64,000 bases of DNA from an uncultured virus (IMG/VR IMGVR_UViG_3300000929_000007) (Duplodnaviria; Heunggongvirae; Uroviricota; Caudoviricetes), in the IMG/VR virus record IMGVR_UViG_3300000929_000007; one strand, 5' to 3'. The translations under genes were made by a program, and so were the position numbers. This document shows, piece by piece, positions 1 through 64,000 of this stretch. The notes beneath the pieces were generated by a model. That model saw only the letters and a program-made list of their open reading frames with translations. It did not search any database and was not told where the DNA came from. Position 1 is the first letter of the stretch, and every line of letters starts with the position of its first letter.

Positions 1-3
1 ACC

Positions 4-165
4 ATGACCTACTACTACAACCGCACGAAGGATGTGTTTGTTGACAAGATGGAGTTTCTATTGCTTAACGGTGATGTCGATTGTATTGTTGTTGACGATA
101 CTCTGACTGCCCAAGAAGTTGATGTAGTGTTCGGTGAAATCTACGGAGAAAAATATGCTTATTGA
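4..165 (+). CDS. small hypothetical protein (may extend upstream of window)
   Basis: Open frame MTYYYNRTKDVFVDKMEF...EKYAY* read by hand; not in ORF track. Confidence 0.45.
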   Translation: MTYYYNRTKDVFVDKMEFLLLNGDVDCIVVDDTLTAQEVDVVFGEIYGEKYAY

Positions 166-268
166 TACTCTTTTATCGTTCACGCTTAGTGAGGTTCTTG
201 GCTTAGTAGGTATCTCTATACTCATGGCCATCTGGTTAGAAATTAAAAATATGGGAGATGACGATTGA
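155..268 (+). CDS. small putative membrane peptide (37 aa)
   Basis: MLIDTLLSFTLSEVLGLVGISILMAIWLEIKNMGDDD*; GGAG upstream; overlaps both neighbours. Confidence 0.4.
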   Translation: MLIDTLLSFTLSEVLGLVGISILMAIWLEIKNMGDDD

Positions 269-804
269 ACATTTTTAAGTTAGATAACGATCCAGTACAG
301 GCCGCGCAGTTGATGTGCGACAAGCACGTAGTCAAGATGGTCACTGAGTATGGTCAGTTACTCTCTACTGCGCACCGTATACTTGATGGCGAACAGTACA
401 CCGATAAGACTAAGAATGGTCGTAACATCAAACGTTGGCGACTTGCGGGTGACGCGATAGAGAGACTTTTATATAAAGCATCTCACGTGAATCACCCATC
501 AAACATCTGGTGTCGTGAGAATGACAAGAACTATCGTTGGTTGTACAAACACTTTCAGGCAACTGCCAAAGAATACGAACGTCGTTATGGACGTGTTCAT
601 AAGACCTATACAGATTTAGGTTCCATGTTGTGGCTCGCACCTAAGAATATCAAACAGACCGCACATGAATCAGTGATGCCGCAGTGTATGCCTGACCATT
701 GTAAACGCGATGATGTAGTTGACGGGTATCGTAACTACTATCGTGAAGAGAAGAGTGCCTTTGCTACTTGGAAAAATGCGGTGACCCCTGAGTGGATGTC
801 ATGA
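265..804 (+). CDS. denV: pyrimidine-dimer DNA glycosylase / endonuclease V family protein
   Basis: Family signature MNIFxLDxDPxxAAQxxCDKHVVKM..QLLSTAH and YKxxHxNHPSxIW. Confidence 0.75.
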   Translation: MNIFKLDNDPVQAAQLMCDKHVVKMVTEYGQLLSTAHRILDGEQYTDKTKNGRNIKRWRLAGDAIERLLYKASHVNHPSNIWCRENDKNYRWLYKHFQATAKEYERRYGRVHKTYTDLGSMLWLAPKNIKQTAHESVMPQCMPDHCKRDDVVDGYRNYYREEKSAFATWKNAVTPEWMS

Positions 805-935
805 GAATGTTTTTCGCCCGTGTCATATTGGTGATGTGGTTAGCGTTTAGCACAGATAATCAGGATGACTATTATGGTGTCCTATCTAGTATTAGAAGAT
901 ATTATGAATGTTGGAGATTAGTTGATGACGTATGA
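801..935 (+). CDS. small hypothetical protein
   Basis: ATGA overlap with upstream stop; 44-aa frame filling the intergenic gap. Confidence 0.35.
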   Translation: MRMFFARVILVMWLAFSTDNQDDYYGVLSSIRRYYECWRLVDDV

Positions 936-1176
936 AGATGCCTGTCACTTTATGTGGCGCGAAGAAATTACTGACTGGGGTACTTATGATTATGTACCTA
1001 ACCACACTTATGTAACCAAAGGCACTGACCTCATAGGTTACGTTCCTCGCAATACCGGAATCCTTCAGGTATTCACCGCTCCCCTGAAATCTTGGGGTGT
1101 ATCACGACGCAAGTTTCGCAAGTTAAACCGAAAAGAAATAAAAGCGCATATCGATATGCTTAATAGTTCTAAGTAG
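925..1176 (+). CDS. hypothetical protein
   Basis: ORF with GGAG Shine-Dalgarno upstream. Confidence 0.6.
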   Translation: MTYEDACHFMWREEITDWGTYDYVPNHTYVTKGTDLIGYVPRNTGILQVFTAPLKSWGVSRRKFRKLNRKEIKAHIDMLNSSK

Positions 1177-1180
1177 GCTA

Positions 1181-1239
1181 TTGACTCTGTGTCCAGTTAT
1201 GTTATAATAGCTACCTAATTGATTGAGAGAGAGATGATT
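1181..1239 (+). promoter_or_regulatory. early sigma70-type promoter/leader cassette, copy 1
   Basis: TTGACT(1181)-N16-TATAAT(1203), followed by AGCTACCTAATTGATTGAGAGAGAG leader shared with other copies. Confidence 0.8.
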
Positions 1240-1497
1240 ATGAATTTTCCTGCTGCGTTAAATGACTTCCGTGACTATGTCCACTTGTTCTATGGCAAAG
1301 ATGGCATATACGACCTTGGGTGTGGTATCCCTGATATCCAAGAAGCTATCCTTGAGTACGCTGTCAAGTGTATGGACATTGCTGATCATTGGGGTGGCGG
1401 TGACACTCTTGACCGTGAACGTGTTCGTGAGATTCTTGAGTCTAAAGGGTTCAGAGAGTTGAATCCTCCTACAGAACGAATTGAGATTACATTATAA
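1240..1497 (+). CDS. hypothetical early protein
   Basis: ORF immediately after cassette; start chosen by analogy to the ATTATG of other cassettes. Confidence 0.65.
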   Translation: MNFPAALNDFRDYVHLFYGKDGIYDLGCGIPDIQEAILEYAVKCMDIADHWGGGDTLDRERVREILESKGFRELNPPTERIEITL

Positions 1498-1946
1498 TGT
1501 ATAACATGATTGTTCAGGGTACTACCAGTCAGAAGCTGGTAGACTACGTAGGTCGAGTGTACAGTCACTTAGGTCTGGATGAGTTTGAAGAATGTTTGTT
1601 TGACTTAGACTTCAAACCCCGTTGTGATGGTGATGCCGGTGGTTACTGTAACGGTGATGATGAAGAGGTTTTTATTGAACTTGCTCGCAGTGATTCTGAA
1701 GGTAGAATCCCTATGGAAGATCTGATGGTAAATATTGCCCACGAAATGGTTCACGCAAAACAGATGGCATCTGGTCGACTGATCAATAATGGATTCGTTT
1801 TGAGAACAAACGATGATGGCGAGACTTGTCTGACTACGAAGCAGACCTTTGATGGTGTTGAGTATGTTGGAGTTGCCTATAGAGACCATCCTTGGGAGCA
1901 CGAGGCGTATGGTACTGAGAGAGAAATTTATTTAGCGTGTAAGTGA
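1497..1946 (+). CDS. putative Zn-metallopeptidase (HEXXH, zincin-like)
   Basis: AHEMVHAKQ motif plus downstream PWEHEAY third-ligand motif. Confidence 0.65.
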   Translation: MYNMIVQGTTSQKLVDYVGRVYSHLGLDEFEECLFDLDFKPRCDGDAGGYCNGDDEEVFIELARSDSEGRIPMEDLMVNIAHEMVHAKQMASGRLINNGFVLRTNDDGETCLTTKQTFDGVEYVGVAYRDHPWEHEAYGTEREIYLACK

Positions 1947-1954
1947 TAAATGTA

Positions 1955-2013
1955 TTGACAAGTAATCGAAACATGTGTTATAATGGCTACTTAATTGAGT
2001 GAGAGAGTATACT
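1955..2013 (+). promoter_or_regulatory. early sigma70-type promoter/leader cassette, copy 2
   Basis: TTGACA(1955)-N18-TATAAT(1979)-GGCTACTTAATTGAGTGAGAGAG. Confidence 0.8.
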
Positions 2014-2688
2014 ATGAATCTATCAAAAGCAATACACGATCAATTAATCGCATTACCTTACTTCAGAAACTATCAGGCGGTGAGCGGTACTGTACACAAT
2101 GTAGCGAGTCACGAAGATGCCGTAGAAGATGTGCTAGTGAGCAATTCATTAGTTCAGAGTGACTTCAAAGAACTAGCGTCTAGTCTAGGATTTACTAGTG
2201 TCGTTGACTTCCGAGATGCTCTGTTGCGAGGTGAGCACCATGATAGTGTTCCTGACAATGTATACTTCACCCAACCCACCGGTACACACAACTCTCCGGA
2301 CTTCGTATTTAAAGTAGACAATACCGTAGTTCTATTAGAATGTAAGAGTAGTAAAAACAATGCTCCTATGTACAATGGTGGGCTGCCTAAAGATGGTTAT
2401 GTCTACTTGTTCTGTTCAGAAAAGTCTAATGAGACTACGATGTACATGGGCGAAGATATTGTAAACGAAGAGCAGCGAAGAATCATTGAGGAATTCGAAC
2501 AAGAAAGTATGAAACGAGTTGCCGAATTTAATGCCAGACTCAAGGCTGCCGACTACCAAGGTAGAGGTCTTGCCTTTTATCTACGGAACATGTGGACTCA
2601 GTCTGGTGGTGCTAAGTTCTCAGATTACTTCAAACACGCAAACCGCACATTATCCGAAGAAAAGGTATCAAGATTATTTAATGTCTAA
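2014..2688 (+). CDS. putative PD-(D/E)XK restriction endonuclease
   Basis: SPDF-x10-ECK catalytic motif; overlaps the start of an MTase gene by 8 nt. Confidence 0.6.
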   Translation: MNLSKAIHDQLIALPYFRNYQAVSGTVHNVASHEDAVEDVLVSNSLVQSDFKELASSLGFTSVVDFRDALLRGEHHDSVPDNVYFTQPTGTHNSPDFVFKVDNTVVLLECKSSKNNAPMYNGGLPKDGYVYLFCSEKSNETTMYMGEDIVNEEQRRIIEEFEQESMKRVAEFNARLKAADYQGRGLAFYLRNMWTQSGGAKFSDYFKHANRTLSEEKVSRLFNV

Positions 2689-3631
2689 AGTTGAATTAAA
2701 ACCAGTCAATCTACATTTGGATTCTGTCACAGTCGAAGATATCGAGAATCATAAGAATATCGATGTGGCAGGACTCAGAAAGGATTTGTTTAATCTCAAC
2801 AAATTCGACGCCGTAGCGAATTCTAATAACTTCTCGGGCAATCCATTCCTATATCACTTCCAATTAAAAAACCTATTAAAGTGTAAACGTCAAGATGGTA
2901 AAACTATCTATGATATCCACAGCGACAAAGAGCAATGGGACAAACTGATTGACTCTACCAAGAAACGAAACCGTGGAGGTAGGACACCTGCCGGTAATGT
3001 CTTCGAATGTTTTAGAATCAACTTGGGTTCGATTGTCATGTTTAAGGCAACAACCGCCAAGTATCTTTATCGAAAGTATAACGCAAAGAGTGTACTAGAC
3101 CCTACAGCGGGATGGGGTGGTCGAATGTTAGGTGCGTGGAGTTTAGGGATTGATTACACGGGTATCGATACTAACGTGGAAATGGTTGATGCCTATGATG
3201 ACATGATGACATTCTTAAACGAAGAGTCCGGACTTGAAAACACTCTGTTCCCTGACGAAGACAAATCTAAACTTGATATGATTTGGGAGAGTGCTCTTGA
3301 TGTAGATTTCAGTAAACTGGACTATGACTTTGTACTTACTTCCCCTCCTTATGTTAACTTAGAAATATATGAACATATGACACCTTGGGAATCTGATGAG
3401 AAGTTCTACACCGAATTCTTTATACCTCTCTGGCAGAAATGCGTCGATAACATAAAGACGGGTGGTCACGTCTGTTTTAACATATCACCTAAAATGTATG
3501 AGGATGCGGTATCATTTGGGTTACCGGTATGTCATGATGAGGAAGACCTCAAACAACAGATGGGTCAGAAAGTTGACTCGTTGAAGAAAGGTAAGAAGAA
3601 ACAGGATAAGATTTATATCTGGAATTGTTGA
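2681..3631 (+). CDS. amino-DNA methyltransferase (N4-C or N6-A)
   Basis: SAM-binding motif I VLDPTAGWGGR and catalytic motif IV TSPPY; ATG at 2681 preferred to the track's 2519 start. Confidence 0.85.
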   Translation: MSKVELKPVNLHLDSVTVEDIENHKNIDVAGLRKDLFNLNKFDAVANSNNFSGNPFLYHFQLKNLLKCKRQDGKTIYDIHSDKEQWDKLIDSTKKRNRGGRTPAGNVFECFRINLGSIVMFKATTAKYLYRKYNAKSVLDPTAGWGGRMLGAWSLGIDYTGIDTNVEMVDAYDDMMTFLNEESGLENTLFPDEDKSKLDMIWESALDVDFSKLDYDFVLTSPPYVNLEIYEHMTPWESDEKFYTEFFIPLWQKCVDNIKTGGHVCFNISPKMYEDAVSFGLPVCHDEEDLKQQMGQKVDSLKKGKKKQDKIYIWNC

Positions 3632-3650
3632 TTTATTTAGCTTCAGGCCC

Positions 3651-3712
3651 TTGACATTTGTTTCTAAAAGAAGTATAATAGCTGTACAAATTGAGTTGAG
3701 AGAGAATATATT
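3651..3712 (+). promoter_or_regulatory. early sigma70-type promoter/leader cassette, copy 3
   Basis: TTGACA(3651)-N17-TATAAT(3674)...TTGAGAGAGAATATATTATG. Confidence 0.85.
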
Positions 3713-3895
3713 ATGCAAGTTCGCCTTATTGAAGATATCAAAGAAGTCAAGTTGTTTAAAGCGGGTTGGGATCTCGTTGAGTATGAAGCAGGTACCGATC
3801 CTTTAGACGGATACACTGTGTTGGGTTTTGATGAGATAGGACAATTTTGTCAGAAACCTCAGTATGCGTGGGTAAGGTGGGGAGGTTACAAATGA
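3713..3895 (+). CDS. hypothetical early protein
   Basis: ORF directly after cassette. Confidence 0.65.
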   Translation: MQVRLIEDIKEVKLFKAGWDLVEYEAGTDPLDGYTVLGFDEIGQFCQKPQYAWVRWGGYK

Positions 3896-4032
3896 TTGAT
3901 AGTGAAATTGGTGATTTGATGAACGACCTTGTAATGTTGATTGATGCTGCGGAGTGTTATAACGAAACGTACTACAAAAGTGAGTACCGACGCATCACCA
4001 ACCGATTAGCTGAGATAGGAGATTTAATATAA
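3892..4032 (+). CDS. small hypothetical protein
   Basis: GGAGG SD, ATGA overlap with upstream stop. Confidence 0.55.
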   Translation: MIDSEIGDLMNDLVMLIDAAECYNETYYKSEYRRITNRLAEIGDLI

Positions 4033-4316
4033 TGTTGAGATTTGAGAATGTAGCGAATGTTGGTGATATGATTAAAGCGCTTGACTTCCGACCAATGGAC
4101 GGCCGTCCCGACAGTTATCTGGTAGGTCGTGTTATTGAGAAGGGTGAGATGTTCTACGACAATGGTGTTCCTATGTGTCATGGTTACAAGGTATATGTGA
4201 CTGACTCTCGCAGCGGTTCTGACCGGTTCGATATTAACCGAGTTGGTATTGAAATGATCGTTCCCTTTGAGATGAGTATAACCGAGTTTGATGGTCGGGT
4301 TCAGTTGGTGGCATAA
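4032..4316 (+). CDS. hypothetical protein (possible SH3-like beta barrel)
   Basis: TAATG coupling; VGDMIK...YLVGRVIE pattern. Confidence 0.65.
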   Translation: MLRFENVANVGDMIKALDFRPMDGRPDSYLVGRVIEKGEMFYDNGVPMCHGYKVYVTDSRSGSDRFDINRVGIEMIVPFEMSITEFDGRVQLVA

Positions 4317-4771
4317 TGGAAAAGATTGTTAAGTTGAATTACGACCGTAAGGTTAGGTACCTCTACGACAAGGATACCTTGGAGTGTGAGCGATTATCTG
4401 ATATTGTGATGGATCATTACGGTGAGTTCTTGGAACCCGCTCACGGGTGGGACATGGACTCCCACAGACGTTTTATAAAGGAGTTGAGAACGTGCGGGTT
4501 ATCAGTCAATGAGTTTCTGTCTAAAAAGTTTCCTCAACCAAAGAAAACTGTGACAAAACCCAAAAGGAAGGTGCGGAAAACTGTTAAGGCTCCCGTAGAG
4601 ACACCTGAGAAGAAACCTACTGTTAAGAAACCNNNNNNNNNNNNNNNNNNNNNNNNNNNNNNNNNNNNNNNNNNNNNNNNNCCTACTGTTAAGAAACCTA
4701 CTGTCAAACGAAAGACCTTTAACGCAAAGGCCCCCGTTAAGAAGAAGTCTCCTGCCACTAAAAAGAAATAA
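4316..4771 (+). CDS. hypothetical protein with Lys/Pro/Thr-rich repetitive C-terminal tail
   Basis: TAATG coupling; KKPTV repeats; N-gap 4633-4681 inside the repeat. Confidence 0.65.
   Translation: MEKIVKLNYDRKVRYLYDKDTLECERLSDIVMDHYGEFLEPAHGWDMDSHRRFIKELRTCGLSVNEFLSKKFPQPKKTVTKPKRKVRKTVKAPVETPEKKPTVKKXXXXXXXXXXXXXXXXXPTVKKPTVKRKTFNAKAPVKKKSPATKKK
4609..4708 (+). repeat. 15-nt coding tandem repeat (AAGAAACCTACTGTT = KKPTV), copy number unresolved
   Basis: Units visible on both sides of the N-gap. Confidence 0.7.
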
Positions 4772-4810
4772 GAAGTTAGGTTGATATAACAAATTGTTCT
4801 AAGAAAGCCC

Positions 4811-4845
4811 TTGTTTTTGTAGCTGAATCGTGTATAATAGCTACT
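4811..4845 (+). promoter_or_regulatory. early sigma70-type promoter upstream of structured RNA
   Basis: CCC-TTGTTT(4811)-N16-TATAAT(4833)-AGCTAC, same context as other cassettes but no GAGAGAG leader. Confidence 0.7.
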
Positions 4846-4852
4846 GTTGATG

Positions 4853-4954
4853 GGGAGGTCTGGTCTCCTGATTAAGAACCTTCGGGGTTCACTGCTTGTC
4901 TCCGAGACATCTGGAATCAGGAATAGGAACTTCGGTTCACTGCTCCTCCCACCA
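4853..4954 (+). ncRNA. putative structured non-coding RNA with closing stem and 3'-ACCA
   Basis: GGGAGG(4853-58)/CCTCCC(4945-50)+ACCA; TCCTGATT(4866-73)/AATCAGGA(4915-22); two GAAC-TTCG-GTTC-type hairpins each followed by ACTGCT; own promoter. Confidence 0.65.
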
Positions 4955-4974
4955 TTTATTATTTTTGAGGTTTT

Positions 4975-5280
4975 ATGATGACTAGTTTAAAAGGTTACAT
5001 TGACGCCACTTACTACGAGTTAGTCGAGGTTCTTGGAGAACCTACCTATCTTCGTGATGCGCTTGATGTAGAAGATAAGATTTGTACCGAATGGGAGTTC
5101 GTTGGATATAACTTCTACGGAGAAGAAACTCCGATCACTGTGTATGACTGGAAAGATTATGACGGTGGGGTTAAAAGTAGAGGCGGAGAACTCTATAAGT
5201 GGCACATCGGGGGAACTGAGTTATGTGTTCTTGATATCGTTGAAGCAAAAATAAGACACCTGCGTGAGAAAAATATTTAA
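4975..5280 (+). CDS. hypothetical phage protein
   Basis: GAGG SD; TSLKGYI..YxELVxxLGEP..EW..TVYDWK..WHIGG pattern. Confidence 0.7.
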   Translation: MMTSLKGYIDATYYELVEVLGEPTYLRDALDVEDKICTEWEFVGYNFYGEETPITVYDWKDYDGGVKSRGGELYKWHIGGTELCVLDIVEAKIRHLREKNI

Positions 5281-5299
5281 ATTATTTTGGCTAGGGCCC

Positions 5300-5357
5300 T
5301 TGACATTGTTCCCAGTTATGTTATAATAGCTACCTAATTGATTGAGAGAGATGTATT
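5300..5357 (+). promoter_or_regulatory. early sigma70-type promoter/leader cassette, copy 4
   Basis: TTGACA(5300)-N16-TATAAT(5322); CCAGTTATGTTATAATAGCTACCTAATTGATTGAGAGAGA identical to copy 1. Confidence 0.85.
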
Positions 5358-5915
5358 ATGAAAAATGAAATGATTGAGTTGTTCGCGAAACACGACCTTA
5401 TTCTTACTATTGATGAAGAACGTATGATCGCCAAGTGCGACCGTCTTGCTCCTCGTGCCCGTCTTGGTTACAAGACTGAGTACCACGTTCGTTACCGTAG
5501 TGTTGAACGCATGTATGAAGCGCAACAAGAGTTCATTGATAATCGTCTCGCTGTTACCGAGTATCGCGCAAAACGTAAAGAAGCGCAGAAAGTCAAGGCA
5601 GCAGAACTTGCCGCCGGCGTTAAGGTCGGTGACCTGTTCGTTGACTCTTGGGGTTACGAACAGACTCAAGTCGATCTCTACCAAGTTGTTGCGAAACCTA
5701 CTGCTCGGACTGTGATCGTTCGTGAGATTGCGTCTCAGACTGTCAAAGGTTCAGAAGGTTATGACTGTCAGAATGTTCGTGCGGTTCCCAACTCTTTCAT
5801 TGGCGAAGAGATGAAGAAACGTCTGGACAACTACGGTGGTTTCAAGACTTCTTCTTACTCTTGCGCCCGTCCTACTACTGCGGAAGCAGAACACTACAAC
5901 AGCTGGTACTACTAA
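5358..5915 (+). CDS. hypothetical early protein
   Basis: 185-aa ORF after cassette; VKVGDLFVDSWGYEQTQVDLYQVV motif. Confidence 0.75.
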   Translation: MKNEMIELFAKHDLILTIDEERMIAKCDRLAPRARLGYKTEYHVRYRSVERMYEAQQEFIDNRLAVTEYRAKRKEAQKVKAAELAAGVKVGDLFVDSWGYEQTQVDLYQVVAKPTARTVIVREIASQTVKGSEGYDCQNVRAVPNSFIGEEMKKRLDNYGGFKTSSYSCARPTTAEAEHYNSWYY

Positions 5916-6079
5916 TGACTTTCAGAGAATTTTGTTTTAAACAGTGGACACTTCATTGTGAAGAGTGTGAAGGGTATGACGGAAAATACCCTGACTACGA
6001 TTCGAAAGAGTACTTCCGGCGAATGAAATGGTTTCTAAGATGGCAATTTAGGAAGTTAAAAGAATCTAAAGCTAAATAA
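5915..6079 (+). CDS. small hypothetical protein
   Basis: TAATG coupling; MTFREFC..W..HCEEC. Confidence 0.55.
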   Translation: MTFREFCFKQWTLHCEECEGYDGKYPDYDSKEYFRRMKWFLRWQFRKLKESKAK

Positions 6080-6083
6080 GCCC

Positions 6084-6143
6084 TTGACATTTGTTTCTGA
6101 AAGAAGTATAATAGCCACCTAATTGATTGAGAGAGAATATATT
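6084..6143 (+). promoter_or_regulatory. early sigma70-type promoter/leader cassette, copy 5
   Basis: TTGACA(6084)-N17-TATAAT(6107); near-identical to copy 3. Confidence 0.85.
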
Positions 6144-6395
6144 ATGTTTAAATTTGTTGCTAAACCAAAACTGACTAACCGTTATGATGAAAAGACTTTT
6201 GAGAATAAGGATGCCAAAGTTGCTGCCGCAGAAGCTCTTCAGTACCTTAACGAATACAACGAGATGGGTAAAGAGTTTGCTGACCAATACGGACAATATG
6301 TCCCCGCGTTAAAGGCAGAAGACTGGGCAATGCTTGGTAAGTTAACTCCACCTACCGGTTTGTATTTCCGCGACAACACATTGATGGGACTCTAA
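6144..6395 (+). CDS. hypothetical early protein
   Basis: ORF after cassette, ATTATG start. Confidence 0.65.
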   Translation: MFKFVAKPKLTNRYDEKTFENKDAKVAAAEALQYLNEYNEMGKEFADQYGQYVPALKAEDWAMLGKLTPPTGLYFRDNTLMGL

Positions 6396-6396
6396 G

Positions 6397-6663
6397 ATGT
6401 TGAGACACAATGATAGTTGTACTGAACTCTTAACGATTCTTCAGGAAGAGTGTGCTGAAGTTATTCAGATGGCATCTAAACTAAAACGATTTGGTCAAGA
6501 CCATGACACTCTTGAGCGGTTCGCCAAAGAACTCGGTGACCTTCAGTGTATGATCGACCTTTGCCAAGAATACGACCTCGTGTCTTATACCGACCTAGAT
6601 TTGTATTCAGCAGAGAAACGAATAAAACTAAAGAGTTGGTCGGATCTCGTAAATGAAGATTGA
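6397..6663 (+). CDS. MazG-like nucleotide pyrophosphohydrolase domain protein
   Basis: LQEECAEVIQ...KELGDL acidic EExxE/ExxD helices. Confidence 0.65.
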   Translation: MLRHNDSCTELLTILQEECAEVIQMASKLKRFGQDHDTLERFAKELGDLQCMIDLCQEYDLVSYTDLDLYSAEKRIKLKSWSDLVNED

Positions 6664-6670
6664 GGACAAA

Positions 6671-6793
6671 ATGAAAAAGTCAAATCCAGTTGCTAAGTAT
6701 GCTAGAAAGTATAATGTCGCTGCGGTACATGTTGACCGTAAAAAGGAAGCTAAGAAGACCGGTAAATTTTACTTGACACAAGATAAGGATTAA
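6671..6793 (+). CDS. small basic hypothetical protein
   Basis: GAGGA SD; MKKSNPVAKYARKYNVAAVHVDRKKEAKK...; not in track (<60 aa). Confidence 0.55.
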   Translation: MKKSNPVAKYARKYNVAAVHVDRKKEAKKTGKFYLTQDKD

Positions 6794-6801
6794 TGTATAA
6801 T
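6773..6801 (+). promoter_or_regulatory. sigma70 consensus promoter
   Basis: TTGACA(6773)-N17-TATAAT(6796). Confidence 0.7.
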
Positions 6802-7024
6802 GGCTGTAGATAAAGTAATGAGATACGCAATGATTCGTCGTGCTACTCTCAGAGTACAGAAAAGTTCAAAAGTACGTAGGTCTAATCTACTGCTCGCGAA
6901 AGAAGTTTCGGCGTTAGACCGCCAAGACTATAAGTCCAACATTAGTTGGCATGACACTGACAAATATGTCAATGCTCATTTTAATGATGTTTATAAAGCA
7001 AACACTAACGAGGAATGGAATTAA
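6800..7024 (+). CDS. hypothetical protein (start may be ATG 6818)
   Basis: ORF track; 6800 ATG overlaps the -10 box. Confidence 0.5.
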   Translation: MAVDKVMRYAMIRRATLRVQKSSKVRRSNLLLAKEVSALDRQDYKSNISWHDTDKYVNAHFNDVYKANTNEEWN

Positions 7025-7308
7025 TGTCTGAATCACCAAACTTAATTGACTTAGGTCGATACCCTAAAAACGATGTAACTCTTATCTCACGTGAGTTCTT
7101 ACGTATCGTGTACATCGAGTCTCTACAGGATTATGCTGAAGAAGCTCAAAAAGAAACCAAAGATGATGAAGTCATCGGTAACATGGAAAATGTGTTGAAG
7201 TGTCTTGAAACCGTTATTGTAATGCTTGACGGCAACGAAGATTTTCTCAAGTATGTTCATGCCGACGCCGAAGTATCTGAAGAGGACGCTGAATATGACC
7301 GATTCTAA
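7024..7308 (+). CDS. hypothetical acidic protein
   Basis: TAATG coupling. Confidence 0.6.
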   Translation: MSESPNLIDLGRYPKNDVTLISREFLRIVYIESLQDYAEEAQKETKDDEVIGNMENVLKCLETVIVMLDGNEDFLKYVHADAEVSEEDAEYDRF

Positions 7309-7573
7309 AACATTCGAATATGATTCACTTATGGATACCCTCAAGAAAAACATTCTAGAGGTGACGTTCACTAAGGTTAATGGCGAGACGCGAGTAATGC
7401 CTTGTACCTTAGCGACTAATTTATTACCTGTTACCGAGCAACCTAAAGTATCCGAGACTAACGCTGACTACTCTGTCAACAAGTCTGTAATTCGTGCTTT
7501 CGCAATCGATAAACAAGCATGGCGCTCTTTTAAAGTAGAGAATGTTTTATCGGTTGGTGTACTGGATGAATAG
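7295..7573 (+). CDS. WYL_2/DUF2693-like Sm/SH3-fold protein
   Basis: LEVTFTKVNGETRVMPCTL...DKQAWRSF motif; GAGG SD. Confidence 0.7.
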   Translation: MTDSKTFEYDSLMDTLKKNILEVTFTKVNGETRVMPCTLATNLLPVTEQPKVSETNADYSVNKSVIRAFAIDKQAWRSFKVENVLSVGVLDE

Positions 7574-7811
7574 AAAGGCAGAGAACGCTGCCAACTTTTT
7601 GGATAGGAAAACCTTCTCTCGCAACATAGAAGAGTTCGTATTCAAACATCGTATGAGTTATATGGATACTATAGTTCATCTTTGTGAAGTTCAAGGTCTA
7701 GAGGTAGAGGACATTAAAAAATATCTTACTGTCCCAATAATCGAAAACCTCGAAGCAGAAGCTCGGCAGTTAAACTTTCTACCAAAACTTAACACTTTAG
7801 ATGTGTTATAA
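7566..7811 (+). CDS. gp33: late-transcription coactivator gp33
   Basis: FSxxIE..SYMDTIVHLCE..E.E.I.K.L...I.E.LE.EA..LNFLPK; directly upstream of gp32. Confidence 0.85.
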   Translation: MNRKAENAANFLDRKTFSRNIEEFVFKHRMSYMDTIVHLCEVQGLEVEDIKKYLTVPIIENLEAEARQLNFLPKLNTLDVL

Positions 7812-7814
7812 ATA
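7807..7814 (+). promoter_or_regulatory. T4-type late promoter
   Basis: TATAAATA upstream of gp32. Confidence 0.7.
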
Positions 7815-7896
7815 GCAGTGCCCTAGAGGCAATCACATACATTGTTCATACGACCATTGTTTATATTTAAGTAATCCTAATACTAAAGGAAATATT

Positions 7897-8841
7897 ATGT
7901 CTTTCGCAAATCTAAAATCCAAATCTATGGATATCTCAAAGCTTGTTACCGCTGCTACCGAAGCATCCGGTCAGGCAACCAACACAAACAAATACCAAGA
8001 CGACCGCAAGTGGAAACCTACTGTTGATGAAGCAGGTAATGGTTACGCTATCATTCGTTTTCTACCCGCGATGGAAGGTCAAGACCTACCGTGGGTACGT
8101 TATTGGGATCATGCCTTTAAAGGCCCAACCGGTCAGTGGTACATCGAACGTTCATTGACTACACTAGGTCAGAACGACCCATTAGGTGAGTTAAACTCTC
8201 GTCTATGGAACTCTGGTATCGAAGAAGATAAAGAGACTGCCCGTCGTCAGAAGCGTCGTCTACACTACGTTACTAACATCCTAGTCGTTAATGATCCCGC
8301 AAACCCAGCCAACAATGGTAAGGTAATGATCTACGAGTTCGGTAAGAAAATCTTTGACAAGATCATGGATATGATGCAACCAGAATTTCCTGGCGAGACT
8401 CCGGTCAATCCATTCGATTTCTGGTCTGGTGCGAACTTCGAATTGAAGATTCGTAATGTCGCAGGATACCGCAACTATGATAAGTCAGATTTCAAATCTC
8501 CTACTGCTCTGTTTGAGGCAGACGAGACTAGGTTGGAATCCACCTATAACTCTTTGTATGACCTGAATGAGTTCCAAGTACCAAACTACCCGAACGCATT
8601 TGATGCGAACTGGTTCAAGTCTTATGATGATTTGAAGGCTAAGTTGGATACTGTCCTAGGAGTAGCAACTGGAAACGGTGCTACTCTGAAGAATGAAGCA
8701 CTTGCCCAATCGGCAGAAGCTGCTCCAATTCGTTCAGCGTCAGAACCAACGGTTGTATCAGCTCCTGCTGCCGAGGCGCCTGTCGCCGAATCGACTGATG
8801 ATACTCTGTCGTATTTCGCGAAGATGGCTGCTGAAGATTAA
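7897..8841 (+). CDS. gp32: single-stranded DNA-binding protein gp32
   Basis: DDRxWKP..D.AGNGYAIIRFLPA, WYIE.SLTTLG..DP, YRNYDKS, acidic C-tail. Confidence 0.97.
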   Translation: MSFANLKSKSMDISKLVTAATEASGQATNTNKYQDDRKWKPTVDEAGNGYAIIRFLPAMEGQDLPWVRYWDHAFKGPTGQWYIERSLTTLGQNDPLGELNSRLWNSGIEEDKETARRQKRRLHYVTNILVVNDPANPANNGKVMIYEFGKKIFDKIMDMMQPEFPGETPVNPFDFWSGANFELKIRNVAGYRNYDKSDFKSPTALFEADETRLESTYNSLYDLNEFQVPNYPNAFDANWFKSYDDLKAKLDTVLGVATGNGATLKNEALAQSAEAAPIRSASEPTVVSAPAAEAPVAESTDDTLSYFAKMAAED

Positions 8842-8859
8842 TCCAGATATTTGGATTCG

Positions 8860-8887
8860 GGGGGAACGAAAGTTCCCCCTTTTTTTT
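8860..8887 (+). terminator. intrinsic terminator between convergent genes
   Basis: GGGGGAAC-GAAA-GTTCCCCC followed by T-tract. Confidence 0.9.
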
Positions 8888-10592
8888 ATGCAGTTCTAGA
8901 ACCCATCATTGGGTCATAGAAGTCGAAACCAGTGGTTCCGCTGAAACTAACATCACCTGCCTGAGTGCTGACATTATTACTGACATTACTATTGTCTACC
9001 ACCACGATATTTTGTTGCGCCTGAGCGGCAAACATATCACTAGATGCTGTCGCAACCTTAACACCAGACTGAGGATACGGTGCTGACGTGACACTACTAC
9101 TAACCTGAGAAGGTTTGGCACCAGCACCTCGTCGTCTTTTATTTCCACCGGCTGCTGCCACAGGTTCTGAGGGTTCTGATGCTGAATCGTCTACACCTAA
9201 CATCCAATTGGCAAACTTTTCTCCCAATTCCTCTCCTGACCACGAACCAGCTAAAGCACCCAATACACCTCCAGTAAGAGTACCTATGCCGGGCATGCCT
9301 AAGGTTCCTATCAAACCACCAACTGCGCCACCAAGAGCTGCGCCACCTATGCTACCCAATTCTTTACTAAGCAATGCCGCTTTTTCTTTCGTAGATGTGG
9401 TCTCATCCATTAAAATATTTGCTATTATTCCACCACTTATTAAAGAACCCAATGCCGGAACTTTCTTTAAGAAGGATAATGCCTTACCAAACTTACCGTA
9501 TTTCGCTGCCGCTTTACCATTAAGTTCATCTATAAAGTTTTTAGCACTGAGACTTTGGGTTGACGTTTTGATTTCATTCTTAGCAAATAATTCATCTACC
9601 TTATCAGCACTTACAAATTCACCACCGACCTTAGAGATACTACCGGTAGTTTTATCTACCTTGAGTCCATCTAGCTCCAAAGCTTTAATTTCCTTGTCAC
9701 TCAAACCCTTAGCAGTTTCAGAATTAAATTGTTGACGTTGACTTTTAGAGAACTCCATTTCTGATACTGGTGAAGTAACTTTTTTTGCCTTGATTGCTGC
9801 CTGCCGAGCATTTTGCGCAGCTCTTCGACCTGCTCTAGTAAGTTTCTCCTTATTCTTGTTAGCGTCCATACCTCCTTTAACACCAAGAGCCAATACTGCC
9901 GCTTCGTCGACCTTGTCTAAAGCAGCGGGCACGTCTCCCTCGATTGCTGAATTAATAAAACTTAAAGTCCCTACCACGGTTTCAGTCACTTTAGAAAGTG
10001 CGTCGTTCAATGAAGGTAGAGCACCTGTGAATTTCATCAAAGGCTCTTTCAGTCCTGCTGCCTTGTCTCCCAACTTTTCAAGTTCTGATATAACTTCGGG
10101 AGTAGCAAGGGCTCCACCTACCGCACCCAGTAAAGCAAAACGCGTACCCAAAAGAAGACCGAATGACCCCAGTTTTGTTGCTCGATGCGCGGCATCAGCG
10201 AGGTCACTTGAACCAGTCTGTTCTTGAACATAACTAGCAATATTGTCGGCACCCGCAGCCAAACCACCTGCCAGGGCAGCTCTACCTAATAAACTTGTTG
10301 CCCCACCTGCCAACGTACCCGCACCAAATCCACCTAGAACACCACCAAAACCCGAAAATCTACCACCGCCACCACCTTTTTTACTACCACCACCACCGGC
10401 AGTACTGGTTGTTCGGGAGGCAGCACTCGCTGCTCTTTTAGCATCATCATCTGCTTCACGGCGACGAAGTTCGTCCTTCCGGTCACTCAGAATCATTGTC
10501 GCTAAAGAACTGTTCATACTCGTAAGGTTAGTGTTAACACTATCCAGAGTATTATTCTGTGATTTTAGGTGCTCTATTAATGTTTCAATCAT
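8886..10592 (-). CDS. probable baseplate hub / tape-measure protein (gp29-like)
   Basis: 568 aa; N-terminal coiled coil, Gly-zipper hydrophobic segments, NIVVVDNSNVSN C-terminal motif; follows gp26/gp51. Confidence 0.55.
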   Translation of the reverse strand: MIETLIEHLKSQNNTLDSVNTNLTSMNSSLATMILSDRKDELRRREADDDAKRAASAASRTTSTAGGGGSKKGGGGGRFSGFGGVLGGFGAGTLAGGATSLLGRAALAGGLAAGADNIASYVQEQTGSSDLADAAHRATKLGSFGLLLGTRFALLGAVGGALATPEVISELEKLGDKAAGLKEPLMKFTGALPSLNDALSKVTETVVGTLSFINSAIEGDVPAALDKVDEAAVLALGVKGGMDANKNKEKLTRAGRRAAQNARQAAIKAKKVTSPVSEMEFSKSQRQQFNSETAKGLSDKEIKALELDGLKVDKTTGSISKVGGEFVSADKVDELFAKNEIKTSTQSLSAKNFIDELNGKAAAKYGKFGKALSFLKKVPALGSLISGGIIANILMDETTSTKEKAALLSKELGSIGGAALGGAVGGLIGTLGMPGIGTLTGGVLGALAGSWSGEELGEKFANWMLGVDDSASEPSEPVAAAGGNKRRRGAGAKPSQVSSSVTSAPYPQSGVKVATASSDMFAAQAQQNIVVVDNSNVSNNVSTQAGDVSFSGTTGFDFYDPMMGSRTA

Positions 10593-10595
10593 GGG

Positions 10596-10778
10596 TTATC
10601 CCTGCTGTTGTGCTCTTTCTCTTTTTTCTTTTAGGTCGTCAATCAACATGGTCAAATAAATCTCTCTCTCCCAAGGCAACATTTCTTCAACATCACTCAA
10701 TGAGTAGTTGAAGTTGTTTAACAGTTGGAAGTTAACTTGGTAGTAATTTACCAACGTGTCATGAGAGAGATTAATCAA
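10596..10778 (-). CDS. gp51: baseplate hub assembly protein (gp51-like, short form)
   Basis: LVNYYQVNFQL...YSLSDVEEMLPWEREIY motif directly after gp26. Confidence 0.75.
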   Translation of the reverse strand: MINLSHDTLVNYYQVNFQLLNNFNYSLSDVEEMLPWEREIYLTMLIDDLKEKRERAQQQG

Positions 10779-11482
10779 AAAAAATCATCTATGCCTTCTA
10801 GAACTTTAGAGTTCTCTGTATTACACTGCGCACACGTAAATTTAACTTCTTCTTTAAGTGTGGGCATATCATTTACAAATGTCGAAATTGTCTCGAACTG
10901 TTGTGTTGTCATTGAGTCTATAAAATCAATTAGTTCTTCTCTAGTCGAATCTTTGGTCGAGTATCGTTCTTCTTCGGTACATATAGTCGCTATACATGTG
11001 ATAAGCAACTCTAGTAGAGATTCTGTAGCACTCGTACCATGTAGAAGTTTCTCATTTTTCATAAAGTCTTCGTATGTCGGGTATCTCATTTCAAGAACAA
11101 TGTCGTCAGTGATATTGATTTTAACATCGGTGGCCACTCCCTCAACTTCTATCTTATCGAGTTCAACCACAACTTCGTTATTCATTTCACATTCGGTACA
11201 TGAAATTAATAATGTACTTGTCTCACCTACGGATTTTGACCGAATCTTAGTGAATAGGTAGTCTACATCAAAGGTAGTTAGTTCTCCCTTGATGTCTTCT
11301 GTAGTACACGCATTGATAGTGTTGATGATTGATTTAACCATATCCACTCTATCTTGCGTCTCAGATGCGATCAGCAACATCTTCTGTTCCTTTACTAGGA
11401 AAGGTCGGTAACTAACTTCCTGACCTGTAGATGGTACGGTAACGCGATATTTTGGTGTGTCATTCAGTTTTGGTAATGCCAT
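10775..11482 (-). CDS. gp26: baseplate hub assembly chaperone gp26
   Basis: MALPKL..P.Y...PSTG..V.YRPFLVKEQKMLL, IRSKSVGE, two CxxC pairs. Confidence 0.9.
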   Translation of the reverse strand: MALPKLNDTPKYRVTVPSTGQEVSYRPFLVKEQKMLLIASETQDRVDMVKSIINTINACTTEDIKGELTTFDVDYLFTKIRSKSVGETSTLLISCTECEMNNEVVVELDKIEVEGVATDVKINITDDIVLEMRYPTYEDFMKNEKLLHGTSATESLLELLITCIATICTEEERYSTKDSTREELIDFIDSMTTQQFETISTFVNDMPTLKEEVKFTCAQCNTENSKVLEGIDDFF

Positions 11483-11497
11483 TATAAATCCTATAAT

Positions 11498-12208
11498 TTA
11501 AATTAAGCCGCCGAAATTAAGATTGATGTCAGCAGAGAATAACCCTACTTTGTCAGCCTTAAAGGGCTCCCAGTTGGTGTATGAAAATGTAACAGTTACT
11601 TCTACTAATCCGTCGAGGTCATCACTCAATTGAATAGTTGATACGTTTGTCGGGAAAGCGTCTATCAGTTTAACACTGTACACGGTACCTCCCAGTAGGT
11701 CTAGATTAATATCTAAAGGCCCTAGGTCGAACCCCACACGAACCTGTGGTTTTTTTAATTGATGTATTATAATGTCCGCAACGTAATCGTCCTTCCACCC
11801 GATGGCACCCCTCGATAAAGGTTTTGGTGCTGGTGGTTTAGCTTCTTCGCCTTCTGCGGGAGGTTTAGGTTCTTTGGGGGGAGTGGGTGTCATATGCCCT
11901 ACCATTGCTCCCAACCATTTATCAAAATATTTACGAACACTATAATCGTTCAGAAGATGGAAGGTCAACGTAACATCTTCTACGAGGAATCCATTGGCAA
12001 TCTTTTCACTATACAGACCAATTTGTCTATCTAGTGTAGTAATTTGTCTGCCAGGCAACGTTGCGCTTTTACACAATATGTTATTATTCTTAGCGCCACT
12101 TAATTTGGTGATACCTACTTTTGATGGTAGTACCACACCAAACTGGTTAGCAGACGCTAGTCCGCCTCGACTAATAAGTCTACTCTTTAAATCTTCTATT
12201 GATGCCAT
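11498..12208 (-). CDS. gp54: tail tube initiator / gp19-family protein (gp54-like)
   Basis: GGLA..NQF.V, LCKSATLPGRQI, L.DAFP...S.IQLS, VTFSYTNW. Confidence 0.7.
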   Translation of the reverse strand: MASIEDLKSRLISRGGLASANQFGVVLPSKVGITKLSGAKNNNILCKSATLPGRQITTLDRQIGLYSEKIANGFLVEDVTLTFHLLNDYSVRKYFDKWLGAMVGHMTPTPPKEPKPPAEGEEAKPPAPKPLSRGAIGWKDDYVADIIIHQLKKPQVRVGFDLGPLDINLDLLGGTVYSVKLIDAFPTNVSTIQLSDDLDGLVEVTVTFSYTNWEPFKADKVGLFSADINLNFGGLI

Positions 12209-12211
12209 TGG

Positions 12212-12802
12212 TTATCCACCTATCATTTTCTTAGAGTCTGCGTAGACTTTCTTAGAGTTCGCCTTACGGAATTGTGCTGTCGGAAGGAATGTAGCAATCT
12301 CCCACTCTGGAGCAGGAACCAATGCGAACTTACTTTTTACCTGTTTATTCAAATAATGTTTGAGACAGGGTTTGTAGTACTTAAATTTCGATGCTCGCGC
12401 AAGTAACTCATATGTCATCTTGAATCGCGTAGAATCGTTAAACTTATTGTTAGTAGTAATCTCCATCAACCCGTCCAACATCTTAGCACGTAAGATAGGA
12501 GGTAGGTAATGAAGGTTCAATCCTAGGAATCCGCCTTCTGCGGGCCCGACAACGACCACTAAAGGAAACGTATCGTAATACGGTAATGTCTCTTTGTGCT
12601 TCGGATCGTAGAAGAACATATACATGCTACCGACAATTTCGGTACTCACTTGCTTTAAAGGTTCTTCTTTCATCAATGCTTCACGATTGATGCTACGTAG
12701 ATTCTTAATCTTTTGTTGGAACCATGCTCGCGACTCCTTTGTGCGAGGAGTAATACCCGCACGGAATGCTTGTAGTTCTAGTCTGTTAAATACTGTAGAC
12801 AT
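12212..12802 (-). CDS. gp2: DNA end protector protein gp2
   Basis: MYMFFYDPKHKETLPYYDTFPLV, GFLGLNLHYLPP. Confidence 0.92.
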   Translation of the reverse strand: MSTVFNRLELQAFRAGITPRTKESRAWFQQKIKNLRSINREALMKEEPLKQVSTEIVGSMYMFFYDPKHKETLPYYDTFPLVVVVGPAEGGFLGLNLHYLPPILRAKMLDGLMEITTNNKFNDSTRFKMTYELLARASKFKYYKPCLKHYLNKQVKSKFALVPAPEWEIATFLPTAQFRKANSKKVYADSKKMIGG

Positions 12803-12831
12803 AAAGTTCCTGAGTTAAAATCTATTCCTAC

Positions 12832-12839
12832 TATTTATA
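12832..12839 (-). promoter_or_regulatory. T4-type late promoter (minus strand)
   Basis: TATTTATA on + strand = TATAAATA, 30 nt upstream of gp2. Confidence 0.75.
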
Positions 12840-12845
12840 CAGGAA

Positions 12846-13358
12846 CTATTTCTTTTTCTTACGGAAGGGCGCAAGTTTTTTCAGGGGTTTCTTGGTACGC
12901 ATCTTTTGAGTGGACTTGGGCATGACACCCATTGCGGTCAATTCTTTCTCAGTCCATATCTCGAAGTGATATCCACGGTCATCAGCATACGCCTTAGCGG
13001 CCTTCCACTTCGACTGGTTCTTGATGTATGTCATTCCTTCGGTCAATATAGTACGTCTAGTCTTACCTTGTTTACGTACGGGTAACAGGGTCTCTTTATG
13101 AGGTTTGACTTCCACAATAACCACTCGTCCAGACTTGTACTTAATAACAAAGTCGGTGAAGTATCGGTGAGGTCTTCCATCGGTTTCGCATATGTACGGT
13201 ATAACAAGTTCTTCGGACATCCACTGTACGATGTCTATACTTTCGTCGCACCATTTCATAACATGTCGTTCCCAACCTGAACGATAGACGACATTATCCA
13301 CATCACCAGCGTACTTTTCTGGGTTTTTCGGTTGGTATCTGCCTTTGTATGTTTTCAT
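12846..13358 (-). CDS. gp4: head completion nuclease gp4
   Basis: YKGRYQPKNPEKYAGD..VVYRSGWE, W.SEE..IPY, HRYFTDF, VEVKP. Confidence 0.92.
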   Translation of the reverse strand: MKTYKGRYQPKNPEKYAGDVDNVVYRSGWERHVMKWCDESIDIVQWMSEELVIPYICETDGRPHRYFTDFVIKYKSGRVVIVEVKPHKETLLPVRKQGKTRRTILTEGMTYIKNQSKWKAAKAYADDRGYHFEIWTEKELTAMGVMPKSTQKMRTKKPLKKLAPFRKKKK

Positions 13359-13371
13359 TAGTAACTTTATG

Positions 13372-13395
13372 TATAAATAGTAAAAAGTATTTATA
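13372..13395. promoter_or_regulatory. pair of oppositely oriented T4 late promoters
   Basis: TATAAATA at 13372-79 (+, for gp48) and TATTTATA at 13388-95 (-, for gp4). Confidence 0.75.
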
Positions 13396-13411
13396 ACCGA
13401 GAGTTATTCCG

Positions 13412-14449
13412 ATGGCAGAAACAGAACCTACCGACACTACAGACAACACAGCCAAGTCAAAAAAGATACTGCAGTATCCTCTAGATACTACAAATTCTCG
13501 GTCTAAGGTATTATTTCACATAAAAGAAATTAAACCACCGACCATTAAAGGTATTGACTTTGGTGCGTTGTTCGAAAGTATGTTTGCTCTTAACCGACCA
13601 AGCGAAGACGAAGGTGACGGTAAACCAAAAAATGAAGAGGAAGCGGAAGCAGTGAAAGCTGCCGAATCCGGTGCCGGTACAGAGTCAAAAGAAGTAGTAG
13701 CGAGAAGCATCGAATACACGGGTGACGTGGTAGCGCTATACTTACCAGTCTCTCTAGTGATCACAGATAACTTTGGATATGACACACCTAGTTTGGGTAC
13801 TGCTGGTGCTGCCGGTTTTCAAGCGTTGTCGTCAGGTAGTGGCGCGATGGGCGCGTTGGCGCAATCTATTACTAGTGGAAAACAATCTATCACAGATATG
13901 GTCAATAGCGCAAAGACTCCCGCATTAGCAAGACTTGCTCTTGCGCGTGGGGCGCAGAAAATCAATGAAACCGCAGGATCAGCAGTTAGTATTGCTGGAG
14001 CGGTATCTGTTAATCCAAACATACGGACTCAGTTCAGAAACGTAGGAATACGTGAGTTTCAGTTTCAGTTTAAGTTTATTCCTAAGAGTAAGAAAGAGGC
14101 TGACGAAATTAAAAATATTATTCATATCTTTAGGAAATCCGCATACCCTGAGATGATTGGTGGTGTGGGAGATGGTATAAGTGCGGGTTATAAGTATCCT
14201 ATGGTATTCGATGTATCGAGTTGGTTTATGCCAGACATCGAGGGTGCGGCTCCAGTACGAGTCGGAACTAAATTACGCAATACCTTCATACGCAGTATCA
14301 GTGTAAATTATAATGCGGGTTCAATGGCATTCCATGAAGACGGAACTCCTGCTGAAATTGACTTGTCGTTTACAATGGTAGAGGACAGAACATTAAGTCG
14401 CGAAGATATTGAAGAAAGCACAGACGAAAGTGGAGATGGTGGTTACTAA
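13412..14449 (+). CDS. gp48: baseplate tail-tube cap gp48
   Basis: LQYP, ALYLP, NPN....F..V..R.F.F.FKFIPKS..EA..I..II..F. Confidence 0.8.
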   Translation: MAETEPTDTTDNTAKSKKILQYPLDTTNSRSKVLFHIKEIKPPTIKGIDFGALFESMFALNRPSEDEGDGKPKNEEEAEAVKAAESGAGTESKEVVARSIEYTGDVVALYLPVSLVITDNFGYDTPSLGTAGAAGFQALSSGSGAMGALAQSITSGKQSITDMVNSAKTPALARLALARGAQKINETAGSAVSIAGAVSVNPNIRTQFRNVGIREFQFQFKFIPKSKKEADEIKNIIHIFRKSAYPEMIGGVGDGISAGYKYPMVFDVSSWFMPDIEGAAPVRVGTKLRNTFIRSISVNYNAGSMAFHEDGTPAEIDLSFTMVEDRTLSREDIEESTDESGDGGY

Positions 14450-15174
14450 TGGCATACTTTAAATACTTCCCTAAAATATTCTATAGATTCGGCGATACCG
14501 CTGATCGCTCCATTGCGCAAAATCTTACTGCGTACGCTGATATTTTGGATAACGTTAAGGATGCTACCTCATTCTATACTGACTACTACATTGCTGATGG
14601 CGAACGTCCTGATCATGTAGCATATAAGTTGTACGGCGATGCTAATTTACACTGGACATTCTATTTCATGAACGATGAGATTCGCGAACGTGGATGGCCA
14701 TTACCGTATGCTCAGGTACAAGCGAAAGTGGAGAAAGAACATCCTTACATTGTGTTAAACACGAGTGAGGATATTGTAAACAAGTTCTTGACCCACCAAA
14801 CCATCCAAGGAGCGAACGGTACTGCTGAAGTTCTACATCGACATGTTCGGCTCGGGCAAGTTGTAGTGAAGATGGTATCGGGTTCCTTTTCTAACGGTGA
14901 ACAATTAGATTCTACCAATAACGAAGGTGTTTTGGAAACATTGCTTGTGAACACAGTTGAACCCGAACACAAGTCCGCTCGTTTTTATACTGATATTGAA
15001 GGTAATATTATAGACATCGACCCATACCTCGGGCCCGGAGTTAATGATATAGAAGTGACTCACGAAGAGCACTATCACCAACAGAATGAATCATTAAAAC
15101 AAATACGCGTACTTCGCAAAGGTAATATAAATTCTGTTGTGCGAGCCATTCAAGACTCTATGGGTAAGTTATGA
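14449..15174 (+). CDS. gp53: baseplate wedge subunit gp53
   Basis: YFKYFPKI.Y, Y.I.DGERPD.VAYKLYGD..LHW, WP. Confidence 0.88.
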   Translation: MAYFKYFPKIFYRFGDTADRSIAQNLTAYADILDNVKDATSFYTDYYIADGERPDHVAYKLYGDANLHWTFYFMNDEIRERGWPLPYAQVQAKVEKEHPYIVLNTSEDIVNKFLTHQTIQGANGTAEVLHRHVRLGQVVVKMVSGSFSNGEQLDSTNNEGVLETLLVNTVEPEHKSARFYTDIEGNIIDIDPYLGPGVNDIEVTHEEHYHQQNESLKQIRVLRKGNINSVVRAIQDSMGKL

Positions 15175-16502
15175 CAGCAATTAGTGAACTCGAACATAAA
15201 ACACCTTTTGAATTTAAAAAAGTTCTCATCGAAAGTACTCATTTCACTTCACACAAAAAAGTGGATATCCGAAATGCGGTGACTGACCTTGACGTGTTCG
15301 AGCATTTAGATAAACCTTACCTCACCGGCACACTATCCTTCATTGATAGCGGAGATGTTATAACAAGTGGTTATTTACAGGGTGGTGAGAAAGTTCATGT
15401 AGAACTGATAGTGACTGATGATCTTGATGCTAAAGTTATCGCCAAAACGTTTTATATAACGCAAGTTTTGTTTTCGCAGAAAGGTCATGATACGGTAGAA
15501 AATGTTGTAGTTCATCTCATAGAAGATATCGCTTACGAGTCTAATATGATTAATGTTAACCGTCAGTATTCCGGAAAACCGTCTAAAATTATTGGGTCTA
15601 TCAGTGACTTGATTAATAAGAAAGTATCTTCGACTGACACTGATAAACAAGAGATGCGGGTGATTGTACCTAACTTAACACCGATGGAATCAATCTCTTG
15701 GATAAAAAATAATTCTAGTACTAAGGAAGGATATCCTTTCTACCTATACTCTTCTCTTATCGGAGATGAGTTGATCTTCAGTGACCTCAAAACACTGATG
15801 GAACAAGATGTTATTAATCCGGACGTACCATTCGCCCATATACAAGCGAACATACCTCAAGGTAATGACAATGAGTCTAAAATCAGACGACGTACTATAC
15901 TAGGGTATCAGTTCAAAAATACTGATAACTTATTTAAAATGATTTCCGAAGGTATCGTGGGTGGTGAATATAGTTTTCTGGATATAACTAAAAACGAAAG
16001 AGTCTCGGGTATATTTGATATTGATAAGGACTTTACACAGAAAATAAAAAATGACAAGCTCATATCTAATACTTCGGATGCGCTAGATTATTTCAGAAAA
16101 TCGGAACTCAATACGAAAAAGAGTCGCAAGATTACTCAGATTGGTAGTACGGATGCGTATGAAGGGTTTAATTCACTATCACAAAGTGATGACTTTGCTA
16201 ACTATAAACTAAGTGTTATTAATAAGAGCATGGATCATGTTTTGAAAAAGAGTCCTCTTACTATTAGTGTTAATTTCATTGAGTTTATGAAAGGGAGACG
16301 TAATAATAGTATAGGTAAAAAAATCAGACTCAGATTTCTTGCTAATATAAACACCGAAGATGGTAATGATACCACCTCAATTGATATGAAGAAGTCTGGT
16401 GACTTTCTCATCTTCGGGGTTAAACATGCGTTCCGAGCTGAAAATTATGTAGCGACACTCACTTGTGTGAAGTTGTCGGATGAAAAGGTGACCAATCAAT
16501 GA
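15171..16502 (+). CDS. probable baseplate hub protein (gp27-like)
   Basis: Between gp53 and gp5; VFE.LDKPYLTG, G.EKV, SG.FLI..VKH.F motifs. Confidence 0.6.
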   Translation: MTAISELEHKTPFEFKKVLIESTHFTSHKKVDIRNAVTDLDVFEHLDKPYLTGTLSFIDSGDVITSGYLQGGEKVHVELIVTDDLDAKVIAKTFYITQVLFSQKGHDTVENVVVHLIEDIAYESNMINVNRQYSGKPSKIIGSISDLINKKVSSTDTDKQEMRVIVPNLTPMESISWIKNNSSTKEGYPFYLYSSLIGDELIFSDLKTLMEQDVINPDVPFAHIQANIPQGNDNESKIRRRTILGYQFKNTDNLFKMISEGIVGGEYSFLDITKNERVSGIFDIDKDFTQKIKNDKLISNTSDALDYFRKSELNTKKSRKITQIGSTDAYEGFNSLSQSDDFANYKLSVINKSMDHVLKKSPLTISVNFIEFMKGRRNNSIGKKIRLRFLANINTEDGNDTTSIDMKKSGDFLIFGVKHAFRAENYVATLTCVKLSDEKVTNQ

Positions 16503-17104
16503 TACCGCAGAATTCAATAGATTTTTATGGCGACCAGACTAGATGGTTTATGGGTGAGGTTGTCAATGTAAAGGACGACCCAGAGAAATTGGGTAGAGTC
16601 AGGGTTAGGGTTTTCGGTGTATATGATGAAATTCCTGACGAAGACCTGCCTTGGGCCCAGATAGTTGTACCTGTCACTACGGGTATCCATAAGGGACAGG
16701 GTCAGAACCTAGGTATCCTAAAGGGTACACAAGTGTTCGGTATGTTCCTTGACGGGAAGAACTCTCAGTTGCCTATGGTGATTGGCACTGTACCCAAAAC
16801 AGGGGATACGAACGAGAAGGCAAAGGAGAACTACCCTCTCAATAAGGTATACGAGACAGAGACCGGACATTATAAAGAGTATGATGATACGCCTGGCGCT
16901 GAACGTATCAAAGAAAAGCATAAAGGGGGTGCGTACTATGAAATGGATAAGGATGGTAATATCTCCATATATGTACCCGCAAATGGGGATAAACCAGTCT
17001 CTATAAATTTAACTGTGGGTGGAAGTCACGGTAAGGTTTCGGTGTCTGCTAATACAGTAAACATTAATGGTAGCGAATTTATAACACTAAACTCGGGCGG
17101 ATAA
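16499..17104 (+). CDS. gp5: baseplate central spike gp5, short form (OB-fold, no lysozyme domain)
   Basis: WFMGEVVNVKDDPEKLGRVRVRVFG, LPWA, VFGMFLDG..QLP.VIG, YP.NKVYETETGH..EYDDTPGAERI. Confidence 0.88.
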   Translation: MIPQNSIDFYGDQTRWFMGEVVNVKDDPEKLGRVRVRVFGVYDEIPDEDLPWAQIVVPVTTGIHKGQGQNLGILKGTQVFGMFLDGKNSQLPMVIGTVPKTGDTNEKAKENYPLNKVYETETGHYKEYDDTPGAERIKEKHKGGAYYEMDKDGNISIYVPANGDKPVSINLTVGGSHGKVSVSANTVNINGSEFITLNSGG

Positions 17105-17110
17105 TGTCTA

Positions 17111-18427
17111 ATGGCTGATTCAGAAGAGTTTCCGGTAGTAGATACACCGGTATTACAGATTAAACCACCTAATCCAATAGCGTCAGTATCTTCGGTCAGT
17201 AAAGGACAGTTAGATGTATTAAAAACCTTGAGCGTGTTAGCGGTAGATCAACTTTCCATATTAGAATTAGGAATTGAGATACCGTGCGAGGGTGGATTCC
17301 CTCCTACTCGTGCGGACATTGTCAAAGAGTTTAATAAGTTATCTAACATCCCAACGCAATTAAGACAAAATATAATCGACCTTAAAGATCAATTCGTCGA
17401 CGAGGTTGATGCTGAAGCACAAGAGCTTATAGATCAATTACAAGATATTATTACCGAAGTAGAAACTACTATTGAACAGGTATCAGATTTACTTGCTCCG
17501 TATTGGGACAAAGAAGGGAAGATTCGAAATTGGGAAAAGGAGGCGGACGATGCCTTCAATGAATTGATTCAAGATTATCAATTATTCATCCCAGTCAAGA
17601 TCGCGGAACTAATATCTAAACTGTTACCGGTTGACTTCAATTTGAATATAATGGGGATTGAAATAAACCTTTTAGAAATATTCACTGACGAAGAACAGGC
17701 CCGAATCAAACTACAGATTGAAGAAAGACTTGACGAACTATATCTATTAATTCCAGAACCTCTCCGGTCATGGGATGGTACGTACGGTGTAAAGTGCCGC
17801 GAGTGGAAAGCGAAAATCACTTGGCAATATATCAAGTCTGAAATGATGAATGCGGTTACCAATCTGGTGTGGGATCTGTTTAACAAACTCATCAAAAAAT
17901 TTAAAGAGATTTGGGACGCATTAGGATTACCTTCACTCCCAGACCTATTGAACTTTGATATCAATGAATGGATAGATTCTACTATCAAACAGATAGAGGA
18001 TGAAGTTAAAGATAAGATTGCCGAAGTCAATCAACAAATAGAACGAGTTGAAGGATTCTTCGAAGGCATGTCGGAACCCGACCTAGATGCTGAGAAGGCT
18101 AAACTTCAAGGTAAGGGTTATGCGATGATTGCTGACCAATTGAAAGAAATAGAAATTCTTGGTTTCAACGTATATGATGATATCATAGGCGGTGACATGG
18201 AAGGAAAAGTTAAATCCGCAGAGCAAGATATTGATAACTTCAAGAAAGGTGCTCGCGACTTTGCGCTTAACTGGCAATGGCATTTATTGAGTATATGGAT
18301 AAAAAAGATTAAAAAATTCCTTGATGCCATCGGACTCGGTAAGTTGTTAGAACTATTAACGCTAAGTTTTTGTGATGTTTTGGAATTACTCGGCATTCCT
18401 ACCAAGATTGAGATTGTTGCGCCTTAG
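17111..18427 (+). CDS. hypothetical helical acidic protein
   Basis: 438-aa ORF between gp5 and gp25. Confidence 0.75.
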   Translation: MADSEEFPVVDTPVLQIKPPNPIASVSSVSKGQLDVLKTLSVLAVDQLSILELGIEIPCEGGFPPTRADIVKEFNKLSNIPTQLRQNIIDLKDQFVDEVDAEAQELIDQLQDIITEVETTIEQVSDLLAPYWDKEGKIRNWEKEADDAFNELIQDYQLFIPVKIAELISKLLPVDFNLNIMGIEINLLEIFTDEEQARIKLQIEERLDELYLLIPEPLRSWDGTYGVKCREWKAKITWQYIKSEMMNAVTNLVWDLFNKLIKKFKEIWDALGLPSLPDLLNFDINEWIDSTIKQIEDEVKDKIAEVNQQIERVEGFFEGMSEPDLDAEKAKLQGKGYAMIADQLKEIEILGFNVYDDIIGGDMEGKVKSAEQDIDNFKKGARDFALNWQWHLLSIWIKKIKKFLDAIGLGKLLELLTLSFCDVLELLGIPTKIEIVAP

Positions 18428-18434
18428 CAAACTG

Positions 18435-18442
18435 TATAAATA
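18435..18442 (+). promoter_or_regulatory. T4-type late promoter
   Basis: TATAAATA 22 nt upstream of gp25 ATG. Confidence 0.75.
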
Positions 18443-18464
18443 CTACAAAAAGAGTTGGAAGCCC

Positions 18465-18911
18465 ATGTCAGTTAAAAAACTCACATCAATAGAAGATGGC
18501 AATCTTACCACTCGACCAATCACGAGTTCTATTCAAAAGAAAAACTCGGATATCGATTGTTCGTTTACGGTGAAACCATCTGGAGATATATACAAGAAGA
18601 CGGAGGCCTCCTCTGTGGCTCAGTCTGTCAAGAATCTTTTGTTGTGTAACAGAGGGTCTAAACCTTTTGCTCCGTCATTTGGAGCGAACTTGGAAGGTAT
18701 GTTATTTGAGTTAGGTGATGAGTTTGACGACGATAATATCAAATCGATGGTACGCAACGCTATTAATAATTACGAACCACGAGCGAAACTACAAAGGGTC
18801 GTTAGTAAATTTTCACCCGATTATAACTCTTTAGATTTAACAATCACCTTTCAGGTTATCAGTACATTAGAGCAGGTAAGTTTGAACGTGAATATTGCGA
18901 GGATACGCTAA
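18465..18911 (+). CDS. gp25: baseplate wedge subunit gp25
   Basis: SDID.SF, SVAQSVKNLLL...GSKPF.PSFGANL..MLFE, INNYEPRA. Confidence 0.9.
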   Translation: MSVKKLTSIEDGNLTTRPITSSIQKKNSDIDCSFTVKPSGDIYKKTEASSVAQSVKNLLLCNRGSKPFAPSFGANLEGMLFELGDEFDDDNIKSMVRNAINNYEPRAKLQRVVSKFSPDYNSLDLTITFQVISTLEQVSLNVNIARIR

Positions 18912-20771
18912 ATGCCTATATCAACGTCGGATCTCGATTTTGTAAACATTAAAAATAAACTGAAGACCTACTACAAGCAAAGTGGTGAGTTTACTGATTA
19001 TGACTTTGAAGCGTCTGGACTATCTAGCATACTAGATGTTCTCGCTTATAACACTCATGTGAATGGTCTGATTGCTAATATGGCTATCAATGAGTCATTC
19101 ATCACTACGGCACAACTTCGTACTTCGGTGGTTAACCATGCGGAACTTTTAGGGTATGTACCTAAATCTCGAACTGCGTCATCTGCTGAAGTTAAAATAT
19201 CAGTAGTTATTCCCAACGGGCCTGATATTATATCCTTACCGAAAGGTACAGAATTATTTGCTCAGTATGATGATATACTATATTCATTTAAAACGCCCAG
19301 CGAATATACTTCTAGAAAGTCAGGTGACCAGTATATATTCCAGACGGCAGCAGGTAGTGAACTTATAACCGTTTATGAAGGTGAAATTAAAACTAAGAAC
19401 TTCTTAGTAGGTAACGCTTCTGACGATAACGTATATGTTATTGAAGACGCAACGATTGATACAGACAGTATGGAAGTCCAAGTGTTTAGCGACTGGACTG
19501 GTGTAGATAGTTTAAATTACACTAATATTGACAAAGTATCTACTATTGATAGAAATTCTCACATCTTTATGTTGCGTGAGTCATCCAATGGGTTCTATGA
19601 GATTTATTTTGGTGGTGGTAGAATCCTAGGCAGTAGTCCTATTGCGGGTAACCGTATACAAATAAAGTACCGTTCCTCACGAGGGGCGGAACCTAATGGT
19701 GCGTCTGTATTCTCTACGGCACAAATTAGTTACTTGAGTAACTTTTACTCAGTTAATGTTACCACGATTACTCCAGCTAATGGAGGTTCTGCAAGAGAAA
19801 CTACTTCGTCAATTAAGTTGAACGCACCTCGTGGGTTTACTTCACAGCAAAGATTGGTTACTGCGAATGACTATAGTACATTAATATCCCAGAAATTTTC
19901 ACCTTTTATCAAGGATGTTTTCTGTTGGGGTGGTAACGATAACGAACCTCCACAGTACGGTAAGGTATTTGTAAGTCTTAATTTTATTGACGGTATCAGT
20001 GAGTTTGCTCAAGAAACTGTTAAGGGTAGTATTAAAGACAACTTAACTTCTAAGTTATCTATTATGTCTATCGACACTGAGTTTGTTGACCCAGAAACCA
20101 CATACCTCGAATTGCGCACAGTTTTCCAAGTAGACCAGACCAAAAACATTTCTTCTGTCGAAACTCTTCAAGCATTGGTGAATGTCATCGTAGATGACTT
20201 TGTGTCAGCTAATTTAGAGAAGTTTAACTCTACATTTAGACGTTCTAACTTATTGACTGAAATTGATAACATATCAGAGTACATAATCAACTCTAGAATG
20301 GATGTTAAATTACAGCAACGTATTCCAGTCTCCACAGAAATTGCGGCAATCGAATCCGCGACAGGTCAACTTGTTTCGGAAATAACCAGAAACTGGACAT
20401 TAAACTTCCCAGTTATATTAGCTAACCCAGATAATGATGACTATATCATAACGTCTACTGGATTTAAGTGGCAGGGACAGAATGTTAGCATTAAAAACAA
20501 ACTAGGTTCTACTCGACTACAGTTAGTTGATCTGAATAATATAGTTAAAATAGATAACATCGGTACGTATGACCCAGCTAAAGGTAAGGTATCCCTGATT
20601 GCGTTGTCAATCGATAAAGATTCTTATGTTGGCGGTTCTATTAAAGTAAGTGCTACACCTGCTAACCAGAGTACAGTAAAACCTTTACGTAACTATGTGA
20701 TATCACTAGACAAATCATTATCAACTACAGAGGCTGTATTAGATGATGGTACAACTAGGGTCTCTCTATAA
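18912..20771 (+). CDS. gp6: baseplate wedge subunit gp6
   Basis: LDF..IK..LK, FTDYDFEASGLS.ILDVLAYNTH, QQRLVTANDY, WGG.DNEPPQYGKVF. Confidence 0.95.
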   Translation: MPISTSDLDFVNIKNKLKTYYKQSGEFTDYDFEASGLSSILDVLAYNTHVNGLIANMAINESFITTAQLRTSVVNHAELLGYVPKSRTASSAEVKISVVIPNGPDIISLPKGTELFAQYDDILYSFKTPSEYTSRKSGDQYIFQTAAGSELITVYEGEIKTKNFLVGNASDDNVYVIEDATIDTDSMEVQVFSDWTGVDSLNYTNIDKVSTIDRNSHIFMLRESSNGFYEIYFGGGRILGSSPIAGNRIQIKYRSSRGAEPNGASVFSTAQISYLSNFYSVNVTTITPANGGSARETTSSIKLNAPRGFTSQQRLVTANDYSTLISQKFSPFIKDVFCWGGNDNEPPQYGKVFVSLNFIDGISEFAQETVKGSIKDNLTSKLSIMSIDTEFVDPETTYLELRTVFQVDQTKNISSVETLQALVNVIVDDFVSANLEKFNSTFRRSNLLTEIDNISEYIINSRMDVKLQQRIPVSTEIAAIESATGQLVSEITRNWTLNFPVILANPDNDDYIITSTGFKWQGQNVSIKNKLGSTRLQLVDLNNIVKIDNIGTYDPAKGKVSLIALSIDKDSYVGGSIKVSATPANQSTVKPLRNYVISLDKSLSTTEAVLDDGTTRVSL

Positions 20772-21742
20772 TGGCACAAATTATTGGAAAGGAAATTTAT
20801 CGACCGAGTTTCCACGCTCCCATAGTAAAGGGTGTACTTCCTGAATTCTATCAAAGCGAATATCCAAGATTAGTAGAATTTCTTGAGAAGTACTATGAGT
20901 ATCAGGAAGAACAGGGATTAGCAACATTCAGTGAACAGATTTATGATTTGTTTAATGCTCGTGATATATCGCACGTTAATCTAATAGACCTAGATACTTT
21001 AATATCAGAGATAAGTGATGGGTTGACAAGAGAATCATTTCATCCACAGCAAGACGCTAGGTTGATGACTCGATTACTGGCAGACTTCTATCGCGCTAAA
21101 GGTACTGTGTTATCGGTGAATGAATTCTTTAAAGCATTCTTTGACGAGGATGTTGAGGTCGTGTACCCTAAGAATAACATATTCATTTTAAATGACAGAC
21201 CGGGCAACTCTTTAATAGGGCCTAAGTCTCTGAAGTATATTCAGGACGATAGAAAATATCAGATATTCTCAATTCTTTTGAAAACAGGTATGTCATTAGA
21301 CGATTATCAAAGTTTTTATAAGAAAATGGTACACCCCGCTGGATGGTACCTTTCTGCGGAAGTACAGACATTAAGTGAAGCACAAGTTTATTTGAAAGCG
21401 GGGGATACAACAGACCCACTAGAAATACCTAGTTATGCTATTGAAATACAGACAACACCCATAGACGTAGACCTACGACCCACATACTCTTTACTTGTTA
21501 TGGAAGAGAATGACCCAGTAGATGCGAGAACTCAAGCACAGAAAGACGCCGGAGAAGGTATACTTATAAGTTCTTTAGAAACTCTAGAGAAATATGACGG
21601 TATAACTCTTCAACAGATTGTAGACGACTTCAACGATAGTGTCGCAGAGTGGGTTGGTGTTAAACCACCTACACTAGACGATGGTGGATTGGATGCGTCA
21701 CAGACCTACGAAACTATGGATGCGGGTGAAGGCGGTGGATAA
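20771..21742 (+). CDS. gp7: baseplate wedge initiator gp7-like (short)
   Basis: LPEFY..EYP.LVEFLEKYYE, DFYRAKGT..S...FF, VHPAGW; follows gp6. Confidence 0.7.
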   Translation: MAQIIGKEIYRPSFHAPIVKGVLPEFYQSEYPRLVEFLEKYYEYQEEQGLATFSEQIYDLFNARDISHVNLIDLDTLISEISDGLTRESFHPQQDARLMTRLLADFYRAKGTVLSVNEFFKAFFDEDVEVVYPKNNIFILNDRPGNSLIGPKSLKYIQDDRKYQIFSILLKTGMSLDDYQSFYKKMVHPAGWYLSAEVQTLSEAQVYLKAGDTTDPLEIPSYAIEIQTTPIDVDLRPTYSLLVMEENDPVDARTQAQKDAGEGILISSLETLEKYDGITLQQIVDDFNDSVAEWVGVKPPTLDDGGLDASQTYETMDAGEGGG

Positions 21743-21763
21743 TAAAAAAGGAAATAGAGCACA

Positions 21764-24700
21764 ATGACTCGGCAAATTATTAATACAGGCACCTCGGTTA
21801 ATGACGGGAAAGGTGATACTCTAAGAGACGCCTCTGCTAAAATCAATGCGAACTTTCAAGAGATGTTCTCGCTTGTTGATATGAGCGCAGCGGGTACTAT
21901 TACCCCAGAATTTATTTCTAATTACATTGATAGTTCAGTTGGCACTTACCTAAATGGATTGAATGTTCAAACTGTTCTTGACAACCAGAACAATATTAGT
22001 TTTCTGGATTCACGCGTCACGCAACATGATACTATTCTCACGACATTAAACTCAAATACCATCAATTTACAGTATGAGATTGATTTAATTAACTACACTA
22101 TCGAGAACACTCAGATTGGTGATACGGGGCCACAGGGCCCTCAAGGTGGTCAGGGGGAAATTGGTTCTCAGGGTGCTCAAGGAATCATCGGGCCGCAGGG
22201 CCCTATTGGTGTCCAAGGTGTCCAAGGGGCAATTGGTACCCAAGGTTCTCAGGGTAATGTCGGAGAGATTGGGCCTCAGGGTGTTCGTGGTATCACTGGT
22301 GTCCAAGGTATCCAAGGTAATGTCGGTGAACGCGGTAACCAAGGAGAACAAGGCCCTCAAGGTGACCAAGGTATCCAAGGTAACGTCGGAGAAATTGGAG
22401 CACAGGGTGAACAAGGTGCTCAGGGTGCTCAGGGACTTCAGGGTAATGTTGGAGAGATTGGAGCACAGGGTGCTCAGGGTGCTCAAGGTTCTCAAGGACT
22501 ACAAGGTAATGTAGGCCCTATCGGTGTCCAAGGTGTCCAAGGGGCAATTGGTGCTACAGGTCTTCAGGGTAACGTTGGAGAGATTGGTGCTCAAGGCGCT
22601 CAAGGTAGTACTGGAGTTCAGGGCATCCAAGGTAATGTTGGTGAAATTGGAGCACAAGGTGCGCAGGGTAATCAAGGTGACCAAGGTATTCAAGGTAATG
22701 TTGGTGAAGTCGGAGCACAGGGCGCAGTTGGTGCGCAGGGTTCTCAAGGACTACAAGGTAACGTAGGCCCTATTGGTGTCCAAGGTATTCAGGGTTCAGT
22801 TGGTGAACAAGGACTTCAAGGTAATGTCGGAGAAATAGGCCCACAAGGAATTCAAGGTGTTCAGGGTTCTGTCGGTATCCAAGGTAATGTTGGTGAAGCT
22901 GGAGCACAGGGTGCTGCTGGTGCTCAAGGTTCTATCGGTATTCAGGGTAACGTTGGTGAAGTTGGAGCACAGGGTGCTGTAGGTGTTCAGGGTTCTGCTG
23001 GTATTCAAGGTAACGTTGGTGAGCAAGGCGCGCAGGGTGCTATTGGTGCCCAAGGTTCTGTCGGTATCCAAGGTAATGTTGGTGACAAAGGTGCTCAAGG
23101 CGCTGTAGGTTCTCAGGGTTCTGCTGGTATCCAAGGTAACGTTGGTGAGCAAGGTGCTCAAGGTGCTATTGGTGCTCAAGGTTCTGTCGGTATTCAAGGT
23201 AATGTCGGAGACGTTGGTGTTCAAGGTGCTGCTGGTGCTCAAGGTTCTATCGGTATTCAAGGTAATGTCGGAGACGTTGGTGCTCAAGGTTCTAAGGGCC
23301 CACAAGGAGATCAAGGTCTTCAGGGTGCCGTTGGTGACGTTGGTGCTCAAGGTGAGGTTGGTTCCCAAGGTAGCGCAGGCCCTCAAGGAGCGGAAGGCCC
23401 GATTGGTACTCAAGGTGACGCAGGGCCACAGGGCCCCGCAGGTACAACTCCTGGCCCACAAGGCCCGATAGGAAATACCGGTGAACCCGGCCCACAAGGG
23501 CCCGCAGGTACAACTCCTGGCCCACAAGGGCCAACGGGTACTACTGGTGAAGCAGGGCCGCAAGGTGCTGTTGGTGCTCAGGGTGCTGTTGGTGCTCAGG
23601 GTTCTCAAGGTGATATTGGCCCTCAAGGCGATACCGGTGCTCAAGGTAGTGTCGGATCACAGGGTGCGGTTGGTTCTCAAGGTGCTCGAGGTTTTACTGG
23701 TGCACAGGGTAATGCGGGTTCTCAAGGTTCTCAGGGTGAACAAGGTGCTCAGGGTATTATTGGTGCTCAAGGTAACGCAGGAGCACAGGGTACTACTGGT
23801 GCTACAGGTTCTCAGGGTATTGTTGGAGCACAAGGTAATGCGGGTGCGCAGGGTGCTATTGGTGCCCAAGGTATCCAAGGTATTGTTGGNNNNNNNNNNN
23901 NNNNNNNNNNNNNNNNNNNNNNNNNNNNNNNNNNNNNNNNNNNNNNNNNNNNNNNNNNNNNNNNNNNNNNNNNNNNNNNNNNNNNNNNNNNNNNNNNNNN
24001 NNNNNNNNNNNNNNNNNNNAAGGTGCTCAAGGCGAACAAGGTGCGCAAGGAATAAAAGGTGCCCAAGGTAATGCTGGCGCACAAGGTGCTCAGGGTATTA
24101 TTGGTGCTCAAGGTAACGCAGGAGCACAAGGTAATGCTGGCGCACAAGGNNNNNNNNNNNNNNNNNNNNNNNNNNNNNNNNNNNNNNNNNNNNNNNNNNN
24201 NNNNNNNNNNNNNNNNNNNNNNNNNNNNNNNNNNNNNNNNNNNNNNNNNNNNNNNNNNNNNNNNNNCCTCAAGGTTCTCAGGGTATTGTAGGTGCTCAAG
24301 GTAATGCGGGTTCTCAAGGTTCTCAGGGTGAGACTGGCGCACAAGGTAATGTTGGTGCTCAAGGTAATGCTGGCGCACAGGGATCACAGGGTGAGACTGG
24401 CGCACAAGGTAATGTTGGTGCTCAAGGTAATGCTGGTGCGCAGGGCGGACAAGGCCCTCAAGGTGGACAAGGAATAAAAGGCGCGCAAGGTAACGCAGGA
24501 GCACAAGGTTCTCAGGGTGAGACTGGTGCCCAAGGTTTCACAGGTGCTCAAGGTAATGCCGGTGCGCAGGGATCACAGGGTGCTGCTGGTGCTCAAGGTT
24601 TCACAGGTGCTCAAGGTAACGCAGGCCCTCAAGGTGCTCAAGGTCAGGTAGGTGCTCAAGGTTTCACAGGTGCTCAAGGTAATGCTGGNNNNNNNNNNNN

Positions 24701-25296
24701 NNNNNNNNNNNNNNNNNNNNNNNNNNNNNNNNNNNNNNNNNNNNNNNNNNNNNNNNNNNNNNNNNNNNNNNNNNNNNNNNNNNNNNNNNNNNNNNGGTAA
24801 TGCGGGTGCTCAAGGTAACGCAGGCCCTCAAGGTGCTATTGGTGCTCAGGGTGACCAAGGTGCCCAAGGTGCTGTCGGTGTTCAGGGTGGACAAGGTACT
24901 TCAGGAGTAACTGGTTCTCAAGGCCCAGTAGGTGGATTTGGTAATGCGGTTCTATTTAATACCTCAACAACTCTTCCCGCTAATATCAATGCTACAGCTT
25001 CTGCTGCCATACGTTCTTTCCGAACAGTTAACACAGTATTCATAGGTGATATCTGGTGGCATGTAGGAACTGGTCGTATTTGGCGAGCAACCGTAAACCG
25101 TATTGACACAACTACTGACTCTACCTTCGTGGAAATAACCGCAGGTACTCGTACTTCTGGAGCAGGAGACGGATTAATCGATCTTAGTGGTATCCTAAAT
25201 ACTGCTAGTACTGGAGAACGTATCGCATTTACATCCTCCTCAATATTGATTTACGACGCTAATAACAAATTGCGAGTAAAACTAGGCGAATTATAA
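21764..25296 (+). CDS. collagen-like fibre protein with baseplate-attachment N-terminus (single gene inferred across three N-gaps)
   Basis: N-terminal RQIINTG...[17 protein letters not shown] (gp9/gp10-type); G-X-Y frame open in each sequenced segment from ~22118 to ~24935; globular C-terminus. Confidence 0.8.
22118..24935 (+). repeat. Gly-X-Y collagen repeat, Y mostly Gln, with 63-nt (7-triplet) super-period in the first half
   Basis: [19 protein letters not shown][IL]Q recurring; GGTGCTCAAGGT-type DNA repeats. Confidence 0.95.
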
Positions 25297-25304
25297 TGAA
25301 CAAC

Positions 25305-25330
25305 ATACCTCCTTCGGGAGGTATATTTTA
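25305..25330 (+). terminator. putative intrinsic terminator / UUCG hairpin
   Basis: ATACCTCC-TTCG-GGAGGTAT then ATTTTT. Confidence 0.65.
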
Positions 25331-25343
25331 TATCAGGTAAATT

Positions 25344-25898
25344 ATGTTTTTAATTATAGATGATTTTTACGCAGACCCAGACGCAGTCAGGGAATTTGCG
25401 CTCAGTCAAGATTTCAATGTCTCAGGAAACTACCCAGGCCTTCGAACAAAACCATGTACGAATAATGGTGGATATATTGACTCGACTAAAGCAACATTCG
25501 AAAAACTAACGGGAAAGACTATAACCCAATTCCCGTTAGATAATTACAACACCTCCTTTCAGTTCACTACCGCACTCGACAAAACGTGGATTCACCACGA
25601 CGCAATGTCATACGCAGCAGTATTGTATCTCACACCGGATGCCCCATTAGAATCAGGTACGGCGATATATCGTCACGGCCCAACGGGTATTATGAAACAC
25701 TCTCCCGAACAGATTGTTGATTTTAATAACTTTGCTCATGATGAAAGCGATTGGGAGATAGTTGCTGAAGCAAAGAATGTATACAACCGACTGGTAATAT
25801 ATGATTCACAGTATTATCACCGTAGTGTACTGCCCGGCTTTGGAAAGGACAAGACTGACGGACGTTTATTTCAAACATTCTTCTTTGAGGCAGAATAA
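25344..25898 (+). CDS. 2OG-Fe(II) oxygenase-like protein
   Basis: IIDDFY.DPD.VR, WIHHD (HxD), AAVLYLTP..SGT, NRLVIYD, YH, RLFQTFF. Confidence 0.8.
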   Translation: MFLIIDDFYADPDAVREFALSQDFNVSGNYPGLRTKPCTNNGGYIDSTKATFEKLTGKTITQFPLDNYNTSFQFTTALDKTWIHHDAMSYAAVLYLTPDAPLESGTAIYRHGPTGIMKHSPEQIVDFNNFAHDESDWEIVAEAKNVYNRLVIYDSQYYHRSVLPGFGKDKTDGRLFQTFFFEAE

Positions 25899-26779
25899 TG
25901 AAATTAATGACCACTTTGTTGACCTCTAATGATATTCCAAAGTTAGAGAGACTGATACGTTCAGTACAACAAGTTATTAAAATAACTCCAGTAGAATGGG
26001 AAGTTGTGATAGTAGTGAATAGTAATCGTGAAGGTTATTATGAACAAGTTCTACAAATAGATCAACCGTTTCGTGTAGTAAACACAGAGAGTAATGGAAA
26101 GCCTGGCAAAGGTAAGAACGCATGTCTCGACGTGTTCTTAGAAAGTGATTGCGAGTATGTTTCTCAGATTGATGGGGATGATTTTCTATATCCTTCTTAT
26201 TTACAGTCGTTATGGAATCATGTAAACCATTATATTTATATTGATGTTCTTGGTGTGGTACCATGTGACTGTATATGTGATTGGGAATTACAGTCTGGAC
26301 ATTATTGGTGGGTCAATGAAAAGTATCACGCAAGCGTATGGGGAACTTCTATGTGTACCCCTAATGCGGAACTGGGCCCACGTGTCAGTCACTTGTTCAC
26401 AGAAGACAGACCGGTCTCGGTGGACTTCATTATACTACAAAGTCGCAAGTCCGCTAAGCAGAGACTCAGCGAAGATATAGGTAATGGAGAAGACCACGCA
26501 TACACATACAAACTACTAGGTGAGCATCAAAAAGGAAATCTTTGTTACTTCCTAACTATGTCTAGTGACATGTATTGTATTGATAGAACAACCGAAGGTA
26601 GTGCTCAGAAAGTCCACAGTTACGATGAATACTTAGAACCTCTACGAGCTGAAGCACTCAAGTATGTCCCTAGGTGGAGGAGTAGTCCGTACGAACTTCC
26701 CATCATATATCAGGACTTATTAATGAATCATGTACAGAAACAGCACTGGTTGAACAAATTCTTGGGAACCACTGGCTAA
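25898..26779 (+). CDS. GT-A fold glycosyltransferase-like protein (GT2-like)
   Basis: LERLIRSV, EVVIVVN, G.GKNACLD, IDGDDFLYP, GED. Confidence 0.7.
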   Translation: MKLMTTLLTSNDIPKLERLIRSVQQVIKITPVEWEVVIVVNSNREGYYEQVLQIDQPFRVVNTESNGKPGKGKNACLDVFLESDCEYVSQIDGDDFLYPSYLQSLWNHVNHYIYIDVLGVVPCDCICDWELQSGHYWWVNEKYHASVWGTSMCTPNAELGPRVSHLFTEDRPVSVDFIILQSRKSAKQRLSEDIGNGEDHAYTYKLLGEHQKGNLCYFLTMSSDMYCIDRTTEGSAQKVHSYDEYLEPLRAEALKYVPRWRSSPYELPIIYQDLLMNHVQKQHWLNKFLGTTG

Positions 26780-26785
26780 GATACG

Positions 26786-26793
26786 TATAAATA
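26786..26793 (+). promoter_or_regulatory. T4-type late promoter
   Basis: TATAAATA upstream of gp8. Confidence 0.75.
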
Positions 26794-26825
26794 AAGAATA
26801 TAATTTCTAACAGGAAAGAATAACA

Positions 26826-28172
26826 ATGCCAGCTATAGTAAGACAGACGATGAGTAGAGACTTGGCGAACGACCTTTTGACTGATATCAAAGGTAGTGAG
26901 TCGACCTACTACATTGGTATCGGAAAAAGCGATACCTTCAACGAACTAGACACGGTAATTGCTCCGGTAGATAGTCCCGCAGAAGAGCGAGAGTTTCGCA
27001 ACAATCTTCAATCAATTAAGAAGGTTGAGGATGCTACTTTTGTCGCTAAAAGGGTCAACTGGTCTTACGGTTCAGTGTACTCTGCTTGGGACGACACAAT
27101 TGCGTCTGACATTGTTGAACCTTGGACACCTTGGTATGTCATGAATGACGCCAAAGAAGTATACGTTTGTGTGGTACAAGGTAGACTAGAAGATGGCTCA
27201 TCACGACAGTCGACAGTAGAACCCAACTATGGTTTACTGAATGTCGCGGACTATACTCAACCTTTCACTACACCTGACGGTTATACTTGGAAATTCCTGT
27301 ACTCCATTACCCCAGAGCGTATTTACCAGTTCTTATCATCGAATCACCTTCCGGTACAAGAAGCAGAAAGCAGTCTTGCTGGTGGAGACTCAATAGAGGA
27401 CTTACAGTTTAATGTTAAGGCAGCTGCCATAGGCGGTCAGATTATTGGTATTAAGGTATCGGCAGGAGGTTCTGGTTTTACCAGTGCCCCCGACGTAATC
27501 ATCTATGGTGACGGTACTGGTGCTACCGCAACTGCTTCAATCTCACCTGAAGGTGTTATAACTAAGATTGCTATGACAAATTTCGGTGAGGGTTATAATC
27601 ACGCATCTGTAAAAATTGTCGGTGATGGTATAAACGTGGTCACCCGAACAGTAATTACTACAAGGAATGGTCTAGGATTTAATCCAGTAGACGATTTAAA
27701 AACAAGTTCAGTAATGACCAATATTAAACCTGATGGTTCGGTCAGCGGAACGTTTGTAGTAGGAAACTCTTTCCGTCAGATTGGTCTTATCAAAGACCCT
27801 ATCGACATTAACAACAATTTATTCGCTGGCACTTCAGCAAGAACAATGTCTACTTTACATTTAGTATCGTCATCACCTTTTGAAGCTGGAAAGATAATTA
27901 CCGGTGCGACATCTGGTGCTAAGGCATGGGTTGATGAATCTATAGATAACATTGTATACTATCATCATAACGAATCTACTGGATTTGTACCCTTTGAAGA
28001 TAACGAATCTGTCACTCAAGCTGGTGTAGTCTTAACTGGTCAAATTGATTATGTTCAACAAGGAAGTCAAATTGATAGGTTTTCTGGTGTAGTTAAATAC
28101 ATAGAGAATCGCGCACGTATTCGTCGCGATGAAGAACAGCAAGAAGACATTAAAATAGTAATTACCGTTTAG
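26826..28172 (+). CDS. gp8: baseplate wedge subunit gp8
   Basis: MPAIV, YYIGIG, R.NW..G.VY, YVMN...VYVC, DGY.WKFLY, FRQIGLIKDP, YIENR..I.R...QQEDIKIVI. Confidence 0.9.
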   Translation: MPAIVRQTMSRDLANDLLTDIKGSESTYYIGIGKSDTFNELDTVIAPVDSPAEEREFRNNLQSIKKVEDATFVAKRVNWSYGSVYSAWDDTIASDIVEPWTPWYVMNDAKEVYVCVVQGRLEDGSSRQSTVEPNYGLLNVADYTQPFTTPDGYTWKFLYSITPERIYQFLSSNHLPVQEAESSLAGGDSIEDLQFNVKAAAIGGQIIGIKVSAGGSGFTSAPDVIIYGDGTGATATASISPEGVITKIAMTNFGEGYNHASVKIVGDGINVVTRTVITTRNGLGFNPVDDLKTSSVMTNIKPDGSVSGTFVVGNSFRQIGLIKDPIDINNNLFAGTSARTMSTLHLVSSSPFEAGKIITGATSGAKAWVDESIDNIVYYHHNESTGFVPFEDNESVTQAGVVLTGQIDYVQQGSQIDRFSGVVKYIENRARIRRDEEQQEDIKIVITV

Positions 28173-28180
28173 GATTCATC

Positions 28181-31100
28181 ATGGCAGATTTTACAAACCA
28201 AACATTTAAAGAGACTTACCGAGACTTCTATAAAAAAGAAGATGGATACTACCGTGTCCTTTTCAACTCGGGACGTGCTCTTCAAGCACGTGAGTTAACC
28301 GAATCGCAACGAATGATTCATGAAGAAATTGCTAGATTTGGTAGAAACATCTTCAAAGAAGGTGCGATGGTAAATCCAGGCGGCGCGACTGTTGATAACT
28401 CATTAGAGTATATCCGGTTAAGTCCCTCCAGCATCTACACTGATATCGTCGGCAGGGAAGTCACCAACGGTTCTGTAGTATTCACAGTTTTAGAAATCGT
28501 GGACAGTGAGAATAATGATCCAATAACACTGTATGTTAAATACACGGACACTTTGAACGCACAGGTTCTTGACGATTCTGTTGCTCCACGTGTTCTCGCA
28601 TCACAGAGTTTGCGTTTTTCTGATGGTACTACTACTGGAATCAACATGGTTGTTGCTAGCAATACAGCAGAACACCCATGCGCGGGTAAGGCCACTAAGG
28701 CACATCTTGCGGAAGGAGACTTCTTTGTTCAGGGACACTTCGTCTATGTAGAAGGCGGTAGTGCTTTCATTGACAAGTATAGTGGAACCCCAACCGCAGA
28801 CCTAGGATTTCTAGTCCAGCAGTCTATCGTTTCTTCAGCTGAAGATGATAGTCTTTTTGACAACCAAGGACAGTTACCCGATGTCAGTGCTCCTGGCGCA
28901 GATCGTTACAAGATTAAACTTATTCCTACTACACGAGATAAAGTACTAGAAGAAGAAAACTTCGTATTTATCGCACGTGTGGTTAACGGTGTTATTACAC
29001 GAGAAGTTAATTCCTTTGATGCGTACAACCGCATCAACTCTTTACTGGCACAACGCACAAAAGAAGAGTCGGGCGATTACGTAGTAGCAGACTTTACCGC
29101 AATCTTTGAAAACAAAGACGCCAATACTTTTAATGTAGATGTGTCAGAAGGTATTGCTTACGTGGACGGTTATCGTTTGGACGTAGGCGCATCTACTCTT
29201 CAGGTACCTAAAACAACTGGAGACTCTGCTCTACGCGTAAAACTTAATGAGAACGTTCCTGCTATTTTTGGTAACTGGATATACGTAGACCTAGATGACG
29301 TTGGTTCTCAGGGTTTAGGTGATATCAGCACATTCGGTCGATTAGAACTCAGAGACGAAGGTAATATTCTTCTTGGTTATGCTAACCTACGAGGATTACA
29401 ATTAGACCAAGTTGGATATCGCGCATATATATTCAACATCAGAATGAATAAAAATCCTTCGACGCAGATTCAATATAACTTCTCTAATGTAACTCATTTA
29501 GTAGAAGCATCTAGTGGTAATGAAATACCATTGACCAGTAATTCAAATCTTAGTGGTGTCTATGGTACTGCGGATAATAATCTATTATTCCCTCTACCTA
29601 GTGTTGCTGCTAAACCTGATACTATTTCAAATATCGTTTACACTGCTCAGAAATTTTATAGACTAACTTCAAATGGCAGTGGTACTATTTCCATGCCAGC
29701 GAACAGTGTCGAGTTCAGTCAGTGGTTGATTGCGGAGACTAATGGCCCTGTTCGTACTGATGTTGTTATTGAAAGTAATAATATTACTGGATTGACACCA
29801 AGTACTTCGTATGATATAATTAGTTATGAAGAGATAACCGCAGCGCCTAGAACTAAATCATTACAGTCTCTAACAGTCGTAGCGACTCGACCAGACGCGT
29901 CTTGGGCAATACGACCTATAGACCTAGGTGTAATTGACGGGGTATCTTTAGAATCTGTTAAGGTAAGATCATCTAATAGTACCGCTTGGGAAGATGCTGA
30001 TGATATCACATATCAAGTTGACTTCGATGGTGGACAACGTGATAACTACTATGACATGACACGATTGTATGTTAAGCCTGGCTACTCAACCCCGACTGGT
30101 GTTAATGTAGAGATTCAAGTAATCTTCTCACACTTCCAACACTCTAGCTCATCGGGTGGTTTCTTTTGTGCTAAATCTTACACTGGTATGGATATTCAAG
30201 ATATTCCATCACATACGCTAACCAATGGTTCTGTAGTAAAACTAGGTGATAGTTTAGACTTTAGACCATCGGTCGCTACTTCCAGCACATTTACAGTAAC
30301 ACCTTTACCACAGAATGCGTCTTCTATAACAGTGCCTTCAGTTTCATATTACAGTCCACGTATCGATATGTTGGTCGTAAATGCGACTGATAGTCGAGGA
30401 GATATTGGATTCGGGGAACTTCAGGTTATTAGTGGTCAGGCGTCAGAACAACCAAAAGAACCTATCGTTCCAGTAGGTGCGCTACCATTATTTAAGGTTG
30501 AATTGGGGGCATATAGTCACCAAACTAGTGATGTAATCACAACAAAGATTTCTAACAAGCGTTATACGATGAAAGACATCGGTAAACTTGAAGAAGGTAT
30601 AGAGAACCTTTATGAAATCACCTCTCTGAGTTTCCTAGAGAGCAACACAAACTCTCTGGATGTACTTGATGCGCAGGGTCTTAATAGAACCAAAGCAGGG
30701 TTTATTGCGGACAACTTTAATACATTCGATTACTCTGATATAGAACATCCAGACTACCGAGCATCGGTAGATCCTGAAGGATTGATGGGGGCATCATTCC
30801 GTGAACAAGCAGTACGTTTAAAGTACGACGCAACCGACTTGACTAACACTATCACTAGAAAAGGTGACATTGTAACACTACCGTTTACTGACGTTGCTAT
30901 GATTAGTCAAGAGTTGGCTACTGGTATAATGAATATTAACCCGTTTGCGGTAATCACTCAAAACGGTCACTTGGTTCTATCACCATCAACGGATGAGTGG
31001 GTCGAGACTAAGTTCTTACCAGACATTATGCAGCGAGTAGTTCGTCGGATTAACACGTATCTCCCTTCGTTCTTCACTCGTCGTCGGTTCAGAGTACAGT

Positions 31101-33094
31101 CTTCGACAACATCTAGAACTATTACTGAGTATATTGGTCGACGCGTAATGAACATCGAAATTATTCCGTTCATGCGTTCACGTAAGATTAACTTCCGAGT
31201 TCAAGGTTTACGTCCTAACACTCAAATGTATCCAGTATTTGGAAACAAAGTTGTTAACGATTGGGTTCGTCAAGAACCAACATTCACTAACTTCTCGGAC
31301 GATCCTACAGAATATGGTAGTGAGTACATTAGTGCGACCGAATACCCTACTGCTCTAGGTGGTAAGTCTATTCTTACTACAAACTCAGAAGGTGAGTTAG
31401 CGGGCAGTTTCTTCTTACCTAATACTCCGACAATTAATTTCCGTACAGGAAGACAAGAATTTAAATTGTTAGATGTCAACAACTCAGATGAGTCAGTAGC
31501 AACTGCGGTAAGTCGCGCAGGGTACACGGCAGTCGGTACTTTAGAAACAGTACAGAGAACTGTACGTAGTACTCGACTTATAGAGACTACTTATTGGAGA
31601 GATCCTCTCGCACAGACATTTATTGTAGACCAAGTAGAGAATCCAAACGGACTCTTTATTACTAAGGTAGACATATTTGTAGAGAGTAAGGACTCTGTTA
31701 TTCCAATGCAAGTACAAATTCGTCCAGTAGAGAACGGCGTTCCTACTTCACGTATTGTCCCAGGCTCTGTTAAGTTTATCAATCCTTCGAATATTAATGT
31801 TGTTCCTTTTGATAACACAACTGAGATGTCAGATGTTGTAGCAGGGAAAACTACTATTGAGTTCGATGAACCAATTTACTTGACTTCTGGCGAAGAGTAT
31901 GCTTTAGTACTTCTTGCGGAGTCAGTAGAATACAATGTATACACTGCGCAAACATACGAATATGTCGTCGGGCAAAGTCGTTCAGCACGAGTATCACGTC
32001 AGCCTACATTAGGTTCGTTGTTCTTGTCGCAGAACGGTTCTACTTGGACTCCCGATCAGACTAAAGATTTGATGTTTAACTTATACCGTGCGGACTTTGA
32101 AAGTGCCGGTGTACTGGAACTGAAGAATAGTGAACTACCTAAAGTTACATTGGACATTAATCCATTCGAAACTACCCTAGGGTCTTCAATTGTATTCGTA
32201 CATCACGAAGGACACGGATTCTCTAATAATGACGGTGTGCTGATTTCAGGTGTAGCGAGTGCGGTAGGTGGTGTTATTGCTGATTCAATTAATGGATACC
32301 ACAATGTAATCAATCCTACTTGGGCAGGTTACACTATCAACACGGGTGTCGCTGCGACTGCGTCTGCGGTAGGCGGTGGTTCTAATGTTGTTGCGTCCCA
32401 ACAGGTAATGTTCGACCAGTTTATACCACAGGTACAGACTCTCATCCCTAACATGACTTCAATTGATTCTACTATTGAAAAAACATTAGGAGATTCTTAT
32501 GGTACCACTCGTACAACTAGACCACAGAAACTAGACTATACTACTAAGTCTCATCAAGTGGTGTTGAACGAATTGAACGTGAACGATTATCCGGCGGTCA
32601 TAGCAACACAAGCGAATGCTGCGGATACGTTATCTCTCACGCTAAACCTAACTACTGGTGACTCTAAAGTGTCTCCAGTCGTAGACTTACAACGTGTATC
32701 ATTGATTACATTAGAGAATGTTATTGACGGATCGGACGCTGCTCAACACATCACCAAACCAGTTGCGGTTGATGAATCTTCGGTGGGGCTTAAAATCATA
32801 TTCGCTGCGCATCGTGATGTTGGTGTGGAGTTTGATGTATATGTCAGAACTTCATTAACCGAAGACGCGATGTACGAAGTTGATGGCGAAGGTGTTCCGG
32901 TTATTGGTTGGAATCAGGTGACTATAGATTCACCTCTACCTACTGATGATGACCCAGAAACATATCGTGATTATGAGTACACCGTAGAAGCTGATGCGTT
33001 TAACGTCTTCCAGATCAAGATTGTTATGTCAGCAACGAACTCATCTAAATCACCGACGATAACCGACCTTCGCGCTATTGCGTTGGTAATATAA
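28181..33094 (+). CDS. large virion structural protein (DUF4815/VrlC-like)
   Basis: YYRVLFNSGRALQARELT, APGADRYKI, LA.RT.EESGDY, KRYTMKDIG.LE, DPLAQTF, GSLFLSQNGSTW. Confidence 0.8.
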   Translation: MADFTNQTFKETYRDFYKKEDGYYRVLFNSGRALQARELTESQRMIHEEIARFGRNIFKEGAMVNPGGATVDNSLEYIRLSPSSIYTDIVGREVTNGSVVFTVLEIVDSENNDPITLYVKYTDTLNAQVLDDSVAPRVLASQSLRFSDGTTTGINMVVASNTAEHPCAGKATKAHLAEGDFFVQGHFVYVEGGSAFIDKYSGTPTADLGFLVQQSIVSSAEDDSLFDNQGQLPDVSAPGADRYKIKLIPTTRDKVLEEENFVFIARVVNGVITREVNSFDAYNRINSLLAQRTKEESGDYVVADFTAIFENKDANTFNVDVSEGIAYVDGYRLDVGASTLQVPKTTGDSALRVKLNENVPAIFGNWIYVDLDDVGSQGLGDISTFGRLELRDEGNILLGYANLRGLQLDQVGYRAYIFNIRMNKNPSTQIQYNFSNVTHLVEASSGNEIPLTSNSNLSGVYGTADNNLLFPLPSVAAKPDTISNIVYTAQKFYRLTSNGSGTISMPANSVEFSQWLIAETNGPVRTDVVIESNNITGLTPSTSYDIISYEEITAAPRTKSLQSLTVVATRPDASWAIRPIDLGVIDGVSLESVKVRSSNSTAWEDADDITYQVDFDGGQRDNYYDMTRLYVKPGYSTPTGVNVEIQVIFSHFQHSSSSGGFFCAKSYTGMDIQDIPSHTLTNGSVVKLGDSLDFRPSVATSSTFTVTPLPQNASSITVPSVSYYSPRIDMLVVNATDSRGDIGFGELQVISGQASEQPKEPIVPVGALPLFKVELGAYSHQTSDVITTKISNKRYTMKDIGKLEEGIENLYEITSLSFLESNTNSLDVLDAQGLNRTKAGFIADNFNTFDYSDIEHPDYRASVDPEGLMGASFREQAVRLKYDATDLTNTITRKGDIVTLPFTDVAMISQELATGIMNINPFAVITQNGHLVLSPSTDEWVETKFLPDIMQRVVRRINTYLPSFFTRRRFRVQSSTTSRTITEYIGRRVMNIEIIPFMRSRKINFRVQGLRPNTQMYPVFGNKVVNDWVRQEPTFTNFSDDPTEYGSEYISATEYPTALGGKSILTTNSEGELAGSFFLPNTPTINFRTGRQEFKLLDVNNSDESVATAVSRAGYTAVGTLETVQRTVRSTRLIETTYWRDPLAQTFIVDQVENPNGLFITKVDIFVESKDSVIPMQVQIRPVENGVPTSRIVPGSVKFINPSNINVVPFDNTTEMSDVVAGKTTIEFDEPIYLTSGEEYALVLLAESVEYNVYTAQTYEYVVGQSRSARVSRQPTLGSLFLSQNGSTWTPDQTKDLMFNLYRADFESAGVLELKNSELPKVTLDINPFETTLGSSIVFVHHEGHGFSNNDGVLISGVASAVGGVIADSINGYHNVINPTWAGYTINTGVAATASAVGGGSNVVASQQVMFDQFIPQVQTLIPNMTSIDSTIEKTLGDSYGTTRTTRPQKLDYTTKSHQVVLNELNVNDYPAVIATQANAADTLSLTLNLTTGDSKVSPVVDLQRVSLITLENVIDGSDAAQHITKPVAVDESSVGLKIIFAAHRDVGVEFDVYVRTSLTEDAMYEVDGEGVPVIGWNQVTIDSPLPTDDDPETYRDYEYTVEADAFNVFQIKIVMSATNSSKSPTITDLRAIALVI

Positions 33095-33333
33095 TGTCGC
33101 AACGTTTGCGGGTTGAAGGGTATAATAACTTAGTAAAGGATGGTCGATCAGGGGCCATCCTAAATACAAACAGAACCGAAATAACCAGAGCAAGGGCACA
33201 GCAAAAAGTAATAAAAGAAAAGGATGACACTATCAACACGCTCTCAAAAGAAGTTGTGGGTTTAAAGCAAGATGTGTCAGAAATAAAAGAATTACTTTTT
33301 CGACTAATAGAGGGTAAGGCAACCAATGAGTAA
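33094..33333 (+). CDS. small coiled-coil protein
   Basis: VEGYNNLVKD..SGAILN then heptads; TAATG coupling. Confidence 0.7.
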   Translation: MSQRLRVEGYNNLVKDGRSGAILNTNRTEITRARAQQKVIKEKDDTINTLSKEVVGLKQDVSEIKELLFRLIEGKATNE

Positions 33334-34753
33334 TATACAGTTAATTAATCTAGCAGATAATATTAACGCTGCGATTTTAAAAATTAATGACAACTTTCAG
33401 TTAGTAGATAGTAGCTCTATTGATGTTAATGAGCTCACTACTATTGTTAATGGTATCCTTGACTCAGATTACTTTCTATCGGTCATTAACCAAGAATATC
33501 TAGACCAGTTCGACCTTAGCGTTGATGTAAGTTATCTGGATTCTGATATCGCAGCGAACGCAAGTGGACTACTTCAGTTGACATCACGAGTTGATGTTAA
33601 TAGTGATGGGATAACTAGTTTATCGCAAGCTATCACGGAGACTAACGCATCCATCGAAAACTTGGTTCTGGATGGTGTGGACTCTGACCTACTTGCGGAC
33701 GCAATTGCGAATGCCACCAATACTCTCATATCAAGAGTCAATGCGAACAGTGATGAGATACATATTCTTGCTGGTGCTATCGACTCAGTGGAATCCAGTT
33801 TACTTTTAGCTAACAGTGACCTTGGCGACTTAATTCAGTTAAACACTTCAGGTATAAGTCAGTTAACAACACGTACCGACGTGAACAGTGATGGTATTGT
33901 TACCACTATATCGAGATTGGATTCAATTGGTCTAACTTTGGATCAGTTTATTGCCGGTGGTATTGAGTTTACCCCAGAACAAATTGAAGCAGCATTGGCA
34001 GCAGGTCTTGAGGATTTATATGCTCGACTTGATGCGGACAGTGACAAGTTAGTTGTTGAAGCGGGTAAGGTCGTTGAGTTACAAACCGACTTAATTATAT
34101 TAGATTCTGATCTTGGTGCTAGAATAGATGCGGAGACTGACGCACGAGAACTTCTCGCGACTTCTGTATCATATAATGGTGGTCAGGTTACATCGCTTTC
34201 AGCAAAAACTCTACAACTAGACAATGCTGTTTTCATTAGAGATTTACAAGGTAATATCACAACAACTGCGGTTGCTCAAGCAACTAGTGATCTTGTTACT
34301 CAGATTGAGACAGTAGACGACCGTGTGACTTCGGTTCGATCAGAACTGATAACAGACTTAAATGCCGCGATTGATTCTGATATTGCCGCAGTAAGACAAG
34401 AGTTCTCTGCGTTTGTTGATAGTGCTGGTACTACTACCGCATTGTGGACACTAGACCTTCTTGCGGGAACAGAAGCTAATCCACGAGTTGCGGGTATTAA
34501 GTTTGGAAATGATGGCGCAACTGCTGACTTCACACTTACTGCTGACACTTTCAGATTTGTTAACGCAAATAACAATGAAGTTCAACCATTCACGATTGAT
34601 GGTAATGAAGTATTATTATCGAATGCCAAAGTTACAGGATCACTAGATATAGGTACTAGCCAAACTGGTGAAAGAATGGAACTCACTAATAACGTTATCA
34701 GCATCTATGATGGTAATAACACAAGGAGAGTTATAATGGGATTCTTAGGCTAG
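33326..34753 (+). CDS. coiled-coil fibre with gpJ/DUF1983-like C-terminus
   Basis: Heptad-rich shaft; VAGIKFG...ADF.LTADTFRF..PFTI.G.EV.L.NA.V.G, ends ISIYDGNNTRRVIMG. Confidence 0.65.
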   Translation: MSNIQLINLADNINAAILKINDNFQLVDSSSIDVNELTTIVNGILDSDYFLSVINQEYLDQFDLSVDVSYLDSDIAANASGLLQLTSRVDVNSDGITSLSQAITETNASIENLVLDGVDSDLLADAIANATNTLISRVNANSDEIHILAGAIDSVESSLLLANSDLGDLIQLNTSGISQLTTRTDVNSDGIVTTISRLDSIGLTLDQFIAGGIEFTPEQIEAALAAGLEDLYARLDADSDKLVVEAGKVVELQTDLIILDSDLGARIDAETDARELLATSVSYNGGQVTSLSAKTLQLDNAVFIRDLQGNITTTAVAQATSDLVTQIETVDDRVTSVRSELITDLNAAIDSDIAAVRQEFSAFVDSAGTTTALWTLDLLAGTEANPRVAGIKFGNDGATADFTLTADTFRFVNANNNEVQPFTIDGNEVLLSNAKVTGSLDIGTSQTGERMELTNNVISIYDGNNTRRVIMGFLG

Positions 34754-34790
34754 TATATTATCCCTCTGGACAACAAGTAGATTATACACG

Positions 34791-35699
34791 ATGTTTTATG
34801 TTTTGTCAAGTCATAATTTGTATTCTTTAGCTAGACAATTTGATACGTTACCTAAAGACAATACTACAGTAATAATTAATACGTTAGACAGTACGTTTTC
34901 AGAACAAGCAAAGTCGTACTGCGAAGATAACAATATCCGTCACATGATAACAGAGAGTGATGGTACTGCCGCAACTGGAAAGAATAGTTTTTTAGATATA
35001 TTCGAAAAAGACGGAGTTCCTTATGCGGTATTAGTTGATGGTGATGACTACTTGACACGAAGGGGTGTAAGGTGTTATACTGAGTTGTTGAATAGAGATG
35101 ACGCACCTGACGTATTAGCGTTAAGTAATGCTCTCTCTATAGGATTCGGAGATAAAAATTCCATAGCTAGGGCGTTAGATGACAGTAGATTGAGTCTCAA
35201 CCCCAAAGAACTCACGTCTAAATATGGACAGTTCGCCGAAGTATCTGACTGGAGTGAACTAGGTAAGGGAGAGATGGTAGTAGACTTGATGTTAAGAAAT
35301 GGGATGCATACTCCAGATTTGGAGATTCGAGCGTTTCAATCATATATCAAGGACTTAGAATACGGAATGGGTATGGATGCTATTGCTACACGAATAACAT
35401 TTATGTCTAGAAAGGTTATTCCATATAGGTTTAAGAATTTAGTGGTTGGTGAGGATACTCTCCAATACTTAGAATTAAAAGATGCTCACGAAAAGGGTGA
35501 GTTGACTATGGTGGTTCATGACGAGACAAAACCGACATACATGTATGATTCAAGATTGTCTGGAATTGCCACAGTAGAAAGCGCAAAGAATAATGGTCTA
35601 GGTTTTTTAAACTGGATGAAAGAACTTGCGAAAGAAATAACAAAATTAAAAAACGAAAACAGGTTACACTCTAGTAGGGTACCTGTTATGGAGTTGTAG
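34791..35699 (+). CDS. glycosyltransferase-like protein, paralogue of 25898..26779
   Basis: TESDGTAATGKNSFLDIF...LVDGDDYL and VGED, matching TESNGKPGKGKNACLDVF...IDGDDFL and NGED. Confidence 0.65.
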   Translation: MFYVLSSHNLYSLARQFDTLPKDNTTVIINTLDSTFSEQAKSYCEDNNIRHMITESDGTAATGKNSFLDIFEKDGVPYAVLVDGDDYLTRRGVRCYTELLNRDDAPDVLALSNALSIGFGDKNSIARALDDSRLSLNPKELTSKYGQFAEVSDWSELGKGEMVVDLMLRNGMHTPDLEIRAFQSYIKDLEYGMGMDAIATRITFMSRKVIPYRFKNLVVGEDTLQYLELKDAHEKGELTMVVHDETKPTYMYDSRLSGIATVESAKNNGLGFLNWMKELAKEITKLKNENRLHSSRVPVMEL

Positions 35700-35701
35700 G
35701 G

Positions 35702-35986
35702 ATGAGTTACGGTTTAAAATGTTATACCGCAGGCGGTTATCTATCATTTGATGCTGACCAGATGGACACGTTCGTCCGTGTTATTACTTCAGGTAGTGTG
35801 TATTTAAATAATGGAGAATCTATAACTATAGACGCTCCAGGCTTACGTTATGCGTATACATTATGCGGAACTGCTCCATATGCAGAGTTCTCTCACTCTG
35901 TTGAAAAAAATATATCTGCCGGAACTTTTACTATTACTAATCTATCCGCAGCATCTACAATCGGTTATCTTGCTTACAAGATATAG
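35702..35986 (+). CDS. small tail-tip-associated protein (YGL N-terminal motif)
   Basis: MSYGLKCYTAGGYLSFD. Confidence 0.55.
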   Translation: MSYGLKCYTAGGYLSFDADQMDTFVRVITSGSVYLNNGESITIDAPGLRYAYTLCGTAPYAEFSHSVEKNISAGTFTITNLSAASTIGYLAYKI

Positions 35987-35997
35987 GGTATAATATA

Positions 35998-36735
35998 ATG
36001 GCATATGGTTTACAAATAAAGAATCCCGATGAAGATATCCTATTTGATAGTAATGAAGTTGGTCGTGGAACTGTTACTGTAAGTAAAGGGTATATAGCAT
36101 TTAACACCGGTCTTACCGTTAAGGCGGGACAGTTAGTACTATTTAACATCGGAACACTACCTTTGGGTAGCAAAATCGAGATAAGCGCCACTAAAACTTG
36201 GTTATATGGTGATGTTTTTTCAATCTCCTTCTTCCCTGTAAATAGCGGTGGGTCGCCCGGCGTTACGGGAGTGAACTACGCTGTACTAGAAGATATGGCG
36301 ACACTACCTAAATCGGGTAACTTCGGTTTAGTCTGTAAAACTGGCGCATATGTAACTTCTTTCGATAGTCGTATGTTTCAAACTACCGATGAAGGTGAAG
36401 TTTACATTGATAAATACCAATCTTACATGTATCCGCTTGGTCATGGTATTTATATAACTGCTCCTTATAGTGCAGAAGAATGGATTAGCGCAGCGCAACT
36501 AGAGTTTACTAGTGTAACAGGCTATACAAGAACCTTCTCTATATTGTTCAGCAACTCAGGCTCGCCCGGCACTCAAATCTTCTACGGGGGTAGCAGCTTC
36601 GTCGGTCACATATATGAGCATTCATCGGGTAGTGGATCCTATAATGTATCATACATCGGTGGTTACAGTGGAAGAACTTATACGCAATCCCTCGCCCCCT
36701 ATGTTGTGGGTAAAACCCACCTTGGCGTAGAATAA
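35998..36735 (+). CDS. tail-tip-associated protein (two YGL/FGL modules)
   Basis: MAYGLQIKNPDEDILFDS and internal NFGLVCKTGAYVTSFDSR. Confidence 0.55.
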   Translation: MAYGLQIKNPDEDILFDSNEVGRGTVTVSKGYIAFNTGLTVKAGQLVLFNIGTLPLGSKIEISATKTWLYGDVFSISFFPVNSGGSPGVTGVNYAVLEDMATLPKSGNFGLVCKTGAYVTSFDSRMFQTTDEGEVYIDKYQSYMYPLGHGIYITAPYSAEEWISAAQLEFTSVTGYTRTFSILFSNSGSPGTQIFYGGSSFVGHIYEHSSGSGSYNVSYIGGYSGRTYTQSLAPYVVGKTHLGVE

Positions 36736-36762
36736 CATAATTTAAATTGGAGAAAATATAAC

Positions 36763-37260
36763 ATGAGCGACAACGAAAGAGGGGTTAGCCCTATAGTAGC
36801 ACTTCACGATGAAAATGGAGTGATTAAAAGAACGGATTTAGATAATGGCATTTATCCCGAAGATGGTGTTACTGACCGTAATGGTCATATAATTCACCGT
36901 ATCTATGAATGTGCCGGTAGTGTAGCATTAGAAGAATTTGTAAACACTCATGTATGGGATGACGAATTGGACGAATGGTTGACTGTTGACCGTCGACCTA
37001 ATTATCATTCATTCTGGGATAGAAGTGTAACACCCGCGAAGTGGACATGGGACAAAGAAGTTATCAAGGGCGAGATTCGCGCTCAAAGAGATATTAAACT
37101 TCTCCATACTGATTGGGCTATGCTACCTGATGCTCCACTTTCAGCTGAAAAACGACAACAATACATTGATTACCGTCAAGCGTTAAGAGATATCACTGAT
37201 ACAGTAGACCTAACCGTAGTAGACTCCGTAGATAAAGTTGTTTGGCCTCAAGAAGTTTAA
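36763..37260 (+). CDS. tail fibre assembly chaperone
   Basis: IRAQRDIKLLHTDWAMLPDAPL....Y..YRQALRDI...V.WP. Confidence 0.8.
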   Translation: MSDNERGVSPIVALHDENGVIKRTDLDNGIYPEDGVTDRNGHIIHRIYECAGSVALEEFVNTHVWDDELDEWLTVDRRPNYHSFWDRSVTPAKWTWDKEVIKGEIRAQRDIKLLHTDWAMLPDAPLSAEKRQQYIDYRQALRDITDTVDLTVVDSVDKVVWPQEV

Positions 37261-37279
37261 CTTATTATACGAATCTAGA

Positions 37280-37360
37280 TAAACCCACTTATCAACCCGT
37301 ACAAAAGAATTCTTATAAATACGAGAAAGTCTTAAAATTATGGGATGATAAGTGGGTTTA
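37280..37360. repeat. perfect 15-bp inverted repeat enclosing a late promoter
   Basis: TAAACCCACTTATCA (37280-94) / TGATAAGTGGGTTTA (37346-60). Confidence 0.9.
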
Positions 37361-37383
37361 CACATTTCATAATCTTATAAATA
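37314..37383 (+). promoter_or_regulatory. tandem T4-type late promoters
   Basis: TATAAATA at 37314-21 and 37376-83. Confidence 0.7.
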
Positions 37384-37433
37384 ACAGTGTTATTAGCAAT
37401 TAATTTCAACTTAACAAAAAGAGAGCGATAATT

Positions 37434-40400
37434 GTGTCAGCATCGAGCATCCCATTAAAAATTAAAAATTCGAATGGTGACCTACAGGAATTCACTCCTA
37501 CGGAAGAGAACTATCTTGCGTATGCGGTGGGACAAGCACTAGCATCTTCTCCTTCAAGTGATACGGGTCAAATTACTTTGACCGGTGATATGAGTATTGG
37601 TACATTTATTGATACTTTTTTCAATGAAGCAACGGGTACGCACCCTGCTTCTCAAATCACTTCCGGTTCTACCACTACTACGTTATATCAAAATGGTGGA
37701 ACCGCGAATGAAGTAGGTGCGAACTTTGTCCGTCCAGTAGGATACTACGATACCTCAAATCCCGGCTTCTACGAAATGGTAGATGGTGATTTGAATAATC
37801 TTGCTAATCGAGTTCTAAGTAATCTTGCTCAAAATGATTACGTAGGTACTTTCAGATTAGCAGCATCTTCGCCTGGCGTAGACTATATTCAGTTTATTCC
37901 TAACGTATTCAAGGATACAAGGGGAGATGGAACCGAAACTCAATACAGTATCTATATAAGAAACAATATGACCGCAATTGCTGCGGTTCGTCCAGTTTCA
38001 ACATCATATGATGTCAGCGGTAACTTCACTGGTTTCCGAGAAATGACTGATGATCAAATCCAGTTCACTCTTGGTCAGAGAATTAAAACACTACGCGCAA
38101 CCGCAGGCAACATTGGTTCTTATCAATTGCGTTCATCTTCACAAGGTGTACCAACTGCCCCAGGCACTTGGAAGGCTGTAGGTACCGCACTAAACACTAA
38201 AAGAAATACCGCAGAAGTTTCATATGCTAGAACACGTAATAGTGCTTATACTCGTGCTCGTATTTCTTCTTATACTCGTGACCGTAACTCAACATTTAGT
38301 AGGGTTTCTACTCGCGTTAGTACTCAAGACTTCGCTGGCAACTATGTCGGCAATTATACTCGTGACTTTGCTGGCAACTATAGCCGCAACTTCGCTGGAG
38401 AATATGTTGGAGATTTCACGGGTAATTACTCTCGTGACCGTCAGTCAACTTATTCACGTGACCGCATAACTAACTTCTCTCGTACATTTACTGGCGAATA
38501 TGTATTGAACCGTCAGTCAACCTACACTCGTGTTAGGTTACAGGGATTTGTTGGTAACTTTACTGGTTACTATGCCCGCGCACGTGTGTCTACATTCGCT
38601 CGTAACCGTATTACTAATTTCACTGGTGTGTTTACACGTACTCGTCCGTCATCCTATACTCGCGGCCGTGTATCAACTTACGCAGGCACATATGCTCGTA
38701 CTCGTGTTTCCTCATATTCAGGAACATACTCGCGTAACCGTGTAAGTTCTTATGCGGGAACATACTCGCGTAACCGTGTTTCTGCTTACGCAGGCACATA
38801 TGCTCGTACACGTTCTTCTGCTTATTCTGGTGTTTATGCTCGTACACGTGTTTCTACTTACTCAGGCACATATGCTCGAGACTTTGTAGGTAACTATTCT
38901 CGTTCATTCTCTGGCCAGTATGCTGGTGCGTTTACTCGTACACGTCCTTCATCGTTCTCAGGAACATATGGTCGTACACGTGTTTCTGCTTACGCCGGAA
39001 CATATGCTCGTAACTTTGCCGGTAACTATACTCGCGGTTTTGTAGGAAACTACACCGGAGAGTTTACTCGTGCTCGTGGTTCAACGTTCTCAGGTACTTA
39101 TTCACGTAATCGTGTTTCTGCTTACGCCGGAACATATGCTCGTAACCGTGTTTCAACTTATTCTGGTGTTTATTCGAGAACTCGTACTTCAGCATACTCT
39201 GCTGATTACACAAGAACTCGTATCACTGACTATACTCGTGACCGTGTAACTAATTTCGCTGGTATTTACTCAAGAGCTCGCGTATCTGCTTATGTTCGCA
39301 ATCGTGTAACTAACTTTGCCGGTAACTTCGTCGGTAACTATGCTAGAAATTTTGTCGGAGACTATGCTAGAAATTTTGTCGGAGACTATGCTCGTGCTTT
39401 TGCTGGCGACTTCGTTGGTAACTATGCTCGTACATCTACTCGTACATCTGCTCGTACTCGTTACTCAGCTTACGCCAGAACACGCATCACTAACTATGTT
39501 GGTGACTTTACTCGCGATTCTACCATAACTTCAACACGAACTCGTTATTCAGCTTACGCCAGAACACGCATCACTAACTATATTGGTGACTTTGCTCGTG
39601 ATCGTGTAACTAACTTTGCGGGTAACTTTGTAGGTAATTATGCTACTACCTTTACTGGTGACTTCGTAGGTAACTACGCGACTACCTTTACTGGCGACTT
39701 CGTAGGTAACTACGCGACTACCTTTACTGGTGACTTCGTAGGTAATTATGCTACTACCTTTACTGGTGACTTTGTAGGTGATTATGCCCGAAACTATGTC
39801 GGCGACTATGCTGGTGACTTCGTAGGTAATTATGCCCGTACTCGCATAACTGATTATACTCGTACCCGTGGTTCTGCTTACGCACGTACTTCTACACGTA
39901 CTCGTTACTCAGCTTACGCTCGTAATGCAATTCAGACTTCAACTCGTACGCTAGCTTATACTCGTGTATTGTATTACGCAGGAAACTTTGTCGGTAACTA
40001 TCTCCGACCTGTAACATACACTGGTAACTATANNNNNNNNNNNNNNNNNNNNNNNNNNNNNNNNNNNNNNNNNNNNNNNNNNNNNNNNNNNNNNNNNNNN
40101 NNNNNNNNNNNNNNNNNNNNNNNGTAACATACACTGGTAACTATAGTCGTCCCGTAACATATACTGGTAACTATACTAGAGTTGATACATACACTCGTGC
40201 TCCCTCATTTATCGGAGACTATGTCCGTTATTCAAACCCATACAATACCATGATATCTTATATGGGTAACTATACTAGTACGACATCTTATATTGGTAAC
40301 TATAGTCGTTCAAGCGCGGCGACGGCGGCTTACTCACGCACTGCCGGAACTTATGCGCGATATCAAGGATATTGGCAGTTCTACACCCTGACTGTGTACT

Positions 40401-42508
40401 ACACGCGTGTAACAGGGTACTTCATTACTTCTTATACTCGTACATCAACAGCAACAGTTGATTATACTCGTACCCGTCTCGTATCTGCAGCAGAGTACTA
40501 TACTCGTACCCCAGTGTATACCGGTAACTATACGCGTACCGTTGATTACACACGTGCTCGTGCCGCAACAGAAACATATACACGTGATCGTGCCGCAACA
40601 TTAGATTACACACGTGCTCGTGCCGCAACATTAGATTACACACGTGCTCGTGCTGCGAATGAAGATTACACACGTGACCGCGTGACTGATTTTACTGCTA
40701 CCGGCTATTATACTCGTGTTGGATACTACGCTGGCGACTACATTGGTGACTATGCTCGTGGTTATGCTGGCGACTTCGTTGGTAACTACGCAAGAGACTT
40801 CGTCGGTAATTACGTTGGTGACTTCGTTGGTGAATATGCTCGTACATCAACACGTACATCAACACGTACTCGTCCATCAGCATACTCTCGTACACGTGTT
40901 ACTCCTTACGTGGGTGACTTTACTCGTACACGCATCACCAACTATGTTGGTGACTTNNNNNNNNNNNNNNNNNNNNNNNNNNNNNNNNNNNNNNNNNNNN
41001 NNNNNNNNNNNNNNNNNNNNNNNNNNNNNNNNNNNNNNNNNNNNNNNNNNNNNNNNNNNNNNNNNNNNNNNNNNNNNNNNTATGTTGGTGACTTTGCTCG
41101 TGATCGTGTAACTAACTTCGCAGGAAACTTCGTCGGTAACTACGCAACTACTTTCACTGGTGACTTCGTTGGCAACTATGCTCGCGGCTTTGCGGGTGAC
41201 TATGCCGGTAACTATATTGGTAACTACGCAACTACTTTCACTGGCGACTACGTTGGTAACTATGCTCGTGCCTTCGCAGGTGACTTTGCTGGTGACTTCG
41301 TTGGTGAATATACTCGTACATCTACACGTAGTCGTGTTTCTGCTTATGCCCGTACTCGTGTTTCTGCTTATGCCCGTACTCGTGGTAGCGCATACACTCG
41401 TGATCGTATAACTGACTTTGCCGGTGACTTTGCGGGTAACTACGCAAGAACATTTGCTGGCGAATATGCTCGTAACTACGCGGGTAACTTTGCCGGTAAT
41501 TACGTCGGTGACTTTGTGGGTAACTACGTCGGTAACTACGCACGTGACTTCTCTGGTCAATATACTGGAGTTTACTCTCGTGGTTTCGCTGGCGAATATG
41601 CTGGTACTTACTCACGCGGTTTCTCTGGACAATATACTGGCGTATATGCTACCTCTTATACTGGTAACTATAGTCGTGATTTCGCGAGAACTCGTGTTTC
41701 TGCTTATGCCCGTACTCGTGTTTCTGCTTATGCTGGTACTTACTCACGTAATTTTGCGGGTGAATACACTGGTGCGTATGCTACTTCTTATGTTGGTAAC
41801 TATGCTCGTGACTTCTCAAGAACTCGTGTAGAGACTTATTCCCGTACACGTCCATCGTCGTACGCTGGTACTTACTCACGTGGATTCGTTGGTGAATATA
41901 CTGGTACTTACTCACGTGGATTCTCTGGTCAATACACTGGTGTTTACTCACGCAATTTTGCGGGTGAATACGCTGGTACTTACGCAAGAACATTTGCGGG
42001 TAACTACTCACGAGACTACGCTGGTAACTATACTCGTGATTTCGCAGGCGATTTCGCAGGTAACTACGCAAGAACATTTGCTGGCGAATATGCCGGTGCG
42101 TACACAACTGAATTCGTAGGTGACTTTACTGGTAACTACGCAAGAACATTTGCGGGCAACTATATCCGTAACCGTGTTTCTGCTTACGCCGGTAACTTCA
42201 TTGGTAATTACACTCGTGGATTCTTAGGTGAATATACTCGTAACTCAACTGATACTTTCAGCCGAGTTCGAGTGTCTGCTTACTCGCGACTACGTACTTC
42301 AGCATACTCTGCTGATTACACTCGGGTTCGTACATCATCATATGCTGGCGACTTCACTGGTGACTATGCTCGTGACTTCACTGGTAATTACTCAAGAGAC
42401 TTTGCTGGTAATTACTCTCGCGCATTTGTTGGTGATTATGTTGGTACCACAATTCAATCGTCTTACTCGACAGTTGAAGCATATACTTTATATGTAAGAA
42501 CCGCATAA
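37434..42508 (+). CDS. giant tetrapeptide-repeat protein (~1,690 aa; single gene inferred across N-gaps), probable virion fibre
   Basis: Late promoters upstream; ~260-aa non-repetitive N-domain; repeats [YF]xGx, YxRx, RxSx; the frame after the 40033-40123 gap (VTYTGNYSRP...) is continuous with the 40250..42508 ORF. Confidence 0.8.
38223..42448 (+). repeat. 12-nt-period coding repeat array
   Basis: Tetrapeptide register maintained over both arms, e.g. (FVGN YATT FTGD)x4 and (YxRx RVSx YxGT)n. Confidence 0.95.
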
Positions 42509-42511
42509 TAT

Positions 42512-42540
42512 TTGACAACAGACTGATATTAGTGTATAAT
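42512..42540 (+). promoter_or_regulatory. sigma70 consensus promoter inside the late region
   Basis: TTGACA(42512)-N17-TATAAT(42535). Confidence 0.7.
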
Positions 42541-42552
42541 GGTTAATAAATT

Positions 42553-42582
42553 GGGTGGGTCAGAAATGGCCCACTTATTTTT
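42553..42582 (+). terminator. putative intrinsic terminator
   Basis: GGGTGGGTCA-GAAA-TGGCCCACTT then ATTTTT. Confidence 0.6.
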
Positions 42583-42633
42583 ATCATATATAATACTGAA
42601 TTGAATTTAATACCCCTTTTGGAGAATGAATAG

Positions 42634-43083
42634 ATGAGTTACAGAAAGTGGATGGACAATGCTTTTTGGGAAACAGACGCAAAAGATAAGTTGAACTGTA
42701 TCCTAGAAATGGAAGATGATGTTGGAAGAGTAACAAGGCAAGTAATGTTACTGAACCGTGTAGATAAAGACGGTAATCCAAATGAGTTGTTTGATGAAGT
42801 CATCGGGTCTGTAGGTGAAGATAACATTGATAAAGAAACAACTAATCGGGTAACACGCAAAAATGCCGAGCAAGAAGAAGAAAAGCAGCGCGAACTAGAA
42901 CACCAGAAGGCGCGTAAGTTAGAGAAACTCTTCAATTATAAATTAGAAGCATTTGAGGTTGATGAGATTAAAGCCTCTAAGAACCGCAAATTAAAAGGAA
43001 AGTTACGTCGTGCGAAGTCTCGTATCGAAGTAGACTTGTACTCTATTCTCATTCTACAGGAATCTCTGGAAGGGACTGAGTAA
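42634..43083 (+). CDS. hypothetical protein
   Basis: GGAG SD; 149-aa charged helical ORF, TAATG-coupled to the next gene. Confidence 0.75.
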   Translation: MSYRKWMDNAFWETDAKDKLNCILEMEDDVGRVTRQVMLLNRVDKDGNPNELFDEVIGSVGEDNIDKETTNRVTRKNAEQEEEKQRELEHQKARKLEKLFNYKLEAFEVDEIKASKNRKLKGKLRRAKSRIEVDLYSILILQESLEGTE

Positions 43084-43811
43084 TGGAGAAGACCAAAGGG
43101 TTCGTAATTGTAGCATCAAATAAACCTAACTTTTATTTGTATGCTCTTAACCTCGCAGAAAGTCTAAGAGACTTCTATGAGGATTGTAAAATCTGTCTCG
43201 TGACAGAAGAAAAATATATTGACGAACGTGGTTATGATGTTGCCGATGATGTTATTATCTGCGACAACCATTATCGTGCTAAGTTATGGGGTATGGCACG
43301 TTCGCCATATGACATAACAATGTATATTGATGCTGACATGGAATGTGAGCACGAAGACATCATCAAGGTATGGGATGAGATGAAAGACTACGATGTGGTA
43401 TTCTCTGAACTGACTGATGATCGCGACTACATTTATGCGGAACGTGATTTCTCCACACCAGAAGGTATGGCTAAATTTACTCTTTGTGGTGGGGTATGTT
43501 TGTATGATATGACTAAACCAATCGTCCGCGAATTTATGCAGGATTGGTGGGATTTAACATACAAGCAAATGAATGATACTTGGTGGCCCGAAGGTTATAT
43601 TGATTCTCTAAAGTCTTGGGATCAGTTCTCCCTCTGGTGGTTGACCGAGAAAGAAGAAAAATATAAGGATCTCAAAGTTGGTATCTTCGATGACGACTTG
43701 AGATGGAATTATTACAATGCCTTCAACTGGGCAAGAACTAAACCTGAGACAGGGCCCGTGATTTTACGTCACTTCTCTGCTGGTTTAAATAAGGACACAC
43801 CAATCGTATGA
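43083..43811 (+). CDS. GT-A fold glycosyltransferase-like protein (GT8-like)
   Basis: KGFVIVA, K.W...SPYDITMYIDAD (DxD), GGV.LY, WDQ.SL, RWN, ILRH. Confidence 0.72.
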   Translation: MEKTKGFVIVASNKPNFYLYALNLAESLRDFYEDCKICLVTEEKYIDERGYDVADDVIICDNHYRAKLWGMARSPYDITMYIDADMECEHEDIIKVWDEMKDYDVVFSELTDDRDYIYAERDFSTPEGMAKFTLCGGVCLYDMTKPIVREFMQDWWDLTYKQMNDTWWPEGYIDSLKSWDQFSLWWLTEKEEKYKDLKVGIFDDDLRWNYYNAFNWARTKPETGPVILRHFSAGLNKDTPIV

Positions 43812-44539
43812 CACAGGTAAACGACCAATATCTAAAGCATATCGACGTTAATAATCCAGAACTTCTGGAGATACTTGGGGAATATGCTAAACTTCATACT
43901 TGGGCTGGTTTTGAAAAGAACTGCCACTTGAATGGAGCAGAACATATTCGCCAGCGTAGTTACTACGTCGGCGCGCCATATATGAACGAAATTCTTGACC
44001 AGAAGACTGCTCATGAAGGGTTCCCTGACCAACTAGTAGGATATAACTTCAAGTTATCCGAACGGGCTCACNNNNNNNNNNNNNNNNNNNNNNNNNNNNN
44101 NNNNNNNNNNNNNNNNNNNNNNNNNNNNNNNNNNNNNNNNNNNNNNNNNNNNNNNNNNNNNNNNNNNNNNNNNNNNNNNNNNNNNNNNNNNCATAACGCA
44201 TTGTGCGCAGTATACCCGCCAGGCGGATATATCTCTTGGCACAATAATGCTAACGCTCCGGGCTTCAACCTAATCTTCTCTTATTCTGGAGATGGTTCTG
44301 GTTACTTTGATTACATTCATCCTGAAACTAAGGAAGTTGTTCGTTGCCAAGACAAGCCCGGCGTGTGGACTTGTAAAGCCGCATACTTCGGACACTACCG
44401 TGAACCAGAAACCCTTCTTTATCACGCAGCTGCTGCCGATACTGACTGGCGTTGTACAGTATCTTATGTATTTGATACTACTGATGGTTCAGATGCTCTA
44501 CGTGATCTAGTATTGGAAGACATTGCGTCTGCTGAATAA
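43808..44539 (+). CDS. 2OG-Fe(II) oxygenase/cupin-like protein (N-gap inside)
   Basis: YPPGGYISWHNN, distal LYHAA, RCTVSY. Confidence 0.6.
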   Translation: MTQVNDQYLKHIDVNNPELLEILGEYAKLHTWAGFEKNCHLNGAEHIRQRSYYVGAPYMNEILDQKTAHEGFPDQLVGYNFKLSERAHXXXXXXXXXXXXXXXXXXXXXXXXXXXXXXXXXXXXXXXXHNALCAVYPPGGYISWHNNANAPGFNLIFSYSGDGSGYFDYIHPETKEVVRCQDKPGVWTCKAAYFGHYREPETLLYHAAAADTDWRCTVSYVFDTTDGSDALRDLVLEDIASAE

Positions 44540-44559
44540 AATATGATTTGCTAATTCTT

Positions 44560-44618
44560 AAGGCCTCAGATTGTTATAAATAGTACTAGATAATTTTACT
44601 AATACAATCTGAGGTTTT
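44560..44618 (+). promoter_or_regulatory. late promoter nested in an RBS-sequestering hairpin
   Basis: CCTCAGATTGT(44564-74)/ACAATCTGAGG(44604-14) around TATAAATA(44575-82); GAGG is 8 nt before ATG 44623. Confidence 0.7.
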
Positions 44619-44622
44619 AGGG

Positions 44623-44979
44623 ATGGCAGCTTACGAAGATTTTACAATAGACCAAGGCACAGATATTGCTTTTCAGATAGAGCTTACTGAAGCTGATGGT
44701 TCTGTGAAAGATTTAAGTGCTTATACTGTATCCGCCAAAATGAAGCGGAACTTCAACAGTAAAGACGAAGACACTATCGAGTTCTCTGCGATGGTCGCTG
44801 ACCCGTCATCCGACGGTATCCTAGTATTATCCCTCACAAATGAGCAGACTGATGCCCTATCTACCCGTGGTAGGTACGTGTATGATGTCGAAATAACCTA
44901 TATCGATGCGAACGGATATCCCGTAGTAGAGCGTATTTTAGAGGGGAAAATTAAAGTATCTCCTTCGGTAACAAGGTAA
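44623..44979 (+). CDS. small virion structural protein (BppU-like beta-sandwich)
   Basis: IDQGTD, DLS.Y...A.M.R, G...LSLT..QT.AL, GRYVYDVEI, RILEG.I.VSP.VT. Confidence 0.7.
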   Translation: MAAYEDFTIDQGTDIAFQIELTEADGSVKDLSAYTVSAKMKRNFNSKDEDTIEFSAMVADPSSDGILVLSLTNEQTDALSTRGRYVYDVEITYIDANGYPVVERILEGKIKVSPSVTR

Positions 44980-44985
44980 ACATAC

Positions 44986-45261
44986 ATGCCTATTCGCAAA
45001 GTTTCTATATCTAATGGCGGCACAACTCATATTAATACGAGTGCCTCCACTAGTTCTGGTACTCAAGTTAAAAGAGTTACTTTAGGTAGACCTGTACAGA
45101 GAGTCACTGCTACTGGAAGTAGTATCGGTGGACTTTCTGACATTAATTTTGAATCTCCACATCCAGAGGATGGAGATGTTCTAGTGTACCACGGCACTGA
45201 TGAAAAGTGGCACGCTCAAAAACTTTTAGACAAACAAGTGATCAATGGGGGTCAATACTAA
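44986..45261 (+). CDS. small putative structural protein
   Basis: IGGLSDI....PEDGDVLVY...KW, ends INGGQY. Confidence 0.6.
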   Translation: MPIRKVSISNGGTTHINTSASTSSGTQVKRVTLGRPVQRVTATGSSIGGLSDINFESPHPEDGDVLVYHGTDEKWHAQKLLDKQVINGGQY

Positions 45262-46572
45262 ATGGCGTCAATAATAAGAATTAAACGTTCCGGTGTAGCG
45301 GGGAATCCATCTGTCCTCGCACAGGGTGAACTCGCCTATTCATATCTAGCAAATAATGGGGCGAATGGTGGTGATCGATTATATATTGGCACTGGCACAG
45401 AAACAAACGAAGATGCGGTCAACCATACCGTCATAGGTGGTGCGTATTACGTCAACCTATTACACGGTGAAGGTGCTGCGCAGTATGGTAGTAACTTACC
45501 TAACAAAGCGCTCATCGTCGACTCAGACGGTGCGGTAGACTTTTTAAAGGTAGGAACCCCAACTGATCCCAGTCATGTAACAAACAAAGCATACGTTGAC
45601 GGGATACTATCTGCGCAAGAGTTGGGGTCTAACTTCTTATTCTCTGGTGACAGTGGTTCTGGTAGTATTTTCCTAGCAACCGAAGCAATCACCTTTGCCG
45701 GTGGTCGTGGTATTACTACCCTTGCGGACTCAGATGCTAACTCGTTAACAGTTAGTCTGGTACCCACTGGAGTTACTGCGGGAGACTACGGTTCTCAGAC
45801 TGAAATCCCAACCTTTACTGTTGATTCAGACGGTCGTATTACTGCGGCTAGTACTGTAAATATTGGTACTAACCTAACAGTAAATGGCGACAGTATTTCT
45901 CTGTTGGATTCAGACCTAACGTTTAGTGGTTCTGATAACGTCAATGTAGCATATGACACAGCAACAAACACTGTCAATGTTTCACTAGAACCTAATGTTC
46001 TTGACCTCAATTCAATAGAAGTTGGTAACCTAAAACTAACAGGTAACACACTATCTTCTACTGATAGTTCCAACACCCTATACATTGACCCTGCTCCGAC
46101 AGATTCGGACGGTGGTACATTAGTAATCCGTGGTGACCTTGTTGTTCAAGGTACCCAGACAATAATTAACTCGACAGTAATGTCGGTTAATGACCTTACA
46201 CTTACTCTTGCTGATGAAGCATCCACCCCAGCAGAAGCTGATGGTGCTGGTATCTTTATTGCGGGTGCTGATGTATCAATAGTATACAACGCATCCAAAG
46301 ACCAGATAGATATCGACAAAGGACTTAATGTTCTTGCTCCACTATCTATTAATGATGTAGAGATCGGTGAATTCATCGATGATAAAGTTGCTAACCTCTT
46401 AACTGCTGGCGAAGGTATTGATCTAACATATTCCGATGAAACCAATGAATTAATCATTGCTGCGGAATTAGCAACAAACTCTAATGCGGGTGTCGCATCT
46501 TTCGACTCTGCCCAGTTTGCGTTAAACGCAGGCGCGGTAACCATTACGCATTTAGACGGTGGAACTTATTGA
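45262..46572 (+). CDS. tail/fibre structural protein
   Basis: IRIKRS...P..LAQGELAYS N-terminus, GVTAG.YGS...IP.FTVD..GRIT.A, I.GDL.VQGT.T. Confidence 0.7.
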   Translation: MASIIRIKRSGVAGNPSVLAQGELAYSYLANNGANGGDRLYIGTGTETNEDAVNHTVIGGAYYVNLLHGEGAAQYGSNLPNKALIVDSDGAVDFLKVGTPTDPSHVTNKAYVDGILSAQELGSNFLFSGDSGSGSIFLATEAITFAGGRGITTLADSDANSLTVSLVPTGVTAGDYGSQTEIPTFTVDSDGRITAASTVNIGTNLTVNGDSISLLDSDLTFSGSDNVNVAYDTATNTVNVSLEPNVLDLNSIEVGNLKLTGNTLSSTDSSNTLYIDPAPTDSDGGTLVIRGDLVVQGTQTIINSTVMSVNDLTLTLADEASTPAEADGAGIFIAGADVSIVYNASKDQIDIDKGLNVLAPLSINDVEIGEFIDDKVANLLTAGEGIDLTYSDETNELIIAAELATNSNAGVASFDSAQFALNAGAVTITHLDGGTY

Positions 46573-46580
46573 TATAAATA
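46573..46580 (+). promoter_or_regulatory. T4-type late promoter
   Basis: TATAAATA. Confidence 0.7.
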
Positions 46581-46656
46581 AGCATTAAGTAGATCATATA
46601 TTTTATGGTTTTAGCTAGTCGCCTTATATAAGGTCGAGTGAAAGAGGAAGCCAACA

Positions 46657-48918
46657 TTGGCACGTAACGTAGATATTCGTTTAAGACGAAGTGCTGTCGC
46701 AGGCAACGTCCCAACGATAGAGCAGTTGAACCTCGGTGAGTTAGCAGTAAACACCGCAGATGGTAAACTGTACTTAAAAAGACAGTACGATGGTATTGAA
46801 CAGGTTATTGAAGTCGGTGGTGACGCACGATCCGGCTTAGTAAGTACTTTCAATACGTATATCTACACGTCTGACGGAACGCTATTGACGCTCTCCGGAG
46901 CAGACGATTACGGAAATTATCTTTCATACGACCTTGCTTCCCCCCGAAGAATTCAAGTATACCTCAACGGTGTTTTACTACACCAAGGTATAGACTATAC
47001 AGCAGCTGATGGTTCCTCTATAACCTTCGCCTTTCCTATTGGCGTAGATCAAGTAGTTCAAGTTGCGGCATATAACTCAGACGGTGCGTCCATTGACGCA
47101 GACCTCATACTAGACGATGGATTTTCGTTTACCGTTGGTACCGATGAAGAGACTAAGTTCTATCATAATGGTACCAACACGATTTTAAAACATCTTGGTT
47201 ACAACGGTGGGGATTTAAAGATCCAATACCGCGATAGTGACCGTATTGATGTTGATAGTGCTGGAGTAAATATATTCGGCGACTTCCGTCTTAATGGCGA
47301 ATCTGTTGTTACTCTAGCGGATGTTATTAATACCATCAATACTGAGGTTGACACTGGATTTGTTGAAGCACTGAATATAAGTGCTGCCTCCGTATCTTAT
47401 GTACCTGATAGTGACATGATTGCTACCAACGTTCAGGATGCGATTGATGAACTACATAGTACCAAACTAGACATTTCTGCCCTTAACGCCTCTATTGTAT
47501 TATATCCAACGACCACTACTATTGCTGTTGACGGTATATACACGAAGATGGTCACTTCTATCGGTGACTCAGATTTTAATGCCGTTGCTGTAGATATCAA
47601 CACTGGAACCATATCTGGGGCCGATCAGTTGATTGCGTCACTTGCTACGGAACAGGGTGTATTAATAGGTAACACTGGTGTTATTAACATTCATACTGTT
47701 GGTAACGTGAGAGTTAATCCAGATGGCTCTGGCGGTTCAGCATCATTCTATTTCGAAGTATATAAAAGAAGTGCTGCTGGTGTAGAGACTTTATTATCTA
47801 CTTCATCAACCACAAGCAAAATTTCTCTAGATACTTATGGTGAGTTTTACGCAGATGCGTTATTACCAGCAACTGATTTCACCGCAACTGACCGTGTAGT
47901 AATAAAATACTATGGTAATGAAATTACTGGTAATGTTAACACTACATATGATTTTCAGTTTGGTGGTACATCTCCTGTACGGTCTAATTTTCCAGTACCC
48001 GTATCTGTAATACCACAGAATGTACTGGAGGCCTTGTCAGGGGGTTCTGGTATTGACTACAGCTCTGCGACAGGTGTCATCTCAGTAGATAATACTATTG
48101 CGACTAAGACCTATAGCGAGTTGTACGCGCACTCTGCGGCAGACTCTGCGGCATCGGTCGTATTGCTCGCTGCTAAATCTTATGCTGTAGAACAAGACTC
48201 TGACACTCTAGTATTAGCAAAATCTTATGCGTCTTCAAATGATGCGATTACATTACAATCAGCAAATGACTACGCAGAAAGTCAAGATGTTATAAATCTT
48301 CAATTAGCTAAAGATTATACTGAACTATATACAGACTCGGCAGTCTTACTAACACTAAACTCAGCAAACGTTTATACCGACAGTTCAGTATCAAACATTC
48401 AACTGGTTTTAGAGAACTACACTAACTCTGCTATATCTGCCGCCTTAATAACGGCAGACGCCGCTGCGGTAACATACACCGACAGCGCAATTAGTATTGC
48501 TATATCAAATCTTATCGATGGCGCGCCTCAAGTACTTGATACTTTGAATGAAATATCGGCAGCCTTAGGTGACGACTCCGACTTTATCGGAACAGTACAA
48601 AACTGGATTAATCAAAAGTTAGACGCTAACGCCACAACAGATGTTATAGAAGAAGGCGTTAATAACTTATACCTTACAGAAGAACGTGTAAGACAATCAT
48701 TATCTGTGTCTAATGGGTTATCATTCAACCCATCTACAGGTGAATTCGGTATTGACAGTTCGGATGATGTAACCTTCTCATCTGTTACAGCTGCGACTTT
48801 TGTAGGTAATCTACAAGGTAATGCGGACACTGCGACAGATGCAGACCAACTCGACGGGCAACATGGTTCATATTATAGAGTTAATATTTACGATATAAAT
48901 GGAACTTTAGTTAACTAG
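46657..48918 (+). CDS. tail/fibre structural protein
   Basis: IRLRRSAVAGNVPT...L.LGELAVNTADGKLY; VYLNGVLL..G.DY; APQVLDTLNEISAALGDD; GAGGA SD with TTG start. Confidence 0.72.
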   Translation: MARNVDIRLRRSAVAGNVPTIEQLNLGELAVNTADGKLYLKRQYDGIEQVIEVGGDARSGLVSTFNTYIYTSDGTLLTLSGADDYGNYLSYDLASPRRIQVYLNGVLLHQGIDYTAADGSSITFAFPIGVDQVVQVAAYNSDGASIDADLILDDGFSFTVGTDEETKFYHNGTNTILKHLGYNGGDLKIQYRDSDRIDVDSAGVNIFGDFRLNGESVVTLADVINTINTEVDTGFVEALNISAASVSYVPDSDMIATNVQDAIDELHSTKLDISALNASIVLYPTTTTIAVDGIYTKMVTSIGDSDFNAVAVDINTGTISGADQLIASLATEQGVLIGNTGVINIHTVGNVRVNPDGSGGSASFYFEVYKRSAAGVETLLSTSSTTSKISLDTYGEFYADALLPATDFTATDRVVIKYYGNEITGNVNTTYDFQFGGTSPVRSNFPVPVSVIPQNVLEALSGGSGIDYSSATGVISVDNTIATKTYSELYAHSAADSAASVVLLAAKSYAVEQDSDTLVLAKSYASSNDAITLQSANDYAESQDVINLQLAKDYTELYTDSAVLLTLNSANVYTDSSVSNIQLVLENYTNSAISAALITADAAAVTYTDSAISIAISNLIDGAPQVLDTLNEISAALGDDSDFIGTVQNWINQKLDANATTDVIEEGVNNLYLTEERVRQSLSVSNGLSFNPSTGEFGIDSSDDVTFSSVTAATFVGNLQGNADTATDADQLDGQHGSYYRVNIYDINGTLVN

Positions 48919-48944
48919 AACTTCATATCAGAAAATCTATTTAT

Positions 48945-48952
48945 TATAAATA
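48945..48952 (+). promoter_or_regulatory. T4-type late promoter
   Basis: TATAAATA. Confidence 0.7.
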
Positions 48953-48993
48953 ACATCATATATTAACTCTAATAAAATAGATGACACATCACT

Positions 48994-49353
48994 ATGATCA
49001 ACGGAAAATCTTTTAACAGGGTATTTGCTGAGAGCTTATTTAATCTAGCATCTCAGAAAAAATCTAAAGTTGAAGAATCGCCTGGCTCAGAGACGGAGAT
49101 ATTCGAACTTATCGAAGGTACTTCTTCTTCCACCAATGACAACTCAATCATACCTGAAGCACAACATATTATTGCTGACGGTGAAACCGCGATATTTACA
49201 TTAAATGCTGCTCCTTCTAGGGCGGATCTTGTAGATGTTTGGGTGAATGATGTTCTTCAACACCATGTTGAGACATATGACACTATTGGTGATGTCATTC
49301 AGTTCAGTGAAATCCCCCCGCAAGGGACGGACATTTATATTAAATTTCGTTAG
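48994..49353 (+). CDS. small putative structural protein
   Basis: ADGETAIFTL...VWVNDVLQ....Y......IQF.E.P..G beta module. Confidence 0.6.
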   Translation: MINGKSFNRVFAESLFNLASQKKSKVEESPGSETEIFELIEGTSSSTNDNSIIPEAQHIIADGETAIFTLNAAPSRADLVDVWVNDVLQHHVETYDTIGDVIQFSEIPPQGTDIYIKFR

Positions 49354-49408
49354 TATATTATTAAACGTTTAAACACAATCCTAACTAAAACCTCATGGAG
49401 ATTACTCA

Positions 49409-52400
49409 ATGTCATTTAGACAAATTAAATCACCAGCATTAGCAGATCGGTCTATAATTAGTACCAAACTAGACTCAAGTGCTGTTACGGGACAAACCCT
49501 TCTTACCGGAATGGCCAATCCTGCAGATTGCTTTACGCTGCTATACGATGTAGGTTCTGACTCGCTTAAGAAAATTAGTACTGCGGCATTCTTCGGAAGC
49601 TTTGATACTGACGACTTGGCAGAAGGTTCCAAACAGTACTTTACACCGCAACGCGCTCAAGACGCTGTTGCCGCAGATATTGCTTCTGCTGTTGCTGTAG
49701 AAACTGCTCGTGCTACTGCTGCTGAAGGTGTTAACGCAACTTCAATCGTAACTGAAACAAATCGTGCTACCGCTGCTGAAGTTGCTAACGCAACTGCTAT
49801 TTCAACAGAAACAAATCGCGCAACTGTTCGCGAAAACGCAATCGAATCCGCATACCAGACAGCTGACGCTGCCTTATCAGTTCGTATTGATAACATTCTA
49901 ACAAATACTGATTCTGACGCACTTAACTCTCTAGCAGAAATTGTTGTTGCTTTCCAAAACGCTGATAGTGTATTGACCGCGTCTACTATTGCTAACTCTA
50001 GTGCTATCTCGGGTGAAGTCGCTCGCGCCACTGCTGCTGAGACTGCTAACGCAACTGCTATCGCTAGTGAAGTAACTCGCGCAACTGGCGTTGAAGCTGG
50101 TCTACAGTCTTCAATCACTAGTGAAGCGGCAACTCGTTTGGCTGCCGATGGTGCTCTTGACGCTCGTTTGACTGTTGCTGAAGGTGATGTAAGTTCACTA
50201 GAAACTGATCTTGCCGCAGAAATTTCTCGCGCTGGTCAAGCAGAACAAGTTAACGCATCTGGTCTTGCTGCGGAAATCGTTCGTGCGACTGGAGCAGAAG
50301 CTGCTAACGCTACTAACCTTCAAGCAGAAATCACTGCTCGTGCCGCTGCTGACACTTCAGTCCGCGTTGACATGACTTCATTGATTACTAATGGTGATGC
50401 TGCAACTCTTGTATCTGCTAAAGCAAATGACAACCTACTAATCGGTGACGCATCTGTCGACGGTTCTTCAGGTAATACTGTTACTGATCGTGTTAGTTCA
50501 GCAGTTGCTACTGAAACAACTCGTGCGCAGGGTCAAGAATCTGCTATTCGTAGTGAATTTGCTCTTGCCGATAGTGACCTTCAATCAGGTCTAGACGCAG
50601 AAATCGCTCGTGCTACTGCTGCTGAAGGCGTTAATGCTTCCGCAATCTCTACAGAGACTAGTCGTGCGACTGGTGAAGAAAGTCGAATCGAAGCGAAATT
50701 GGACAATGTTATTGCTAACACCGATCCCGCCGCTCTTGATTCATTGACTGAAATCGTTGCTGCGTTCGTATCTGCTGACTCTGATATGTCTGCGTTGATC
50801 GCGTCAAACACTGTAGCAATTAATGCTGAAGCTGGTGTTCGCGCATCTGCGGACTCAGTACTACAAACTAATATCACAACTGAAGCATCAACTCGCTCAG
50901 GTGCTGATACTACTTTACAATCTAATATTACTGCTGAAGCAACTGCTCGAATTGCCGGTGATGCCGCAACTCTTGTATCTGCCCAAACAGATGCGACTTC
51001 TAAAGCAGACGCTGCTGAAGCTGCCGCTATCGTTCACGCAGACGCACAAGACACCGCACTTATCGGTGACGCATCTGTTGATGGTACTGTTGGTAATACT
51101 CTTACTGCTCGTATCGCAACTGCTAAATCTCAAGCATCTACTTACACTGACACAAAGGTTTCTGCTGAAGCAGCAACTCGTTTGGCAGCTGATAACGCAT
51201 TGTCTCTACGCGCATCTGCATTAGAAGGTGATGTTTCAACTCTTCAAGGTGAGATGGATACTGTTGAAGCAGACATCCTTGCTGAGACTGCTCTACGTGT
51301 ATCTGGAGACGCAAGTGTTCAGGCAGGTCTTGCTGCAGAAATCACTCGTGCTACTGCTGCGGAAGGTGTTAACGCATCAGCAATCCTAGCGGAAACTACT
51401 CGTGCTACTGCGGCAGAAGTTGCTAACGCAACCGCAATCTCTAACGAAGTAACTCGCGCATCTGGTGTCGAAAGTGGACTACGTGTTGATGTAGACGCAA
51501 ACACTGTTACTGGTGCTGCTAACGCTGCCGCAATTAGTGTCGAGACTACTCGTGCTCTTGCTGCTGAAGCTGTCAACGCATCTGGTCTTGCTGCAGAAAT
51601 CGCTCGTGCTACTGCTGCGGAAGGTGTTAACGCAACTTCAATCGCAACTGAAGCTGGATTACGTGCTGCTGGCGATGTTGCTCTACGTACTGACGTTGAC
51701 GCGAATGCCCTATCAATCTCTGGTGTTGACTCTGATCTTTCTGTTGAAATCGCTCGTGCTACTGCCGCAGAAGGTGTTAACGCATCTGGTCTTGCTGCAG
51801 AAATCGTTCGTGCTACTGGCATTGAGTCTGGTCTACGCACTGACGTTAACACAGTAACCGGTCGTGTTGATGCTATCATCGGTACTTCTCCAGAAACTCT
51901 TGATACACTTCAAGAAATCGTTGCTGCGTTCGAAGGTGCTGATTCAGACATCCAGAACATTATCAATAACAACTCTGGTCGTTTGACTGCTGCTGAAAGT
52001 GACATCGATGCTGTTGAAGTACGCGCTACTGATTTAGAGTCACGCTCAACTGCTCTTGAAGGTCGTGCTACTACTCTTGAGTCTGTGCAATTAGCACAAG
52101 GTGGTCGTCTAACAGTTAACGAAGGTGACATTGACGGTCTAGAATCTAAAGTTGGCGTTGCCACTCTAGGTACTACTGCTACTAACCTATCTGCTGCTAT
52201 CAATGAAATCCACTCTGAACTAGATGTTGAAGCTGGTAAAGTTTCTACACTACAAGGTGAGATGACTGCTGTTGAAGGTCAAGTCACAGTTCTAGAAGGC
52301 GAAATGAATGCTGTTGAAGCTGAACAAGCTCTACAGGCAGGTCGTTTAACAGTTAACGAAGGTGACATCGACTCACTAGAATCTAAGATGGGTTCTGGCG

Positions 52401-54496
52401 TATTCGCTACAACTTCACAAACTGCTGTTGGTTCTTCGAACGAACTACACGGTGAAATTAATGCTATTGAGGCTCGCGTAGATTCTGCGGAAGCGGACAT
52501 CCTTTCAAACGCTGCTGCTATCTCAGCTGAATCTTCTCGTGCGCTTGGTCAGGAAACTGCCATCCGTTCAGAATTTGCTGCTGCTGATACTGCCATAACT
52601 TCTGCTTACATTGCTGCCGATGCGGTTGTTCTTTCATCTGCCTCTGTCGACGCAACTACTAAAGCNNNNNNNNNNNNNNNNNNNNNNNNNNNNNNNNNNN
52701 NNNNNNNNNNNNNNNNNNNNNNNNNNNNNNNNNNNNNNNNNNNNNNNNNNNNNNNNNNNNNNNNNNNNNNNNNNNNNNNNNNNNNNCGCACGAACGCTGA
52801 TGCCGTATTACAATCCGCAATCGATGCTGAAGTAACTGCCCGTCTAAGTGCTGACGCTACTCTAAGTTCACGTGCTACTGTACTTGAAACTGAAATGACT
52901 GCGACTCAGTCAGGTGCTGGTCTTGCTGCTAACGGTAACTATGTTGCTCCAAGTGGTACTAACTTCCTAGACACTGCTGTTACATTGAAAGATGCTGATA
53001 GTAAATTGGATGCTGCTCTTAAAGCGGAACAGACTCGTGCTCTTGCTGCTGAAGGCGCAAACACTACTTCAATCAACAACGAAATTGCTGCTAGAATCGC
53101 GGGCGACTCTGACCTACAGGTTAGTCTTGACGCGGAAGTATCACGTGCTCTTGCTGCTGAAGGTGTATTGACATCTAACGTTTCTATTAACGCTGCTTCG
53201 ATTGTGACTGAATCTAATTCACGTCAAAGTGCCGATGCTAACTTACAGTCTCAGATCGACTTTATTAAAGCCAACACTGATTCTGCTGCTCTGGATTCGT
53301 TAACTGAAATCGTAGCTGCCTTCCAGGCTGCTGACGGTACTCTTACTGGTCTAGTATCTCAGAACCAAACTGATATCGCAACTAACGCTTCAGGTCTTGC
53401 TGCGGAACTTACCGCACGTGCGGCACAGGGTTCTGCGATTCGTGGTGAGTTCGCTGCTGCTGACACTCTTCTTCAGACAAACATTAACGGTAAGGTTTCT
53501 AAGTCTGGCGATGCGATGTCTGGCGATCTAGACATGTCCGGTAACAAGGTCGGTGGTCTTGCAGACGGTACGGTTTATGCTGACGCAGTTAACAAAGGTC
53601 AGTTGGACGCGGGTCTTGCTGCACAGCATATCTCTCAGTTTGATACTAGCGACCTTCTAGAAGATCCGAATGGTACTAACCTTTACTTCACAAATGCTCG
53701 CGTTCACGCGGCAGTATCCGTCACTGACGTTTCTGGTGAAGGTAATGTTTCTGTAACAAACGGTGTGTTCTCTTTAAACACTGCTAAGGCATTCGTTGAA
53801 CTAACTGATGTTACAGATTCAACTATCACTGGTAAGGAAGGTTTTGTTGCTCGTGTTAAGACTGATGGTTCTGGTATCGAACTTGTTGACCCAACACAGC
53901 TGGCGTTTAACAATGCTCAACGTCAGACTATTAGTGGTGACGGTGCTCAGACTACATTCGCATTAAACTTCGCAACTCTAGAAGCTAACGCGATGGTATT
54001 TGTTGGTGGTGTTGTACAGGATCCATCTGTACACTATAACATCGACTCTGAAGCACAGACAATCAGTTTCAACGCAGCGATTCCTGTTGGTACACAAGCG
54101 GTAGTTATCGCTCAGTCTACTAACTCGGTTGGTGTACTAGATCCTAAGTCTGTTGGTCTAGAAACTCTTGCTGATAACATCAAAGTCTTCGAACAAGGCA
54201 ATGATATTGTTGTAGGAACTTCTGCTACAGTAGTTTCTTCATTCAACTCAGCAAACTACCGAACTGCTAAGTACATCGTTACTGTCGCAAATGGTAGTGA
54301 GTTCGAAACACGCGAATGTCTAGTTATTCACAACGGAACTGACGCTTTCATCACTGAATACGGTATCGTATACACTGGTGCGGCATTACTAGGTGATACT
54401 GATATACGTGTTACTGGTTCTACTGTTGAACTATTATACACTTCTGTATCAGCTGGTTCTGTAGTTTCTGTATCTGCTACATACGTCGACGCATAA
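49409..54496 (+). CDS. very long Ala-rich coiled-coil fibre protein (N-gap inside)
   Basis: 1695 aa; repeated E[IVT]xRATAAE and LDSLTEIVAAF motifs; C-terminal YRTAKYIV...HNGT..ITEYG domain. Confidence 0.8.
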   Translation: MSFRQIKSPALADRSIISTKLDSSAVTGQTLLTGMANPADCFTLLYDVGSDSLKKISTAAFFGSFDTDDLAEGSKQYFTPQRAQDAVAADIASAVAVETARATAAEGVNATSIVTETNRATAAEVANATAISTETNRATVRENAIESAYQTADAALSVRIDNILTNTDSDALNSLAEIVVAFQNADSVLTASTIANSSAISGEVARATAAETANATAIASEVTRATGVEAGLQSSITSEAATRLAADGALDARLTVAEGDVSSLETDLAAEISRAGQAEQVNASGLAAEIVRATGAEAANATNLQAEITARAAADTSVRVDMTSLITNGDAATLVSAKANDNLLIGDASVDGSSGNTVTDRVSSAVATETTRAQGQESAIRSEFALADSDLQSGLDAEIARATAAEGVNASAISTETSRATGEESRIEAKLDNVIANTDPAALDSLTEIVAAFVSADSDMSALIASNTVAINAEAGVRASADSVLQTNITTEASTRSGADTTLQSNITAEATARIAGDAATLVSAQTDATSKADAAEAAAIVHADAQDTALIGDASVDGTVGNTLTARIATAKSQASTYTDTKVSAEAATRLAADNALSLRASALEGDVSTLQGEMDTVEADILAETALRVSGDASVQAGLAAEITRATAAEGVNASAILAETTRATAAEVANATAISNEVTRASGVESGLRVDVDANTVTGAANAAAISVETTRALAAEAVNASGLAAEIARATAAEGVNATSIATEAGLRAAGDVALRTDVDANALSISGVDSDLSVEIARATAAEGVNASGLAAEIVRATGIESGLRTDVNTVTGRVDAIIGTSPETLDTLQEIVAAFEGADSDIQNIINNNSGRLTAAESDIDAVEVRATDLESRSTALEGRATTLESVQLAQGGRLTVNEGDIDGLESKVGVATLGTTATNLSAAINEIHSELDVEAGKVSTLQGEMTAVEGQVTVLEGEMNAVEAEQALQAGRLTVNEGDIDSLESKMGSGVFATTSQTAVGSSNELHGEINAIEARVDSAEADILSNAAAISAESSRALGQETAIRSEFAAADTAITSAYIAADAVVLSSASVDATTKXXXXXXXXXXXXXXXXXXXXXXXXXXXXXXXXXXXXXXXXXRTNADAVLQSAIDAEVTARLSADATLSSRATVLETEMTATQSGAGLAANGNYVAPSGTNFLDTAVTLKDADSKLDAALKAEQTRALAAEGANTTSINNEIAARIAGDSDLQVSLDAEVSRALAAEGVLTSNVSINAASIVTESNSRQSADANLQSQIDFIKANTDSAALDSLTEIVAAFQAADGTLTGLVSQNQTDIATNASGLAAELTARAAQGSAIRGEFAAADTLLQTNINGKVSKSGDAMSGDLDMSGNKVGGLADGTVYADAVNKGQLDAGLAAQHISQFDTSDLLEDPNGTNLYFTNARVHAAVSVTDVSGEGNVSVTNGVFSLNTAKAFVELTDVTDSTITGKEGFVARVKTDGSGIELVDPTQLAFNNAQRQTISGDGAQTTFALNFATLEANAMVFVGGVVQDPSVHYNIDSEAQTISFNAAIPVGTQAVVIAQSTNSVGVLDPKSVGLETLADNIKVFEQGNDIVVGTSATVVSSFNSANYRTAKYIVTVANGSEFETRECLVIHNGTDAFITEYGIVYTGAALLGDTDIRVTGSTVELLYTSVSAGSVVSVSATYVDA

Positions 54497-54513
54497 TAAC
54501 TTTAACCCTAGGT

Positions 54514-54535
54514 GGAGGGGGATTCGTCCCCCTCC
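54514..54535 (+). other. strong intergenic stem-loop without U-tract
   Basis: GGAGGGGGA-TTCG-TCCCCCTCC. Confidence 0.7.
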
Positions 54536-54567
54536 GCAAATAAAAATTCTAAAACAAAGGTAATAAA

Positions 54568-57500
54568 ATGTCTTCGAACAAAAAATTTAGAATTCAGAAT
54601 GGCGTTAACATAATCGGTGAACTGTCTATCGATGATATTACTATCATTGATGCGAACGGTAACGTTAGTGCGGATGCGATTGCTACCGCAGTTGCGTCAC
54701 TAACCGCAGGCGACTTGGCTGATTTGCAGGCACAGGTAACTACAATTCTTGGGAGTTCTCCGGAATCTCTGGATACTTTACAAGAGATTGTTGCTGCTTT
54801 TGAAGCTGCGGACAGTACTTTAACCGGAACTGTTGCTGCTAACGCATCTGCTATTACTACAATTAATAACACTCTGGCGAGTGGAGTCGCAACTCCTGCT
54901 GACATTAGTGGCTTAGATTCCGATATTGGTGTCCTAGAAACATTTGTCAAAGGTGGTGCTTCACTTTCAACTGTCGCGACTAATGTTGTTCCGGCAATTA
55001 ACGAACTAGTATCTGAAGTTGCTACTGTAAAAAGTGCGCAGACCGGAGATACTACAACTCTAACTTCAGCAATTAATACTGCTAAATCAGAAGCAATCTC
55101 TGCAGCATCTGCTGACGCAACTACTAAAGCAGACGCTGCTGAAGCTGCTGCAAACGCATATACTGATACTGAAGTTGCCGCATTGGTTGCTTCTGCTCCT
55201 GGCGCACTAGATACTCTTAACGAGTTGGCAGCTGCCTTGGGTGACGACGCGAACTTTGCGTCATCAATTACTGCGTCTATCGCAACTAAAGCTGACGATA
55301 CTGCGACTACTGCTGCTCTTGGTCTCAAGGCAAACGCATCTGATGTTGCTGCATCATTTAGTGCGGAAGAATCTGCTCGTGACAGTGATGTCCTTGCAGC
55401 AATCGCTACCTCATCCGCAGACGCGACTTCTAAAGCAGACGCTGCCCAACTGGCGGCGGAAACTACGGCATCCGCAGACGCAACTACTAAGGCAGATGCT
55501 GCCAAAGTGGCAGCGAACGCATATGCGGTTTCTATTGTTAGTAGCACTGTTGACGCTGAAGCGAATACTCGTGCCGCTGCTGATACCGCGTTAAGTTCTC
55601 GTATAACTGCGGTAGAAGGATATTCTACTACTGATATTCCACAAGGTTCTAATGAGTACTTCACTACTGCCAAGGCACGTGCGTCGGTACAAGCTGGTAC
55701 TGGATTGTCTTATAACCAATCAACCGGTGAGTTTTCAACTAACCTAGTTGCTGGTGACGGTGTTAGTGTATCTGGTGGTACTATCTCTATTGATGGTACA
55801 TCTATCGGGCAGAATTTGGTTCCTTCTCTAGATGACACGTATAGTCTTGGTTCTCCGGACAAAGTATGGCGTGATGTGTATATCGGCCCTGGCTCATTAT
55901 ACATCAACGGTACTAAAATCCTTGAGGACAACAGCGGTACAATCACAATGTACGCGGACTCAGGTCAGAACCTATCATTCGGTACTTCCGGTGGTGGTGT
56001 AATTGATCTAAACGCTGGTTCAGAATCTATTCAGGTTAAATCTAATTTTATCCTGTCTTCTGGCAAAACAATCACAACTGTTGGTGGCGCTGCTACTCAA
56101 TTCGGCGGTGACGTTGAAATGAATGGTAACTGCATCTTTAATGTTGCGGTTCCACAAACAGACGGCGAAGCTGCTAACAAAGGATATGTTGATAGTAAGA
56201 TTGCTGCTGATCACGTAGGTAATAAGTCTTTCTTAGGCGACGTTGATGTTCAAGGTAATTTATCTGTTCAAGGTACTGTAACTACAGTTAACTCTGAGAC
56301 TATCTCATTAGCAGATAACATCATTGACTTGAACTCAAATGTTACTTCTGGTACTCCGACTGAGAATGCTGGTTTCCGCGTAATGCGTGGTGACGAAGCT
56401 GCTGCTCAGATTCGATGGAATGAAACCTCAGATCAGTGGGAAGTATTCGACGGTTCTTCTTACACTAAGATTGCGCTATCTACTAGCGACCTAGTGGAAG
56501 GTTCTAATGAGTACTTTACTGATGCTAAAGCAAAATCAGCTGTTGCGGCAGATATCGCATCTGCGGTTACTGCTCTAGACAATGACCTACAGGGACAGAT
56601 TCATACTCTAAGTTCTGGTGCGTCTACTGAAGCATCAACCCGTGCGTCTGCTGATAGTGTACTTCAAGGTAATATCACGGCAGAAGTTACTCGTGCTACT
56701 GCTGCGGAAGGTGTTAATGCGACAGCAATTTCATCTGAAGCATCAACCCGTGCGTCTGCTGATACTACTCTCCAGAGTAATATTGATGCGGAACAACTTG
56801 CTCGCGAAAGTGCTGACAGTGATCTACAGAGTCAGATTACAGCAGAAGTTACTTCACGCGCAAACGCTGTATCAGGTCTAATCACTGATGTTGCGAATGC
56901 TAATACTGCTCGTATCACAGGTGATAACAACCTACAAGCGGCAATTACTTCTGTACAGAATGCGGTTAACGCAATCACTACCGGTACAATTCCTGCTCTA
57001 GATACTATAGTAGAAGTTGTTGCTGCGTTTGAGGCTGCTGACGGTAATTTACAGTCATTGATGAGTGGAAACTCTTCAGCGATTAATGTTATTGACGGTC
57101 GTGTAGATACTTTAGACTCAGATATGGCAGTGGTTCAGGGACTCGCATCTGCCACAGCATCTACAGTAGCTGTTCAGGGTGGTCGTCTGTCTACTGAAGA
57201 AGGTAATGTTGATTCGTTACAGACATTCACTGGTATAGGTACTGCTCTTGATACTACTGCTGCTTCACTAGCAGTTGCTATCAACGAACTACACGGTGAA
57301 TTAAATACTGCTGTCACTTCAATCAGTAACGAAATCACTCGTGCTACTGCTGCGGAAGGTGTCAACGATACTGCGATTACTTCGGAAGCATCAGCTCGTT
57401 CTGCTGCGGATATCCTCTTACAGGGTAACATTGATACAGAAGCATCAACTCGTGCGGCTGCTGATAGTGACCTACAGGTCGGTCTTGCTGCCGAATTGGT

Positions 57501-57996
57501 TGTTCGTGCTGCCGGTGATACTACTCTCCAGAATAACATTAACACAGAAGTTGCGTTACGTGTTGCTGGTGATAATTCACTTCAGAATCAGATTAACAGT
57601 ATTGTCTCTAACACTGATCCAGCTGCTTTGGATTCATTGACAGAGATTGTTGCTGCTTTCCAATCTGCTGATGGAACGTTACAAGGATTGGTCAGTTCTA
57701 ACAATGCTAGTATCTCTACTTTAAATACTAAAGTAGGTGCTATCGAAAATTGGGACACTGATGACCTAAGTGAAGGTACTAACAAGTACTGGACTCCGGA
57801 ACGTACTAAGTCGGTATTGTCTGGTGGTCTATGTATCACTTACAATTCAACCACTGGTGAAATCAAGATTGACGAAGCGGAAACTGCTTCATCTCTACAC
57901 GTAGCATCATCTACTAACGCGAACGGTTTGGGTGGACAAGCTCCTTCTCACTACCGTATTGACATCTATGATATCAATGGTGTTATTGTAAACTAA
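54568..57996 (+). CDS. long coiled-coil fibre protein, paralogous to 49409..54496
   Basis: SPESLDTLQEIVAAF, APGALDTLNELAAALGDD, YSLGS..K.WRDVY, VQGNLSVQGTVTTVNS modules. Confidence 0.8.
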   Translation: MSSNKKFRIQNGVNIIGELSIDDITIIDANGNVSADAIATAVASLTAGDLADLQAQVTTILGSSPESLDTLQEIVAAFEAADSTLTGTVAANASAITTINNTLASGVATPADISGLDSDIGVLETFVKGGASLSTVATNVVPAINELVSEVATVKSAQTGDTTTLTSAINTAKSEAISAASADATTKADAAEAAANAYTDTEVAALVASAPGALDTLNELAAALGDDANFASSITASIATKADDTATTAALGLKANASDVAASFSAEESARDSDVLAAIATSSADATSKADAAQLAAETTASADATTKADAAKVAANAYAVSIVSSTVDAEANTRAAADTALSSRITAVEGYSTTDIPQGSNEYFTTAKARASVQAGTGLSYNQSTGEFSTNLVAGDGVSVSGGTISIDGTSIGQNLVPSLDDTYSLGSPDKVWRDVYIGPGSLYINGTKILEDNSGTITMYADSGQNLSFGTSGGGVIDLNAGSESIQVKSNFILSSGKTITTVGGAATQFGGDVEMNGNCIFNVAVPQTDGEAANKGYVDSKIAADHVGNKSFLGDVDVQGNLSVQGTVTTVNSETISLADNIIDLNSNVTSGTPTENAGFRVMRGDEAAAQIRWNETSDQWEVFDGSSYTKIALSTSDLVEGSNEYFTDAKAKSAVAADIASAVTALDNDLQGQIHTLSSGASTEASTRASADSVLQGNITAEVTRATAAEGVNATAISSEASTRASADTTLQSNIDAEQLARESADSDLQSQITAEVTSRANAVSGLITDVANANTARITGDNNLQAAITSVQNAVNAITTGTIPALDTIVEVVAAFEAADGNLQSLMSGNSSAINVIDGRVDTLDSDMAVVQGLASATASTVAVQGGRLSTEEGNVDSLQTFTGIGTALDTTAASLAVAINELHGELNTAVTSISNEITRATAAEGVNDTAITSEASARSAADILLQGNIDTEASTRAAADSDLQVGLAAELVVRAAGDTTLQNNINTEVALRVAGDNSLQNQINSIVSNTDPAALDSLTEIVAAFQSADGTLQGLVSSNNASISTLNTKVGAIENWDTDDLSEGTNKYWTPERTKSVLSGGLCITYNSTTGEIKIDEAETASSLHVASSTNANGLGGQAPSHYRIDIYDINGVIVN

Positions 57997-58018
57997 TATT
58001 ACTAATAAGTAGTATGCG

Positions 58019-58047
58019 AAAGGGGACACTTCGGTGTCCCTTTTTTT
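58019..58047 (+). terminator. intrinsic terminator
   Basis: GGGACAC-TTCG-GTGTCCC followed by T7. Confidence 0.9.
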
Positions 58048-58064
58048 ATGTGCGCTATAAAACG

Positions 58065-58072
58065 TATAAATA
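58065..58072 (+). promoter_or_regulatory. T4-type late promoter
   Basis: TATAAATA upstream of gp13. Confidence 0.75.
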
Positions 58073-58100
58073 GAACTAGAATAACTTTAGGACGCACCTC

Positions 58101-58871
58101 ATGTATGTAACTAACCGAGATGATTTGATGGACTATTGCTTGCGTGCATTAGGGCACCCAGTAGTAGAAGTCAATATAGATGAAGAACAATTGGATGACC
58201 GTGTAGACGAAGCACTTCAGTGGTTTCGTGAATTTCATCCAGATGGAAGTAAACGCTTTTACTTGAAGCATCAATTGACTCAGGAAGATATCGACAATCA
58301 ATCTATCGATTTTCCTGACAATTTGGATATGATAAGTGTAGTTCGTATGCTCCCCATGTCCTTTAACGGTTCACAGAATGGATGGTTCAGTGACGCATGG
58401 CAGTACATGAAATTTACCATGTCAGACTTTGTTGCCGGAAATGGCATCTTGGGAGACCTTGCTCAGTACGAACAGATGCAGCAACACTTATCGTTGTTGG
58501 ACATGAAGTTAACTGGACAACCAGAGATTTTATTCGATAGACAATATAATAGAATAAATCTAACTATAGGTAAAAGCAAACTTACTGCGGGGGATTATAT
58601 CGTATTTGAGGTATATGGTATTAGAGACCCAGACGATTCAATAACAGAATATAACTCTCTTTGGAATCATCGTTTTCTCAAATCATATTGTACTGCGCTC
58701 ATTAAGAGACAGTGGGGTACTAACTTGATTAAGTTTGATGGAATGACATTGCCAGGCGGTGTCACTGTAAACGCTCGTCAAATCTATGAAGATGCTCTAC
58801 AAGACATCGAAAAAATCATGGAGAAATTCCGTGAAGAGGAAGACGAAGGCCCAATCTTTTTTGTAGGGTAA
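58101..58871 (+). CDS. gp13: neck protein gp13
   Basis: YCLR.LG.PV.EVN...EQ..D.V.EALQ, Y.TALIKRQWG.NL.KF.G..LPGGVT.N. Confidence 0.93.
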   Translation: MYVTNRDDLMDYCLRALGHPVVEVNIDEEQLDDRVDEALQWFREFHPDGSKRFYLKHQLTQEDIDNQSIDFPDNLDMISVVRMLPMSFNGSQNGWFSDAWQYMKFTMSDFVAGNGILGDLAQYEQMQQHLSLLDMKLTGQPEILFDRQYNRINLTIGKSKLTAGDYIVFEVYGIRDPDDSITEYNSLWNHRFLKSYCTALIKRQWGTNLIKFDGMTLPGGVTVNARQIYEDALQDIEKIMEKFREEEDEGPIFFVG

Positions 58872-58874
58872 CCC

Positions 58875-59765
58875 ATGGCAACTAATCCATATATAAGTCA
58901 AAATCACAGACCAGAACAGAGTTTATACGAAGACTTAATTATAGAGTCTATTAAATTCTATGGTCAGGACATTTATTATCTACCCCGAGAAGTTGTAGAG
59001 AGGGAAGATATCTTTCTGGACAGCATTCAGTCCCAGTTCTCTGACGCCTATAAGGTAGAGGTTTTCATAGAGAATACTGACGGATTTGACGGAGAGGGAG
59101 ACCTGTTCACCAAGTTTGGTATCGAGTTACGCGATCAAGCAACATTTGTGATTGCTCGTCGGCGATGGCAGGAATTAATTGGTGATAAACTATCAGACAA
59201 GAAATTCAGACCAAGGGAGGGTGATGTTATATTCTTACCTCTATCTCAGTCTTTGTTCGAGGTCAAGAAAGTTGAGACTGAAACTCCTTTCTATCAGTTA
59301 TCCCAGTTACCACTCTTCCGTATGCAGTGTGAGTTGTTTGAGTTCTCTGATGAAGACTTTGACACTGGTATTGACGCAATTGATATCGTAGAAAAAGAAC
59401 ACGCCTATCAGTATCATATGACTATGGCTGAACCAGATTCTAACCAAGGTGGTTTCTACGAGACCGGAGAATACGTATTCCAGACGTTTGACGATTTTGA
59501 ACTTGGCGGTGAAGTTACTGCGTGGAACAGTCAAACACGTGTGCTATCTATCGCGCACACGGGTGCTGATGACGGACAATACCACATGTGGTCTGATGAC
59601 CGAGAAGTATTTGCGGAGTCTGGTGCGGTGTATATGCCGGTACAGGGAACCATTGGGGATAATGTAAACGAAATACAACCTCTATCACAGAATAAAATAT
59701 TTGATGATTTCGAAAATGATTTCCTAGACTTTTCAGAATCGAACCCCTTCGGAGATGTTTCATAA
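58875..59765 (+). CDS. gp14: neck protein gp14
   Basis: NPY, EQ.L.EDL..ESIK.YG.D.YYLPR, KFG, RP.EGD.I..P, LDFSE.NPFG. Confidence 0.93.
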   Translation: MATNPYISQNHRPEQSLYEDLIIESIKFYGQDIYYLPREVVEREDIFLDSIQSQFSDAYKVEVFIENTDGFDGEGDLFTKFGIELRDQATFVIARRRWQELIGDKLSDKKFRPREGDVIFLPLSQSLFEVKKVETETPFYQLSQLPLFRMQCELFEFSDEDFDTGIDAIDIVEKEHAYQYHMTMAEPDSNQGGFYETGEYVFQTFDDFELGGEVTAWNSQTRVLSIAHTGADDGQYHMWSDDREVFAESGAVYMPVQGTIGDNVNEIQPLSQNKIFDDFENDFLDFSESNPFGDVS

Positions 59766-60544
59766 TGTTAGGTACTTATTTTTATAACAAGCGAGTAAGG
59801 ACTTCTGTATCTATATTTGGTTCTCTGTTTAATGACATACATGTTTTGAGAACAGACTCTAACGGTAAAGTCTTATCACAAGTCAAAGTACCATTATCTT
59901 ATGCTCCGAAGAGGAGTTTCTTAGAGAGACTCGAAGAGATGTCGCAAGGTGAAGAGGCTGAACGTCGCGTCGCCATTAAGTTACCTAGAATGTCCTTCGA
60001 GATAATTGGTATTAATTATGACCCGCAGCGTCAGTTACCTAAAATGAATACGTTTAATGCGGCACCTATTGGTGAAAGAAAAGATTTATACACAGGTGTT
60101 CCGTATATATTGTCGTTTCAATTAGCAGTTTATGCTAAATCGCAAGATGATGCGTTACAAGTGGTTGAACAAATTATACCATACTTTGCTCCGCAATACA
60201 CGCTCTCGGTAAAACCATTCAGCGATTTACCCGATATAGTCGAAGATATTCCGGTCACTCTCACTGGTGTAGATTTTCAAGATGATTATGAAGGCCCATT
60301 AGAGCAACGTAGAACAATTATATATAATCTTAACTTTGAGATGAAAACTAATTTCTACGGGCCAGTGAAGGAAGGCACGCTTATTAGAGAAGTTAACACT
60401 AATATACACATGCTTTCCAATGATGATTTAAACCCGTTCTTGAGTAATATAAGAATTACTACAGACCCAATTGACGTGAGTCCTGATAGTGACTATGGAT
60501 TTACTATAGAGATTAATGATGAGCAAAGTCCCAACGGTATCTAA
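59765..60544 (+). CDS. gp15: tail sheath stabilizer / terminator gp15
   Basis: YFYN..R.....FG.LFN.I, VP..Y.PK, LPRMSFE, D.LQ.VEQI.P.F.P, RR.IIY. Confidence 0.93.
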   Translation: MLGTYFYNKRVRTSVSIFGSLFNDIHVLRTDSNGKVLSQVKVPLSYAPKRSFLERLEEMSQGEEAERRVAIKLPRMSFEIIGINYDPQRQLPKMNTFNAAPIGERKDLYTGVPYILSFQLAVYAKSQDDALQVVEQIIPYFAPQYTLSVKPFSDLPDIVEDIPVTLTGVDFQDDYEGPLEQRRTIIYNLNFEMKTNFYGPVKEGTLIREVNTNIHMLSNDDLNPFLSNIRITTDPIDVSPDSDYGFTIEINDEQSPNGI

Positions 60545-60893
60545 CAAAGAAGAGAAACGTAATTTTGTACATGAACAAGACTATGAATACTCTCGTGAAA
60601 CTTACTACGACCTTATTGAAAAGGGTCGTGAGTCTTTAGAGTTGATGATTGAGGTAGCTCGCGAAAGTGAGCACCCCCGAGCATTTGAAGTTCTGGCTGG
60701 TATGATTAAAGGTATCGCTGACGTTAACGATAAGTTAATGGATTTGAACAAGAAGCAGAAAGAACTTTTAAAAGACGATAGACCCGCAGACGCAACAACT
60801 ACTAATAACAATTTATTTGTAGGTTCTACTACAGACCTTCAGCGCATGTTATTGGGTGGTGATGAAAAGGTGATTGATCAGGACGATTCATAA
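60516..60893 (+). CDS. gp16: terminase small subunit gp16
   Basis: DYEYSR..Y.LI.KG, A..SEHPRAFEV, NNNLFVGST.DLQ. Confidence 0.92.
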   Translation: MMSKVPTVSNKEEKRNFVHEQDYEYSRETYYDLIEKGRESLELMIEVARESEHPRAFEVLAGMIKGIADVNDKLMDLNKKQKELLKDDRPADATTTNNNLFVGSTTDLQRMLLGGDEKVIDQDDS

Positions 60894-62515
60894 TGGCATC
60901 TTTCACTAAGAACTCCTATCTCGGAAACCCTCAAGTAAAACGTGACGGTGTCTCAGAGGAGTGGGATAAGAAGAAACTTCGAGAATACCAGAAGTGTATG
61001 AAAGACCCCGCGTATTTCTGTAGGAAGTATGTTAAGGTAGTTCATCTTGATAAAGGTCTAGTACCTTTCGATCTATATGATTATCAAGAAAATATGTTTA
61101 ATCACTTTAATGATAATAGATTTTCTATCGTTCTCGCTTGTAGGCAATCTGGTAAATCAATTAGTTCGGTAGGGTATATTTTATGGTATGCCGTATTTCA
61201 TCCAGAAAAGACTATTGCGGTTCTTGCTAACAAAGGCGCGACGGCACGTGAGATGTTATCTCGTGTAACACTCATGTTAGAGAACCTCCCGTTCTTCCTA
61301 CAGCCTGGCTGTAAAGCACTTAACAAAGGGTCAATAGAGTTCTCTAATAACTCTCGTATCATTGCTGCAGCAACCTCTGGTTCTTCTATTCGTGGTATGT
61401 CGGTTAACCTTCTGTTCCTAGACGAGTTTGCGTTCGTAGAGAATGCGGCAGAGTTCTATACATCAACCTATCCTGTAATTTCGTCCGGTAAGGACACAAA
61501 AGTTATCATAACAAGTACCGCAAACGGTATTGGTAATACTTTCCAAAAGATATGGGAAGGTGCTGTACAGGGTGTTAATGCCTACAAACCGTTTCGTGTA
61601 GATTGGTGGGATGTCCCTGGCCGAGACGAGAAGTGGAAAGCGCAAACTATAGCAAACACCTCCTCCTTACAGTTTGACCAAGAATTTGGTAATACGTTCT
61701 TCGGTACGGGTAATACTCTCATTGAGGGTCAGATACTTCTAGATTTACGTGCGCGTCAACCAGTTCGTCGATTGGAAGGCGGGGACGTATCAGTATATGA
61801 AGAACCCATTATAGATCACCAGTATATCATGACCGTTGATGTTTGTCAAGGGCGTGGACAAGATTATTCTACATTTACTATATTTGATGTTTCAGTACAA
61901 CCATTCAAACAGGTATGCGTGTATCGCAATAACCGAATATCCCCAATTCTTTATCCCAACATAATATATAAATATGCTACCGTATACAACGAAGCGTATG
62001 TTGTCGTAGAGAACAATGACCAAGGTATGGTCGTGTGTGTTGGTCTATATCAAGACTTAGAGTATGAGAACATCCATCTAGAGTCAGCAATCAAGGCAGA
62101 TTCTATTGGTATTCGTATGGACAAAAAAGTCAAACGAATTGGATGTTCGGCAATCAAGGACATCATCGAAAATCATAAACTAGATATTTACGATGAAAAT
62201 ACTATCATGGAAATATCAACCTTTATATCTAAGGGGTTGTCTTTCGAAGCGAGTGACGGTAACCATGATGACTTAATGATGAACCTTGTGATGTTTGGAT
62301 ACTTTGTTAGCTCACAATCTTTTGGCAATGTTGCGGATGTTGATTTTAGAACAATGCTATTTGAACAACGAATGAAAGAGATTGAAGACGACATACCCCC
62401 ATTCGGAATTATTGATGATGGCTCATCATATAGTACCGAACTTGACCTGACAGATCCCTATAATGCGGGTTGGCATGACATATCAGCACAGCAGTTTACT
62501 CCCGAAGAATGGTAG
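60893..62515 (+). CDS. gp17: terminase large subunit gp17
   Basis: YLGNP, RQSGKS (Walker A), LFLDEFAF (Walker B), ITSTANG, G.G.DYS, HDDL.M. Confidence 0.97.
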   Translation: MASFTKNSYLGNPQVKRDGVSEEWDKKKLREYQKCMKDPAYFCRKYVKVVHLDKGLVPFDLYDYQENMFNHFNDNRFSIVLACRQSGKSISSVGYILWYAVFHPEKTIAVLANKGATAREMLSRVTLMLENLPFFLQPGCKALNKGSIEFSNNSRIIAAATSGSSIRGMSVNLLFLDEFAFVENAAEFYTSTYPVISSGKDTKVIITSTANGIGNTFQKIWEGAVQGVNAYKPFRVDWWDVPGRDEKWKAQTIANTSSLQFDQEFGNTFFGTGNTLIEGQILLDLRARQPVRRLEGGDVSVYEEPIIDHQYIMTVDVCQGRGQDYSTFTIFDVSVQPFKQVCVYRNNRISPILYPNIIYKYATVYNEAYVVVENNDQGMVVCVGLYQDLEYENIHLESAIKADSIGIRMDKKVKRIGCSAIKDIIENHKLDIYDENTIMEISTFISKGLSFEASDGNHDDLMMNLVMFGYFVSSQSFGNVADVDFRTMLFEQRMKEIEDDIPPFGIIDDGSSYSTELDLTDPYNAGWHDISAQQFTPEEW

Positions 62516-62527
62516 ATTTAAAAATAA

Positions 62528-62535
62528 TATAAATA
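62528..62535 (+). promoter_or_regulatory. T4-type late promoter
   Basis: TATAAATA upstream of gp18. Confidence 0.75.
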
Positions 62536-62601
62536 GAAGTATTGAGAAAAAAATCCGTATTATGATAAACTTATTATACCTTAATCGAAAAGGAAACTAT
62601 T

Positions 62602-64000
62602 ATGGCTCTTAAATCGTCAGAGTCTCCAAATGTTACAGTACGCGAAGTCGATCTAACAGGCGTTGTTCCTGCTACGTCTAGTACTACTGGCGCATTCGCT
62701 GGAGAATTTAACTGGGGCCCCGCACTTAAACCAACTATCGTTTCTAACGAAGCAGAGTTGGCACTTAAATTTGGGTCACCTGTACAAGGAGGCGCGGCCG
62801 CCTCAGACTTTTTGTCTGTTGCGCAATTCCTCAAATATTCATCAACTGCATACGTTACGCGTATTGTAAGCGATGGAGACACTAACGCTGTTGCTGAAGG
62901 TTCGGCAGGCGGGACAGAGGTTGTTGCCGGTGGTAGCGATCTAACTTTGCGGTATGTCACCGAAGGCGAAGTGTATTTCTATGAATTACCCTTCCGCGTC
63001 GGAGATAATGCGTTAAACCCTGTAATTGATAGCACATGGAAAACTAATGTTCTTGACGCCACCGGAGCCGTAGTTCATGCTGTCGGCACTTCGGCTGATG
63101 GTGAGTTGACATTAACAACTCCTCCGCTAACTGGTAACAGTCGGTTAGTATATACCCCTGAAGCTGACGGTGATGGAGTGGTAACTCCACATCCAGAAAT
63201 CGTAGCAACATGGTTATATGACCAACCACTACCTACTGGTATCCAAGTACTTAATGCTGAAGATTACGAACAGCAAGATTTGGATTTTTACAAGATTATA
63301 GCACGCTATCCTGGCGACCGTGGTAACCTCATTAGTGTTCAAGTTTGCCCTCCTGCAGCATTTGCCCAATGGACTTACGCAAGCAAGTTTTCTTCTGCGC
63401 CAGTAGGTAATGAAGTTCACGTCGTGATCTTAGTCGACGGTGAAGTTGTTGAGACTCACGAGTACTTATCAACTGTTGAAGGCGCAAAACTACCAGACGG
63501 TTCAGCGAACAATGTATTGGATGTTATCAATAACAAATCCGATTGGGTTTGGGCGTCTAGCATTGGTACTTTAACAACTAGTGTTGTGACATTCACCTTG
63601 TCAGGTGGAGCTAACGGTGTACATGGTAAGGCGGACTATATTCGCGCATTCGACCAGTACGCAGACGTAGATTCAATTACAGTAGATTTCTTAGTAGCAC
63701 CTTCTCGCGGAGCAAATGACGGGATTGATGTTGAGGTAGCAGCTTTGGCCAAAACACGTAGAGATTGTGTTGCGGTAGCATCTCCTTATGGGGACGCAGT
63801 CAAAGCATCAAGCATGGACGACATTATAGCTTGGTCTAATGGATTACCCGACAGCGATTACCTCATTTGTGACGGTAACTGGTTAAAGGTATACAACAAG
63901 TATCAGGACAAGTACGAGACTATCGCGGCGGCATCATCTACCGCAGGTATCATGGCAGCAGCAGATAGAGATTCAGCACCTTGGTTCTCACCAGCTGGTT
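62602..64000 (+). CDS. gp18: tail sheath protein gp18 (5' part; runs off window)
   Basis: AAGGA SD; MALKSSESPNVTVREVDLT...GAFAGEFNWGP, ARYPG..GN, R.DC.A..SP, PWFSPAG; absent from ORF track because no stop in window. Confidence 0.93.
   Translation, partial: MALKSSESPNVTVREVDLTGVVPATSSTTGAFAGEFNWGPALKPTIVSNEAELALKFGSPVQGGAAASDFLSVAQFLKYSSTAYVTRIVSDGDTNAVAEGSAGGTEVVAGGSDLTLRYVTEGEVYFYELPFRVGDNALNPVIDSTWKTNVLDATGAVVHAVGTSADGELTLTTPPLTGNSRLVYTPEADGDGVVTPHPEIVATWLYDQPLPTGIQVLNAEDYEQQDLDFYKIIARYPGDRGNLISVQVCPPAAFAQWTYASKFSSAPVGNEVHVVILVDGEVVETHEYLSTVEGAKLPDGSANNVLDVINNKSDWVWASSIGTLTTSVVTFTLSGGANGVHGKADYIRAFDQYADVDSITVDFLVAPSRGANDGIDVEVAALAKTRRDCVAVASPYGDAVKASSMDDIIAWSNGLPDSDYLICDGNWLKVYNKYQDKYETIAAASSTAGIMAAADRDSAPWFSPAG

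Follow-up and report, generated by a model that had tools for sequence, protein, structure and literature searches.

Does the intergenic DNA directly behind a promoter of a T4-type phage, at positions 4853–4954 of the stretch analysed here, specify a folded RNA, and what might such an RNA do? The stretch (64,000 nt, referred to below as the window) belongs to a T4-type myovirus according to the PHROG matches of its ORFs, which include the families of a gp32-type single-strand DNA-binding protein, baseplate wedge, tail-tube cap, tail fibres and large terminase; one ORF matched a Pfam late-transcription coactivator. Among deposited phages C48C1 (Kyanoviridae), the nearest isolate, comes closest, with 83.2% amino-acid identity in gp32. 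Upstream of gp32, the locus falls within an early-type region of short + strand ORFs, where perfect promoters (TTGACA-N16/17-TATAAT) occur three times, at 3651, 5300 and 6084. An inspection of the letters alone (the sequence-only reading) had proposed an undescribed phage RNA with a duplicated hairpin motif and a tRNA-like end. We found that the + strand of 4853–4950 almost certainly specifies a genuine conserved structured RNA. This twin-junction RNA represents a phage-specific, previously undescribed family with members 94–114 nt long.

The element and its surroundings, all on the + strand, are arranged as follows. A sigma70-type promoter (4811–4838; 9/12 match) consists of the −35 hexamer TTGTTT (4811–4816), a 16-nt spacer and the −10 hexamer TATAAT (4833–4838), and is followed by an initially transcribed leader (4839–4852), with a start predicted near 4843–4846 from promoter geometry. 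The 5' strand of helix P1, GGGAGG (4853–4858), pairs with the 3' strand CCTCCC (4945–4950). It is followed by the outer junction strand UCUGG, then UC (4859–4865), and by the 5' strand TCCTGATT of the shared central helix P2 (4866–4873), which pairs with the P2 3' strand AATCAGGA (4915–4922) as inverted repeat I3. Between the two strands of P2 lie the inner module (4874–4894), made up of a UAA(G) junction, hairpin A (4876–4890; GAACC/GGUUC with the loop UUCGG) and ACUG (4891–4894), then the variable stem-loop of hairpin B (4897–4909; UGUCU-CCG-AGACA) and the inner junction strand UCUGG (4910–4914). The outer module (4923–4944) contains an AUAG junction, hairpin C (4927–4938; GAAC-UUCG-GUUC), ACUG (4939–4942) and then CU, and runs up to the 3' strand of P1. 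Behind P1 the window has ACCA (4951–4954) and, as read from the sequence, a U-rich spacer with the Shine-Dalgarno sequence GAGG (4967–4970) and an ATG at 4975 (4955–4977 in all), which opens the next gene in the ORF list (101 aa, 4975–5280). The closing stem, the 8-bp inner helix and the hairpins were thus all present where the sequence-only reading had drawn them. The duplicated motif to which it had drawn attention, GGTTCACTGCT, occurred exactly twice with a spacing of 48 nt (direct repeat D1), and its hairpin-ACUG unit turned out to be the core of the design. The outer three-way junction is formed by P1, P2 and hairpin C and closed by P1; the inner one is formed by P2, hairpin A and hairpin B and closed by P2.

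Relatives of the element were collected from public contigs. Identical (100%) copies were present in eleven IMG/VR contigs and held no covariation information. Diverged copies came from scans of public contigs, first with the duplicated hairpin motif and later with other conserved blocks. A covariance model (R1) was built from four diverged copies and scored on the fetched loci, giving 32 full-length matches, 1 truncated match and 2 partial second copies on 61 sources, and 27 full-length matches and 1 truncated match on 34 further sources. With identical sequences collapsed, the pattern-based set comprised 22 variants and the clean model alignment (A3) 23. Every sequence pattern that led to them derived from the family itself, so that their diversity may be under-sampled. 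A pattern that ignored P1 and the 5' part of the element gave ten matches, all ten in contigs already known, and the variant set conceals no obvious divergent branch. The pattern TTCACTGCT-N35-65-TTCACTGCT was too loose and matched at least 117 stretches, chiefly coding repeats.

No copy was found among 50,697 GenBank phage records. The scan of bacterial genomes returned one chance match and one MAG contig (labelled Porticoccaceae, single copy) that is identical to a phage-like metagenome contig (L359); the label is no evidence of a host. In 150 other genomes of the order of this MAG no match was significant, the best weak one having E = 0.056. Each genome carries one copy: a genome of 160 kb, 93% complete (G005), had one, and the window had one match with the search filters off, the next best having E = 1.4. 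BLAST, the two models and inspection all showed C48C1 to lack the RNA; at its syntenic site the same upstream sequence, promoter and leader are joined straight to the Shine-Dalgarno sequence of the 182-aa gene, the next one that is conserved. Relatives of the 101-aa protein encoded downstream of the RNA in the window were also found without it, among them four divergent ones with no RNA upstream. The twin-junction RNA is accessory, single-copy and phage-restricted. So far the family is known from uncultured estuarine and marine phage contigs only.

The most conserved part of the RNA among the 23 variants was its unpaired letters. UCUGG of the outer junction strand, CUGG of the inner one and ACUG of both modules were present in 23/23 variants; the strand before hairpin A read UAG or UAA, and that before hairpin C read AAUAG in 23/23, within GAAUAGG in 22 and AAAUAGG in one. 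Both junctions follow one order, in which P1 or hairpin B leads through (U)CUGG-N to P2, then through (AA)UAG to a GAAC/GUUC-type hairpin, and through ACUG-YU(U) back to the first helix. Since the same strands occur in the same order in both junctions, the RNA contains two copies of one three-way-junction module. The fold is a pseudo-two-fold dimer, in which the two modules are nested and share P2 in opposite directions (a pseudo-dyad). In one variant, represented by two contigs (L296 and L320), an extra single-junction half-copy stands right behind the full element (E = 2e-8), with its P2 closed as a small hairpin in the fold. The hairpin loops vary freely (UUCG, CUCGG, UACU, UUU, ACUAA, UCA), the loop of hairpin B measuring from 3 to about 20 nt, and the loops are therefore not the conserved contact surface. 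The letters 3' of ACUG vary as well (CUU, UUU, AUG, ACG). A reading of TGCTT as a T4 MotA box was rejected by inspection, as these letters vary among the variants (ACUGUUU, ACUGAUG). Column covariation revealed no extra tertiary or pseudoknot pairs; only the pairs of the model showed exchange of one Watson-Crick pair for another.

The evidence for the fold came from comparison of the variants. In alignment A3, which was fitted to the covariance model and consists of 23 distinct variants related to one another, 98.3% of the 656 pair cells showed standard pairing, and changes on both sides of a pair (compensatory changes) were observed in 13 of the 29 pairs (54 cells). In slid controls, with the 3' partners moved by 1–3 columns, 38–67% of the cells were paired and at most 2 such pairs were seen. 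On four of five measures none of 500 shuffles matched the observed values. All five helices covaried, with one compensatory pair in P1, four (of 8) in P2, two in the stem of hairpin A, four (of 5) in hairpin B and two in the stem of hairpin C. P1 was paired in 99.4% of its cells, and its compensatory pair was A-U in 21 variants and G-C in 2; the compensatory pairs of hairpin A were A-U in 15 variants and G-C in 8. RNAalifold, run without a given structure, recovered the same five helices. The other strand would have C-A mismatches in place of the 15 cells with G-U or U-G pairs, and the + strand is thus the folded strand. Between phages whose neighbouring proteins were 35–56% identical the RNA was 67–82% identical, and in one close relative it was 95% identical with proteins at 79–88%.

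The window sequence taken alone is structured no better than chance. The minimum free energy of its + strand was −35.8 kcal/mol (z = −1.00), 30 of 200 shuffles folded as well, and the fold contained 18 of the 28 consensus pairs; the − strand fold of the element had z = −0.82. For GTTCACTGCT with at most one mismatch the window held 5 occurrences, where 4.09 were expected. The structure goes beyond chance because 23 homologues retain the helices through compensatory changes. In the 5' portion of the element, two alternative local hairpins could pair in 96.4% and 92.8% of cells; they showed no compensatory changes and were broken by substitutions in 5 and 10 of 138 cells.

We then considered the position of the RNA within its transcription unit. 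The sequence-only reading had placed the element right behind a sigma70 promoter, and this arrangement was seen in 22/22 variants, each with a homologous promoter (score 8–12 of 12) and an A-rich upstream tract. The window promoter was missed by a consensus scan, because its −35 hexamer has 3/6 matches only. From the end of the −10 hexamer to P1 the distance was 13–14 nt in 22/22 variants, so the element would be transcribed first; this geometry predicts an early transcript that starts at a host sigma70-type promoter and has the twin-junction RNA as its first folded domain. About 6–9 unpaired nucleotides (…GUUGAUG) would precede P1 in the transcript, and the leader is conserved in part, GUU standing immediately 5' of P1 in 16/23 variants.

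On the 3' side the 14 nt after P1 held 7–14 pyrimidines in 22/22 variants (10–14 in 19), and a Shine-Dalgarno sequence with an ATG followed 17–29 nt 3' of the element in 17/22. Seven kinds of gene were found 3' of the element among the 22 variants examined. The 78–101-aa protein family follows in nine variants including the window, a family of roughly 175 aa in five, a 182-aa family that is normally second in two, and a second RNA hairpin with a 59-aa ORF behind it in three; an SprT-like protein (weak match), a 58-aa ORF and an HNH endonuclease (weak match) follow in single variants. The wider neighbourhood is syntenic across variants while the next genes differ, and insertions therefore occur 3' of the element and not between promoter and element. 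The 101-aa protein of the window had 59 metagenomic homologues, none of them named, and its structure model (pLDDT 91.0) had no PDB match at E ≤ 0.001 in Foldseek. With PADLOC the downstream proteins of seven kinds gave no match except the HNH endonuclease in one variant, and no Pfam, PADLOC or PDB-fold match of the neighbouring proteins pointed to RNA binding.

Parts of the region were present in nine RNA-labelled public runs. Four of them were placed on the window as assembled contigs of depth 2–4, which show no ends, strand or level. Two contigs bridged the element and the next gene (X2, 4819–5096; X7, 4883–5096), the former beginning upstream of the predicted transcription start; two others (X1 and X6) covered the downstream genes and left the element uncovered, which says nothing on expression. 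The bridging contigs give a weak hint of co-transcription, and a leader, a separate RNA or contaminating DNA would all fit them.

Our best explanation, which we put forward tentatively, is that the twin-junction RNA acts in trans as a two-site binder or decoy, an accessory early factor that works as a product in its own right. A two-site protein decoy had been raised as a possibility in the sequence-only reading, and it fits the architecture. The two junctions would serve as equivalent sites at which one partner, most likely a host or phage protein, binds as two copies or as a dimer, and the RNA would not be a dedicated regulator of one downstream gene. We favour this explanation because the number of modules varies (two, or two and a half in the variant with the half-copy), because the identity of the following gene is irrelevant, because C48C1 runs the same operon without the element, and because the element stands behind a single early promoter out of many. 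A variable number of modules is typical of multi-site binders. The RNA might be freed by termination at the U-rich tract after P1 where this is present, or else by cleavage within the AU-rich spacer, which would sever it from the rest of the operon mRNA. Judged by eye, about 9 of 22 variants have a good U-tract directly after P1, about 8 a partial one and about 5 none; with about 5 of 22 variants lacking it, termination at this site is not a conserved feature.

The main rival, a role in cis as the 5' leader domain of the early operon, is somewhat less probable. Such a domain could guard its own transcript against 5'-end-dependent decay, hold the pyrimidine-rich spacer and the Shine-Dalgarno sequence accessible to ribosomes, or act like the HK022 put RNAs, binding RNA polymerase during transcription and rendering it resistant to terminators. 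The fixed distance from the −10 hexamer and the short distance to the Shine-Dalgarno sequence and ATG in 17/22 variants speak for a leader, as do the RNA-library contigs that span element and next gene and the lack of a conserved terminator. Indifference to the following gene would be expected of a put-like or stabilising element, and in three variants a terminator-like hairpin with a U-tract, which an antiterminator would need to pass, lies between the element and the genes. Against this, the scan of 3500–6500 in the window gave no + strand terminator-like site downstream of the element, the stem closing the 90-nt insert being unscorable. The alternative 5' hairpins can form, so a folding switch acting in cis is conceivable despite the lack of compensatory changes in them. 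A leader function does not account for the presence of the element behind a single one of the numerous strong early promoters in each genome, nor for the homologous promoter and operon of C48C1, which function without it. The 6–9 unpaired 5' nucleotides predicted above would exceed what, to our knowledge, the known 5' stabilisers tolerate. Simple stabilisation, moreover, needs no duplicated or triplicated identical modules with invariant junction letters.

A more specific function as an RNA-only counter-defence factor appeared unlikely to us. The junction pockets, two and sometimes two and a half identical ones, would in that case sequester either a dimeric protein of the host (a defence or an RNA-binding protein) or a symmetric nucleotide that signals in immunity, and the RNA would be made within the first minutes of infection.

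We regard a riboswitch-like sensor as improbable. Its two pseudo-symmetric pockets would bind two molecules of a small ligand, and formation of P1 would control the Shine-Dalgarno sequence or termination. The pseudo-two-fold design with two junctions does resemble the c-di-AMP (ydaO) riboswitch and the tandem glycine aptamers, and the conserved core with its invariant junction nucleotides is aptamer-like. The 3' strand of P1 (UCUCCCC), as read from the sequence, is complementary to a Shine-Dalgarno sequence of the GGAG type, and the alternative hairpins compete with P1 and P2. These alternative pairings, however, were not maintained by a single compensatory change, and what comes next is any of seven unrelated genes, or another RNA. 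There is neither a conserved expression platform nor a separate terminator stem, the Shine-Dalgarno sequence lies 17–29 nt away, and no Rfam riboswitch model matched at E ≤ 10.

An elaborate intrinsic terminator or attenuator, in which P1 and the U-rich tract would stop most transcripts before the first gene, is very unlikely. P1 is GC-rich and 6–7 bp long, the tract stands directly behind it in about 9/22 variants by eye, and in the window UUUAUUAUUUUU begins 4 nt after P1. Yet the tract is missing by eye from about 5/22 variants, and a helix closing a 90-nt multibranched insert is a poor intrinsic terminator. The RNA-library contigs run across the site, and attenuation leaves the conserved junction letters unexplained.

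The resemblance to a tRNA that had been read from the ACCA end did not extend beyond the window, and a stable RNA of the kind of T4 species 1 and 2, processed by RNase P and matured at a CCA end, is extremely improbable. ACCA follows the 6-bp terminal helix in the window only (1/23 variants); the nearest variant has UCCA, which brings the CCA tail to 2/23, and the other 21 end without CCA (CUC, UUU, UCU and others). ARAGORN found no tRNA genes in the 64-kb window or in 12 homologue loci, in agreement with the earlier remark that the fold is not a canonical cloverleaf, and the RNA has no T-loop, no D-arm and no anticodon-like 7-nt loop, its hairpin loops being free to vary.

Mimicry of a type I-F CRISPR repeat, i.e. 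an RNA anti-CRISPR, had been suggested since GUUCACUGC, which we take to be also the beginning of that repeat, occurs twice in the window; we give it practically no credence, as its GUUC is the covarying 3' strand of hairpins A and C (GUUC, GUCC, GCCC, AUUC, AGUC), only ACUG is fixed across the variants of the motif, the letters after ACUG differ, and no repeat-type hairpin follows 3' of the motif. Equally implausible is a non-RNA origin of the conservation, as a small ORF (TTG, 4847–4978, 43 aa) that overlaps the element or as a DNA-level protein-binding site built of the direct and inverted repeats of the region, given that lengths differ by non-multiples of 3, that stops occur in all three frames in 15/22 variants including the window (the other 7 having one open frame, not always the same), and that substitutions preserve base pairing, the G-U cells included.

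The RNA could not be assigned to a known class. With the 4227 models of Rfam 15, which cover riboswitches, ribozymes, small RNAs, Y RNA-like RNAs and 6S, there was no match at the gathering threshold in the 64-kb window and none at E ≤ 10 in the region 4700–5100; the 12 homologue loci gave only two chance lncRNA matches (E 0.37–0.44), far under the threshold. No endoribonuclease toxin adjoins the element as in type III toxin-antitoxin systems of the ToxI, CptI or TenpI type, nor does any other defence protein, and its two units are nested and not simply tandem, unlike the tandem repeats of the ToxI type. Topic searches of the literature gave no account of such an element within their scope, beyond which papers or supplements may hold one, a literature search on C48C1 gave nothing of relevance, and searches with four motif strings matched unrelated cloning primers only. 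We rated the family and its nested-duplicate design as new in kind; the Rfam and GenBank results upheld the sequence-only reading where it spoke of an undescribed phage RNA.

Covariation in five helices, invariant junction letters and conservation above that of the neighbouring proteins are hallmarks of a functional RNA under selection. A promoter of one of the strongest types, the place in the variable early region and the dispensability in a close relative are traits that fit an accessory weapon or regulator. The variable early region of T4-type phages is home to functions of host takeover and anti-defence, and phage proteins have been surveyed far more fully than phage structured RNAs. If the two junctions did bind a host factor or signal, this would be a new kind of RNA-based phage–host interaction, and if they served counter-defence they would be an RNA counterpart of the phage protein sponges against bacterial immunity. 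Either way, the RNA offers a compact and well-defined target for structure determination and partner search.

Among known systems, T4 species 1 and 2 (rnaC and rnaD) are encoded in a tRNA cluster, follow tRNA processing and have CCA ends. The twin-junction RNA is likewise a non-coding RNA of about 100–140 nt from a T4-type phage, but it lies outside any tRNA cluster, has its own promoter and does not conserve the CCA. The putL and putR antiterminator RNAs of HK022 consist of two unlike stem-loops downstream of a phage early promoter. Like them, the twin-junction RNA is structured, lies just 3' of a phage early promoter, is indifferent to the genes that follow and is optional among relatives; unlike them, it has two nested, near-identical three-way junctions, occurs once per genome, and showed no relationship to them in sequence or in the Rfam searches. 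The ydaO-yuaA riboswitch (RF00379) and the tandem glycine aptamers show internal duplication and pseudo-two-fold symmetry in published structures. With these our RNA shares the internal duplication, the two three-helix junctions and possibly two equivalent pockets, whereas it differs from them in having no Rfam match at E ≤ 10, no conserved expression platform, unrelated downstream genes and an occurrence in phages only. A comparison can also be drawn with the CsrB and RsmZ sponges, pseudo-ToxI and the RNA anti-CRISPRs. The twin-junction RNA differs in that it stands in no toxin or Cas-related context and had no host counterpart in the 150 genomes of the MAG's order. With these RNAs it has in common a repeated identical structural unit, a variable number of units, a strong promoter and an accessory distribution; its unit is a three-way junction in place of a GGA hairpin loop, a CRISPR repeat or a ToxI repeat.

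A single-junction half-copy of the structured RNA was detected on the minus strand directly 3' of the full copy in one homologous locus (L296, positions 1354-1413), and another lies at the same place in L320. In both loci the half-copy consists, in order, of P1', the strand UCAGG, a closed P2' hairpin, UAG, a GAACC/GGUUC hairpin and ACUG. This points to the three-way-junction module as the probable functional unit of the RNA. One further copy of the full RNA was found in a 35.8 kb contig (L363) binned in a bacterial MAG labelled Porticoccaceae, and it is identical to the RNA of the phage-like metagenome contig L359. The rest of this MAG contained no further copy. The contig is probably phage DNA inside the MAG bin, and the Porticoccaceae label is no evidence of host identity.

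A consensus scan of the plus strand of the window identified three perfect sigma70 promoters (12/12 consensus positions; 3651-3679, 5300-5327 and 6084-6112) in a 2.5 kb part of the early region. In the window phage, the RNA has a promoter that matches the consensus at 9/12 positions and is weaker than the corresponding promoters of relatives, which reach up to 12/12. Upstream of the RNA lies an ORF of 151 aa (window 4316-4771, plus strand), rich in lysine with repeated KKPTVKKP-like units; a run of 49 N, either masked or unknown sequence, breaks it at 4633-4681. This ORF had no match in Pfam, PHROG or PADLOC; most variants of the RNA carry its homologues (cluster c0) upstream. The next gene after the RNA (window 4975-5280, plus strand) encodes a 101-aa protein with 59 relatives in metagenomes, a family that carries no name. 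Its structure was modeled confidently (pLDDT 91.0) with a predicted alpha/beta fold, for which Foldseek gave no PDB match at E<=0.001. Elsewhere in the window, a 763-aa ORF with many PHROG matches to collagen-like tail-fibre proteins (21764-24055, plus strand) lies where the GC content peaks locally at 0.50, vs ~0.40 elsewhere. In L281 an additional ORF on the minus strand (982-1398) separates the RNA from the gene that usually follows it, and this ORF weakly matches the HNH endonuclease family PF13392 (E = 4.6e-4, a score under the curated cut-off) as well as PADLOC HNH models (E down to 4e-5). It has the look of an inserted homing-endonuclease gene.

Another conserved RNA-like element, distinct from the first, was observed in L329 (1600-1700, plus strand), L348, L337, L359 and L363, and also in the locus of the nearest isolate phage, C48C1 (L016, 4340-4440), and where L303 and L312 begin. 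It was not found in the window and gave no Rfam match in the loci scanned. In three variants it sits between the first RNA and a 59-aa ORF. Its stem is rich in GC and covaries from one variant to another (e.g. GGGGAGUCGGUC/GAUCGCUCCCC vs GUGGGGUGCGCGG/CCGCAAGUCCCCAC). The loop closed by this stem, UUUCGAARAUUCCGACUGAYAGGUAWGUG (~27 nt), is nearly invariant, and a U-tract follows the stem. The second element looks like a terminator hairpin that carries a conserved loop.

Follow-up and report, generated by a model that had tools for sequence, protein, structure and literature searches.

By analogy, the described systems that come closest to the protein considered here would be the needle of the phage T4 protein gp37 and the arms of SMC proteins. 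Bartual et al. 2010 reportedly found that each gp37 chain runs out to a head domain and back, with the tip lying in the middle of that stretch. The iron-binding histidines of the needle are spaced His-x-His, and in SMC proteins the lengths of the arms co-vary. The needle at the gp37 tip is six-stranded with antiparallel strands in the account given in PMC9659904 and PMC7291167; it measures ~15 nm (150 by 25 Å) according to PMC3004832, and PMC6957217 describes it as held by iron-binding histidines. In SMC/Rad50 arms the chain reaches an apex, the hinge, after ~50 nm and then returns, as outlined in PMC4255302 and PMC4306524. For T4 gp5, PMC3004832 describes an octapeptide β-helix.

Here we analyse a putative fibre gene within 64,000 nucleotides of DNA from an uncultured virus (IMG/VR record IMGVR_UViG_3300000929_000007), a stretch that we call the window. 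Its product carries two long arms of tetrapeptide units that match one another in mirror order and that may, as in the systems above, belong to a chain running out and back.

Results

The fibre gene and its genomic setting

The fibre gene sits in the tail-fibre/baseplate module of a T4-like marine phage, after a chaperone-like gene (Table 1), and its neighbours match baseplate wedge, tail fibre and 'tail fiber assembly' PHROGs. Gene order in Phage C48C1 is the same as in the window, and there the gene at the position of the chaperone-like gene is annotated 'tail assembly chaperone'. The coordinates and reading frame originally given for the fibre gene are correct. Its product is ~1651 aa long in the form carried by the window and 1675 aa in a gap-free twin locus, L003, which has 0 mismatches to the window over the three sequenced segments. 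The arms are rich in Gly, Thr, Tyr and Arg (L003) and repeat with a period of 4, Gly occupying position 3 of some units only; His lies outside the six commonest residues at each of the four unit positions (L003). The columns of the C-terminal tail are invariant in an alignment of relatives (A1). The window stretch occurs in 6 metatranscriptome libraries, an occurrence that is no proof of transcription.

Table 1. Features of the fibre gene and its upstream neighbour, in window coordinates.
Feature	Position	Strand	Remarks
Whole fibre gene	37434..42508	+	Single ORF read across two N runs
N runs breaking the fibre ORF	40033-40123 and 40957-41080		91 and 124 bases; stand in for 38 and 58 nt of L003
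N-terminal non-repeat domain, aa 1-263	37434..38222	+	Proposed base/attachment domain; conserved family hallmark
Outgoing N-arm, aa 264-839	38223..39950	+	Tetrapeptide units YxRx, RxSx/STRx, FxGx, YxGx; from unit parse and pairing
Six N-arm units (units 49-54) unpartnered in the window (the 'bulge')	38811..38882	+	Partner in L003 is aa 1437-1460
Apex/tip region, L003 aa 840-1080	39951..40726	+	Contains N run 40033-40123
Returning C-arm, L003 aa 1081-1656	40727..42448	+	Contains N run 40957-41080; FxGx/YxGx-rich, facing N-arm R-units
Conserved C-terminal tail, 19 aa, YTLYVR-type ending, and stop codon	42449..42508	+	Proposed to lie against the N-domain
Upstream gene resembling tail-fibre assembly chaperones	36763..37260	+	PHROG 4912 'tail fiber assembly', E 2.4e-14

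Mirror pairing within the window and its gap-free twin

Read as tetrapeptides in the forward direction from 38223 and in reverse from 42448, the two arms give 114 unit pairs once N-arm units 49-54 are removed. As originally counted by hand, every R- or S-initiated unit faces an aromatic-x-Gly unit in the opposite arm (50/50; 35/35 in the N-arm and 15/15 in the C-arm), and YxRx units lie opposite YxRx or YxGx units, never opposite R-units. The local affine alignment score is 45.75 in the antiparallel orientation vs 25.0 in the parallel one. When unit order was permuted 300 times under each of five nulls (full shuffle, Markov orders 1-3 and 6-unit blocks), 0/300 replicates per null reached the observed score; the null means were 19.5-24.1 and the maximum 35.5, giving z values of 7.9-12.6. 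The observation of mirror pairing is confirmed and is stronger than the original prediction had stated. The unit order, which had been described as aperiodic, is so in part: some local stretches repeat every 2, 3, 7 or 11 units.

The mirror relation is not a nucleic-acid effect, the arms being uncomplementary as DNA or RNA. As had been claimed, they form no DNA inverted repeat, with only 4 pairs of chance size (16-21 nt). Watson-Crick complementarity between them averages 24.7% and over 121 offsets never exceeds 33%, where composition predicts 24.6%.

The mirror alignment of L003 is gapless, with 143 unit pairs, a constant sum of start positions (1917), 64 R:G pairs and 0 R:other. Two further features predicted from the window, the mirroring of 2-residue register shifts in both arms and the continuation of the pairing pattern past the gaps, are seen directly in this twin. 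What did not survive is the 6-unit bulge as an intrinsic feature of the protein. The bulge arises because the window lacks 72 nt, encoding six C-arm units, that L003 carries (at 41860|41861), and the mirror is gapless once they are restored. Loci L004, L006 and L007 share the 1675-aa length and the unit order of L003, and the unmatched 6-unit stretch is present in the window and in L005. Contigs of 4 public runs are broken at repeats at this polymorphic site, none spanning it, and the unmatched stretch is either a tolerated bulge or an assembly collapse. The mirror centre falls at L003 aa 960 (~40364 in the window), and the outer parts of the apex region remain mirror-paired, with a 10-residue period (L003).

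We propose that register is set by a pairing rule for facing units, under which an Arg-initial unit (RxSx, or STRx) has to face a Gly unit, mostly FxGx, and YxRx stands opposite YxRx or YxGx; it follows from this rule that aromatic rings equal or outnumber arginines in each Arg-bearing pair. A second layer of the code is visible in L003, where Gly units are F-initial opposite R-units in 53/64 cases and Y-initial opposite YxRx in 29/29. This F/Y choice is the only finer signal of the pairing code that survived. At z below 3, mutual information between the x-positions of R and G units was mostly indistinguishable from noise. Two tests on aromatic residues, one autocorrelating their positions and the other aligning their spacings in mirror order, gave the same result as in parallel orientation; the period-4 lattice makes both uninformative.

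Equal arms, paired insertions and cognate arms among relatives

Comparison was extended to 23 complete proteins of 1163-3347 aa (22 from IMG/VR, together with that of Phage C48C1), in which 1701 R:G pairs stand against 61 R:other. The R:other exceptions, listed for ten proteins, are mostly parsing slips at 2-residue shifts; those that are not slips comprise a few from C48C1 plus a single case in each of L009 and L013. Antiparallel scores for six relatives were 45-98 vs 19-50 for the parallel control, with z values of 8.1-25.5 against the nulls. Residue-exact register is kept over 99-219 consecutive unit pairs and is regained after 2-residue slips.

Arm lengths are equal to within 0-3 residues in 21/22 IMG/VR proteins, over paired spans ranging from 398/398 to 978/977 aa, and the bulged units needed number 0 in 12 of these proteins, 1 in nine and 6 in one. 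Phage C48C1 has an N span of 1003 aa and a C span of 1807 aa, which becomes 1007 aa when four inserts totalling 800 aa are subtracted.

Arms of equal length and mirrored, compensating indels had been put forward as a check on the original prediction, and relatives bear this out. We scored an N-arm indel of at least 4 units as paired where the C-arm held a partner of the same kind, within 1 unit of its size and within 15 units of its position. By this measure 25/38 N-arm indels were partnered, including 22/27 in the 12 closer comparisons; the 13/38 larger indels left without a clean partner by this automatic comparison come mostly from the two most divergent ones. Instances are the insertions between L033 and L034 (+21@71/+21@71 and +26@98/+26@98) and between L028 and L025 (+44@41/+44@42). 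When arms were swapped between proteins, the gapped score matrix had the cognate N/C combination on top in each of its rows and columns (13/13). The orientation of a pair can flip, as from RVTN:FVGN to FAGN:RGSA; unit-class substitutions that alter both partners number only 0-2 per comparison, too few for statistics. Our findings demonstrate the pairing rule, equal arm lengths, paired insertions and arm-specific co-variation.

The wider family

Identity in the N-domain is 56-100% across 35 IMG/VR loci, and a profile search with this domain reached 398 representative clusters. Among 155 family proteins examined, 92 terminate in a YTLYVR-type motif, with lengths from 404 to 4046 aa. A base-anchored mirror was found at z of at least 4 in 18/86 shuffle-tested representatives, with R:G vs R:other counts of 30:0 in P0094 and 17:0 in P0141; many distant members use other residue patterns, outside the reach of the R:G test. 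The lengths of the period-4 aromatic runs, a measure free of residue type, agree from both ends to within 8 aa in 32/90 representatives, where permuted partners give 7.8 +/- 2.6. In the small relative P0102 a GVR unit stands opposite a GPQPQ unit, and the arms of P0007 are acidic.

Searches of Pfam with three family proteins returned 0 families, SMC and ABC families included, and neither the N-domain nor the complete 1675-aa protein had a PDB match by phmmer at E<=1. PHROGs yielded no significant match to the fibre protein, only three sub-threshold ones (E 0.0015-0.0072) with no stretch passing; the ESM Atlas returned only unnamed viral clusters, below 0.9, and Rfam nothing in 36000-44000. We found no description of the fibre family in the literature on cyanophage and cyanomyovirus tail fibres, repeats, antiparallel fold-back or Phage C48C1.

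The tip and structure predictions

Turn-like G/P/N motifs mark the mirror centre in short-tip members, whilst large tips comprise 70-417 aa and are irregular or globular. The N-domain and the last ~20 residues lie at one common end of the paired region, as anticipated, and both are conserved. AlphaFold2 applied to a full relative of 1163 aa (L033, with a 20-row alignment) gave a mean pLDDT of 29 and an unusable model, whose sole semi-confident hairpin (residues 696-713, block-mean pLDDT ~47-51) is no more than 2 residues away from the centre computed at 706. For a 299-aa apex fragment run as a single sequence the mean pLDDT was 33 and the model likewise unusable, with local hairpins only; the best element (pLDDT ~78) was a local hairpin at 777-815 inside the C-arm, contrary to the long-range model. 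Complex prediction with three N-arm pieces and their three cognate C-arm pieces scored 0.00 in a run without controls, which speaks neither for nor against pairing.

Discussion

We consider it probable, from the sequence comparisons above, that the protein forms an out-and-back antiparallel fibre, a protein 'stem-loop' with the N-domain and C-terminal tail at its base and its tip encoded mid-gene. In this reading a T4-like marine myophage would carry the product as a virion fibre, in which a 263-aa N-terminal domain leads into an extended outward arm of four-residue units. At the central tip the chain would reverse, by a tight turn in small relatives and through an irregular or globular region in larger ones, and the return arm would then run antiparallel in exact residue register, bringing a conserved tail of ~20 aa next to the N-domain. 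We take the arms to be probably β in conformation, given that one face is made up of positions 1 and 3 and that the register slips by two residues at a time. At ~0.33 nm per arm residue, the fibre would extend ~130 nm in the 1163-aa form, ~200 nm here and >300 nm in the longest forms. Several such hairpins, probably three, may bundle together in the manner of other fibres and of the T4 gp37 needle; host recognition would reside at the tip. The giant antiparallel hairpin of the original prediction stands in so far as the arms are mutually constrained and hold an antiparallel register residue for residue; its reversal within one chain is a step that we infer, as are the predicted packing of Arg on Gly and its stacking on aromatic rings.

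The main rival concerns precisely this step. If chains paired head to tail, the N-arm of each antiparallel to the C-arm of its neighbour, the mirror rule, equal arms, paired indels and arm-swap results would all be obtained equally well, and in P0102 the repeats do run through the centre without a distinct loop sequence. The outcome would be a two-ended symmetric rod with an N-domain and its partner's C-terminal tail at each end and two 'tips' lying next to each other halfway along, whereas baseplate fibres normally attach by one end. Such a rod needs no turn, yet turn-like motifs stand at the exact mirror centre of short-tip members, and globular tips of up to 417 aa would be forced into a paired position mid-rod. 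We regard pairing between chains as unlikely on these grounds. It is less probable still, and to our minds doubtful in the extreme, that the arms do not touch at all and that each is instead matched to a third partner or lattice of two-fold symmetry (another virion protein or a host polymer), or that some assembly constraint imposes the mirror relation. The failure of the structure predictions, which leaves arm-arm contact not directly observed, is compatible with such a reading; however, the residue-exact register and its restoration after slips, the choice of F or Y according to the partner, and cognate-arm specificity are what direct packing predicts, and no candidate for such a third partner is known.

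A further rival holds the pattern to be chance, a compositional gradient, local repeat structure such as a β-solenoid, or a nucleic-acid palindrome seen through translation. In its favour, naive pairing counts are inflated by local periodicity, both arms being low-complexity repeats. The Markov, block-shuffle and parallel-orientation nulls nevertheless fall far below what is observed (z ~8 or more in 7 proteins), independent lineages keep the pairing rule with different unit orders, and the arms contain no inverted repeat, their base complementarity being at composition level. Rejected by the nulls and the complementarity tests, this explanation retains a negligible likelihood.

Should the pairing indicated by the sequences be real, one could read the three-dimensional register of a >1000-residue protein straight from the sequence and, as is done with RNA, test it by covariation; we know of no comparably clear precedent in β-rich proteins. 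The out-and-back fibre would provide a simple rule by which thin and very long protein rods could be built to a tunable length, with natural arms of ~400 to 1000 residues. A distal and probably receptor-binding tip encoded mid-gene, not at the C-terminus, would alter the search for host-range determinants in these marine phages. The analysis also offers a first working annotation for a large family without a Pfam, PHROG or PDB relative. It is tempting to go further, with the balance of probability evenly poised, and to see here an undescribed class of protein architecture: a β 'stem-loop' fibre hundreds of nm long, its register held by a readable tetrapeptide code that evolves by compensatory changes like RNA helices, in several 'dialects' across a large unannotated marine phage family, with a host-recognition tip mid-gene that would make the distal part of the fibre swappable as one contiguous DNA segment.

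How does this compare with known systems? The claim that no described fibre has such an architecture has to be qualified, the T4 gp37 needle being a close analogue. As with generic phage tail fibres, the fibre gene lies in a tail/baseplate module and beside a fibre-assembly chaperone-like gene. A collagen-like or polyglycine-II fibre was rejected, Gly not recurring at every third residue in a protein of period 4. With β-solenoid and β-helix fibres such as T4 gp5 the protein shares short repeats, Gly, alternating inward-facing residues and its place among phage tail proteins. In those fibres, however, repeats touch their sequence neighbours, and neither an r to K-r relation nor equal halves is predicted, both of which are observed here; equal arms (21/22), paired indels (25/38) and best-scoring cognate arms (13/13) rule against a local β-solenoid.

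The gp37 needle has antiparallel strands. In the fibre protein an antiparallel register of the arms is strongly supported by mirror complementarity and paired indels, which pairing within one chain or between chains would produce alike; dedicated chaperones assist gp37, and a chaperone-like gene adjoins the fibre gene here. Unlike gp37, where the needle involves some tens of residues each way and iron-binding histidines, the whole shaft would here run out and back over 400-1000 residues each way under a tetrapeptide Arg/aromatic/Gly rule, and the protein has no significant sequence or profile similarity to gp37-like tips or solved fibre structures (Pfam, PHROG, PDB). SMC/Rad50 arms resemble the proposed out-and-back fibre as long, intramolecular antiparallel arms whose halves must match in length; they are α-helical coiled coils in DNA-acting ATPases, whereas the fibre arms are of period 4, Gly/Thr/Tyr/Arg-rich, presumably β and part of a phage structure, several times longer and with explicit unit-by-unit complementarity. 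Membership of the SMC-like coiled-coil/ABC ATPases was rejected given the period-4 composition and lack of a Pfam match, and the likeness is architectural only. RNA stem-loops, finally, differ in that the fibre is a protein with tetrapeptide 'letters' and a degenerate rule, encoded by nucleic acid that is not self-complementary, yet they share with it the mirror-order complementarity of two halves, flips from R:G to G:R, compensated insertions, bulges and an apical loop.

Tetrapeptide units of the two fibre arms pair in mirror order

The fibre gene is a single open reading frame, read across two runs of N, whose product carries tetrapeptide units in an outgoing N-arm and a returning C-arm. According to the original prediction, the two arms pair unit by unit in mirror order under a strict code. 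Parsing the window in the same way, forward from 38223 and backward from 42448, gave 114 unit pairs in which every R- or S-initiated unit faced an aromatic-x-Gly unit, as claimed (35 of 35 in the N-arm and 15 of 15 in the C-arm), and no R-unit faced an R- or YxRx-unit. The YxRx units, said to face mostly YxRx or YxGx units, had 22 and 25 such partners, respectively, together with six unclassified ones. A local affine alignment scored solely by the rule that R faces G reached 45.75 in the antiparallel sense versus 25.0 in the parallel sense. The permutation test that had been proposed as a check bore the pattern out: across full shuffles, Markov models of order 1-3 and a 6-unit block shuffle of the C-arm (300 replicates each), null means were 19.5-24.1 with a maximum of 35.5, and none reached 45.75.

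The IMG/VR locus L003 carries a twin of this gene without N, encoding 1675 aa, and has 0 mismatches to the window across all three sequenced segments. Comparison with this identical gene reveals that the N-run lengths in the window are not the true gap lengths, and that 72 nt of L003 (24 aa, six units) in a tandem-repeat stretch are missing from the window. A straight translation of 38223-42448 breaks because the first N run shifts the apparent frame. Both N runs and the 72-nt loss fall within repeats, a location that suggests an effect of assembler scaffolding or collapse. Three further loci (L004, L006 and L007) share the 1675-aa length and unit order of L003, and the short form of the window recurs in L005; contigs from public runs are broken at repeats at the 72-nt site, and are compatible with a short form that is either real or an assembly collapse. 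Long open reading frames on the opposite strand or in other frames inside 40250-42508 are by-products of the codon-level repeat and not genes.

Coordinates of the fibre gene and of other features in the window
Feature	Position	Strand	Remark
Fibre ORF	37434-42508	+	single ORF, read across two N runs
N-arm bulge	38811-38882		six units
N run in fibre ORF	40033-40123		91 N; 38 nt in L003
N run in fibre ORF	40957-41080		124 N; 58 nt in L003
Site of 72-nt loss	41860|41861		relative to L003
By-product ORF	40877-41560	-	227 aa, 'VTxxVTxx'
Collagen-like tail-fibre gene	21764-24055		many PHROG fibre matches; N run 23890-24019
Further N runs	24150-24266, 24689-24795		after the collagen-like gene
Very large structural gene	28181-33094		1637 aa; PHROG 358 (unknown function, score 1020)
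Very large structural gene	49409-54496		1695 aa; contains N run; PHROG match weak
Very large structural gene	54568-57996		1142 aa
Large terminase gene	60893-62515		

Aligned upon itself, the L003 protein forms 143 unit pairs with 0 bulges, the start positions of each pair summing to 1917, and contains 64 R:G pairs (an R/S-initiated unit facing an aromatic-x-Gly unit) and no R:other pair. The single six-unit N-arm bulge originally described is indeed unpaired in the window; in L003 the same units pair with the 24 residues that the window lacks. Continuation of the pattern past the gap was also found in L003, where the mirror goes on inside the apex, past the last aligned pair, at a period of 10 residues. 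On one side stand a Gly unit, YxRx and two additional residues; opposite them lie two additional residues, YxRx and an RAAx unit. Likewise, the 2-residue slips around one YTRV unit sit at mirrored positions in both arms. The mirror pairing is not a nucleic-acid effect. As had been stated, the arms are not a DNA inverted repeat: the only inverted matches between them are four of 16-21 nt, and Watson-Crick complementarity between them averaged 24.7% over 121 antiparallel offsets (maximum 33%), where composition predicts 24.6%.

The code involves four unit types, Y-x-R-x, R-x-S/T-x (or S-T-R-x), F-x-G-x and Y-x-G-x, of which positions 1 and 3 are informative. In L003, Gly units facing R-units are F-initial in 53 of 64 cases, and those facing YxRx are Y-initial in 29 of 29; this bias was seen in all nine proteins checked, being weaker in L034 and L036. 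On our reading of the tables, arginines would never outnumber aromatic rings in any allowed pair. Small polar residues stand between the informative ones and the register of the arms slips in twos; both features would be consistent with an extended strand bearing a single conserved face.

Mirror pairing is maintained among relatives

The N-domain (aa 1-263) retrieved 35 IMG/VR loci, nine of which run off their contig and were excluded; the 26 complete genes encode 22 distinct sequences of 1163-2282 aa, making 23 proteins with the homologue from Phage C48C1. Self-alignment of these proteins in the manner of a hairpin gave 1701 R:G versus 61 R:other pairs in total. The exceptions, listed in ten proteins, mostly trace to slips of the parse where the register shifts by two residues close to the apex; the others comprise a few in C48C1, one in L009 and one in L013. 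Among the 22 IMG/VR proteins, no bulged unit was needed in 12, one in nine and six in L005. Paired spans run from 398/398 aa in the shortest protein to 978/977 aa in the longest from IMG/VR, and the register constant is kept over 99-219 consecutive pairs and is regained unchanged after the register strays by 2 residues. Six relatives compared with four kinds of null (100 replicates each) gave z of 8.1-25.5, with parallel controls of 19-50 versus 45-98 antiparallel.

The two arms change together. When arms were swapped between proteins, the cognate N/C pair always scored above non-cognate ones, and every one of the 13 rows and 13 columns of the gapped matrix had its maximum on the diagonal. By gapless count, the L003 N-arm makes 64 good and 0 bad pairs with its own C-arm, versus 26-56 good and 12-33 bad with others; this count does not separate the close relatives L014, L022 and L032. 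Compensatory paired indels, a further check suggested at the outset, were sought by aligning N-arm with N-arm and C-arm with C-arm in 14 protein pairs, considering indels of at least 4 units and accepting as a counterpart one of the same kind, of a size within 1 unit and lying no more than 15 units away, counted from the base. A C-arm counterpart exists for 25 of 38 N-arm indels, or for 22 of 27 when the two most divergent comparisons are left out. Examples include L033 to L034 (+21 units at 71 and +26 at 98, each in both arms), L028 to L025 (+44 units at 41 and 42) and L013 to L036 (-18, -5, -7, +3 and +2 in both arms). Of the 14 comparisons, 12 show the same net length change in both arms and two differ by one unit, an agreement partly built into how the arms were delimited. 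The 132-nt repeats underlying the largest expansion are merely 70-75% identical to one another, and hence are old and no assembly artefacts. Pair flips, in which an R-unit:Gly-unit pair becomes Gly-unit:R-unit, number 0-2 per comparison, too few for statistics.

Taken together, the results confirm and extend the original observation: the mirror pairing is real, and evolution has maintained it.

A wider family with several dialects

Among 1.84 billion representatives, an N-domain profile matched 398 representative clusters at E<=0.001, of which 200 remain at E<=1e-30. The same YTLYVR-type tail as in the fibre protein ends 92 of the 155 family proteins examined, all 92 exceeding 400 aa (404-4046 aa). 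Within 86 testable members (30 shuffles each), 18 have an R:G mirror anchored at the base at z of at least 4, with R:G to R:other counts such as 30:0 (P0094), 22:1 (P0065), 18:0 (P0044), 17:0 (P0141) and 14:0 (P0084); the remaining members are poor in R-units, making this test uninformative for them. We also used a measure free of residue type, comparing the length of the period-4 aromatic run that starts at the N-domain with that of the run starting at the C-tail; it is a crude gauge that does not work in many proteins. Run lengths from the two ends correlate across 90 representatives (Spearman 0.65); in 32 of the 90 they differ by no more than 8 aa, versus 7.8 +/- 2.6 for permuted partners (maximum 19 in 2000). 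Inspected by eye, the 422-aa P0102 has seven F-x-G-V-R-type octapeptides in its N-arm, facing five of the F-x-G-P-Q-P-Q type in its C-arm, and its base blocks of 10 and 6 residues match in length and swap in type between arms. P0102 is among the smallest family members, with P0038 (404 aa) and P0070 (436 aa).

Other members differ in composition. In P0007 the arms are strongly acidic, of the Y-x-G-[DE] type, and repeat every 12 residues, and P0002 and P0004 combine arms with an aromatic at every fourth residue and few Arg units with a very long Gly/Pro/Tyr-rich centre. In P0001 (1798 aa, running off its contig; precomputed Pfam PF14312 and PF13385), an insertion of ~600 aa splits the N-domain, and the base domain thus tolerates large insertions.

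Phage C48C1 and genomic setting

Phage C48C1 is the only one of 50,697 phage records with a related N-domain. Its 3347-aa homologue (L002, OQ984149.1, 112-10155) has paired spans of 1003 aa (N) and 1807 aa (C), and its register jumps four times (170, 158, 157 and 314 aa) at non-repeat domains inserted in the C-arm only; less these 800 aa of inserts, the C span is 1007 aa. A sequence motif from the first insert is found again in the tip of P0141, a family member of unrelated length, where it occupies the mirror centre; this suggests that domains have been shuffled between tip and arm positions. In addition, ~70 aa around aa 1990-2130 are present twice in tandem.

The large terminase of the window shares 85% identity with its C48C1 counterpart and 47-49% with those of cyanophages and the Methylophilales phage Melnitz. 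The C48C1 record is classed under Kyanoviridae; with less than 50% identity to both cyanophages and Methylophilales phages, this label is little guide to the host. The fibre gene sits among baseplate-wedge and tail-fibre genes in one block of a T4-like phage genome, directly downstream of a gene resembling tail-fibre assembly chaperones. The block also holds three more very large structural genes, and the fibre repertoire of this phage seems unusually rich. The window has a collagen-like tail-fibre gene as well. The stretch occurs in 20 public runs, each from a different study of marine or estuarine water. Six of the runs are metatranscriptome libraries, presence in which is no proof of transcription.

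Fold-back within one chain or pairing between chains

The structural reading first offered, in which the chain would run out and back as an extended antiparallel ribbon with Arg packed over Gly and stacked on aromatic rings, is the best available, with chain path, conformation and contacts all putative. A mirror of this kind may arise if the chain folds back within itself, its arms pairing antiparallel, or if separate chains pair antiparallel with one another, and sequence tests cannot tell the two apart. We consider fold-back within the chain probable. Where the unpaired centre has at most 45 residues, the computed mirror centre coincides with turn-like motifs rich in Gly, Pro and Asn; five of these 12 members (L028, L033, P0027, P0055 and P0095) carry Pro no further than three residues from it. 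An otherwise unusable full-length model of L033 contains only one semi-confident hairpin (696-713, block-mean pLDDT ~47-51), positioned no more than 2 residues from the centre at 706. Furthermore, a one-ended fibre suits attachment to a tail. These points lean towards reversal within the chain; counting against it, the best element in a model of the apex fragment is a local hairpin inside the C-arm. Pairing between chains we regard as unlikely.

Comparison with known fibres

Searches of Pfam, PHROG and the PDB with the fibre family gave no significant match, and full-text literature searches turned up no description of the family. The nearest precedent for a fold-back phage fibre is the T4 gp37 needle, each chain of which was reportedly seen by Bartual et al. 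in 2010 to run out and back; the nearest architectural analogue is provided by SMC proteins. Having no Pfam, PHROG or PDB match and a different repeat, the family was rejected as a member of either class. The protein is probably a fold-back phage fibre, and there is an even chance that it represents a new class of protein architecture. The gp37 needle measures ~150 by 25 A (PMC3004832) and has histidine-bound iron atoms along its core (PMC6957217). In contrast to this iron-binding needle and to the heptads of SMC proteins, the fibre family has a period-4 Arg/aromatic/Gly repeat, and its entire shaft is paired, over 400-1000 residues each way.
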